Assembly: GCA_039030515.1 (NCBI GenBank)
Contig: JBCCEA010000033.1
Coordinates: forward strand, 1-42,056
From: Myxococcota bacterium
GTDB lineage: Bacteria; Myxococcota_A; Polyangia; Polyangiales; Houyiibacteriaceae
Direction: 5' to 3'
Length of the DNA stretch: 42,056 nucleotides
Under the pieces are notes generated by a model. It saw nothing but the letters and a program-made list of their open reading frames with translations. It was not told the DNA's origin and did no database searches. A program made the position numbers and the translations under genes. Below are positions 1 to 42,056 of the stretch, one piece after another. Numbering within the stretch: position 1 is the first letter of the stretch; each line of letters starts with the position of its first letter.

Positions 1-350
1 CGACCTGACCGGGTACGGCTCTGACCTGACCAGGTACGGCTGTTCCGACCTGACCGGGTACGGTTCTGATGCCGCCGTTTCGACCTGACCGGGTACGGCT
101 CTGACCTGACCAGGTACGGCTGTTCCGACCTGACCGGGTACGGTTCTGACCTGACCGGGTACGGCTCTGACCTGACTGGGTACGGTTCCGTTCCGACCTG
201 ACTGGGTACGGTTCCGATACCGCCACCCGTCCGAGACCTGATCAAGTTTCGACCTGACCGGGTACGGCTCTGACCTGACCAGGTACGGCTGTTCCGACCT
301 GACCGGGTACGGTTCTGATGCCTCTTCAAAACCTGACCAGGTACGGTTCT
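1..350 (+). repeat. Cluster of about 13 copies of a CCTGAC(C/T)(G/A)GGTACGG(C/T)T repeat with short, recurring spacers
   Basis: Core read directly many times; an ~80 bp higher-order unit recurs at 1, 81 and 250. Runs off the window start. Confidence 0.95.
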
Positions 351-399
351 GCTACCCGACGGGAACCGGAAGCGGGTGTGGAACGCTTACGCTCGCTCT

Positions 400-1437
400 T
401 TAGTTAGGCTGAACTTTTCTCGCAACGACCACTTTGGCCACGTAGTGCGGCTCTGATGAAACCAATTCAAATCCGCACTCCTCGACCAGTTCGTCCAGGT
501 TGTCGCGTACATAGTCTTGGTAGAAGGGTTCGTGGAAATCTCGGCTGAACCCTTCAAACGCGTGGACCAGCTCCGCACTCTCCGCGAGTTGCGCAGAATC
601 CTCGACGACAAGAGTCCCTCCCGGACGCAAAATCCGTAAAATCTCACCCAAGACCTTCCGCCGGGCGTTGCGAGGCAGCTCGTGGAAGAGGTAGACGCAA
701 CTGACGGCGTCGAAATAGTCGTCGCGATAGGGCATTTCCTCGGCATTTCCAGCGGTGAGGGAGATACTCGCATCAAGTTTGCTCCTGGACTCATCCAGGT
801 AGTAGGGGCTGAGGTCGATGCCGTAGAGCCGGGTCTCGGGCAGCGCCAATCGAATCTGAGACAGGGTGCGCCCCGTACCGCAGGCCACATCGAGCAGACG
901 ACGAGGACGGTCGGATGATGCTTGAGAGGACCGCAACGCTTCATGCAGCGGCGGGATGATCTGCCTGCGCATGACGTCGGCCAGCCCAGCGAACAGAAAT
1001 TCTACGCTGAGGTCGTATATGCGAGCTGAGTGGCGACTTAGGTACCCACCAGTTTGCCAGTGAAATGTACGCCGATAGTAGGGCGGATAGCCTTCGAGCG
1101 GGACTTGTTCAGGGAGATCTTTATAGTCGTTTGACTGCATTCTCCGGATCACACGAGGCAAGTCCAAAATCATCTCAGGAGCGCGAGAGAGGTATTCTAA
1201 AACAGGCATTTGAGTCAACAGTGATTCCGGGTAGTAACCCGCCTCGACATTAGAGAGGTCGCGTTGGAGCAATGCCTGAATCCTTCGCTCGACTTCATCG
1301 ATGGTAGACTGAGGCGGTATCTCGTTAATACCGATAAGACTCCGTAAAACGCGTTGGGCCAGGTTCGACTGAGAAATCATAGTGCGGTGGCCGAGTTCGT
1401 AGATCGTCTTGCGAGCCCTTGAGATAGAAATCGTCAT
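400..1437 (-). CDS. Class I SAM-dependent methyltransferase (Methyltransf_11/25-like)
   Basis: Motif I LLDVACGTG, motif II GIDLSP, GNAEEMPYRDDYFDAV, YLFHEL, LRPGG; N-terminal YPPYYRRTFHWQTGGYLS block. Confidence 0.92.
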   Translation of the reverse strand: MTISISRARKTIYELGHRTMISQSNLAQRVLRSLIGINEIPPQSTIDEVERRIQALLQRDLSNVEAGYYPESLLTQMPVLEYLSRAPEMILDLPRVIRRMQSNDYKDLPEQVPLEGYPPYYRRTFHWQTGGYLSRHSARIYDLSVEFLFAGLADVMRRQIIPPLHEALRSSQASSDRPRRLLDVACGTGRTLSQIRLALPETRLYGIDLSPYYLDESRSKLDASISLTAGNAEEMPYRDDYFDAVSCVYLFHELPRNARRKVLGEILRILRPGGTLVVEDSAQLAESAELVHAFEGFSRDFHEPFYQDYVRDNLDELVEECGFELVSSEPHYVAKVVVARKVQPN

Positions 1438-1664
1438 AAGTTTCCTCGAGAAATGAAGTCGTTAAGTCAGGGTTTCTCTGAGATCGAGTTCACCGGTTTT
1501 GACCTGTCGTGATCGGTGGTCATTCGAAATGCGCTGCCGAATTGAGATCGTACCCTTGGACTAAAGGGTCATCGGGTGTGGCTGAACAGTCAGCAAGGTG
1601 GAGAGATCTGCTTGGCGGACGGTTCACTTCCGGATCGGGATGATTTCAGACGCGTGCGGTTTAA

Positions 1665-3890
<2,226 letters not shown>

Positions 3891-3990
3891 AAATACGTCT
3901 GAGACCACACTGCATACTTGGATTGGGAGCCATAATAGAGCTCTACAGTAACGAATACCAGCTGAGATCAGCGAGAGAACCAAGGCAGTC

Positions 3991-4693
3991 TCATAGGTAG
4001 AAATGGCGTTCTTGTATTTTCGGTAGGTAAACTTGGCAGAGACGGATAGCTGAACGCTTGTTGATACATTTGAGGAAATTCCTCTTGGTAAAGCCGACAA
4101 ACTTCACGAACAAAGGCTTCTTTCTGGCCAGGTTCGCCATGTGCGGGAACGCTTGCTGAAATACTCGGGCAAGCTTTATGAATATGCGGAGAGTCGCTTC
4201 TCGGGGGTGTCTTCGAACAGCAACGGTAAATACGTGCCTTGATCTGGTAGTGCGTTCTTTCTGCGGCTGGGATCTCCAGACGAAAAAAAGAAATCCCGCA
4301 GAGCTTTTTTTACAGCAGAGCGAAATGCCGTGCGATGCGGGGACATGGTTTGTAGTTGACACAGGGCTGCTGTGACAAGCTGATCGGTCGTTGTAAAACT
4401 CTACCGATACGCAAATCGCCTTTTACCGAGCCGACCTGCAGACACATCGCAATGCCATCGCGAAAAACAAACTGCCTAAACCGATCATCAGAGAATACAA
4501 TATGGAAGTATCTTCGTATCTCTTCACAAGAATTAGGCGGGATACTCCGCAAGACACTGAATCTTTCACGCACGTATAGATCATAGACAAAATTGCATTC
4601 AGTAGTGCCACACGTATACTTATCGCGATGGCTCCAAACGAGGTCGATGAACTCGTCTAGCCAATGGGGTATTCGGGGGATTACATGGGGCAC
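3991..4693 (-). pseudogene. Split or shortened member of the orphan paralogue family (ORFs 4310-4693 and 3991-4362 in different frames)
   Basis: N part IPHWLDEFIDLVWSHRDKY / FVYDLYVRE / LQVGSVKG matches PSWLGNFAALVWQNKDKY / YVRDLHLRD / LHIGITQG of 4800-6080. C part FQQAFPHMANL matches FNQSFPQMLAL. Confidence 0.55.
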
Positions 4694-4799
4694 AACTGCT
4701 CAACTTCTGCTTAGCACCCGCCGATAGCGGGCCCTATTTCCTCCTATTTCAACTCATACGCGGGCATCAAACTATACGCGGGAGTTGCCTTTGAGATGC

Positions 4800-6080
4800 C
4801 TAGGAAACCTCGAATTGACGCGAAAGAGCCAGCATTTGTGGAAATGATTGATTAAAATGATGCCATATTGCACCGAAGAACATGACGTGACTGGTTCTAT
4901 TTGAGTCGAGTACCTGGCCAAAGAGAGCTTGCAGACGGCTACCGTAACTCTCTCCGTGTGTCCAGTTTGCGGCGGCAAAGGTCAATTTCTGGCTGATGCA
5001 CTGCCTTGAAGCGTCAAGGGGTGAGCGGAAGCACGGAGCGTCCAAGGTCACGCAGAAGCGAGGGGCACCGCGAATGGGCTCGAACGAGTCTCGCATAAAT
5101 GCGTGTCTGTCACCAAGAGCTGTCGACGAGTGCGCATAGTGAGACGTCTCCATTTGAGAGAGATCTGGTGAAGATTGGCATGCCCGCTCTATACGTGCGA
5201 TTGTGTTTGCAGCAAACCTTATTGTTTCTTCTTTTGCGTCTTTAAGACAAATAACGATAGCGTCTGGACGCCAGTGCATCGGCCACGGCGATGCTATCAG
5301 GATTGCGTTGGCAACTGCATCGGAGTCCAGCATCAGCGTAGCGCCAAGTTCCGCAGCAATTTGATAGCTTTTGGCAGGTCGAGGGTGTCGCGTGAGATAA
5401 ACTCGCGCGCGGACGTGCTCGGTTGTGTGCAACAGCTGACTACGGGTTAGCTTAATGTAGCTGTCTTGCCTCGATTTAACGGATTGCTCGTTCAGGGTGG
5501 CTATCAACGCTTCTTTTGATACGTAGCTCTTTGGCGATCTCACAGGATTCCGCATGGATCCCGATGGAAGCTTGGGAGAAGTCCCGAGGGGTCTTTTCAC
5601 TAACGGAGATGTTGGAGAATCTTGAAAACGCGTAAGACGATTGGCTCGTTGTCGGTTGGCCGGGGATAAAGAGCCGGAACCAAGTCGTGGGCTTCCACCC
5701 TCGCCATATTCGTAGGGTTCAGAAAAAGGACGTATTCCTTGAGTGATTCCGATATGCAATTCGCCATTTGTGATCGCTTCGCCAAAACGTGGTTGTTCGT
5801 ATAGCTTCGAAATAAAGCGTGAAGAGGACTCTCCGTTCATCCCTTCAGGTACCCGTGTAAGTCTCCATTCATTGTCGCGAAGATGAAGATCTCTGACATA
5901 CCTGCTGTGCGGAAAAGGCCCAAAATCAGACTCGGTATCTGAATCAGTTGCGGAGTCTAAGGGTTCACCGTACTTGTCTTTATTTTGCCAGACCAACGCC
6001 GCAAAGTTGCCCAGCCAAGAAGGCATGGAGCTAGGAGGCTTGACTTGAACACCCGTCGAAAATGGCGGTCTACTGTGCAT
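4800..6080 (-). CDS. Orphan protein, paralogue of 6530-7747; C-terminal domain possibly HopA1-like
   Basis: 426 aa ORF sharing collinear blocks with 6530-7747: RDLHLR, IGITxG, RVYLT, ANAxxxASP, WRPDAIVxCLKDA, FAAANWxxGESY, LQALF, FPxMLxL. Confidence 0.75.
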   Translation of the reverse strand: MHSRPPFSTGVQVKPPSSMPSWLGNFAALVWQNKDKYGEPLDSATDSDTESDFGPFPHSRYVRDLHLRDNEWRLTRVPEGMNGESSSRFISKLYEQPRFGEAITNGELHIGITQGIRPFSEPYEYGEGGSPRLGSGSLSPANRQRANRLTRFQDSPTSPLVKRPLGTSPKLPSGSMRNPVRSPKSYVSKEALIATLNEQSVKSRQDSYIKLTRSQLLHTTEHVRARVYLTRHPRPAKSYQIAAELGATLMLDSDAVANAILIASPWPMHWRPDAIVICLKDAKEETIRFAANTIARIERACQSSPDLSQMETSHYAHSSTALGDRHAFMRDSFEPIRGAPRFCVTLDAPCFRSPLDASRQCISQKLTFAAANWTHGESYGSRLQALFGQVLDSNRTSHVMFFGAIWHHFNQSFPQMLALSRQFEVS

Positions 6081-6316
6081 CTTCCTAAGCGGACCGTGAA
6101 AAGAGCTTCATTTCAAGTGAATGCTGCAGAGCCCACAGCGTTCTGGTTCGTCATCGGTGGTTTTTCAGGGCACTACGGATTAAGGGGTTTTGTAACTGGA
6201 GAGGCTTTGCGAAGTTAGGTTCGGACAGCGTCTGTTTCCGGAGGAGCAAGCGCGACTTCGATAACGGTCGCCATGGTCAGCCTGCTACGCAAGGAAATGA
6301 TGCGCCAAACGAAAGC

Positions 6317-6469
6317 TCAACCAATCGAGAGGCGGCGCTGGCTCTGGTGCACAGACGATCGATACGCGAAAGAACAGTCATGATCATGCACATACTTATC
6401 GCGCTGAGTTCGAACGAGGTCGATAAACTCGTCTAGCCAGTGGGGTATCCGCAGGATTGAATGGGGCAC
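6317..6469 (-). pseudogene. Truncated 50-codon duplicate of the 4310-4693 ORF start
   Basis: Hand translation VPHSILRIPHWLDEFIDLVRTQRDKY...; DNA 6392-6522 aligns without gaps to 4616-4746 at about 82% identity (hand count). Confidence 0.6.
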
Positions 6470-6529
6470 AACTGCTCGTGTTCTGCATCGCATCCGTTGA
6501 TAGCGGGCTCAATTTCCGCCTACTCTAGC

Positions 6530-7747
6530 TTATGTACGGAGTCGTTTCCTCGACAGCTCGTTATCATTCTTACGGATAGAATCGTAAAGACTCAACATCT
6601 CCGGAAAATCTTCCTCGAACCGTTGCCAGACCGTGCGGTAGAACTGTATTTCATCGTATTTATTTTTAGCGAGTGCATCATCAAATAGTGCTTGCAGCAA
6701 ACCACAGTAGCTTTCTCCCGGCTGCCAATTCGCGGCGGCAAAAACTATTTCATTGCCGGTGGTAGTACGCAAACCAGAATTGGGTAGGGGTAAAGGTACA
6801 TAAGGGGCACAACGTACAGGCTCAATCGGTGGTAATGAAGTGCTGCTGTCTGGATTCGGAAAAAACGCATACGCTTGTTTTACATACGCAATCGACTTTG
6901 CAGCAGATTTTAATGTTTGCAATTCTGCGTCTTTGAGGCAAAAAACAATGGCATCAGGACGCCATTGTAGAAGCGGCGGTGACGCAAGAATGAGTGCGTT
7001 GGCTATGGGGTCGGGTCCCACCATCAGCGAAGCGCAAAGTTCGACTGCAAATCGGTAGTGTTCGCAGAGTGGAGAATATGGCGTCAGGTAGACTCTCGAT
7101 CGAGCTTGTTTACTCGTTCCGGGGAGCAGATCACTCCGGACGACTTGGATGAACGTGTCTTGCTGTTCCTCAAGCAGTGGGTTACTCGGGAGGCCTCCTA
7201 CTGTTTTGATGACTGCTGTGCTTGCGCCAGGGAACTGGATGCGACTCGTTGGATACTCAAGAGACTTCGGTCGGCGTCTAGACTTTTTAGGGACCGAGTG
7301 TCTTGGCGAAGCTTGAAATTCGCTATTTGAAAAGCTCGGCCCTCGGTTATAAGGAGATGAGTTATCAAGACCAGATAATGTGCCTCTAGTGCTGGGAGAC
7401 TTAAAAGGAGATGTTCCCTCTGTGATTCCAATACGTAGAATGTCGTCTTTGATGCAATCTTTAAGCGTTGGGTGTCTTTCTAAAATTGAACTGAAGCTTT
7501 GCTGCCGATGTGCTTCCATCACTTGAGGCGTGCGCTGCGATTGCCGCTCGTCCTGACGAAGATGGAGATCTCTGACGAACCGGCTCTTCGGGTGAAACTG
7601 ACAATCGACACGCTTATTGCAGTGTCGCCAAACCAGACCCGTGAATTCCCACAGCCAATCAGGCATCTGGTTGGATGATGCAGCGCTATAATTCCGCATA
7701 GGTAGAGGTTTCCCGATCATACCGAGACAAAAAAGGTCTTGACTCAA
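6530..7747 (-). CDS. Orphan protein, paralogue of 4800-6080; possibly HopA1-like C-terminal domain
   Basis: 405 aa ORF with the shared blocks listed above and a Ser/Pro/Arg-rich central linker. Start uncertain. Confidence 0.75.
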   Translation of the reverse strand: MSQDLFCLGMIGKPLPMRNYSAASSNQMPDWLWEFTGLVWRHCNKRVDCQFHPKSRFVRDLHLRQDERQSQRTPQVMEAHRQQSFSSILERHPTLKDCIKDDILRIGITEGTSPFKSPSTRGTLSGLDNSSPYNRGPSFSNSEFQASPRHSVPKKSRRRPKSLEYPTSRIQFPGASTAVIKTVGGLPSNPLLEEQQDTFIQVVRSDLLPGTSKQARSRVYLTPYSPLCEHYRFAVELCASLMVGPDPIANALILASPPLLQWRPDAIVFCLKDAELQTLKSAAKSIAYVKQAYAFFPNPDSSTSLPPIEPVRCAPYVPLPLPNSGLRTTTGNEIVFAAANWQPGESYCGLLQALFDDALAKNKYDEIQFYRTVWQRFEEDFPEMLSLYDSIRKNDNELSRKRLRT

Positions 7748-8002
7748 GTGAGTACGCGGGGACCGAAAGCGTGCCAGTTGTCATTAGTGACTCGATGGTG
7801 ATTCTTAGAGGCGCGACTAATCGACCATATGTTGAAAAGTTAGGTGCTGTTTAGACAATGCTTTTCACCGGCACTGCAGTGGCAATGCCGTGACGCAAAG
7901 CCTGTCACGCAAAGAAATGACGCGCCAAGCGAAGGCTCAGCTACGCCTTGTGATCCACGGGCAGCCTCCCTGAAACCCTCCTGCGCCGCCTGGGTCCGCT
8001 GG

Positions 8003-8845
8003 CTATGCGCCATCGGGATGCATCCGACGGGACCATTCGCTGTAGGAGCCGACGTAAAGTGCGGCGGTTGGGGATTCACTACCGAAGGCCTCGCAGAGCG
8101 CAAGGAGCGCGTAACATGCGGTGACGCCAGAGCCGCACGAAAAAACCGTGTTGTCCCCGGCGTGTGACCCGTTCAGTCCGCTCGGCAATGCTTCAAAAAT
8201 ACGCCGCAACTCGACTGCAGGAAGCATCCGGCCGGTATCGTCGATGAGGTTTTGGTAGGGCAGATTGACCGCAAACGGGATGTGTCCGCCGGGAGGGTCG
8301 AGGTGTTCCTGGGTTCCTTCGAACCGCTTGCGGCTCCGCACATCGAGCAGCGTATACCTCTCGCCATGCTCCGCGATCTCTTCAAAACTACGGGTCGGCA
8401 GAAGCCAGGTACGGGCCGGATAGGGCGGCTTAGGTGAATGTCGATTGCCGGCTGCATCACCCTCGCAAAGCGAAAAACCCGCGTGAACGGCCGCCTTGAG
8501 CCCACCGCTGAGAACACGCACGTCCGCATGGCCCAGGGCCTTGAGCATCCACCAGCAGCGAGCGGCCGCGAGGGCCCCCGTTTCTGCGTCGTACACCACG
8601 ACCGAAGCGCCCCGATCGATACCCCAGGAGCCGACGGTAGCCGCAAAGACCTCGATCGGCGGCAGCGGATGGCGTCCACCCAAGCGAACGTCGGCCTCCG
8701 GCTGAGAGAGATCGCGCTCCAAATCCGCAAACACTGCGGACTCCAGATGCCCCGCAAAGTAGGCCCCCAAGCCTTCCATCCGAGCGTCGATCAAAACGAC
8801 ATCCGACTCACCACGTAACTCTTCCGGAGTGATCCATATGCTCAT
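8003..8845 (-). CDS. Tandem-domain rhodanese / 3-mercaptopyruvate sulfurtransferase (SseA family)
   Basis: GGRHPLP, AARCWW, LLDVRS, GHIP, active-site loop CGSGVTAC, LYVGSYSEW. Confidence 0.93.
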   Translation of the reverse strand: MSIWITPEELRGESDVVLIDARMEGLGAYFAGHLESAVFADLERDLSQPEADVRLGGRHPLPPIEVFAATVGSWGIDRGASVVVYDAETGALAAARCWWMLKALGHADVRVLSGGLKAAVHAGFSLCEGDAAGNRHSPKPPYPARTWLLPTRSFEEIAEHGERYTLLDVRSRKRFEGTQEHLDPPGGHIPFAVNLPYQNLIDDTGRMLPAVELRRIFEALPSGLNGSHAGDNTVFSCGSGVTACYALLALCEAFGSESPTAALYVGSYSEWSRRMHPDGA

Positions 8846-8927
8846 CTGGTGAGCAAAGCCTCGCTCGCCGCCAAGGTCAACCAGAGGCTGGGGGGTCAGG
8901 TATGTACGAACAGGGAGCGAACCAAAA

Positions 8928-10079
8928 TCATTGCAGAGCGTAAGGCGCTATAACCCATGCATTTTTATGGATCGTTTCAGTGCCTTTCGCCCCGACGTGG
9001 ATCCCTCCGCACGCTGCGTAGACGTGACCCGTACCTGAGTCAAACGCTAAAGATTGTGCGCCTCCAAGAAATAGCCCCTTGGGTAGTGCGTCAGAGATAC
9101 TCAAAGCACGTGCCTGCGAAAGACCTTTTGAATGTTCGAGAACCCTTAGAGCGCCGTCATGGTATGCGATCACTAGTGACAGCTCGGACTGGAAAGCAAG
9201 CGATGTGACAGTGCTTTTTCTGAATAAAACGTTAGCATTGGCGGCGTCGCAGCAGCTCCTTAGATTCTTAATTCTCCTGAAGTCAGAGCTCGAGAAGGAT
9301 ACGGGGCGACAGAGAGAAGGCGGGCTAACGTGAACGTGGCCGTTTGCATCTCCAATCGCGAAGTGCCCATAAAAACGCTCAAAAGCCAAGGCACTGACTG
9401 TAAAATCGACGGGGACTTTTTTTTCTTTAGGTCTTCCCCAGGTGGAATCAAGACATACATTATTTAGGAGAATCTTACTCCTGTTGGGGTTAGCCAGGTT
9501 GGGAGAACTGATTGCCATTTGGAGATACCTTGTCTGAGTATGCTCATTTCGATAAATTAAGGTTGCAACGCAAGAAATTTCACCAGCTGCGCGTATTGCG
9601 AATGAACGTATATGTTCTAATGCCGGATCACGCGTAGCAGTAGCATAGTCGATCTTGTAGACACCTACTTCATATTCAATGTTCGAGTTCTGTTGTCTTC
9701 TTTGGAATTTTCTGAAAACAACAGATAGAGTTTCTCCCGATGGGTCAAAAACTGCGTGTACTATATGATTAATCCGACACGGACCCGGTGAAGGTTTTGC
9801 TAAAAAAGGAAATGACTCGGTTGAGCATGGCTGTTCAAACGGTGTGGTGGCAGACAGTACTCGACCTTGTCCTGCACTTCCAATGTCTCTTGGTCCCCAC
9901 CTTTTCAGCTCTATTACTCCATCGGTTCGCAAGACAACAAAGAAACGACCTTGGGGGTCGAGGGAAATGTATTTCACCCCCCTAGACTGATTGCCAGCCT
10001 CATCACCTAATAGTATTTTTGATTTCCGAGACGGTGTAGTGCCGGGGCGCCTGTCGTGTGGGATTCTGGGTGAGGGCAT
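8928..10079 (-). CDS. Orphan WD40/beta-propeller-like protein
   Basis: Repeated blade-like segments VKYISLDPQG, IVHAVFDPSG, VSALAFERF..FAIGDANGHVHV, VTSLAFQSE..AYHDGALRVL, AQSLAFDSG. AT-richer than flanks. Confidence 0.7.
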   Translation of the reverse strand: MPSPRIPHDRRPGTTPSRKSKILLGDEAGNQSRGVKYISLDPQGRFFVVLRTDGVIELKRWGPRDIGSAGQGRVLSATTPFEQPCSTESFPFLAKPSPGPCRINHIVHAVFDPSGETLSVVFRKFQRRQQNSNIEYEVGVYKIDYATATRDPALEHIRSFAIRAAGEISCVATLIYRNEHTQTRYLQMAISSPNLANPNRSKILLNNVCLDSTWGRPKEKKVPVDFTVSALAFERFYGHFAIGDANGHVHVSPPSLCRPVSFSSSDFRRIKNLRSCCDAANANVLFRKSTVTSLAFQSELSLVIAYHDGALRVLEHSKGLSQARALSISDALPKGLFLGGAQSLAFDSGTGHVYAACGGIHVGAKGTETIHKNAWVIAPYALQ

Positions 10080-10104
10080 TTTGTATTCTTAGGTTTTTAT
10101 GCCA

Positions 10105-10159
10105 ATGCCCTACAGTCATTTGCTCACACTTGACACGCGAGCAAGCGACTGTAGGGCAT
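10105..10159 (-). promoter_or_regulatory. Long inverted repeat / hairpin just upstream of the 10079 start codon
   Basis: ATGCCCTACAGTC (10105-10117) is the exact reverse complement of 10147-10159; an inner TTGCTC/GAGCAA pair extends the stem. Confidence 0.6.
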
Positions 10160-10561
10160 GCGTGAAAGAACGTTCCCTGGAGGACTTTTTTTGCTCGGTC
10201 GCCTCGCTGAGAGGCATGCCGTGAGCCAATCTACGAGGCTCGAAAAAGAGATGAAAAAGACAGCAAATTCTGATGCTGTTAATGCTCCGCCTCAATATGT
10301 ACGCTCTGCGAGCCTTTGAGCTGACCTTCGAAATCATATACGATTTCCCTTTGGGCTGCAAGGTGATTGCCGACGCGGTGGTGGTTTTTGAGGTAGACGC
10401 GGAGTGGATGTTAATCGGCTGTTTCAAATCCAAAGAGATGCGTATTTGCAGAGACTTACGAGACGTGTGGCGATGCTCTTTGAGGGCCATCAATGCATCG
10501 AGGACGAAAACGACATTCGGCTCGCCTGAGCCTTCGAACGATACATGTTTACTGCATTCAT

Positions 10562-11149
10562 TTAATCTCGAAACATTCGTCTCGGACCTCTACCGTATGG
10601 GGATCGATGGCCAAGCCTCTGAGGTCCCCGAAGCAAGCCCTTTTTTTTCGGCTTCATTGTTATCGTTTTGAAAACAGTCTTTGTATGCAGCCTTCCATCG
10701 CGTTCTTTTAGAATAGACCTTATCTCAATCGTTAAGTGGCAGCGATTTAAGTCCACATAAACGATCGTAAGTGTACTGCAGTCTGGATCGAATGCTGCGC
10801 AAACTGGCAGGCCACAGAAAAGTGAAGGGCTTGACGTTGCCCCAGCGAGCTCTTGGTGAGGAATGGGTGCTTGCGCTCCTAGACTGATCCAGCGGGTCGC
10901 TACAGAGGGGGCAGTACGGGCTGGGTTGTTGTGCTGTTCTGGGCCAGGCGGCGTTAGTGCGTACGTGTCCACGCGTGCTGTGCCTGTGTCGTGGTCCAAT
11001 CGACTCACAGCAAACATGCGAAGGTCTGGGCTGATGCAGAAGACGTGACCGAGGGGCTTCGCGCCTTGGAGACGGGGACTCGAGGGCGGTGCTCCAGTTG
11101 GACTCGGGTCGATGATCGTTATGGTTGGCGTTGGAGTGCGGGGCGGCAA
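10562..11149 (-). CDS. Truncated or frameshifted paralogue of the beta-propeller-like protein, possibly continuing into 10116-10493
   Basis: Pro-rich N-terminus, FCISPDLRMFAVSR and CAAFDPDCSTLTIVY parallel YISLDPQGRFFVVLR and HAVFDPSGETLSVVF. A T8 run lies at 10641-10648 near the point where similarity fades. Confidence 0.5.
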   Translation of the reverse strand: MPPRTPTPTITIIDPSPTGAPPSSPRLQGAKPLGHVFCISPDLRMFAVSRLDHDTGTARVDTYALTPPGPEQHNNPARTAPSVATRWISLGAQAPIPHQELAGATSSPSLFCGLPVCAAFDPDCSTLTIVYVDLNRCHLTIEIRSILKERDGRLHTKTVFKTITMKPKKKGLLRGPQRLGHRSPYGRGPRRMFRD

Positions 11150-11356
11150 TGTCGCTTAATTCTTTGGGGAAGCGTCATCTAGACAGCAAGAAATACACTT
11201 TTATTCGACATCAGCTATTTATGGACTGACCATTGACGGATTACGCAAGACTGGACTGGGATCACGATGTTTGTTGAGTCTGTCAGTATATGATCGTTTA
11301 ACTGCAACATGGCATGTCGTTAAATAACTGCGATGTGGCAATTATAGCTGTCGAGT

Positions 11357-12232
11357 TCACCCTGCGCAATCTGCGAGGGTATCTGCCAGATCGCCTTGCT
11401 TGAGGGTGCGTATGGTGGTGCCATGGGCGGCGAGGTCGTCGCCGACGTAGATGTGGTGTTCGAGATGGACGCAGTGTGGATCTTCTTCAGCGATCCCAAC
11501 CCCAAACAGGCGAGTCTTTACGGTAACTTGTTGACGCGCAGTGATGCCGCGCTTGTAGGTCATCGATTCGCCAAGAGGGACGACAAGGCAGGGGTCGACC
11601 TTGAGTATGGCGAGACGACGACTCAGGGCTTCATCGCACCAGTCGACGTATACCGGATGATTGACGTGGGCCAGAGGATCCATCCAGGCATGCCAGGTAT
11701 CGAAGGTGAAGCTCCAGCGAGTTCGACCCTGGTCGGTAGATCCCAGTCGCTCTAACGGTGACGGCAGTTCGGTGGCAGCTGGAAGTTCGGCAGCAACGGG
11801 AAAAGCGTCTCGCAAGGCGACTGGCGCTCGGGCAGGCCGCATCGAGGGACTCACATGAACCCAATGCTGCGTGCAGCGAATGTCTGCCGATGCGGCAGAC
11901 TCAAGCGATATCGAGGGTTCGGCTGAAGATCGATCGGTGTGCAGCTGTATCTCGCGGGTACAAAGCGTTTCCCGCCGAAAACGGGATAGCCCCGTGCACG
12001 CGCGAATCGGATCGCCGTAGCCGATTTCTCGACGATGGAGCACCACCATGCGTCGCACCACGAAAGCGCTTTGCTCAGCTCGGTAGCGCATAGGGGTCCA
12101 GCCGACTTCGGAGGAAGCGTCGACCGCGACTTCCTGCAGCGCACGCCAGATATCCCCCGCCCGAGCCACATCTCTGGGGCTGAACGCATAGCGAGGCAAA
12201 TAAACGGGGAACTCCCAAACGCCAGCAGGCAT
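11357..12232 (-). CDS. Acyl-ACP/acyl-CoA thioesterase (double hotdog fold)
   Basis: LQEVAVDAS in the first domain; catalytic-type MDPLAHVNHPVYVDWCDEA motif in the second. Confidence 0.85.
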   Translation of the reverse strand: MPAGVWEFPVYLPRYAFSPRDVARAGDIWRALQEVAVDASSEVGWTPMRYRAEQSAFVVRRMVVLHRREIGYGDPIRACTGLSRFRRETLCTREIQLHTDRSSAEPSISLESAASADIRCTQHWVHVSPSMRPARAPVALRDAFPVAAELPAATELPSPLERLGSTDQGRTRWSFTFDTWHAWMDPLAHVNHPVYVDWCDEALSRRLAILKVDPCLVVPLGESMTYKRGITARQQVTVKTRLFGVGIAEEDPHCVHLEHHIYVGDDLAAHGTTIRTLKQGDLADTLADCAG

Positions 12233-12292
12233 CGCGGGGGCATGCTTAGCAGAATCGAATCGCTCTTCTACAGCGCATCACCAGAGGCATCC

Positions 12293-12630
12293 AAACCGTA
12301 CTGGGTACGGTAGCTAGCCTGATCATGTCCTGGACAAAACCGTACCAGGTACGGTGGGCAGCCGATGGCTAGCCTGATCATGTCCTGGACGAAACCGTAC
12401 TGGGTACGGTAGCTAGCCTGATCATGTCCTGGACAAAACCGTACCGGGTACGGTGGGCAGCCGATGGCTAGCCTGATCATGTCCTGGACGAAACCGCACT
12501 GGGTACGGTGGTCAGGGTCGGGTGCGTACTGGATACGATATTCCAAACTGGACAAATCCTGGACAAAACCGCACTGGGTACGGTGAGCAGCCTGATCATG
12601 TCTTGGATAGGTCGTACCGGGTACGGTGGT
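12293..12630. repeat. Intergenic repeat cluster with palindromic ACCGTACC(G/A)GGTACGGT units and a 99 bp period
   Basis: Units restart at 12293, 12392 and 12491 and alternate with GCTAGCCTGATCATGTCCTGGAC; shares the GGGTACGGT half with the other clusters. Confidence 0.93.
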
Positions 12631-12639
12631 TGGCGGGCT

Positions 12640-15600
12640 TTACTCCTCAGCCTCTTCCAGGCGCCTCATGCGTCGACGCATCACCTGGATTCTTCGGCTT
12701 GCCTGGCGATGTCCCGGCTCGAGCTCGAGCACTCGGTTCCAGGCGGTAAGCGCTTCGTCATAGAGATCGCGCACGCCAAGAGCGTCACCAAGCAAGAGAT
12801 AGGCTTCAGGATCCTCCGGCGAAAGGCTGAGTGCATGCCGCAACCACGTGTAAGCGCGCTCCTCATACCCGCGGCGGTAGAGCGCCAGAGCAAGTCCGCG
12901 AGCGGCTTCTGAGTTACTGGGGTCGAGTCCCATCACCTCTCGGAAGTAATCTTCCGCGCGTCGCCAATGCCCGGTGCGCAAGCTGCGGTTGGCGGATCCC
13001 AAATACCTCGCGATTTCTATCGCCAGCGCCCGGGAGGAAAGCCGTCGTGCCTTCCGCGAGCGCTCGGGCAACTCGATTGCAGCCGTAGCCGTGGGACCGG
13101 GCGCACCCGAATTGTCGATCGCGTTTGTGGATCCCGCTGCGATGGAATCGCTGGAAACATCGGCGGGATCGGATGGGTCGCTCGACTCGGCAGGCTGCTG
13201 TGCCAACTCGCCTGAAGACCCCTCCTCCTCGGGGGACTCCGGGGCGGATTCCTGGTCGACCTCACTGGGTGCGTTCTCCTCATCGGGCTCTTCAGCGGGG
13301 TCGTTTTCGGTGACCTCGACACTGGAATTGCCGTCGATATCGCTGCTCGGGTCGTCGTTGACGTTAGTATCCACGGCGTTTGCAGCTTGGGCAGCAGGAT
13401 GCTCGCCGGCTTCTTCCTTTTGGACAGCCCCAGCATGCTCGTCGGCGCGATCGGTCTGTGCGGCGGTGCTCCCATGCTCATCGACACGCGCATGCTCGTC
13501 GACAAGAGCGATCGGTGTCGCTCGCTCTTCTGCAGCGGGATGCGGAGCAAGTGGGGTGGTTTCAAATGCGTTTTGCGAAACATCTTCGTCGAGCACGGCG
13601 ATGGAGATCGCTGCGATCACCGCCGAGAGCAAAAGGAGGGCAGCCGCCATACCGAGTAGCTTGCGCAATCGCTCTTGCTGAAACGCCACGGACTCCACCC
13701 GGGGGATGTAGGTGCGTTCAAAGTCAAGAGGGGATAGCTGCTCTGGGGCGGCCTCTGACTCTGGCTCGCCGGAAGAATCGACTCGGGTTGGCTCTTCGTC
13801 GAGATCGCCTATCTTCGGGAACACGCCGCCCGGATACGCATCGGGTTCTTGGGTGATCGCGTCCGGAACATGCCGTGCGATCGCTTCCGCACGAGGTACG
13901 GTCGACTCGCCAGGGAGCATGGTATTGACGGCGGTGGGTTCGTCCGAGAGCAGCGCTTCCGCACCGGGTACAGTGGGCTCGTCAGAAAGCGGCTCGTCAG
14001 AAAGCAACTCTGCGGATCGAGGCCAACTTCGGCTCGAAGGAGCTCCAGGCCAGCGTGGTTGTTTGCCGGCGAGCTCTTGGCTCTCGCCTGGAACCCGCTG
14101 CGCCGACACTGCTTTGCTCGGCGACGGCCCACGGGCCTCGCGAACCACTGGAGGGGGAGCGGCTGGTTTGAGTACGGCTGCAGCCGGTGGAGGTGCGACT
14201 CTTGGAGGCAGTTCCTGAATATCGATCGGAATCGGTGGATCGCTTTCGGCCATTTCTTTCTCTGGACCCGAATCGACAGACTCTTTTGAGCTCGAGGGCC
14301 TAAGGGTGGTGCGACGCTGAACTGGAATACCGATGAGCGTTCGATCTCGACGTTTCTTTTGCGGCGGACGCGAGGAAACGCTCGATTGCGGATTGGCCGT
14401 CCCAATTCCAAGGGGCGAGGTATGCCTCGGTAGATTCGAGAGGAGGCTTGCGTCAGCAGCGTCCATCGGTATCGCTTTCGAAACAGTGATCTCCGCTGAA
14501 TCGTCATTTGCGGTGAAATCTCGGTCCGGACTCGAAACGCTGCCCGGCATTTGCGAAAGCCGTTCCATACTTTGTTGGCCCATCGGCCGCATCGAGGGGT
14601 GTAGCGAAGCAGTGAGGAGCTGGGCTGCCTCTTGAGCCTCTTCCGGTAGGGGAGCAGCCGGCATCGAGGGGCGAATGGGAGGTTCTTCACCGCTCGCGTT
14701 GGCGAGGGTGACATCGAGGGTGGACATGACGTTGGCGGCGGCCGGACTGAGCACGTGTTCGATGCGAACCCGACCGGAAGCGATCTGCAGTAGAGCGGCT
14801 ACTGCCGACATGCCCTCGAGAATCTTGCCGGATTCACGCAGCTCGCAACTCGCTCCAGCAACCAGCTCGCCCTGAATGTCGATTTGGGCGACGGCCCTGC
14901 GATTGTGAACGACGATCCGAAGGGCATGTGCGTCTATCGCTGAGGCCTGAGGGTGTCTCACCGATGCGTGATGAGACTTTGCGAGCGCGCGCAGGAGCCG
15001 AGCCGGTCCAAGGCTTTCGATGCGGGTGTCGAAATGTTCCGCGCGCGCCGTTTGATCGCTGATCATCTGCTCGAGTTCATTCAGCTGAGACAACCGAGCG
15101 ACCATGCTCTCGATCGTAGTGCTCTGCAGACGGTTGCTGGTGACCTCACCCCAGTTGATCGCCAATAAAGAGGCCCATCGAAGACGGAGATCGTGACGCA
15201 TGCCGCGCACCAGCTCGTATCCCTCAGACTCGAGTGCCGTCTGGTCGATGATGAGGACAGCGGGATCCATAGCGGTCGCTCGATCGAGGCCGCGGCCTTC
15301 CAAATCGGAGACAACGACCGAAGCGCCTCGGGCACGCAGCTCCTGTGCAAGGGCATCGGCTCGAGCCGGTTCATTGTCGGCAAGCAAAATCCGCATTCCC
15401 TCGATGGAACCTGCAGGACCTGCAGGACCAGACAGCTCAGCATCGAGCAACTGCAGGGTGCCTCCGGCATGCTCTTCAAACTCGTACCGCAAAACCTCCG
15501 TGCTCCGTACAAGCGGACGGACCCTCGAGACGAAGCCCTCGACGAGTTCTGCGATGGTCCGCCCCTCTCCGAAGACCATGCGGATCGTGGCTTGTTCGTC

Positions 15601-16107
15601 GGCGCCGCGCGTCTTTACCGAGACGATCCCGTTGCGCAGCTCTTTTTTGAGCATCTCAGCAAAGTCGTCCAGGGTAGCTTCACCGAGCTCTCCCGTTCGA
15701 GTACCGGTGCGTTCCGGAATCTCGCGCGCCAACTTGGCGATCTTGCGTGCGATCGAATCGACACTGGCCGAGCGAGCGACCACCGCAGCGGCTCCGAACC
15801 GAAAAGCGCGGAGTCGATCGTCCAGGCGTTCGTCGTCGGCCAAAAGCACGACCGGAAGCACGGACAGCATAGGAGACGCGTGCAGTCGACCGAGTAGATC
15901 GCTGCCACCATCGATCGTCGCATCACCGACGAGCAGGACGAGGTCGGGGGCGGAGGCGACCGCCGATTGGGTAGCGTCGATGACGCTGGCGGTTTCCACC
16001 GCGAGGCCGTAGCGCTGCATAGCCTCGCGGATCCCCGCAGCAAGAGGTTCGCGATCGCCGACCATGAGCACGGTGGGTTCGTCTGCGGGTGGGCTGTAGA
16101 TGTTCAT
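12640..16107 (-). CDS. Membrane-anchored multidomain protein: two degenerate receiver domains, DUF4388-like region, low-complexity linker, TM helix, acidic stalk, C-terminal TPRs
   Basis: PTVLMVGD/PDLVLL and ILLADNE/PAVLIID receiver-like segments; TM LLGMAAALLLLSAVIAAISIAVL; TPR repeats (AEDYFREVMGLDP, ALSLSPEDPEAYLLLGD, VLELEPGH). Start moved to ATG 16107 after a GGGAG RBS. Confidence 0.85.
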   Translation of the reverse strand: MNIYSPPADEPTVLMVGDREPLAAGIREAMQRYGLAVETASVIDATQSAVASAPDLVLLVGDATIDGGSDLLGRLHASPMLSVLPVVLLADDERLDDRLRAFRFGAAAVVARSASVDSIARKIAKLAREIPERTGTRTGELGEATLDDFAEMLKKELRNGIVSVKTRGADEQATIRMVFGEGRTIAELVEGFVSRVRPLVRSTEVLRYEFEEHAGGTLQLLDAELSGPAGPAGSIEGMRILLADNEPARADALAQELRARGASVVVSDLEGRGLDRATAMDPAVLIIDQTALESEGYELVRGMRHDLRLRWASLLAINWGEVTSNRLQSTTIESMVARLSQLNELEQMISDQTARAEHFDTRIESLGPARLLRALAKSHHASVRHPQASAIDAHALRIVVHNRRAVAQIDIQGELVAGASCELRESGKILEGMSAVAALLQIASGRVRIEHVLSPAAANVMSTLDVTLANASGEEPPIRPSMPAAPLPEEAQEAAQLLTASLHPSMRPMGQQSMERLSQMPGSVSSPDRDFTANDDSAEITVSKAIPMDAADASLLSNLPRHTSPLGIGTANPQSSVSSRPPQKKRRDRTLIGIPVQRRTTLRPSSSKESVDSGPEKEMAESDPPIPIDIQELPPRVAPPPAAAVLKPAAPPPVVREARGPSPSKAVSAQRVPGESQELAGKQPRWPGAPSSRSWPRSAELLSDEPLSDEPTVPGAEALLSDEPTAVNTMLPGESTVPRAEAIARHVPDAITQEPDAYPGGVFPKIGDLDEEPTRVDSSGEPESEAAPEQLSPLDFERTYIPRVESVAFQQERLRKLLGMAAALLLLSAVIAAISIAVLDEDVSQNAFETTPLAPHPAAEERATPIALVDEHARVDEHGSTAAQTDRADEHAGAVQKEEAGEHPAAQAANAVDTNVNDDPSSDIDGNSSVEVTENDPAEEPDEENAPSEVDQESAPESPEEEGSSGELAQQPAESSDPSDPADVSSDSIAAGSTNAIDNSGAPGPTATAAIELPERSRKARRLSSRALAIEIARYLGSANRSLRTGHWRRAEDYFREVMGLDPSNSEAARGLALALYRRGYEERAYTWLRHALSLSPEDPEAYLLLGDALGVRDLYDEALTAWNRVLELEPGHRQASRRIQVMRRRMRRLEEAEE

Positions 16108-16324
16108 GCAGCTCCCAGATTGTTCCCCAAGTCGCCGTACAGATCGAGTTGTTGACGTCAACCCGGGTCAAGAACCTCCTGGAAGAATCGTCTGCGATAC
16201 TATTTGAATGGGCGGCCACCGTGCATCTAGGTCGGACAAACCTGCACCTGGGTCCGACTAACGACCACCAAAGGAGGCCTCCGGTCGGCCGACTTCAGGC
16301 AGGGACGTGTGCTAGATCTCCCAG

Positions 16325-17503
16325 ATGGCGAGCCTGCCGCGTTTGTCGGCACCACCTCCAGACATCACTGTGCCTTTGCCCGGTTCCAACACGGCACGGG
16401 CGGTCGTCGGTCTGGCGCTCAGAAAGCTGCTCATGGACTTGCGATCGATGAGCGGACTTACGGAGCTCGATTCGGATGTTCTTGAATCCTATCGAGAGCT
16501 GCGTTCTCTATTTGCGCGCATCGGAACCACCCACCCTGGCGCCCTGCCCTCCCTGCTGAGGAAGCCTACGATCGCGGCTCCATTGCGGTGCTTGCGCAAC
16601 CACACCCCCTGCAGACTGAACCGCAGTGCGCTCCTGCTCGAGTTCGTATCGCAATCTCTTTTTGAGCTCTATCTCCACGGGGCGCTGTCGGCGGGAGTTC
16701 GGCTGAAACGGGCTGCACCAATTCTGATCGGGCTGTCCCGAGGCGTCGTTGTGCACGTTCCGGCAGAGGCAGAGGTGATCTTTGGTCCAGACGCGCTGCG
16801 GGTTGCCGGTACGGACCAAGATCTCGATTCGCTACCCAAGGTGCACCACGCGGTCGATCAGGGCATTTGGCTGTCCGACGTCGACAACAATCCACTTTCG
16901 GATCTAGAGGCCCACCCTGAAAAATCAGGCAGTCATTCGAGCTATGGAGAGGCTCTCCCCGACGTGTGGAATGAGGCCCTGCAGCAGGCTTGCCTCGAAA
17001 TAAAGACGCATTTACCGGATCTCTACAACGAGCTGCCCTACGTGCTGTCGCTCTGTGTGCCCGTGGGTACCGATGAGCAACGCCATCTTTCCGCCTCATA
17101 CCGCGAAGCTGTGGGCACCATCTATTTGAGTTTACATCCCAACCTGCAGACGATGACCGAGGCGCTGATTCATGAATTCAGCCACAACAAGCTCCATGCC
17201 CTGCTCGAACTAGACCCTCTGCTAGAAAACGGCTCTGCAGCAGAGTTCGCATCCCCGGTGCGACCCGACCCTCGACCGCTCCTCGGAGTATTGCTTGCCG
17301 TCCACGCATTTCTACCGGTGGAGCGCTACTACCGGAGCATGCTCGATCGCGGATTGCAGGTATCGCCGGGCGGGATAGAGAGACGTTTCGAGGAGATCAA
17401 GCGCACCAACCGCGAGGGGGCAAAGACGCTCCTTACGCACGCGGTCCCCACTCCAATCGGACGCGGCGTTCTCGATGAAATCGAGCGGCTTACTTCGATT
17501 TGA
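16325..17503 (+). CDS. HExxH-motif peptide-modification protein (aKG-HExxH family)
   Basis: SAS...GTIYLS, EALIHEFSHNKL, SPVRPDPRPLLGVLLAVHAF, typical of the RiPP-associated HExxH domain. Confidence 0.88.
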   Translation: MASLPRLSAPPPDITVPLPGSNTARAVVGLALRKLLMDLRSMSGLTELDSDVLESYRELRSLFARIGTTHPGALPSLLRKPTIAAPLRCLRNHTPCRLNRSALLLEFVSQSLFELYLHGALSAGVRLKRAAPILIGLSRGVVVHVPAEAEVIFGPDALRVAGTDQDLDSLPKVHHAVDQGIWLSDVDNNPLSDLEAHPEKSGSHSSYGEALPDVWNEALQQACLEIKTHLPDLYNELPYVLSLCVPVGTDEQRHLSASYREAVGTIYLSLHPNLQTMTEALIHEFSHNKLHALLELDPLLENGSAAEFASPVRPDPRPLLGVLLAVHAFLPVERYYRSMLDRGLQVSPGGIERRFEEIKRTNREGAKTLLTHAVPTPIGRGVLDEIERLTSI

Positions 17504-17681
17504 CGCTTCTCGATCGAGCGGAGCGTTTTTTCTTGCTGGAAATAAAAAAGAAACATTGATGCCGCATGGTGGACCTTTTCTGTTTGTGGATTCCACCGGC
17601 CAGCCTGCACGCCATCGCTGATCTCTACTTAGCGTTCGGAGCAAACTATAAGTCTGTGGTAGTTCGCTTGGGATAGAGTCG

Positions 17682-18980
17682 ATGCAACAAGTACTGGACA
17701 GCGTTTGGGTGCTCGTATGTGCCTTTCTTGTGTTTTTCATGCATGCGGGTTTTGCGCTCGTTGAGAGTGGCTTTGTCCGCCGGAAAAACGTGGTCATGGT
17801 CTTGCTGAAAAACGTCTCGGTGGTGGCGATCGGCTCTATCGGATTTTACCTAGCCGGTTACGGATTCATGTTTGGAGAGGGCAATGCGTTCATCGGACTG
17901 AGCATGTTTGCTCCAGCTTCGGGGGAGGATGTCGGAACGCTGCCGCTGTTTGTCTTTTTGTTCTTTCAGCTGATGTTCGCGGCGACGTCATGCACCATCG
18001 TGAGCGGGGCGATCGCAGAACGGTCGCGGCTCACGACTTTTTTCATCTTTTGCGCCCTTGCGCTCACCTTTATCTACCCGGTCGTCGGTCACTGGGTGTG
18101 GGGTGGAGGTTGGCTGGCTTCTTGGGGCTTTTATGATTTTGCGGGAAGCACCGTAGTACATGCGGTCGGCGGCGGAATGGCACTCGCTGGGGTGCTGGTG
18201 ATCGGTCCTCGACTCGACCGCTACACTGAATCCGGCAAACCAAGGCTAATGCCGGCCCACTCGTTTCCCTTTGCCGCACTCGGCGTGCTGATTCTTTGGC
18301 TCGGCTGGTTTGGGTTCAACGGAGGAAGCACTTTGACGGCGAGCCCTGTGGACATCGGGCTTGTGATCTTATCGACCAACCTTGCCGCGTCTGCAGGGTT
18401 TCTGACCGCACTCATCCATGCCAAGTTGCGTATTGGGACACTCGATCTTTCGATGGCGCTCAACGGTGCGCTCGCCGGCCTTGTCAGCATCACTGCAGGC
18501 GCCAACGCGATCACTCCCGTCGAATCGTTGGTGGTTGGCTCGATAGGCGGTTTGCTTGTTGTCGAAGGGGTGATCCTTTTGGATCGCTTCCAAATCGATG
18601 ACCCGGTGGGCGCAATCCCCGTGCACGGCGTCTGCGGGCTGTTCGGCACGATCGTGGTGGGGCTGCTTGGACAGGCTGAAGGAGCGCGAGGCGTACTTCA
18701 CGGCGGGGAGCTCAGCTTTCTCGGCGTGCAAATCCTTGGCTCGGTGCTCGCGACTGGGTTTGCGTTTGTTGCAGCGAGTGCTTTGTGGTTGGCGCTGCGG
18801 ACCCTGCCCGGAGGTGTTCGTGTGAGTGAAGATCATGAGCGCGAAGGCCTCGACCTTGCTGAATGTGGCGTCATGGCTTACGGCGAGGACCGGTCAGGCT
18901 TCAGATCGTCGGCAATGCGAGAGGCGATTACTTCGCCTAAACTCGAAGTGAAGGAAGCGATAGAACGCATGGGTGCCTAA
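17682..18980 (+). CDS. amt: Ammonium transporter (Amt family)
   Basis: FMHAGFALVESG, FQLMFA, SGAIAER, HWVWGGGWL, DFAGSTVVH, LWLGWFGFNGGS, NGALAGLVSITA, DDPVGAIPVHG. Confidence 0.97.
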   Translation: MQQVLDSVWVLVCAFLVFFMHAGFALVESGFVRRKNVVMVLLKNVSVVAIGSIGFYLAGYGFMFGEGNAFIGLSMFAPASGEDVGTLPLFVFLFFQLMFAATSCTIVSGAIAERSRLTTFFIFCALALTFIYPVVGHWVWGGGWLASWGFYDFAGSTVVHAVGGGMALAGVLVIGPRLDRYTESGKPRLMPAHSFPFAALGVLILWLGWFGFNGGSTLTASPVDIGLVILSTNLAASAGFLTALIHAKLRIGTLDLSMALNGALAGLVSITAGANAITPVESLVVGSIGGLLVVEGVILLDRFQIDDPVGAIPVHGVCGLFGTIVVGLLGQAEGARGVLHGGELSFLGVQILGSVLATGFAFVAASALWLALRTLPGGVRVSEDHEREGLDLAECGVMAYGEDRSGFRSSAMREAITSPKLEVKEAIERMGA

Positions 18981-19033
18981 GGTGCCTCCATCGCGATCTT
19001 CTCGGTCCCAGGCTATAGACTCGGGGATCCGCT

Positions 19034-20089
19034 CTAACTCACAGCTCGGAACATACCCAGCAACCCTTGGCGCCAACGTCCATCATGACCACGACGATGG
19101 GGCATGTAGCGTCCGTATAGTCGATACCAGTCAAACGTGCGCGTCAGCGCATCAAGGTTGCTGAAACGAGGGACAAAGCCGAGAGTCTCTTCGATTTTGC
19201 TGGTATCGACGATGTGGTCTCGATCGCATGTTTCGTAGACCCAGGGATAAAGCGGCGAAAGTCCCATCCGATAGAACAAACGCAACAGATTTTGCGTTGC
19301 TTTTGCTGGAACTGGCCGAACGGAAGCCCCGGTTCCAGCGTACATACAGAGGCTTGAGAGATCTTGCAGCACAGTGCCAAATGATTTCGCTCCAACATTG
19401 AATATTCCTGCGGCAAACTCAGAAGCGTTTGCCAGCTGCCAGACCGCTTCAACGAGGTCGTCTACATCGAGTAGCTGATAGCGATTTTGACCCGCCCCGA
19501 GAATAGGAACTTTCTTGCCGGCAAGCACCCAATCGCAGAGTAAAGAAAAAAGCCCAAGACGCCCGGGTCCGATGAAGGTCTTGGGCCGCACCAGTGAAAT
19601 CTTGGCACCGCGATCGAGCGCACTCTTGCAGTGGTTCTCGGCTTCAACTTTGGCAAGAGCGTAGGGGCCATAGATTCCAGCAGTTGGCGCGTCTTCTTTG
19701 TGGGGCCCAGCTGCATACGGGCTGTAGACGGCGGTAGTACTGAGCACGATGCAGTGTAGTCTGCGCTCCTCAGCATAGCGTACCGCCTGGAGCGTTCCTT
19801 GAGAAATTACATGTTGCACGCGACTTTTTGGGTGAAGCGGTAGCGCGGTCGCGGCATGGACGACGATGTCTACGCCTGGAACCTGACTGCGATAGATTGC
19901 AGGATCGGTGACGCTGCCCTGGATGTACTGGATTGGAGTCGTATCTTTCTGTGAAGCGATATCGAGTACGACGACCTGCTGACCGAGTTTCTGCAGCGCG
20001 CTGCATATTCTTCGACCAAAGAAACCGGCTCCGCCAGTGACCAGCCATCGTCTGCTGTTGGTTGGTGTCGTCATGGTTTGTTCATCCAC
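19034..20089 (-). CDS. NAD-dependent epimerase/dehydratase (extended SDR)
   Basis: LVTGGAGFFG, VVHAA, LSTTAVY, YALAK (YxxxK), RPKTFIGPG. Confidence 0.92.
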   Translation of the reverse strand: MDEQTMTTPTNSRRWLVTGGAGFFGRRICSALQKLGQQVVVLDIASQKDTTPIQYIQGSVTDPAIYRSQVPGVDIVVHAATALPLHPKSRVQHVISQGTLQAVRYAEERRLHCIVLSTTAVYSPYAAGPHKEDAPTAGIYGPYALAKVEAENHCKSALDRGAKISLVRPKTFIGPGRLGLFSLLCDWVLAGKKVPILGAGQNRYQLLDVDDLVEAVWQLANASEFAAGIFNVGAKSFGTVLQDLSSLCMYAGTGASVRPVPAKATQNLLRLFYRMGLSPLYPWVYETCDRDHIVDTSKIEETLGFVPRFSNLDALTRTFDWYRLYGRYMPHRRGHDGRWRQGLLGMFRAVS

Positions 20090-20135
20090 AAGTCAAAACC
20101 TACCGGGTTTCTGGTTCAACTGCAGGGTTTCTGGT

Positions 20136-22436
20136 TCACTTTGTGGGCCGAGTCCGTGGTGGCACAACCTGCAAGAGGCGAACAGAAATCGTTTCGGTTT
20201 CGTAGTCTAGATGCTCCAGAGAAGGCCGGGCCGGCAGTGTTGTTTGGGCTAGGGTGCGCATCGGCGGCAGTCTCACGGATAGAGAGCAGGGCATGATCGA
20301 GGCAGGATGCTCTTGTAAACCAGCATGATATTCCGTTGCTTCTTCTAATAAGGCATCGGATTGTCGATCGAGGGCACAAATCGATCCTTCAAAAACATAA
20401 GTGTTTTCTTGCGGCCTCAGATGCATTTGCTGGTCAAGCTGGATGCGGGAGCGTGGATCGTACTCGCAATCATAAATGGGCGGACGCCGGTAGTGCGCAC
20501 GGGCGTCGAAACGCTCCACGTAGGCCACGGTCGCATTTTTGGGCAACCTTTGGCGCTGAGTGCGAAACCATTGTTGTTCGAGCACATCGGTGGGTAGCGT
20601 GAGGGCGTAGCTTCGTGCGTAGATGCTGAACAAACTCAGCACAACAAGCGAGATAGTGAGTACGAGTGTTGTGGCTCTGCCGTACCCGTAACTCGGTGCA
20701 TAGAATGCGTGGTACGAGACTTTATCCTCGCGAAGTGCCTTTCGAAATGGGGAGAGAAGGTAGACTAAGAGTTTCTCAAGAACACCGGCAAAAAAAGGTA
20801 GAGCTATTGGAACGTAGATCAGCCCGTGGGCGCTTGTGAACGTGGGCAATAGCCTCACGTAGGCCAAAGGGATGTTGGAAACACTGGCGATGAGTAACAT
20901 TACGCCAAAGCGCCCTAGAATATACGGATCGCGTCGCAAACGTAGGTGGAGAAAGCCTAAGACGACCAGAAGTCCGCTGCACAGTAGAAACGAGAACGCA
21001 TGAAAGCTCGAATCATCCGGAACATGAAGTAAGAGAGCTGTGACCAGTCGAGAAGCGATCGGCCGGCTCATTGCGTGTTGGGCAATCGGAACTTGCGTTG
21101 ACGCTGCGTATATCGGGAAGGCGAGTGCAGCAGCAAAACACATGAGGACGACCCCGAGTGCGCAGCACCGCAAGAGCCGATGTCGAACACCGACGCGATC
21201 CGTAAGCGGCAATAGCGCAAGCAGAGTACAGGCCGGCCAAGCTAGGGGGTGTATCCGTGCGGCGAGACAGGCCAAGAGACTACCGATGACCCAGAGCAGT
21301 CGATGTGGCCACTCATGCAACCGTTTGGATCCGGTGATGAGACATGCCGTGGAGAAGCAAAGGATACTGGGAATGAAGCTGAAGTAAGACTCACTTTGGG
21401 CGACGCGTCCGCTTACCGGGTCGAGGATCAGCCCCAAACACAAAGCCACCGCGATCGTTTTGCGGGCGCCAACAGCGCGACAGGAAATGTATGCTGCAGC
21501 GATTGAGAGGGCCGAGAGCAGAGCACTAAAGCCGAAGACTAGCGATTCTAAGTTGCTGGGATCGTCTGCAAGAGCGAAGCGACGCAGCGGGTCTACCCCG
21601 TACAGCCAGCGCAAGAGCTCCGCGTATCCAGGGCCATAGGGGCTTTGTCCACAAACGGCATATTCAACCCAAAGTGGACCTTGACCATTTTGATGAAAAA
21701 ACGCCCAAGGAAACAAAAGCGCTCGCGTGACAAAAGCAAAAGCGGGAAGGAGCACAATCCAACCTACGTCCCACTTGGAGTTGAGAAATGAGAGAGACTC
21801 GCTGCTTGGGCCAGCATCATCACGTTGTGTTGTCGATTGGACGCTGTGGTTTCGGATAGGGCTGTGGTTTCGGATAGGGCTGTGGTTTCGGATAGAAAGG
21901 CGCGCAGGTTTCCAAACCAAGAAAGAAACGATGAGCACTACAATGAGTAGGGGAAGCCAGGGATGGCCATGACTTTGTGGTGGCTCGGTTTGAATCGAGG
22001 CATCAGCTGGGTCTGTAGAACTGAACAACGCTGTAGGCGCTTGATCCCAGTTACCCATTTCTGTCTCAACGCATCGTACTAAGTTTCCAAATACGGCTCG
22101 CGTATTTTCGGGTGCTCGGCGCCAGTCCTCAAACTCTCCGATAGGACTCAGCCCTAAAGAACCTACTCTGCGAAAACCACTGTTCCTGCGGATATCGACA
22201 CGCACTTCGGAAGCGCCCTTGTGCATTCCTTCAACGACGATATGTTCTGAAGAACAGCGCTTTAGTCGATAACTTTGAGTCTCGCTTGCACAGGACTCGA
22301 CAAGTTGTTTCGCTGCTTCCGTGCAGTGCTCTTGAGCGATGACGGGTGCGGCAAGAAGCAAAGAGGTAACTGCCAGAAACCAGGCTAGGAGCTGGCAGAG
22401 CCGATGGCTGTATAAGCAGAGCGCCGGAGAACACAC
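20136..22436 (-). CDS. Large polytopic membrane protein with an N-terminal exported domain; possibly GT-C glycosyltransferase-like
   Basis: Signal-like N-terminus, Cys-containing soluble domain, many hydrophobic segments, loop FFHQNGQGPLW...YGPGY, soluble C-terminal domain. Confidence 0.7.
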   Translation of the reverse strand: MCSPALCLYSHRLCQLLAWFLAVTSLLLAAPVIAQEHCTEAAKQLVESCASETQSYRLKRCSSEHIVVEGMHKGASEVRVDIRRNSGFRRVGSLGLSPIGEFEDWRRAPENTRAVFGNLVRCVETEMGNWDQAPTALFSSTDPADASIQTEPPQSHGHPWLPLLIVVLIVSFLVWKPARLSIRNHSPIRNHSPIRNHSVQSTTQRDDAGPSSESLSFLNSKWDVGWIVLLPAFAFVTRALLFPWAFFHQNGQGPLWVEYAVCGQSPYGPGYAELLRWLYGVDPLRRFALADDPSNLESLVFGFSALLSALSIAAAYISCRAVGARKTIAVALCLGLILDPVSGRVAQSESYFSFIPSILCFSTACLITGSKRLHEWPHRLLWVIGSLLACLAARIHPLAWPACTLLALLPLTDRVGVRHRLLRCCALGVVLMCFAAALAFPIYAASTQVPIAQHAMSRPIASRLVTALLLHVPDDSSFHAFSFLLCSGLLVVLGFLHLRLRRDPYILGRFGVMLLIASVSNIPLAYVRLLPTFTSAHGLIYVPIALPFFAGVLEKLLVYLLSPFRKALREDKVSYHAFYAPSYGYGRATTLVLTISLVVLSLFSIYARSYALTLPTDVLEQQWFRTQRQRLPKNATVAYVERFDARAHYRRPPIYDCEYDPRSRIQLDQQMHLRPQENTYVFEGSICALDRQSDALLEEATEYHAGLQEHPASIMPCSLSVRLPPMRTLAQTTLPARPSLEHLDYETETISVRLLQVVPPRTRPTK
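21843..21896. repeat. Three in-frame copies of an 18 bp tandem repeat (encodes IRNHSP)
   Basis: GCTGTGGTTTCGGATAG(G/A) at 21843, 21861 and 21879. Confidence 0.95.
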
Positions 22437-22516
22437 GAGACGCTTATTCTATGGCGCTTTGCGGAAGATACCATGCGAGACATTCCGGAAGCGTTGTGTC
22501 AGCCTCCGGTGTCGCC

Positions 22517-23494
22517 ATGGAGTATCGAAGTATCCGAGGAATCGATGAGCCTCTATCCGTCGTAGGGCTCGGATGCTGGCCTTTTGGAGGACGCCATTGG
22601 GGCGACGACGGCAGTCCTGAGCAGTGGATCAGGACGGTGCACGCAGCTCTTGAACTAGGGGTCAACTGGTTTGATACCGCGCCTCTTTACGGCGAGGGTG
22701 CCGCCGATCGGATCTTGGCTCGAGCACTCGGAAGTCGCTCAGAGCGTGGCCGAACTCGGGGTGGATGCTCTGAGGTGCATATCGCCACCAAAGTCGGGGT
22801 GCGCTACGGGGGCGGCGGCCATCCATACAGCGACTTGTCCTCTGCCTTTGTCCGTAAGGACTGCGAGGACTCCCTCAATCGATTGGGTGTCGAACGTATC
22901 GGACTTCTTCAGGTTCACTGGCCGTGCGAGCAGGGAACACCTCTCGAGGAAACGCTCGAAACGCTTCATTCCCTGAAGGAAGAGGGCAAGATCGCGGCAT
23001 TTGGGCTTTGTAACTACGGCTCAGAGCCCTTGGCGGAGGCCCTTCGTCTTGGGGCGTCTTCATTTCAACTTCCGTTCTCGATGGTGCGCAGAGAGTTTGC
23101 GACGGTATTCGACCAGGCCGGCAGCGGAGATTCACCACTGCGGGGAATGGCGTATGAAACGCTGTGCCGAGGACTTCTCACCGGCAAATTTTCTTCTTTG
23201 CCCAGATTTCCCAAAACCGACATGCGGCGGCAGGACCGGCGCTTCTGGGGAGTGCACTTTTATCAATGGAAAAGATGGTTTCAGCGCGTGAGGCAGACAG
23301 CTGAGGAGTGGGAGCTCCCGGCTTCTGCCCTTGCGATCGCTTGGGTGTTGTCTCAGCCTGGAGCCAACTTTGCGGTTGTCGGTGCGAAGTCGTCTCTACA
23401 AGTATCCGAAAATGTTCGCGCTGCAGAGATTCTCGGTGATCCGAAACGGCTTGTATTTTTGCAATCTCTAGTGAACGAGTACCTTGGATCTTGA
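22517..23494 (+). CDS. Aldo/keto reductase
   Basis: GLGCWPFGG, FDTAPLYGEG, IATKVG, SLNRLGVERIGLLQVHWP, LKEEGKI, GLLTGKF. Start placed at ATG 22517. Confidence 0.95.
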   Translation: MEYRSIRGIDEPLSVVGLGCWPFGGRHWGDDGSPEQWIRTVHAALELGVNWFDTAPLYGEGAADRILARALGSRSERGRTRGGCSEVHIATKVGVRYGGGGHPYSDLSSAFVRKDCEDSLNRLGVERIGLLQVHWPCEQGTPLEETLETLHSLKEEGKIAAFGLCNYGSEPLAEALRLGASSFQLPFSMVRREFATVFDQAGSGDSPLRGMAYETLCRGLLTGKFSSLPRFPKTDMRRQDRRFWGVHFYQWKRWFQRVRQTAEEWELPASALAIAWVLSQPGANFAVVGAKSSLQVSENVRAAEILGDPKRLVFLQSLVNEYLGS

Positions 23495-23538
23495 TGATGA
23501 ACCCGTCGCGTTCCCACCCGAGCCGTCCAGCTGACACG

Positions 23539-24444
23539 ATGTCTCCGACGCGTTTTCCGCGCCTGGCCTATGGGACACCTCGCAAACTGCCGAGAGCCCA
23601 CGATCTCTTCGGTCGAGTTGTTGTGCTGGACGTGGCCTTTGCGGCAAGGGCAGGTGGCGCCAGCTTTGAAAAGACTACGCTGCCGTTTATCCAAGCCTTG
23701 GGCGATCGGTTGGCGATGTGGGTAGACCACCACGATCACGAAATGCATGCCCAATATGCTGACGACTCTCGTTTTTTTCTGCGCACCAAGGCGCAGCATG
23801 GCGCTTGCCCGGAGATGATCACTCCGGAGCGAGTGACGGCAGCCGGGCCGGTCGACACCGTGTGTTGTCACGTGGATTTTGATGGACTGTGCTCGGCTGC
23901 AAAATGGATCCGTGGTGGGATCGAGCCGTATCCAGGTGCCGACGACGATGCGCGCGCCATAGATACCCGATTGGGTACGCCTTCCGACCGCGCTGCTCTT
24001 GTCGATCGGGCGCTCCGAGCACGATTCAGGGATGACGAGCTCAAGGATATGATCGTGCGGTATTTGGTTCAGGGAGCAGAGGAACTGGAGCCATTTCCGG
24101 AGATTTTAGTGGCGGCCCGCGAATTTGACTCGATGGAAGCTGAAGCAAAGCGTCTCTCCAACCGCTACCGGATACAGGGAGAGGTGGCGATCTGTGACGC
24201 CCGCCGGCGGAGGTCTTTTTACGACAAGACTTATCTTTTACTGCTAGGGCAGGAGAAAGCGCCCATTTCATTGGTTCATGATGACTCAACGGTCACGGTG
24301 GCAGCCCGCTTTGACAGTGGAATTGACTTGGTCGCGCTCCTCGGGCTGGACGGGGGAATGCCGACGCGCGTTAGTGTTGCGGCTCGAAAGCTGGATGAAG
24401 TTTTAAGCCAGCTGGCCTCAAGAACCCCAACCACTGAAACCTGA
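23539..24444 (+). CDS. DHH-family phosphoesterase-like protein
   Basis: VVVLDVAF, WVDHHDH and CHVDFDG (DxDG) metal-binding motifs. Start could also be 23491-23497. Confidence 0.7.
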   Translation: MSPTRFPRLAYGTPRKLPRAHDLFGRVVVLDVAFAARAGGASFEKTTLPFIQALGDRLAMWVDHHDHEMHAQYADDSRFFLRTKAQHGACPEMITPERVTAAGPVDTVCCHVDFDGLCSAAKWIRGGIEPYPGADDDARAIDTRLGTPSDRAALVDRALRARFRDDELKDMIVRYLVQGAEELEPFPEILVAAREFDSMEAEAKRLSNRYRIQGEVAICDARRRRSFYDKTYLLLLGQEKAPISLVHDDSTVTVAARFDSGIDLVALLGLDGGMPTRVSVAARKLDEVLSQLASRTPTTET

Positions 24445-24690
24445 CCGGGTACGGTCACTCAAACCTGACCGGGTACGGTCACCCAAACCTGACCAGGTAC
24501 GGTGAACTGCTGTACATATCCAGTATCGTTGCACAAACCTGACTGGGTACGGGGCTGGCACCTCGCCCAAACCTGACCGGGTACGGTGAATCGCTGTACA
24601 CGTCCAGTCTCGCTGCACAAACCTGACTGGGTACGGGGCTGGTGCCTGACCGGGTACGGTAGCCGGTAGCCTCGGGTACGGTGGCCTCGG
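24437..24690 (+). repeat. Cluster of 7-8 AAACCTGAC(C/T)(G/A)GGTACGG repeats between convergent genes
   Basis: Read directly; the first copy supplies the TGA stop of the DHH-like gene; includes an 84 bp duplicated unit. Confidence 0.95.
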
Positions 24691-24692
24691 GG

Positions 24693-26342
24693 TTAGCGTT
24701 GCAGACTGGATACACGCATGGTGTGCAGGAGTTCGGTCAAAGCCTCGCGTAGAACCGGGGTCGCTTCACCAGAACCAAGGCGGTAACCACCGGTCGCCCT
24801 TCGGCTGGGGCGAGACCCTTCTTTCCGAATTTCTTCTTCCGCAAACCATACCGAAAGCGTCTGTCCCTCTTCGGCCTCAAAAAGTAACTCTGCTCGTCTC
24901 CCGTCCGATGCGAGCTGACTCGATTTCCAAACAAGCCCTTTGAAAGGCGCTCTAGCGATAAGGCGTTCCAGGCGCCTGAGAACACTGCCCTTTGCTGCGC
25001 CGCTTGAGAAGGGTACGACCAATCGCTCGCCCAGCGCCTCCAACTGCGATACGAGGATTTGAATAATTTCTGCAGCAGTAACGCAGGTATGCTCGTCCAA
25101 AGGGGCCATCAAAGCAGCATCAGAAAACGACCTAGAGCCACAAAACTCTACACTGAACGAAAACGACTCAAACCGCGCAAATACCGAGCGATGGTCTCCA
25201 GCGTTACCGAGCCGGACTATGAGCTTGGTCGAACTTGTCGCTTTTGAAACGACCGCAATTCCAACTCCGGCTTCGTCACTGCGTGCAGACGAGCGGATCA
25301 AGTCAAAGGGCACTTCCGCTGAGGAAAACGATGTGATCAGTCGCTCTACAACGGGACGCAGCCAGTGTCCGGCAAGCTTCAGCGATGAGTCTTTCTCACG
25401 CAGCAGTTCTGCACTGATCGGCTGAAACTCCTCCAGCCCATAGAAGTTTGCGTACGTTTCATACACGCCAGAGCATCGATCATTTAGGATGCATTCTCTG
25501 CACGATGGCTTTTTTATCTTATCCCTTTTTTTTACTAAATACTTATTCCACGGCTTGCTCAATCGATCATCTGCGTCGATCGCTACAGTCTCTGTAGTCT
25601 CTCCATCGTGGTGAATGATGGACGCAAGCTCTGGAACAATGCACGGAGGAAGGTTCCCGATATTCACGTCGAACCCCGGACTAAAGTTGGTCTGCATCTC
25701 CCTTAAGGGCGCAGCGAGATCTGAATAACGCGGAATCGTTCGGCGCAGCTCCTCTTCCGTACGGATGCCTGCATCGAGGGGACGCATCATATCGAGATGC
25801 AGCTGTGTCACACCAAATGGCTGAACGAGATCCGCAAATGCCGGGACAGATGCGTAATTTGATTGGACAACGCACATATTCAAAGTGATCGTTTGTCCTG
25901 CACGATGAAGCAGTTCCAAAGAGCGTTTGATGCGGTCAAAAGAGCGTGGCCGGCCGGTGGTCGCTTCGTGAGCGTCCTTGGTTGCCCCCTGAAGCGAAAT
26001 ACGAAACGAAAGCGGAGCGCCGATCGCCAGTAGCTGGTCGACAAACCAAGCACGCGATGTTTTTACGCCGTTGGTGAAGATCACAATCTCCTCAAAACCG
26101 AGATCGGTCGCGTGACGTACCACGTCAAAGAAGGTGGGCTGCAGCGTAGGCTCACCTCCAAGGAGGGTCAGCTTTCGATGCCCTCGCTCAAAAGCATCTG
26201 AAATTTGCTTGAGAATCGGCTGCAGAGGTAGTGGACGAGCATCACCCATCTCGGTTCGCTGACCGCTGACGCAAAACACACAGCGGTTGTTGCAAAGATG
26301 GCCAAGCTGTATCTCGACCTGGCGTTCAGGTTCCACCGGCAA
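24693..26342 (-). CDS. Radical SAM protein with partial SPASM-type Cys cluster and extra C-terminal domain (peptide-maturase-like)
   Basis: CNNRCVFC (CxxxCxxC), GGEPT, FTNG, NLPPC, CRECILNDRCSGVY; about 230 aa further C-terminal extension. Confidence 0.92.
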   Translation of the reverse strand: MPVEPERQVEIQLGHLCNNRCVFCVSGQRTEMGDARPLPLQPILKQISDAFERGHRKLTLLGGEPTLQPTFFDVVRHATDLGFEEIVIFTNGVKTSRAWFVDQLLAIGAPLSFRISLQGATKDAHEATTGRPRSFDRIKRSLELLHRAGQTITLNMCVVQSNYASVPAFADLVQPFGVTQLHLDMMRPLDAGIRTEEELRRTIPRYSDLAAPLREMQTNFSPGFDVNIGNLPPCIVPELASIIHHDGETTETVAIDADDRLSKPWNKYLVKKRDKIKKPSCRECILNDRCSGVYETYANFYGLEEFQPISAELLREKDSSLKLAGHWLRPVVERLITSFSSAEVPFDLIRSSARSDEAGVGIAVVSKATSSTKLIVRLGNAGDHRSVFARFESFSFSVEFCGSRSFSDAALMAPLDEHTCVTAAEIIQILVSQLEALGERLVVPFSSGAAKGSVLRRLERLIARAPFKGLVWKSSQLASDGRRAELLFEAEEGQTLSVWFAEEEIRKEGSRPSRRATGGYRLGSGEATPVLREALTELLHTMRVSSLQR

Positions 26343-26397
26343 AGTCTAGCGCGATTCCGCCGATCACGTCATCCCGGCGAGGTGCGTGGCGCATTTC

Positions 26398-27135
26398 TCA
26401 AGAAACTAGAGATGGTTCTTTGAGCCGTGCGACCACTTGCTCTCCGAAGAAATGCTCATCGAGAAACTCATGAGCAAACTCCTCCCCAAAGATGCGAGAA
26501 AGCACCTTTTTCTCTTTCTTATTCGCACGCATTGCGGCCAAGTAAGCTCGAACTGCAGACATGCGGCACGCCACCTCCTCGGAGCGTGAGAGAAGCGCAT
26601 CAAACCCGTCGACCACCCTTTCTACGGCGCGCATGTGCCGCTCCGGATCTCCGCTGCGCACCAAAATTGCCTGGGCAGATAGATGGCCTTCACAAAATGA
26701 AGGCATATCCAGGTCGGTAGTCGAGTCGCCTAGGATTCTTCGCGCATCGAGCAAGAGCGCGTCACCAGTCGATTCGGCCTGACTCAGTGGCGAGAGGTCG
26801 AGTACATGAATCGCGACCTTCTGACCAAATCTCACGTAGTCGATCGCCAGCAGCGGTGCTCCGCAAGTCAGGGAGGGAATGCCGAGTACGGTGAGAGACT
26901 GCATGGCTCCTGATCCGATGCAGATATGCAGTCTTCCAAGCGCGGCATTGCCGTGGAAGATACGCGTCTGGAGCATGACCTCGTGGCCCTTCACCCATCC
27001 CACTTTTGAGTCAAAACCCGAAGGCAACGCCAGTGAACGCATATGGTGCTTTGCCACGAGCCTGCTCAAACTCGCTTGGGCGCAATCCTGCTCAGAAGCC
27101 ATGTGTCCACACAGGATACAAGAACTTGAAGACAA
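26398..27135 (-). CDS. Ferredoxin-dependent bilin reductase (PcyA/pre-PcyA-like)
   Basis: RLHI, PLLAIDYV, LDLSPL, MPSFCEGHLS, MRANKKEKKVLSRIFGEEFAHEFLDEHFF parallel recalled PcyA motifs (RKMHLE, PMFGCDLV, ADLSP, NDKTRRVLEKAFG); follows a heme oxygenase. Start 27135 or ATG 27102. Confidence 0.85.
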   Translation of the reverse strand: MSSSSCILCGHMASEQDCAQASLSRLVAKHHMRSLALPSGFDSKVGWVKGHEVMLQTRIFHGNAALGRLHICIGSGAMQSLTVLGIPSLTCGAPLLAIDYVRFGQKVAIHVLDLSPLSQAESTGDALLLDARRILGDSTTDLDMPSFCEGHLSAQAILVRSGDPERHMRAVERVVDGFDALLSRSEEVACRMSAVRAYLAAMRANKKEKKVLSRIFGEEFAHEFLDEHFFGEQVVARLKEPSLVS

Positions 27136-27246
27136 ACCCTACCTGGTTCGGCTCCGTGCTGGGTCCGCAGCAGCACTATAGAGATGCTGCCTCAGCAGGC
27201 TGAACTCTCTCGGTATTGGGACCACGGCAAGCATGAGCGCAGGCGG

Positions 27247-27870
27247 TTAGTCGTGTGAATTTGTGGACTCTGACGATCCCGAGCGTTGGGATCCGATCTG
27301 TTCAAACGCAGCACCGACATCACGGAATGTATCCTTTGCCGCGGCGATAGATCGATGTATCTCATCAGTGGAATAAGGTGCAGCATCCAGGAACGACTTG
27401 ACTCGACGCCATTGAGTCTTAGCTCCTTTGACGTGATCCGAGTAGAAATGAGTAGCGTCTCTAGGCAAGTCGAGCGCTTTCTTGAGTCGAGGTCCGAGCA
27501 CCAAAGCACCTAAACTCGATCCCTCGAGTACGTAACATCGCCCCATCCACTCTGCTCTATCGGGCTTCCAAGAACACCCGTGAGACCGATGCAAGTTTGT
27601 AGCGCCGGGGTATCGATCGAGTGTCTCTTTTAAGTACTCGAGATCTTGACGAAGCAGCGCACTACGGAAGGGCGCGGGATGTGGTGCTTCGGGAAGCGCG
27701 GATTCGAGTTTTTCAAAGAAAACAAGCCAAACACACAAGTGCAGCGCATACTCGGCGAGGTCGATTTCGCCTTTGGCGAGTCGAACGGAAAACGATAGAT
27801 TTTCTACCCACTCATGCTGTGCACGAGTCTCGTGGCGGAGAGTGGCAGAAAGACTATCTACACACTCCAC
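27247..27870 (-). CDS. Biliverdin-producing heme oxygenase (BphO/HemO-like)
   Basis: LRHETRAQHEWVE (proximal His), RSALLRQDL, distal helix YVLEGSSLGA, AAAKDTF. Confidence 0.93.
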   Translation of the reverse strand: MECVDSLSATLRHETRAQHEWVENLSFSVRLAKGEIDLAEYALHLCVWLVFFEKLESALPEAPHPAPFRSALLRQDLEYLKETLDRYPGATNLHRSHGCSWKPDRAEWMGRCYVLEGSSLGALVLGPRLKKALDLPRDATHFYSDHVKGAKTQWRRVKSFLDAAPYSTDEIHRSIAAAKDTFRDVGAAFEQIGSQRSGSSESTNSHD

Positions 27871-27873
27871 GTA

Positions 27874-28350
27874 CTAGGATTCCTGCCATTTTTGCACTTT
27901 TTCAGCATAGTCATCGAGGTACTTCCGAAGCGCACGATAGTCGGCACCATCTAAACGCTCTTCTGCCTTTGATCGCAGCGCATCGATAAAATCCTGAATC
28001 ATCACAGGAGGATAAAGCGCACAGAGCAAATCTGAGAACCACTTGGAACAAGCCTCTTGGAAGAAACTAAGATCTTCTCGAACATAGGCTTGGGCCGCAA
28101 AGCGAAGGATTTGAGCTGCATGCACTCGAATCTCGGTCTGACATTCTTGAGCAGTCAAATGCACTTCATGCTTGCTCAGCAGAACAGAGAAAGTGGCTTC
28201 AACCACATCGGCCTCTGCAGACTCCACACGCCTCATGCAATCAAGTCGGCTTCCCATGTTCGACGCGTATGCCCGAAACGCCCCTTTCTCAGATTCCGAG
28301 AGAAAGCGCCCTTCTGCTCCTCGAACAAGATCATTTAGTGTTTTGTTCAT
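27874..28350 (-). CDS. Phycobiliprotein-like globin (BBAG / allophycocyanin-like)
   Basis: 158 aa; AEGRFLSESE, RLDCMRRVESAEADVV, ILRFAAQAYVREDLSF..KWF resemble phycobiliprotein motifs; GAGGA RBS. Confidence 0.8.
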   Translation of the reverse strand: MNKTLNDLVRGAEGRFLSESEKGAFRAYASNMGSRLDCMRRVESAEADVVEATFSVLLSKHEVHLTAQECQTEIRVHAAQILRFAAQAYVREDLSFFQEACSKWFSDLLCALYPPVMIQDFIDALRSKAEERLDGADYRALRKYLDDYAEKVQKWQES

Positions 28351-28425
28351 TTTATCTTCCTCTCACGCCGCGATTCATACTGTCGCGAATCATATCGCTA
28401 CCTAAAGACTGTCGAACACGCGCTC

Positions 28426-30147
28426 TCAATTTTGCCTAAGAAAATTCACGGTGCCCCCCTTGGTCAACCAAACGAGTTCTGCTTTGGTGCCTACAGCGGC
28501 AGCCAGTGGTTGCGCAAAACGAGTTTGTGCGATCCGCGCTGTTGAAGGAGCGATGGAGCACAACACCCCACCGGGGGTCACACCGATGAAATTGGCCCCG
28601 TCACAAGAGAGCGAAAGCATGTCCACCGGAATGATCTGTGCAGCCTCTTTTGTAACTAAGGTCCAGCGCAAAGGATCGGCTGTGTCGCTCACCATGAGAT
28701 TCATCTGCTCGTAGTGTCCGACCAGTCGGAGCGGTTCAATGCTTAGCGGCCATTGTTCGATGGGTTCTGTCGAAGAAAAGATCTGAAAAAAGCGATTAGA
28801 ATCTGCATGTTGCACTGCAACACAAGGCAAAGATTCTGGGCCACAGAACGTGATGCCGACTGCACCAGAGTCTTCCGCCATCAATCGTCGTTTGCGTCCA
28901 TGATGAAGGCAGTAGGCACCCCCACGTTCTACGATGCCCAGCGCTCCATCTTGAGAAACCGCAATTCGAACTGGACCTTCGACCGCCTGCTGAATCAAGG
29001 ATCCACTATTGTCGTGCAGCGTGACCCTATCTCCCTGGGTCACCGCCCAGAATCTGCCGGAAGCAGCAACGTCGCAGACGCTCGCCAGCGTATCTTGGTA
29101 GCGACCACGTCGATCAAAGCGCTGAACGCTTTTGCCAGCACGCACCAGAACTTCACAGCGGGTCACGGCAAGGCCGGTTGCCCCGGAGACGAAGGCAGGC
29201 CATCCGGGCTTTTCCAGTTGCTGACACTCCTTGGAGAGCGCCTCGCGAAGGGCAGCCGCCCAGGACTCTGCCGTTGCAAACCTTTCATCCGGCGACTTCG
29301 CAATAGAACCCATCACCACTTTGGTGAGCTCTTCAGGAATCCATCCGGGGAGCTTGGGCACGCTGTGCAGGTGCTGATGGAGCAGTTGCTTTTGGTTTCC
29401 TACAAAAGGTCTCGCTCCGGACAACAATTCGAACAGCATGATCCCCAGCGCATAGATATCGACGCGGTGATCGTATCGATCATAAAACTGTTCAGGCGCC
29501 ATGTACGCAGGCGAGCCCACTGCAGAATAGTTTCCGCCGGCAGTGCCAAGGACCGAAACTCCGAAATCACCTACCTTGGCGGTTAGGCCATGTTCTCGTC
29601 TATTTAGTAAAATATTCTCGGGCTTGAGATCCCGATGAATCAAGCCTCTCGCGTGCGCGAAGGCGACCCCCTCTCCCGCCTGAAGCAAGAGCTCTATCGA
29701 CTCCACTACAGACTGATCTTGCAGGAGGAGATCTCGCAGTGATCCCGAGTCCATCAACTCGTAGACAAGAAAGCGACTCATACCGTCGATAAAGACATCG
29801 TAGCACTCTAAAATATGCGGGTGTTTCATTTCAAAGAGCACGCCGAGCTCTCGAAGAAAACCACTTCCTCGGGCTTCATCGCGCATGTACTCTTTGAGGG
29901 CCACGAGGCGACCACTGGAGCGATCGACCGCTCGATACACCCGTGCACTCGCTCCGCGACCGATCAGGCGTTCAACCTCGTAGCGTTCACCGAGGGTTGC
30001 CCCTGCCGAAGCGCTGGGTAGGACTGCGCTATTTAGACGAGCTCGCCGCCGGCGATTGCCGAGAGAATATCGTCTGGAGCTCGCTTTTGCGACACCCAAG
30101 TTCCCACTACTTGGATGCGGCTTGCCTGCCCGAGAAGAAAACGACAT
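28426..30147 (-). CDS. Hanks-type Ser/Thr protein kinase with beta-rich C-terminal domain
   Basis: IGRGASARVY, VALK, IHRDLKPENIL, DFG, GSPAYMAPEQ, DIYALG. Start uncertain because it overlaps the V4R gene. Confidence 0.93.
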   Translation of the reverse strand: MSFSSRAGKPHPSSGNLGVAKASSRRYSLGNRRRRARLNSAVLPSASAGATLGERYEVERLIGRGASARVYRAVDRSSGRLVALKEYMRDEARGSGFLRELGVLFEMKHPHILECYDVFIDGMSRFLVYELMDSGSLRDLLLQDQSVVESIELLLQAGEGVAFAHARGLIHRDLKPENILLNRREHGLTAKVGDFGVSVLGTAGGNYSAVGSPAYMAPEQFYDRYDHRVDIYALGIMLFELLSGARPFVGNQKQLLHQHLHSVPKLPGWIPEELTKVVMGSIAKSPDERFATAESWAAALREALSKECQQLEKPGWPAFVSGATGLAVTRCEVLVRAGKSVQRFDRRGRYQDTLASVCDVAASGRFWAVTQGDRVTLHDNSGSLIQQAVEGPVRIAVSQDGALGIVERGGAYCLHHGRKRRLMAEDSGAVGITFCGPESLPCVAVQHADSNRFFQIFSSTEPIEQWPLSIEPLRLVGHYEQMNLMVSDTADPLRWTLVTKEAAQIIPVDMLSLSCDGANFIGVTPGGVLCSIAPSTARIAQTRFAQPLAAAVGTKAELVWLTKGGTVNFLRQN

Positions 30148-30695
30148 TGAGGGTCCCCCTGACTACGACACGAAATTTCCACTGCCTCCAATTCTCGACC
30201 TGCGAGTTTTCCAACGATCGAAGCGAGCAATCCACTGACCAGATGATCCGTAGGCCGTCCGATATTGCCGACTGAAGCGCTGTATATGGCCTCATCGACG
30301 ATCGCCTCCAGAAAGCCTTTCTCTTTTAGATCGAAACTCAAATCGAGCGAACCCCAACCATAAAGCCCCCACACTCTTCGGAGAATGTGTAGATAAAAGC
30401 CTAGCGGTAGGTCTTTGGTATCGCGATTGTAAAAGGACCGAATCTCAGCTTCGTGCTGCTTCATGAACTGAGAGCCCCACCAACGTCCGACGGAGTAGAG
30501 AATCACTCCGGACGCGGCGCCAGCTTCATCTTCTAAACCTCGGTGCAGTCCCGTGATCAAGTCTTCTGGGAGCGCCAAAAGTCGAACGCCCGAGGGGCTT
30601 CGCAACACACCGGTGGACACGTTGTGTTCGCTAAAATACTGCTCTGGCCGGAAATGATTGCGACTCAGGATCACCGGCTCATTGTTTTGCTGCAT
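30033..30695 (-). CDS. V4R-domain protein
   Basis: YSVGRWWG, YGWGSL, GLLASIVGKLAGRELEAVEISCRSQGDPQCRFLLG. ATG 30695 lies 2 nt after the globin stop. Confidence 0.92.
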   Translation of the reverse strand: MQQNNEPVILSRNHFRPEQYFSEHNVSTGVLRSPSGVRLLALPEDLITGLHRGLEDEAGAASGVILYSVGRWWGSQFMKQHEAEIRSFYNRDTKDLPLGFYLHILRRVWGLYGWGSLDLSFDLKEKGFLEAIVDEAIYSASVGNIGRPTDHLVSGLLASIVGKLAGRELEAVEISCRSQGDPQCRFLLGQASRIQVVGTWVSQKRAPDDILSAIAGGELV

Positions 30696-30697
30696 TA

Positions 30698-31201
30698 TCA
30701 AGCCGCCTTTCGCTCTGACGGGCGTCCAAGTGCACGCCGCATTTCTTCCACCACCACCTCCAAGTGAGGCACAAGCTCCGCTGCGTCCGGATCGGGTAGC
30801 GTACGCTCGACCAGACCCAAGAAATGCTCGAAGCAGGTAAGGGTTCGCTCGCGATTCGTGAGTGCAAATAAGATCGACCGCAGCCAAACAGCGAGCTTTT
30901 CGTTTACGAAGTCCGGATCGCGCATCAACGTTGCTAAAGACGCATACCGATACGCCATCGCATAGTCACGCTTGGCTCGATCGTAACTGTCCTCACCGTG
31001 CTCTGTGGCCATCTCGGGAAACTTTTCGCGCATAAAGCGATCCATTTCTGCGAGAAGCGCATCTTCTGCCCGCTCGGCAGCGTCCAAGATCTCAAGCCGT
31101 TGCTGCAGTCCTGCGGCGTAGCCTCTGAGTTGCTCCTCTTCGAGTTCAGAAAAATAGCGTCCTTCGGAATGAGTCAGCATATGCGCTAGGTTTCTATTCA
31201 T
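30698..31201 (-). CDS. Phycobiliprotein-like globin (BBAG)
   Basis: SEGRYFSELEEEQLRGY, AKRDYAMAYRYASLATLMRDPDFVNEKLAVWL; ATG 31201 follows a GGGAGG RBS; 167 aa. Confidence 0.87.
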   Translation of the reverse strand: MNRNLAHMLTHSEGRYFSELEEEQLRGYAAGLQQRLEILDAAERAEDALLAEMDRFMREKFPEMATEHGEDSYDRAKRDYAMAYRYASLATLMRDPDFVNEKLAVWLRSILFALTNRERTLTCFEHFLGLVERTLPDPDAAELVPHLEVVVEEMRRALGRPSERKAA

Positions 31202-31202
31202 C

Positions 31203-31523
31203 TCATCCCTCCCACTGGATGCTATCGAGTATGCTTCGGACCGAACGCCCCATTTGTGCCGAAGTGGGCTCCGGCGGAGCTTCACCGGTCCATCGCACCA
31301 GCCTAAGCACCTGGGTGACTGGAGTGCGTGCGATCTCACCCAACCTAGGCGGAGTCACGAGACGGATCGGTGTTCCCGCCCAGTGGACCGACCACATCGC
31401 ATTTGCGACCGTTTGGCGCGGCTTTGCCTGGAGCAAACGCTGACGTTTCTTGTCTTTTTTCAGCGTGCTCGCCTTCCCAGGCAGCGGCACGCGCACTTCG
31501 CGCGCAAAGGGTCTTACAGCCAC
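31203..31523 (-). CDS. Small basic hypothetical protein in the bilin operon
   Basis: 106 aa ORF that fills the gap, starting 1 nt after the V4R stop and ending 1 nt before the globin start. Confidence 0.5.
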   Translation of the reverse strand: MAVRPFAREVRVPLPGKASTLKKDKKRQRLLQAKPRQTVANAMWSVHWAGTPIRLVTPPRLGEIARTPVTQVLRLVRWTGEAPPEPTSAQMGRSVRSILDSIQWEG

Positions 31524-31524
31524 G

Positions 31525-32169
31525 TCACACCTTCTTCAACACATCGCCAGCGGTGGCACCTTCATCCAGCCAAAATTCAACGGCATCAATACGTTTTTGT
31601 GAACCGACGATGAAGCGACAGTACGTAGCACCCATTGCGTAACACTGAATTTCGATTCCGCTCAAGCTACGACGAGCAAGGTGAGTCAGTACCCCCGCAA
31701 ATAGCCCTGCATAGACAAAGCACACCGGTTTACCTACCTCACCAAGAGACTTCGCTACCGCCGAATCATAGAGATCGATAAGGATAAGCCCTTGTTCTTG
31801 CTTGCTCTCAAAATCGATTTGCCAGCTCCCCCATCCCATCGTCTGAAGTGGCCACCACCACTGTTCCATGACGAACTGGAGGTTCATGCCCTGAACGTCG
31901 CGCCCAAACTCGCGGTACATACTCGATTCGAACCGCTTTACATCGCCGAGGCCCCATTCAAACCCGCATTTGTAAAGCACAACGGCCGCGGCATCGCCGA
32001 CTTCGTCTTCCAATCCAGCGACCAGACCGAGAATAAAATCCTCAGACGCATAAAAGGCTCGCTGATCATTGGAGCAGAGTACGGTGCCGTTTTCGTTATC
32101 GTAGCGAAAATAATCCTCTGAATTAAAATAGTTGTGCTTGATAGGCTGAGGCCCGATTACGACGCTCAT
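31525..32169 (-). CDS. V4R-domain protein
   Basis: YKCGFEWG, WWWPLQTMGWG, KPVCFVYAGLFAG, IEIQCYAMGATYCRF; AGGGGGA RBS. Confidence 0.93.
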   Translation of the reverse strand: MSVVIGPQPIKHNYFNSEDYFRYDNENGTVLCSNDQRAFYASEDFILGLVAGLEDEVGDAAAVVLYKCGFEWGLGDVKRFESSMYREFGRDVQGMNLQFVMEQWWWPLQTMGWGSWQIDFESKQEQGLILIDLYDSAVAKSLGEVGKPVCFVYAGLFAGVLTHLARRSLSGIEIQCYAMGATYCRFIVGSQKRIDAVEFWLDEGATAGDVLKKV

Positions 32170-32233
32170 GAAATCCCCCTCTTGAAATCCAGACTCTCAT
32201 AGAATCAATCCTCGCGTAAGAGCGAAAGGACGA

Positions 32234-32713
32234 CTACGCAGTTCGTGAGTCATTCAATACTTTTTGTACATCGACTTCAACATGCTGTAGCTGTCGAAGT
32301 ACGCTTCGAGTCATTATCTTTCCCGGAGCCAGCAACTCTTGTCCATTTACGGGATGGAGCAGTCGTTGCTCTGTACGTCTTCCAATAAGCGACTCTAAAT
32401 CTGCAGTGCGTTCGACATACAGACCTTCTGGCAGCTTGACGATAACCCCGTCATTGACCACTTTCGCTTGACAGGCGAGTCGGGAGGAACCGCAGGAACT
32501 GCCGATAAGGTCTAGGGTACGCACTTCGCGCTTGGTTCGAGGCGTCAGTGCATCGTTGCCGTGCTCGATGTAGACATGGCAGGTAGCGCAGAGTCCCCGT
32601 CCTCCACAGGCCATCTTCACCGGCACCTGTTCGGATAGCAGCGCCTGCAGCAGTTGATCGTGAGTCTTGACCTCAACAACGCGCGCGGTTTGAGCGAACT
32701 GAACCGCCTTCAC
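32234..32713 (-). CDS. 2Fe-2S ferredoxin-type protein with C-terminal extension
   Basis: CGGRGLCATC and SRLACQ; tail LIGRRTEQRLLHPVNG..GKIMTRS. GTG start overlaps the upstream TGA. Confidence 0.93.
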   Translation of the reverse strand: MKAVQFAQTARVVEVKTHDQLLQALLSEQVPVKMACGGRGLCATCHVYIEHGNDALTPRTKREVRTLDLIGSSCGSSRLACQAKVVNDGVIVKLPEGLYVERTADLESLIGRRTEQRLLHPVNGQELLAPGKIMTRSVLRQLQHVEVDVQKVLNDSRTA

Positions 32714-33063
32714 GGGCTCGCCTCTTCTCCCAAGAGTTTGCAAAGGACGGAGGAAGTAGAGCCTCGAACCGCGGGCCCCAACAGCACTTGAGGCACGGGA
32801 TCACGAAACACTCGTCGCTCGGGTCGGAAGGGGTCTCGTCGCGTGACGGTGCTGATGGCATGCGGTCTTGTACGACGAGGTGCGGCCTCGAACTCAGAGG
32901 AGTGCGGCTGAGACGGCTCTTCTTTTTTGGGCGCAGATTCTAAAGGAGCTGGAACCTCATGCACTATGGGCGCTGAGGCTTCTGTGCTTGGCATCGCCTC
33001 AGAGAGTGCTGACGACATTCCGTCAAGCAAAGCAAGCAGTTGACTATTTGGTTCACTACCCAT
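32710..33063 (-). CDS. Hypothetical low-complexity protein
   Basis: Coupled at both ends (TGATG and GTGA overlaps) inside the operon. Confidence 0.6.
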   Translation of the reverse strand: MGSEPNSQLLALLDGMSSALSEAMPSTEASAPIVHEVPAPLESAPKKEEPSQPHSSEFEAAPRRTRPHAISTVTRRDPFRPERRVFRDPVPQVLLGPAVRGSTSSVLCKLLGEEASP

Positions 33064-33893
33064 CAAGCACTTCTCCTCTCAGGCTGAAAGAACGCGACCC
33101 TCTCGAGTCGGGCGCTCAAAGCCGGATCTGTTCGCTGCACGTCGAAATGCTCCGCATCCGGACAACGCGCATAGACCCTACCCAGAAAACCCTCCAGCCA
33201 TGCCCGAATCCTTGGAGCGAGCAAGACCGGATCGCCCTGCAACTCTCCAGATACGTACCCATCGAGGTTAAACTGAAGATCCCAGTGTTCCGTGGCCTCG
33301 TCTCCTGCACTAGTTAGCGCCTTCTTCAGATAGTTCCGGCGCACGGCTCCTCCGAGTAAGTCCGAATAGTTACGGGATGCTTGGTTGATAAGTCCGAGGA
33401 AGGCCGCATTGGGATTTTCTTTTGATTCCTCAAGAGCGTGGGACTCCTCGCGACTCAAAGGACTCTGCTGCGCCGACGCGGCTTGTGCTGAAGCTGCTTC
33501 CGTTATCGGCGTCGCTTCCGCTTCTGGAAAACTCTGCGGGAGCTCCGAGGTGCTCAGCGCCTCTGAGTGTGCAGCCCGCAGCGCTTCGACCTGCTCGCCC
33601 AACGAATGCAGGAGCGCTGCAACATCCAGTGCATGCTCACCGAGTACGATGAGGACATGATCGCCGATGAGCGAGAACACGAGACTGCTTTGTAGGTATT
33701 CAAGTCGCACAAAGGACATCGACGGGGTGGCGGAGCGGAATACCGGGCGTATCGTTTGCGCTAAGGTCCGCAAAGGCACGATCGTGTCATCGAAGCGAAC
33801 CTGGAGAACCCGTCGCTCCGTGCCGACCAAGGCCGCAGCGCGCACGTGGGGCTCGAGAACGATGGACTGCAAGAAGTCTATTGCGACGCGCAT
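33063..33893 (-). CDS. Protein with N-terminal Roadblock/LC7 (MglB-like) domain
   Basis: PHVRAAALVGTERRVL...VRLEYLQSSLVFSLIGDHVLIVLGEHALDVAALL fits the Roadblock strand pattern; GAGGAG RBS; near mglA-like gene. Confidence 0.6.
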   Translation of the reverse strand: MRVAIDFLQSIVLEPHVRAAALVGTERRVLQVRFDDTIVPLRTLAQTIRPVFRSATPSMSFVRLEYLQSSLVFSLIGDHVLIVLGEHALDVAALLHSLGEQVEALRAAHSEALSTSELPQSFPEAEATPITEAASAQAASAQQSPLSREESHALEESKENPNAAFLGLINQASRNYSDLLGGAVRRNYLKKALTSAGDEATEHWDLQFNLDGYVSGELQGDPVLLAPRIRAWLEGFLGRVYARCPDAEHFDVQRTDPALSARLERVAFFQPERRSA

Positions 33894-34501
33894 GCTCGCT
33901 CCTCAGCAAATTCTCGAAGTTGAGGATCATCGACCGGTCGTTCTTTCGGGTCGACAAAGAACACCAGCGTCTCGCCCTCAGCGCGCGTGAGCAGTGCGGC
34001 CATATCGGAGCCGTTGAGGGTTCCTCGTTGGAGCTCGCCTAAGGAGAGGATGTGGCCCGCCGCCATACCCAGCTCGGAAACCATGGTCACTGCACGCCTC
34101 CAGTCGACGGGAACATGGTTGTCTCCGACTGCGTTTTTGATCGTGCCCTTCGCATCGACTCGCAGCTCCGCGATCACTCCGGTGAGAGAGGGTGATGACG
34201 TCTCAGAGCTCGACGAACGTCCCGAAACCGGGTTCAGGAGCAGCGACTGCACGAAGCGCAGGTGGGCGGAGTGAAGCGACGGAATCAGCGCCGATATTCC
34301 TTTTTCTTGAAAAGCAAGCGTGGCCGCAGCTGGGATGGTGCTCACCTGCTTCTTCAACAAATCACTGCCGCGATAGACTTGGGTGACCGTCATCGCTTCG
34401 GGGTCTAGAAATAGCTGGCTGACCACGCGCAGCTGGGTGTCGCCGACCGTCACGATCGACTCCTGCTTTTGTTCCTTGTTCGGATCGACTTGCGCACTCA
34501 T
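33878..34501 (-). CDS. Protein with C-terminal Roadblock/LC7 (MglB-like) domain
   Basis: GVIAELRVDAKGTI...LGMAAGHILSLGELQRGTLNG...LVFFVD; ATGA overlap with the GTPase stop. Confidence 0.6.
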   Translation of the reverse strand: MSAQVDPNKEQKQESIVTVGDTQLRVVSQLFLDPEAMTVTQVYRGSDLLKKQVSTIPAAATLAFQEKGISALIPSLHSAHLRFVQSLLLNPVSGRSSSSETSSPSLTGVIAELRVDAKGTIKNAVGDNHVPVDWRRAVTMVSELGMAAGHILSLGELQRGTLNGSDMAALLTRAEGETLVFFVDPKERPVDDPQLREFAEERACASQ

Positions 34502-36405
34502 GTTCCATTCCGGTCCGTCCGCGAGGCACTGCTCGAGCGCCACCAGCTCTTCTTCGCCTCAATACGCTCCCGAAGTTCTTGCATTGATTCCGCAATAAGG
34601 TTGACCTGATGTCCAAGCTGGCTGGAGCGTTCCTCGATGGCGCTCTCGAGACGTGACGCATGCTGCGCTAGGTGCTCGAGTCGCTGGGAAGCGTCGGTGT
34701 CGACGCCGTCGGTGCTCTCTTTACGCGTTCCGATTTGTTCCGCCATGTTCTCGACGGCTTTGGTCACGCCTTCTTCGGTGGAGTCTAGAGCAACCCCAAC
34801 CCAGGAGATTACCTGTTTTGGAATGGTTCCAATCAGTTTCTCCTGCATTTCTTCCAGCGCTTTTCGAAAGAATCCTTTCACATCGGTCGCTGCCGATGCA
34901 AAACGCTCCTCCAGCGCTTCAACCCGCTTTTCTACTTTGAGGACAACCCCTTGAATTTTAGATACCTGGCTGCCTGTACTCTTTGTTTGTTTCGTATTCT
35001 CACGAACTTCTGCATGAATCTCGACCTGATTCTTACCGAGCTGATTCATCGACTTTGCGAGCGTCTCGAGAGACTCTTTAACCTTCGACTTATCGGATAG
35101 CGTGCGTACATCGGCCTCCAGTTTGCCGAGCAATTCCCCCTGCCGTTTGGTCTCCTCCTGCATTGCAGACTGCGTTTCTCCCACATCGCGCACAGCACTC
35201 GCCAGCGAATCAATGCTCTCGCGCAGCGCATCTATCCCGGGATTTGATGCGTTTTGTCCCAGTAGAGATTCGAGCTTTTCAACGACTCTGAGATTCTGCT
35301 CTTTTTGCGCCTTCTCCAGCTCTGCAGCGGTGCGATTCATCGCTTCGCTCAGAGAAGACTCCACCTGATTGAGACGCTGAGAAAGTACGCGACTGGAGGC
35401 GATCGCTTCTCGCAGCTGAACCTCGATGGCCACCTGTTCGCTGGAACTATTCATGACTGCCGCCGCAACCGCCGTCATATTGGTTTGAGAGCTCTTAGCC
35501 ACCGCCGCCGCCGGTGAAGCGCTGCCCGAAACTCCGAGAGACACCCCGGAGCTGGATGTTGCCGGATTCAGGTGACCGGAGTTCGACCCGCCGGTGGACA
35601 TCGAGCCGTGGCTTTGGGCCGGCGCCGCAGGAGAAGGGCGGAATTCCGATTGCATGGCCTCTTGTTTGGCCCGTATCCGCGGAGCCAGAGGCACTGGCTG
35701 CCTGTCGACTTTGGGATCTTCAGCCTCTGAACTCGGCCCGTCTTCTGCCGTCAACTCTTGACGCAACGTCTCACCGTCAAGGCCACTTTCAGTTCCTGCA
35801 GAGATCACCTCTTTGCTGTCCCGAACCGATCCCCGTATGTGCTTCAGCACCGCATCGACAACCGTCCGAAGGGTTTCAAATACGCCTTGTCCCTTGAACG
35901 CAACCGATTCGGTGGCGATGGCATCTTGAAGCCCGAGCGCCTCGAGAAGCGCTTTGGGTTCCATGGCATCCGGTAAATCCCGCTTGTTCAGCTGTACCAC
36001 CATCGGAAGATCATCGGGCAGTCCATTGGCGGCGAGATGCTCTCGCAAGTCTTCCAAAGTCTTACGATTTCGGTCGAGCGCTGCGGCTTGCGAGTCGAGC
36101 ACCAGCACCACGCCGTCTGCAGCGGCGAGCACCCGCTTGCGTGTTTCCGAATATTTCGCCTGACCGGGTACGGTGTAGAGCTGTACCTTGACGTCACATC
36201 CGTTTACCTTGCCCAGCTCAAAGGGGAGATAGTCGAAAAACAGGGTTCGATCGCCGTCGGTATTGAGCGACATCATCTCCCCGGTGCGTCCCTGATTGGA
36301 GCGCTTCTTGATCTCCTCCAGATTCGTGGTTTTTCCGCTAAGTCCGGCCCCGTAATATACGATTTTGGTTTCGAGAACTCGCTTCTTCACGTTTAGGTAG
36401 GGCAA
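34498..36405 (-). CDS. MglA-family small GTPase fused to a long Ser/Ala-rich linker and coiled coil
   Basis: KIVYYGAGLSGKTTNL, DRTLFFD, LYTVPGQ, DGVVLVLDSQ, NKRDLP closely follow M. xanthus MglA; about 440 aa extra C-terminal region. Confidence 0.93.
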   Translation of the reverse strand: MPYLNVKKRVLETKIVYYGAGLSGKTTNLEEIKKRSNQGRTGEMMSLNTDGDRTLFFDYLPFELGKVNGCDVKVQLYTVPGQAKYSETRKRVLAAADGVVLVLDSQAAALDRNRKTLEDLREHLAANGLPDDLPMVVQLNKRDLPDAMEPKALLEALGLQDAIATESVAFKGQGVFETLRTVVDAVLKHIRGSVRDSKEVISAGTESGLDGETLRQELTAEDGPSSEAEDPKVDRQPVPLAPRIRAKQEAMQSEFRPSPAAPAQSHGSMSTGGSNSGHLNPATSSSGVSLGVSGSASPAAAVAKSSQTNMTAVAAAVMNSSSEQVAIEVQLREAIASSRVLSQRLNQVESSLSEAMNRTAAELEKAQKEQNLRVVEKLESLLGQNASNPGIDALRESIDSLASAVRDVGETQSAMQEETKRQGELLGKLEADVRTLSDKSKVKESLETLAKSMNQLGKNQVEIHAEVRENTKQTKSTGSQVSKIQGVVLKVEKRVEALEERFASAATDVKGFFRKALEEMQEKLIGTIPKQVISWVGVALDSTEEGVTKAVENMAEQIGTRKESTDGVDTDASQRLEHLAQHASRLESAIEERSSQLGHQVNLIAESMQELRERIEAKKSWWRSSSASRTDRNGT

Positions 36406-36481
36406 AAACAGGCTCCTCTCAGAATCTCGCTATCTAATCATCTCACGACACACCAGGACTCAAAGCGAAGTAGCAGAACCA

Positions 36482-37417
36482 CTAAGTTTGAGACTCATCG
36501 ATGAGTCGCAGAGATTCCATAATCAAATGTTGCGTATTTCGCGTGATCGTAACTTCGTCACATTCTGCGCCTCGTTCGTAAACGAAACGACCTTTTGAAA
36601 TCTGTAGTGCGCTTAGGAAACCCTGTTCGCCTGTGGAGTCACCACAGAGGGCGTGACTTACTTGGCCCTGCCGGAAATACACCTGTGCAGCGTCATCTCC
36701 CGAGAGGCGAAGGCAGCCTGTTTCCATGTTCTGACCAAAAAGCTGCACAAGATCAGTAAGAAGACCCGGGTGTAGCTCTCCCTTCATGAGGACACGAGCG
36801 CCCTTGTCTGCGCTTGCCTCCGTGAGCGTTCCGAGCTCGTCAGCGACACCTGGGGGCGGCGCAACGGACTCGATGGTCGCAAGCAAGGCCCCGTAATCCG
36901 TGTCGTCGCCGGCGAACGCCTGCAGGAATTCACCGACCAACTGTCCTTCCTCGGGATCTTGGGCGGCGTGCGACGGACCTAAGAGTGCGGATGCATCGGT
37001 TCGAAACGCTTCGTCCGGGATCGAGAACAGTTCACCGGGCTGAGTTTGACCGTGTTGACCGTTGCGGCTTGGGCTGCTGGGAGAAGGCACCGCGCTTAGA
37101 GAGTCACGCGGAAGTTCGGAGCGATCGGCAAATGGGATCAGCTTGGAGGGACTCGGCGGCGTGTAGGGAACCATCAGCTGCAGGTCGTCAAAAACCGACA
37201 CGTTCGGTGCACGATCGCGATCGATGATGCATTGACGGATTTCCGTCACCGCCGCTGCAAGGCGCTGGCTTGCAAGCTCTACGTCGATACCACCAAGCTG
37301 CATCAGACTGGCGACACGCTTCATCGGTGGAATCGAAATAATGGCGAGCGCCTCGAGATTGCTGCTTCTCAGCGCTTTGTCGAGGTGTTCAATTTGCGAG
37401 GTCCAGTCGTGGGGCAT
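36482..37417 (-). CDS. DUF4388 (PatA_N-like) domain protein
   Basis: C-terminal LMKGEL..LTDLVQLF..ETGCLRL..VYFRQGQVSHA..GEQGF..GRFVY..LIMESLRLIDE. Start 37417 preferred over 37438 given the promoter position. Confidence 0.85.
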   Translation of the reverse strand: MPHDWTSQIEHLDKALRSSNLEALAIISIPPMKRVASLMQLGGIDVELASQRLAAAVTEIRQCIIDRDRAPNVSVFDDLQLMVPYTPPSPSKLIPFADRSELPRDSLSAVPSPSSPSRNGQHGQTQPGELFSIPDEAFRTDASALLGPSHAAQDPEEGQLVGEFLQAFAGDDTDYGALLATIESVAPPPGVADELGTLTEASADKGARVLMKGELHPGLLTDLVQLFGQNMETGCLRLSGDDAAQVYFRQGQVSHALCGDSTGEQGFLSALQISKGRFVYERGAECDEVTITRNTQHLIMESLRLIDESQT

Positions 37418-37453
37418 GAGACTTCGAGCAGGTTCCATACGACGCGAATACTT

Positions 37454-37469
37454 CGCAAGACACGTGCCT
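37454..37469 (-). promoter_or_regulatory. Sigma-54 (-24/-12) promoter
   Basis: Minus strand reads AGGCACGTGTCTTGCG, matching GGCAC-N5-TTGC with exact GG-N10-GC spacing, just upstream of the first operon gene. Confidence 0.8.
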
Positions 37470-37521
37470 ATCCAAGTGCACTAAAGATCATTCAGCTTTT
37501 GCAAAAACGACTTTGTGCTTT

Positions 37522-37594
37522 GTTCGACCAACCGAACGCCCGCGGTTCTTTTCGTTCGACTGCTCGAACGTTCGAGTGTTCAAGCGTTCGAGCA
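37522..37594. promoter_or_regulatory. Candidate upstream activator sites (GTTCG-N6-CGAAC palindromes)
   Basis: Palindromes at 37522-37537 and 37554-37569, 32 bp apart; also a 10 bp inverted pair at 37561-37570 and 37585-37594. Confidence 0.6.
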
Positions 37595-37614
37595 CGAGGC
37601 GCGCCGGATTCACC

Positions 37615-39069
37615 CTAGTCCGACTTGGAGGGTTCCATCGAGTAGCGCTTCATCTTGCTCCAAAGCGTCGATCGGGAGATTCCTAGGACGGTAGCCGCTT
37701 CTTTGAGGGAGCCTCCCGAAAGTTCAAGAGCACGCCGGATTTGAACGCGCTCCATTCTTTCAAGCACCTCGGTCTTCGCGTCCTCAAGTCGTATGGGTAG
37801 CTTGGTGGTGATGTGGTCTTTTTCCTGCTTTGCATCGAAAAGCGGATCAAGCCGCAAATCGTCGCTGAGGATCTGCCCGTCTTCTGCGAGCAAGACCGCT
37901 CGGTCCATGACGTTGCGGAGCTCCCGCACGTTCCCCGGCCAAGCGTGCTGCAGTAGCGCTTCTTTGGCCTCCATCGTGAGTTGCGGCAGCGGCAGTCCGT
38001 GTTCGATCTGAGAAAGCTGTAGAAACGACTCTGCCATCGGCAAAATATCTTCAACCCGTTCTCGCAGAGGCGGAATACGGATGATGACGGTACTCAACCG
38101 ATAGAATAAGTCGCGCCTCAATCGACCTTGCTCGATCGCAACTTGAGGATCGAGATTGGTTGCGGCGAGAAAGCGAACGTCGATATCGCGCCGCTCGTCA
38201 CTTCCAATAGGGAAAAAACACTTTTGTTCCACGGCTCTGAGTAGCTTTGGCTGAAGATCGATATCGAGTTCGCACAGCTCATCGAGCAGAAGGGTTCCGG
38301 TATCTGCCGATAAGAACAAGCCCCGCCGCTCTCGATCCGAGCCGGTGTAGGCGCCGCGAACACTTCCGAAGAGTTCTGCTTCCACCATCGCACTCGGAAA
38401 CGCTGCGACGTTGACTCGAACAAAGGGCTTGTTTGCGCGCTTGCTGCTCTCGTGGATAAAGCCGGCTACGATTTCCTTACCCACCCCGCTTTCACCGACG
38501 ATCAGTGCGCTTGAGTTGGACTGAGCGACCTTACGCGCCACCGAAAGAGTTTTGCGGAACGCCTCGCTCACCGCGATCATCGACTCCGAATGAGCTGCGC
38601 GCTGTATCCGCAGCTGAATCGTACGACTTGCCAGCGCAAGTTCGATTCGCTGTACGACCGAATCGAGATCCATCGGCTTGTGAATGAAATCCATCGCGCC
38701 AAGGCGCATGGTCCGAACGACAGCGTCCTGGGAATCGTCTCCGGAAACCACGAGAACCACCGGTTCGCTATCGAGACGACGTAAGCGCTTAAGAAACTCG
38801 TACCCGTCGAGATCAGGCATGTGAATATCGAGCAAAACCACGTCGAAATGAGCTGTCTGCAGGCGGCTCAACGCGTCGGCACCGTCTGAAATCCATTCGA
38901 CTTGATAGCCGCGTCGCGACAGGGCCCGAGACATCGCCTGTGCGAGTAAAACCTCGTCCTCGATGACGAGCATGCGGACCCCATCAGCAGAGGTGTCTCG
39001 GCAGACGGAGGATGCTGTTCGGTGCTCGGCTTCCACCACGGAACCTTGGGGGTTGGGGGATTTGGTCAC
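37615..39069 (-). CDS. Sigma-54-dependent response regulator (REC-AAA+-Fis HTH, NtrC family)
   Basis: IEDE, LLDIHMP, FIHKP; GESGVGKE; ELFG..GAYTGS; LLLDE; RRDLFYRL; WPGNVREL; AATVLGISRSTLWSKM. Confidence 0.96.
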   Translation of the reverse strand: MTKSPNPQGSVVEAEHRTASSVCRDTSADGVRMLVIEDEVLLAQAMSRALSRRGYQVEWISDGADALSRLQTAHFDVVLLDIHMPDLDGYEFLKRLRRLDSEPVVLVVSGDDSQDAVVRTMRLGAMDFIHKPMDLDSVVQRIELALASRTIQLRIQRAAHSESMIAVSEAFRKTLSVARKVAQSNSSALIVGESGVGKEIVAGFIHESSKRANKPFVRVNVAAFPSAMVEAELFGSVRGAYTGSDRERRGLFLSADTGTLLLDELCELDIDLQPKLLRAVEQKCFFPIGSDERRDIDVRFLAATNLDPQVAIEQGRLRRDLFYRLSTVIIRIPPLRERVEDILPMAESFLQLSQIEHGLPLPQLTMEAKEALLQHAWPGNVRELRNVMDRAVLLAEDGQILSDDLRLDPLFDAKQEKDHITTKLPIRLEDAKTEVLERMERVQIRRALELSGGSLKEAATVLGISRSTLWSKMKRYSMEPSKSD

Positions 39070-40070
39070 GTCAGGTCATCGTTTGCCGGTGCGTTTGGAG
39101 ATGATACACGGGCTCTATGTCGCCGAGAAGAGACAGCGACCGGCGCCTGTCCTGGTCTGAACGCGTGGGGCGACAGGCTCCGCCGCTGAGCCTGTCGCCG
39201 TATTTTCGCGCTTTTTGAGGCGAATCGACGATGTTCTCGATTCGGTTTTGGGTAAGTTAAGGTGGTTTGGTCCGCTTGATCGCTCACGGTGCTCGGTAGT
39301 CGCTCCTCGGCGCCATCTGCTGGAAGCGGGGCATTTGGTTCTTCGGTCGCCGCAAGATCGCTTGAGTCCCCCGCTTCGTCTGGGCTCTCGTCAGGACCGG
39401 CGGGCTCTTGATCCATTGGTGCGTCCGGTGAAACGGCATCGCCAGATTGGGAATCCGGTGAAACGGCATCGCCAGGTTCGGCATCTTGTTGAACAAGCTG
39501 GCAGACGCCGTGTTCGTCGCAATATTGTTCGTCAGCGCACGAGGGATTGCATAGCGAAACGCATTGACCCGACCGGCATACTCGACCGTTCCGGCACTGA
39601 GGATCACAGGCTTCGATGCAAAAACCTCGAAAGCAGGTCATTCCAGGACTGCACTCTGGAACGCAGGGCGGATTCATCTGTACCGGATCTGGAAGAGCAA
39701 GTCCGACGTAGGCGACTAGAACCGATGCGCCCAATTCAGGTGTCCACCGATAGGAGAATACCGTGTCTCCCCCTAGCTCACAGGCTGCCTCGAACAGCTT
39801 TCGCTCACAGTGGAGTCGTGTCGCGTCCCTCAGGTGAGCCGGGGTCGACGCGTCGCGGTCGCACTTAACCTGAGCCATGGCTACCGGAGTCACCGTGTTC
39901 GGAGGTGGACTAAGAGGGTAGGATCGCACCCTGCAGTCTGCGGTTTGAGAGGGTAGAATCGTTTGAACGCTGTCGTGCGCTTTTGTCGTACATCCACTGA
40001 ATAGCGATCCGCAACAAGCAAGTGCGAGAATGCTTGCGCAGCGCCTACGTGTGACGTCCATGTCCACCAT
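39066..40070 (-). CDS. Putative lipoprotein with Cys-rich repeats and acidic linker
   Basis: Lipobox-like LFSGC; three Cys-rich units (CVPECSPGMTC, CDPQCRNGRVC, CNPSCADEQYC); 22 bp direct repeat at 39424 and 39454. Confidence 0.7.
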   Translation of the reverse strand: MVDMDVTRRRCASILALACCGSLFSGCTTKAHDSVQTILPSQTADCRVRSYPLSPPPNTVTPVAMAQVKCDRDASTPAHLRDATRLHCERKLFEAACELGGDTVFSYRWTPELGASVLVAYVGLALPDPVQMNPPCVPECSPGMTCFRGFCIEACDPQCRNGRVCRSGQCVSLCNPSCADEQYCDEHGVCQLVQQDAEPGDAVSPDSQSGDAVSPDAPMDQEPAGPDESPDEAGDSSDLAATEEPNAPLPADGAEERLPSTVSDQADQTTLTYPKPNREHRRFASKSAKIRRQAQRRSLSPHAFRPGQAPVAVSSRRHRARVSSPNAPANDDLT

Positions 40071-40126
40071 AAGAACTTTCGGTCACGGGACCGATCGACT
40101 TTAAGACTATCTCTGAGCCAAAAGCG

Positions 40127-40209
40127 CCTTGCTCACGGACCCAGAGGCACCTTGTTCACGGACCCAGACGTGCCTTGCTCACGGACCCAGACGCGCCTTG
40201 CTCACGGAT
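40127..40209. repeat. About 3.6 copies of a 23 bp tandem repeat overlapping the dus stop codon
   Basis: CCTTG(C/T)TCACGGA-led units starting at 40127, 40150, 40173 and 40196. Confidence 0.9.
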
Positions 40210-41202
40210 AGAACCACTTTGTTCAAGACCGAGATCGCCTGCAGCACCGAGATCCAGCGCTTCGGCCGACTGAGGCCCAAAAAGTTGCTCGGCCCCGTCC
40301 AGCAACTCTTCGAGACCTCTGAGTCTCAGGAGAGGCTTGAGCCGCTCTGCACCATTCGGAAGAGCACGACCCAGGTAACGCAACTGTTCTTTGACCGGTC
40401 CTATTTTGCCGAATCCCTGTGGGGAAGCGAGCCAATGAAGGTACTGAACTATGTCGACACCTGCCGGACGAAAGGGGGACTCACCGTCTTGCAGTTGTCG
40501 TATCTGGCGGAAGATCCACGGGTTGCGCAGTGCCGGCCGGCCGATCATCACGCCAGCGCACCCGGTCTCTAGCTGCATCCTGCGGGCATCGGCGGCGTAC
40601 CAGACATCTCCGTTTCCGATGACGGGAATGGACATCGATTCGGCAAGAGCTTTCACGATGCGCCAGTCAGCGACTCCGCGATAAAAGTCGCAACGCCTTC
40701 TTGGGTGCACTACCAGGTAATCGATCCCGCAACCCTCAAGAAGCTTGGCTGTTTCTAACACTCCGGCGCTATCGTCATAGCCGGCACGGATTTTTGCACT
40801 CAGACGAACAGGAGTTGCGGCACGCATCGAACACACAACTTGCTTCAAGAGTGTTTGATCTTTGAGCATGGCCGCACCGACACCCTTGCGCACCACCCGG
40901 GGCATCGGACAACCGAGATTGATGTCGACAACCTCTGCGCCTGCAGCCGCGATGGCAGATGCCGCCTCAGCCATCTTGCAGGCTTCGTTACCCATCACCT
41001 GCACAGAAAGGGGTATTCCCGGCACCTTTACGACTTCGCGCTTCAATCGGGGGATGGATAGAGGAGCGCGACTTACTCTGAGAAATTCGGTACAGACGAT
41101 CCCGACGCCACCGTGTTTGGCGATACGCGCTCTGATCTTTGGAGAGGTTACTCCTTCCATCGGAGCCAACATCAAAGGGCTTGCAAAAGGATCAGGCGAC
41201 AT
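40156..41202 (-). CDS. dus: tRNA-dihydrouridine synthase family protein
   Basis: LAPMEGVT, DINLGCP, GAAML, KIRAGYD, VHPR, GNGDV, MIGRPALRNPWIF. Confidence 0.94.
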   Translation of the reverse strand: MSPDPFASPLMLAPMEGVTSPKIRARIAKHGGVGIVCTEFLRVSRAPLSIPRLKREVVKVPGIPLSVQVMGNEACKMAEAASAIAAAGAEVVDINLGCPMPRVVRKGVGAAMLKDQTLLKQVVCSMRAATPVRLSAKIRAGYDDSAGVLETAKLLEGCGIDYLVVHPRRRCDFYRGVADWRIVKALAESMSIPVIGNGDVWYAADARRMQLETGCAGVMIGRPALRNPWIFRQIRQLQDGESPFRPAGVDIVQYLHWLASPQGFGKIGPVKEQLRYLGRALPNGAERLKPLLRLRGLEELLDGAEQLFGPQSAEALDLGAAGDLGLEQSGSIREQGASGSVSKARLGP

Positions 41203-41392
41203 GAAGGTGAGAGATTAGTGCAACGCACCGCCATGCGCATCTTGGTGTGGTGTAGGGTGAGTGGAGTTGGAACCCTGAAATCGGATCCGCTCCATTTTTG
41301 CCGACGGGCGTTGGGAAGGAGTCTTTTTTCTAAGGCTGCACCCAGTCAAGAGAGGACAGCGCCCGGAGAGTTGGCGGTAGGTCGAACGCGAT

Positions 41393-42056
41393 TCCGTACC
41401 CAGTCCGGTGGCGGTGGGCCGGGTCCGCTGAACCTCCGCTGAACCGTACCCAGTCAGGAACCGTACCCAGTCGGGTGTGCGCACAGCACCCCTCCGCTGA
41501 ACCGTACCCGGTCAGGTAGAACCGTACCCGGTCGGGTAGCGCTGAACCGTACCCAGTCAGGTCGCGCGTGATTCTGTCAGGCTGAACCGTACCCAGTCAG
41601 GTTTGCCAGCGTCCGCTGAACCGTACCCGGTCAGGCTGAACCGTACCCGGTCGGGTCCAGCTGAACCGTACCCAGTCAGGTTTGCGTCGCGCTAGGTCGT
41701 CGGGTGGCGCTGAACCGTACCCGGTCAGGCTGAACCGTACCCGGTCGGGTCCAGCTGAACCGTACCCAGTCAGGAACCGTACCCAGTCAGGTTTGCCAGC
41801 GTCCGCTGAACCGTACCCGGTCAGGCAGAACCGTACCCGGTCGGGTCCAGCTGAACCGTACCCAGTCAGGTTTGCCAGCGTCTGCTGAACCGTACCCGGT
41901 CAGGTGGCGGTGGGCCGGGCGTGGTTCCGTACCCAGTCAGCTGAACCGTACCCGGTCAGCTGAACCGTACCCGGTCAGCTGAACCGTACCCGGTCAGGCT
42001 GAACCGTACCCAGTCAGGTTTGCCAGCGTCTGCTGAACCGTACCCGGTCAGGTGGC
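41393..42056 (-). repeat. Large cluster (over 20 copies) of the same repeat in reverse orientation, GAACCGTACCC(G/A)GTC(A/G)G
   Basis: Reverse complement of the core at 1-350; spacers recur; runs off the window end. Confidence 0.95.

Follow-up and report, generated by a model that had tools for sequence, protein, structure and literature searches.

Organization of the locus

The window, i.e. the whole stretch of 42,056 nucleotides analysed here, comes from a marine myxobacterium. According to the ORF listing, it carries one unbroken run of 14 tightly packed, co-oriented genes on the minus strand (26398-37438). Ten of these were named by Pfam; the other four had no Pfam match and were all conserved in other loci. 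The genes and the features upstream of them are listed below in the direction of transcription.

37615..39069, minus strand: NtrC-type sigma-54 activator with REC, sigma-54 AAA+ and Fis-type HTH domains (Pfam Sigma54_activat E 3.9e-56, Response_reg 2.3e-29, HTH_8 9e-13)
37521..37593, minus strand: TCGAAC/GTTCGA repeats, among them a 14-nt palindrome, CTCGAACGTTCGAG (sequence reading)
37455..37469, minus strand: sigma-54 -24/-12-like element AGGCACGTGTCTTGC, differing from the consensus at one position and lying about 17 nt ahead of the PATAN start codon
36482..37438, minus strand: PATAN/DUF4388 protein, domain at residues 220-316 (Pfam PF14332 E 2.1e-14, 54 bits, cutoff 25)
34498..36405, minus strand: MglA-cc GTPase (Pfam Arf/Ras-type; residues 3-192 match Thermus MglA 3t12_A, E 4e-48)
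33878..34501, minus strand: RbA, predicted N-terminal beta/helix domain and C-terminal Roadblock/LC7 domain (AF2, Foldseek, VIA)
33063..33893, minus strand: RbB, predicted Roadblock/LC7 domain (1-114), disordered linker and C-terminal helical domain (AF2, Foldseek, VIA)
32710..33066, minus strand: small protein of 118 aa with N-terminal LLALLDGIE-like and C-terminal RVRGSTS-VLA-F-W-like motifs (alignment A9)
32234..32713 (ORF to 32743), minus strand: 2Fe-2S ferredoxin-like protein, Fer2 (Pfam E 3.9e-10)
31525..32169, minus strand: V4R protein A (Pfam E 1.1e-17)
31203..31523, minus strand: small protein of 106 aa carrying a pair of FRxVxWxG-like motifs, part of the cluster core (conservation)
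30698..31201 (ORF to 31339), minus strand: BBAG globin 1 (Pfam Phycobilisome family E 3.2e-10)
30033..30695 (ORF open to 30887), minus strand: V4R protein B, start uncertain (Pfam E 1.6e-10)
28426..30147, minus strand: Hanks-type Ser/Thr kinase, C-terminal beta-propeller at residues ~314-573 (Pfam Pkinase E 2.9e-48)
27874..28350, minus strand: BBAG globin 2 (Pfam Phycobilisome family E 5.1e-6, 27 bits, cutoff 22.2)
27247..27870, minus strand: heme oxygenase, HO (Pfam Heme_oxygenase E 3.5e-19)
26398..27135, minus strand: ferredoxin-dependent bilin reductase, FDBR, of the pre-3 pre-PcyA type (Pfam PF05996 Fe_bilin_red E 5.7e-13)

An ATGA overlap joins the stop codon of MglA-cc to the start of RbA, a GTGA overlap joins the 118-aa ORF to Fer2, and the ORFs of RbA and RbB overlap by 16 nt. 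Four further junctions had gaps of 1-3 nt, and the widest gaps inside the run were 111, 76, 75 and 64 nt. Judging from the sequence, the likely start of Fer2 is the GTG that overlaps the preceding stop codon. The ORF starts of globin 1 (31339) and V4R-B (30887) are probably too far upstream, the likely starts being 31201 and 30695, respectively.

A first-pass annotation had described 14 co-oriented, tightly packed genes in this order; the ORF listing, Pfam and the AF2, Foldseek and VIA results bore this out, and each gene identity held. It had given the span as 26398..37469, but 37469 is the end of the sigma-54-like element, and the genes reach to 37438.

Putative regulator and promoter

Loci were surveyed among the best 80 of 572 relatives of V4R-A, and close loci were chosen by V4R-A identity of at least 66%, irrespective of gene content. 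The NtrC-type activator gene sits outside the span 26398-37469 and is likely to regulate transcription of the operon; in the close loci L042 and L044 an activator gene (43-45% identical) occupies the same position and strand. The TCGAAC/GTTCGA repeats are possible binding sites of this activator, and in L042, L043 and L044 comparable repeats precede the PATAN gene. Sigma-54-like motifs occurred in the window at chance level (2 found, 2.9 expected). Elements of this kind were present at the same position in L042 and L044, both of which also carry the upstream activator. On balance, the 14 genes are predicted to form a single operon of the sigma-54 type, in which an old sensor core is joined to a clade-specific output module.

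The proposed sensor core

The genes for HO, FDBR, the Fe-S protein, two V4R proteins and two globins all lie on one strand within 6.4 kb, and most of the run is the already published pre-PcyA/BBAG cluster. This likeness, noted before from the sequence, was upheld by the gene set and by the signature of the FDBR. HO and FDBR convert heme to a reduced bilin. Compared with PcyA by phmmer (a weak alignment, E 3.4e-4), the FDBR has Asp at D105, Thr at H88 and Cys at E76. It was classed as pre-3 because these residues agree with the signature in the accessible text of PMC10151467 (Asp105 present, Thr at the His88 position, no Glu76). In three close loci (L041, L042 and L119) no FDBR was present next to HO.

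Fer2 was 54-64% identical in the close loci, and V4R-B orthologues were 49-57% identical. Four Cys of V4R-A were invariant in alignment A1. Published pre-PcyA/BBAG clusters are characterised by one V4R protein from each of two clades, A and B; here V4R-A and V4R-B are about 28% identical and each has a separate orthologue series among the close loci. The 106-aa protein was found in 9/9 close loci, with 75 ORF matches among 82 loci in an iterated search, and Oscillatoria sp. PCC 10802 has a homologue of 91 aa.

The kinase lies just 3' of the V4R pair, which is the position of SpkG, and by this position it is likened to slr0152. A same-strand kinase was located within 6 kb 3' of the V4R pair (median 1.85 kb) in 62 of the 67 loci with at least 4 kb of downstream sequence. 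For the kinase of the present run, Atlas structure matches had TM values of 0.65-0.79.

The Cys of the usual bilin-attaching motif CXRD was absent from both globins in alignment A7. In globin 1, AKRD takes the place of the phycobiliprotein CXRD, as was also seen in a PDB alignment, whereas no such motif was present in globin 2. The aligned globin-1 orthologues of the clade all lack this Cys, yet keep the Arg-Asp pair; the more distant locus L062 has CTRD. In the accessible text of PMC10151467, CXRD is present in 'some' BBAGs, and BBAG-1/-3 proteins that bound bilin had it.

These features bear on the input of the system. Reduced bilins are best known for roles in which they absorb light, and with a dedicated HO and FDBR making such a bilin and the Arg-Asp pair of the bilin pocket kept in BBAG-1 across the clade, light is a plausible input, at somewhat less than an even chance. 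The core may instead sense or handle redox state, oxygen, heme, iron or bilin as a metabolite, with the V4R proteins binding a small hydrophobic ligand, the 2Fe-2S protein reporting or supplying electrons and the GTPase module transmitting the signal. This alternative, which we regard as possible but doubtful, would fit the globins without the covalent-attachment Cys, the weak match of V4R-A to the ligand-binding V4R domains of the phenol sensors PoxR/MopR, and the persistence of the 2Fe-2S protein and the kinase in cyanobacterial clusters without HO or FDBR, although the 2Fe-2S protein could merely be the reductant for HO/FDBR. V4R/TRAPPC3 proteins are thought to be ligand-binding (accessible text of PMC10933270), and the functions of BBAGs are stated as unknown in PMC10151467.

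The PATAN protein and MglA-cc

Orthologues of the PATAN protein were present in L042, L043 and L044. No Response_reg match was detected in it by Pfam, so that it differs from PatA-type regulators, in which PATAN is fused to a receiver domain.

In MglA-cc, the GTPase domain (residues 1-192) is followed by a linker rich in Ser, Ala and Pro and then by a tail of some 300 aa, which is helical and coiled-coil-like, with weak matches to coiled-coil families. Alignments showed features of the MglA family, namely the P-loop, Thr for Asp in G3 (TVPGQ) and the switch-I Arg; Thr78 and the intrinsic switch-I Arg53 of MglA are named in the accessible parts of PMC3000849 and PMC10933270, respectively. With 635 aa (orthologues 538-739 aa), MglA-cc is not a single-domain MglA of about 195 aa. 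It was 62-66% identical to its counterparts in L042-L044 versus 44-46% to the canonical MglA of the host genome. Besides its canonical mglBA pair, that genome encodes a further two MglA paralogues. In L041 the GTPase is degenerate (P-loop and G3 altered) and a PATAN gene was not detectable, indicating that the PATAN/MglA-cc/RbA module can decay.

The Roadblock proteins and the 118-aa protein

AF2 models had a mean pLDDT of 82 for RbA (221-aa ORF) and 74 for RbB (276-aa ORF). In Foldseek searches, these models matched Roadblock/LC7 proteins with E 4e-5 and 6e-6, respectively (probability 1.00), and VIA gave Z 11.9 for RbA residues 103-208 and Z 13.7 for RbB residues 1-109. When the models were compared with MglB (6hjm_A), RbB 1-113 gave Z 13.4 and rmsd 2.5 over 113 aligned residues, and RbA 95-208 gave Z 10.5 and rmsd 3.7 over 111. 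Both proteins thus have the Roadblock alpha-beta-alpha fold in the predicted models. Neither had a PF03259 match in Pfam or NCBIfam, and hhalign against the MglB of the host genome gave probabilities of 0.3% and 0.1%, i.e. no sequence-level similarity; with values below 1%, the two are tied to MglB by their predicted folds only.

Homologues of RbB adjoin Fer2 in cyanobacterial and other loci. RbB, the 106-aa protein and the kinase are old members of the core, common to cyanobacterial clusters, and not an Mgl-specific output. The kinase and RbB had both been assigned to a dedicated output of the Mgl type; this assignment was not sustained, since both are ancestral and occur in cyanobacterial loci without MglA. 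The presence of RbB in cyanobacteria without a clustered GTPase also means that its ancestral role need not involve a GTPase.

Roadblock dimers can also serve as scaffolds. RbA and RbB could accordingly be a Ragulator-like scaffold instead of a GAP or GEF, placing the globin/V4R/Fe-S complex at a site set by MglA-cc and its coiled coil, so that the GTPase would localise the sensor. The LAMTOR matches of RbA and RbB ranked level with the MglB matches in Foldseek, a tail as long and helical as that of MglA-cc points to a structural role, and RbB occurs in cyanobacteria without a GTPase. However, MglA-cc retains the catalytic residues through which MglB-type GAPs act, and the characterised Roadblock-type partners of MglA are GAPs (accessible text of PMC3199381), which makes a scaffold improbable. 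Regulation of MglA-cc by RbA and RbB is slightly favoured.

The N- and C-terminal motifs of the 118-aa protein were kept in four other aligned loci. An iterated search with this protein gave no matches, and it is conserved in the RbA clade only.

Distribution of the module

In this clade, the cluster is extended upstream by a PATAN/DUF4388 protein, an MglA paralogue with a helical tail, and RbA. Among the best 80 of 572 V4R-A relatives, an MglA-type gene was found in 4/4 close loci whose sequence extends 5 kb or more upstream of Fer2, and RbA in all six that have 1.4 kb or more there (L039 and L041-L045); the metagenome locus L119 likewise carries RbA. Of the non-cyanobacterial loci that are more distant and have 5 kb or more upstream, none contained MglA or RbA (0/8; best 80 of 572), and no cyanobacterial locus surveyed carries either.

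In the V4R-A tree, all eight RbA loci fell inside one clade of nine rows (SH-aLRT 98), which comprises Myxococcota/Polyangiaceae loci; eight of these carry the module, and the contig of the ninth does not extend far enough to show it. Such a tree would fit a module that arose once and was then retained. In a complete chromosome from another family (G370), the whole block is conserved, with the same HO/FDBR/Fe-S/V4R pair/globin set, and the flanks are unrelated on both sides. Gene order and tight junctions are thus kept across families while both flanks differ.

RbA occurred in two of 401 genomes of the phylum, in both inside the cluster and nowhere else in those genomes. It had 38 representatives among 1.84 billion proteins, six of which are natural RbA-RbB fusions; such fusions were also seen in L043 and L045. 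The Mgl block had been expected to recur beside bilin clusters elsewhere, and it did so wherever the upstream sequence of a close locus was long enough.

The two modules could be mere neighbours, a PATAN-MglA-Roadblock polarity module having landed upstream of a bilin cluster by chance, co-transcribed but uncoupled. PATAN, MglA and MglB genes often cluster alone (accessible text of PMC4316618), and the host genome has other MglA genes. Such an accident is nevertheless very unlikely given the confinement of RbA to these clusters, its fusion in several lineages to the core protein RbB, the order and junctions that hold across families as the flanks change, and the V4R-A tree. We consider the two modules quite probably coupled in function.

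Proposed mechanism

The gene identities, folds, conservation, co-occurrence and fusions described above were observed; each binding step of the following model, its input and its output, we infer. The core would consist of RbB, the 2Fe-2S protein, V4R-A, the WxG-motif protein, a BBAG globin, V4R-B and the SpkG-like kinase, as is common to cyanobacterial slr0144-type clusters, and would here also include a second globin, HO and a pre-3 FDBR, which would turn heme into reduced bilin. The PATAN protein, MglA-cc, RbA and the 118-aa protein would be the added module.

The globins may hold the bilin non-covalently and, together with the V4R pair and the Fe-S protein, would report light, or else redox or heme state. 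The sensed state would be passed to RbB, which with RbA may form an MglB-like Roadblock dimer that determines whether MglA-cc is in its GTP or its GDP state. Polarity or the type IV pilus motor would then be the target of MglA-cc and the PATAN protein; PATAN binds PilB1/PilC in Synechocystis (bioRxiv 10.1101/2021.06.11.447907, accessible part). As feedback, the kinase may phosphorylate one of its partners in the core. The Fe-S protein would be the probable substrate, by analogy with SpkG, given that an spkG mutant is reported to lose phosphorylation of ferredoxin 5 (PMC11863333, accessible part). Taken as a whole, a core with an added output module is an explanation that we favour, if by a small degree.

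Comparison with known systems

Among the closest known systems, the pre-3 pre-PcyA/BBAG clusters found in Myxococcales MAGs (Rockwell et al. 2023, PMC10151467, accessible text) share with the present run an Fe-S protein, a pair of V4R proteins, one or two globins, HO and a pre-3 FDBR; the enzymology of pre-3 FDBRs is covered in PMC13446030. Unlike these clusters, the present run continues upstream with PATAN, MglA-cc, RbA and the 118-aa protein, and its globins are without the CXRD Cys. The main texts of PMC10151467 and PMC13446030 make no mention of a GTPase, MglA or Roadblock.

The Synechocystis slr0144-slr0152 operon (SpkG = slr0152, ferredoxin 5) likewise contains a V4R pair, an Fe-S protein and a globin, with a Hanks kinase towards its 3' side, but no HO, FDBR or GTPase module. 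The counterparts of slr0152 and slr0148 are presumed from position in other cyanobacteria and from the gene order of slr0144-slr0152.

The MglA/MglB switch of Myxococcus and Thermus has a similar GTPase domain, TVPGQ, switch-I Arg and adjacent Roadblock-fold proteins. In contrast to it, MglA-cc is extended by about 440 aa, its partner would not be an MglB homodimer but two strongly diverged two-domain Roadblock proteins paired with each other, and the host keeps its canonical mglBA pair separately. PATAN-MglA-MglB neighbourhoods of some MglA groups (PMC4316618, accessible text) likewise have DUF4388/PATAN next to MglA and Roadblock genes. The first-pass annotation had known of no characterised version coupled to Mgl; the link to a bilin cluster is new, whereas neighbourhoods of this kind had been described in general. 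The accessible parts of the PATAN literature (PMC4316618 and bioRxiv 10.1101/2021.06.11.447907) make no connection to a bilin cluster. A GTPase switch joined to a BBAG cluster gives a first testable idea of the signalling target of such clusters.

A small GTPase is likewise combined with Roadblock/longin-type partners and with a sensor or kinase in the conservons of actinobacteria (CvnA-D) and in TRAPP core and Ragulator of eukaryotes, each as a single unit; the likeness is one of parts lists, considered at the level of folds, and the type of kinase differs. In the TRAPP core, a longin heterodimer is joined by subunits of the Bet3/TRAPPC3 fold, and V4R is a relative of these (PMC10933270, accessible text). 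By analogy, the V4R pair and the two Roadblock proteins might assemble around the Ras-like GTPase, with the bilin-loaded globins and the Fe-S protein as input, as a ligand-gated bacterial counterpart of TRAPP/Ragulator, which we consider unlikely. RbB and the V4R pair, already present in cyanobacteria, would then be the ancestral half of the complex. If true, this would be the first known output for BBAG clusters, and a co-transcribed, tractable prokaryotic model for the control of small GTPases by Roadblock/longin and Bet3-fold proteins.

Gene run and bilin enzymes

In the ORF listing, 14 genes lie in one direction on the minus strand between positions 26398 and 37438 of the window. The first-pass annotation had described such a co-oriented run with overlapping or near-adjacent stop and start codons, and the listing and the junctions bear this out. 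The MglA-cc and RbA genes share an ATGA overlap, a small ORF and Fer2 share a GTGA overlap, and the RbA and RbB reading frames overlap by 16 nt; four junctions have a spacing of 1–3 nt, and the widest internal gap is 111 nt. Pfam named ten of the 14 products: a PATAN/DUF4388 protein, an Arf/Ras-type GTPase, a 2Fe-2S protein (Fer2), two V4R proteins, two Phycobilisome-family globins, a Hanks kinase, a heme oxygenase (HO) and a ferredoxin-dependent bilin reductase (FDBR). The four ORFs without a Pfam name are genes as well. Matching DNA was found in four sequencing runs, all from one marine-metagenome study, and no RNA run was among the matches listed. Six genes of the run are as follows.

36482-37438 (-), PATAN (DUF4388) protein
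34498-36405 (-), MglA-cc, an MglA-family GTPase with a long helical tail
33878-34501 (-), RbA, 221 aa, predicted Roadblock/LC7 fold
33063-33893 (-), RbB, 276 aa, predicted Roadblock/LC7 fold
32710-33066 (-), 118-aa protein
31203-31523 (-), 106-aa protein, between V4R-A and globin 1

Aligned to PcyA, the FDBR has Asp at 105, Thr at 88 and Cys at 76, exactly the residue pattern described for pre-3 pre-PcyA enzymes of Myxococcales MAGs (Rockwell et al. 2023, PMC10151467). According to the same paper, pre-3 FDBRs cluster with HO, an Fe-S protein, two V4R proteins and phycobiliprotein-like globins (BBAG), and the proposed likeness of the run to BBAG/pre-PcyA clusters agrees with it in both residue pattern and gene set. 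The products of a pre-3 enzyme were PΦB and PEB (PMC10151467; PMC13446030). These clusters are held to be the source of cyanobacterial PcyA and relatives of phycobiliproteins, and their function is stated there as not known (PMC10151467). The CXRD cysteine was sought in both globins by alignment and was absent, and an Arg-Asp pair is kept in globin 1 and all of its close orthologues aligned. A word-indexed homologue search with the FDBR returned only one near-identical MAG protein and was of no use for synteny.

Linkage of the Mgl block to the bilin cluster

The window comes from a Myxococcota MAG of 4.08 Mb and 85% completeness. Of 401 genomes sampled from the phylum, 14 have an FDBR gene, against 0 of 23 in the same family as the MAG. 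Twenty stretches were fetched around 12 FDBR matches in 11 other genomes, and in four of these (G370, G215, G391 and G156) the locus carried Fer2 and V4R; the FDBR was nearby in the first three and on a separate contig in G156. Among the four, only G370, a complete 9.9-Mb chromosome from a different family, had the whole block, in the order PATAN, MglA-cc, a 410-aa RbA-RbB fusion, Fer2, V4R, globin, V4R, globin, FDBR, kinase and HO, and its flanks on both sides were unrelated to those of the window.

A V4R-A alignment scan of 185,579 species genomes gave 572 relatives, of which the best 80 were kept, and a metagenome scan with V4R-A added two loci. In seven genome loci V4R-A was at least 66% identical to that of the window. 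An MglA-type gene was present in all four of these whose sequence reaches 5 kb or more upstream of Fer2, and RbA in all six that reach 1.4 kb or more; the remaining one, L040, stops after 164 bases. The metagenome locus L119 encodes RbA and RbB and, of MglA-cc, the C-terminal tip. Among the best 80 of the 572 relatives, eight more distant loci from outside the cyanobacteria extend 5 kb or more upstream, and neither MglA nor RbA was found in these or in the cyanobacterial loci. In a V4R-A tree (quick search), the eight RbA loci and L040 formed one clade (SH-aLRT 98). The RbA profile matched 2/401 genomes of the phylum, namely that of the window and G370, both times within the cluster. Among 1.84 billion proteins it found 38 representatives, six of which also matched the RbB profile, i.e. 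are natural RbA-RbB fusions, and fusions are also encoded in the loci L043 and L045. The synteny survey proposed in the first-pass annotation thus placed the Mgl block beside the bilin/V4R cluster in G370 and in the close loci with enough upstream sequence.

This linkage is complicated by the close locus L041, in which the MglA-type gene (L041:4357-5505) is short (382 aa) with an altered P-loop and G3 motif, and no PATAN gene was detected upstream of it; this version of the module may be decaying or encode a pseudo-GTPase. A further complicating point is that FDBR beside HO is absent in three close loci. A weak GTPase match upstream of the V4R pair in locus L063 was considered as another switch and ruled out, as it is LepA.

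MglA-cc, the Roadblock proteins and two small proteins

Residues 3-192 of MglA-cc matched solved MglA proteins (E 4e-48 to 8e-45), and the TVPGQ family motif is present. The other 440 residues comprise a Ser/Ala/Pro-rich linker and a helical region with only weak matches to coiled-coil families. The genome also has a canonical mglB-mglA pair (contig C36, L121:671-1818) and two further MglA paralogues (contigs C8 and C15), which argues that the MglA-cc switch is dedicated to the cluster.

RbA and RbB had no match in Pfam, NCBIfam or PDB sequences, and hhalign gave no signal for either against the MglB of the same genome or for RbA against RbB. AlphaFold2 models were built from alignments of eight rows (RbA, mean pLDDT 82) and seven rows (RbB, mean pLDDT 74). 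In the models, residues 103-208 of RbA form a Roadblock/LC7 domain (VIA Z 11.9 to 3kye_A and 10.5 to MglB 6hjm_A; top Foldseek match E 3.9e-5), as do residues 1-113 of RbB (VIA Z 13.7 to 7f8m_A and 13.4 to MglB; top Foldseek match E 6e-6). An N-terminal beta/helix domain of RbA and a C-terminal helical domain of RbB were also predicted; Roadblock-domain matches filled the VIA and Foldseek lists, which gave these extra domains no assignment. A complex prediction of RbA, RbB(1-118) and MglA-cc(1-195), run without controls, had a score of 0.01 and a mark of 0.32 and speaks neither for nor against binding.

That the 106-aa ORF is out-of-frame junk was ruled out by its conservation across loci. Its two FRxVxWxG-like motifs are kept in 9/9 close loci, Oscillatoria sp. 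PCC 10802 has a 91-aa counterpart, and an iterated search gave 75 ORF matches among 82 loci, beginning directly 3' of V4R-A in the rows inspected. For the 118-aa ORF an iterated search gave zero matches, so that its support is its position and two short motifs, one N-terminal and one C-terminal, kept in four other close loci aligned. Both proteins share a C-terminal motif of the type R-[GS]-[ST]-x-x-[VI]-L-x-x-F-x-W and may, judging from this, be distant paralogues.

The ancestral core

RbB homologues adjoin Fer2 well beyond the clade. Outside the clade, 23 loci have V4R-A immediately preceded by Fer2 and room beyond it, and a single-pass profile found an RbB homologue in 12 of them; after iteration about 30 loci had one, including cyanobacteria. 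A complicating point is that RbB works without a clustered GTPase in the cyanobacteria. Among the best 80 of the 572 relatives (L039-L118), 67 loci extend at least 4 kb downstream, and in 62 of these the V4R pair is followed by a Hanks kinase on the same strand; in L049 and L052 a kinase lies between Fer2 and V4R-A instead. The C-terminal half of the window kinase is a beta-propeller, an architecture shared with a cyanobacterial kinase cluster (Atlas, TM 0.79); an Atlas search with V4R-A returned V4R clusters only. The position of the window kinase is presumably that of SpkG (slr0152) in Synechocystis. Ferredoxin 5 phosphorylation was lost in an spkG mutant (PMC11863333), and the neighbours slr0150-0152 were set aside as often absent by Rockwell et al. 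(PMC10151467). The present counts suggest that at least the kinase is usually present and more conserved than that remark implies, in a sample of the 80 loci closest to the query that may be biased.

The old core is therefore RbB, Fer2, V4R-A, the 106-aa protein, globin, V4R-B and the kinase, and the clade-specific addition is PATAN, MglA-cc, RbA and the 118-aa protein. An earlier reading of the kinase and RbB as a dedicated Mgl output did not stand, since both also occur in cyanobacterial loci that lack MglA. A complicating point is an Acidobacteriota locus (L048:6849-9482) with no MglA, where translational coupling joins a 373-aa PATAN protein to an RbB-like gene and Fer2. Genes for a gas-vesicle protein and an ArsA-type ATPase are found just upstream.

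Regulation and neighbourhood

An NtrC-type sigma-54 activator (Pfam) lies directly upstream of the run, and in the same place in the loci L042 and L044. Within the 176-nt spacer are TCGAAC/GTTCGA repeats, and a -24/-12-like element precedes the PATAN start codon by 17 nt; L042 and L044 have elements at the same position, and L043 has similar repeats. Sigma-54 control of the run is plausible rather than established, because the motif count in the window alone is at chance level (two found, 2.9 expected). Terminator and sigma-70 scans were not above shuffled expectation. In the more distant myxobacterial clusters L046, L049, L052 and L065, sigma-54 activators are nearby, often on the opposite strand, and L046 also has a histidine kinase near the cluster (L046:3588-4808).

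Three further genes of the window were noted.

24693-26342 (-), radical SAM protein, 55 nt after FDBR
39066-40070 (-), 334-aa ORF, lipoprotein-like N-terminus, Cys-rich repeats
12640-16161 (-), 1173-aa protein, N-terminal receiver domain, C-terminal TPR repeats

The radical SAM protein, whose HxsC-like matches are far below family cutoffs, had no homologue in any related locus and was therefore left out of the system. Between the stop of the 334-aa ORF and the start of the sigma-54 activator there is an overlap of 4 nt; the ORF matched no family, and conservation was not seen in related loci. The architecture of the 1173-aa protein resembles that of polarity or motility regulators.

Proposed function

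What follows on the binding steps, on the input (light, as against redox, heme or ligand) and on the output is inference throughout. RbA and RbB would bind MglA-cc as its regulator; this reading draws on RbB being a core protein, on RbA occurring only with RbB and being repeatedly fused to it, and on MglA-cc keeping the residues through which MglB-type Roadblock dimers act. RbB would then be an adaptor between the sensor and the MglA-cc switch. A polarity or pilus output is the best guess, since PATAN domains bind PilB1 and PilC in Synechocystis (bioRxiv 10.1101/2021.06.11.447907) and PATAN-MglA-MglB neighbourhoods are already known (PMC4316618).

Comparison with known systems

No literature was found that joins MglA with HO or a bilin reductase, and the terms GTPase, MglA and Roadblock are absent from the main texts of both pre-PcyA papers (PMC10151467, PMC13446030). 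V4R, Roadblock and GTPase were found joined only in a study of Asgard archaea, with no bilin there. Both the core and the type of module have precedents; for their conserved combination, and for the Roadblock protein that bridges them, there appears to be none. In this clade a cluster of stated unknown function is connected to a signalling output that can be recognised, an MglA-type switch plus PATAN, through a Roadblock protein that is also found in cyanobacterial versions. Control of the GTPase by the Roadblock pair, and its dependence on light or redox, become concrete questions, as does whether the cyanobacterial RbB homologue is a comparable adaptor in the slr0144-type operon. The data also suggest that the kinase, RbB and the small WxG-motif protein belong to the conserved core, which, if the main-text definition is complete, widens the published definition of the cluster (PMC10151467).

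V4R is a prokaryotic relative of the Bet3/TRAPPC3 fold. As described for the TRAPP core, a longin heterodimer is flanked by Bet3/TRAPPC3-fold subunits and acts as a Rab exchange factor, the GTPase docking on the heterodimer in an MglA/MglB-like geometry, and small GTPase genes of the Asgard archaeon MK-D1 were described as generally not in operons with such partners (PMC10933270). The window run brings together genes for a Ras-like GTPase, a pair of V4R proteins and a pair of Roadblock proteins, a likeness to TRAPP in parts list only.
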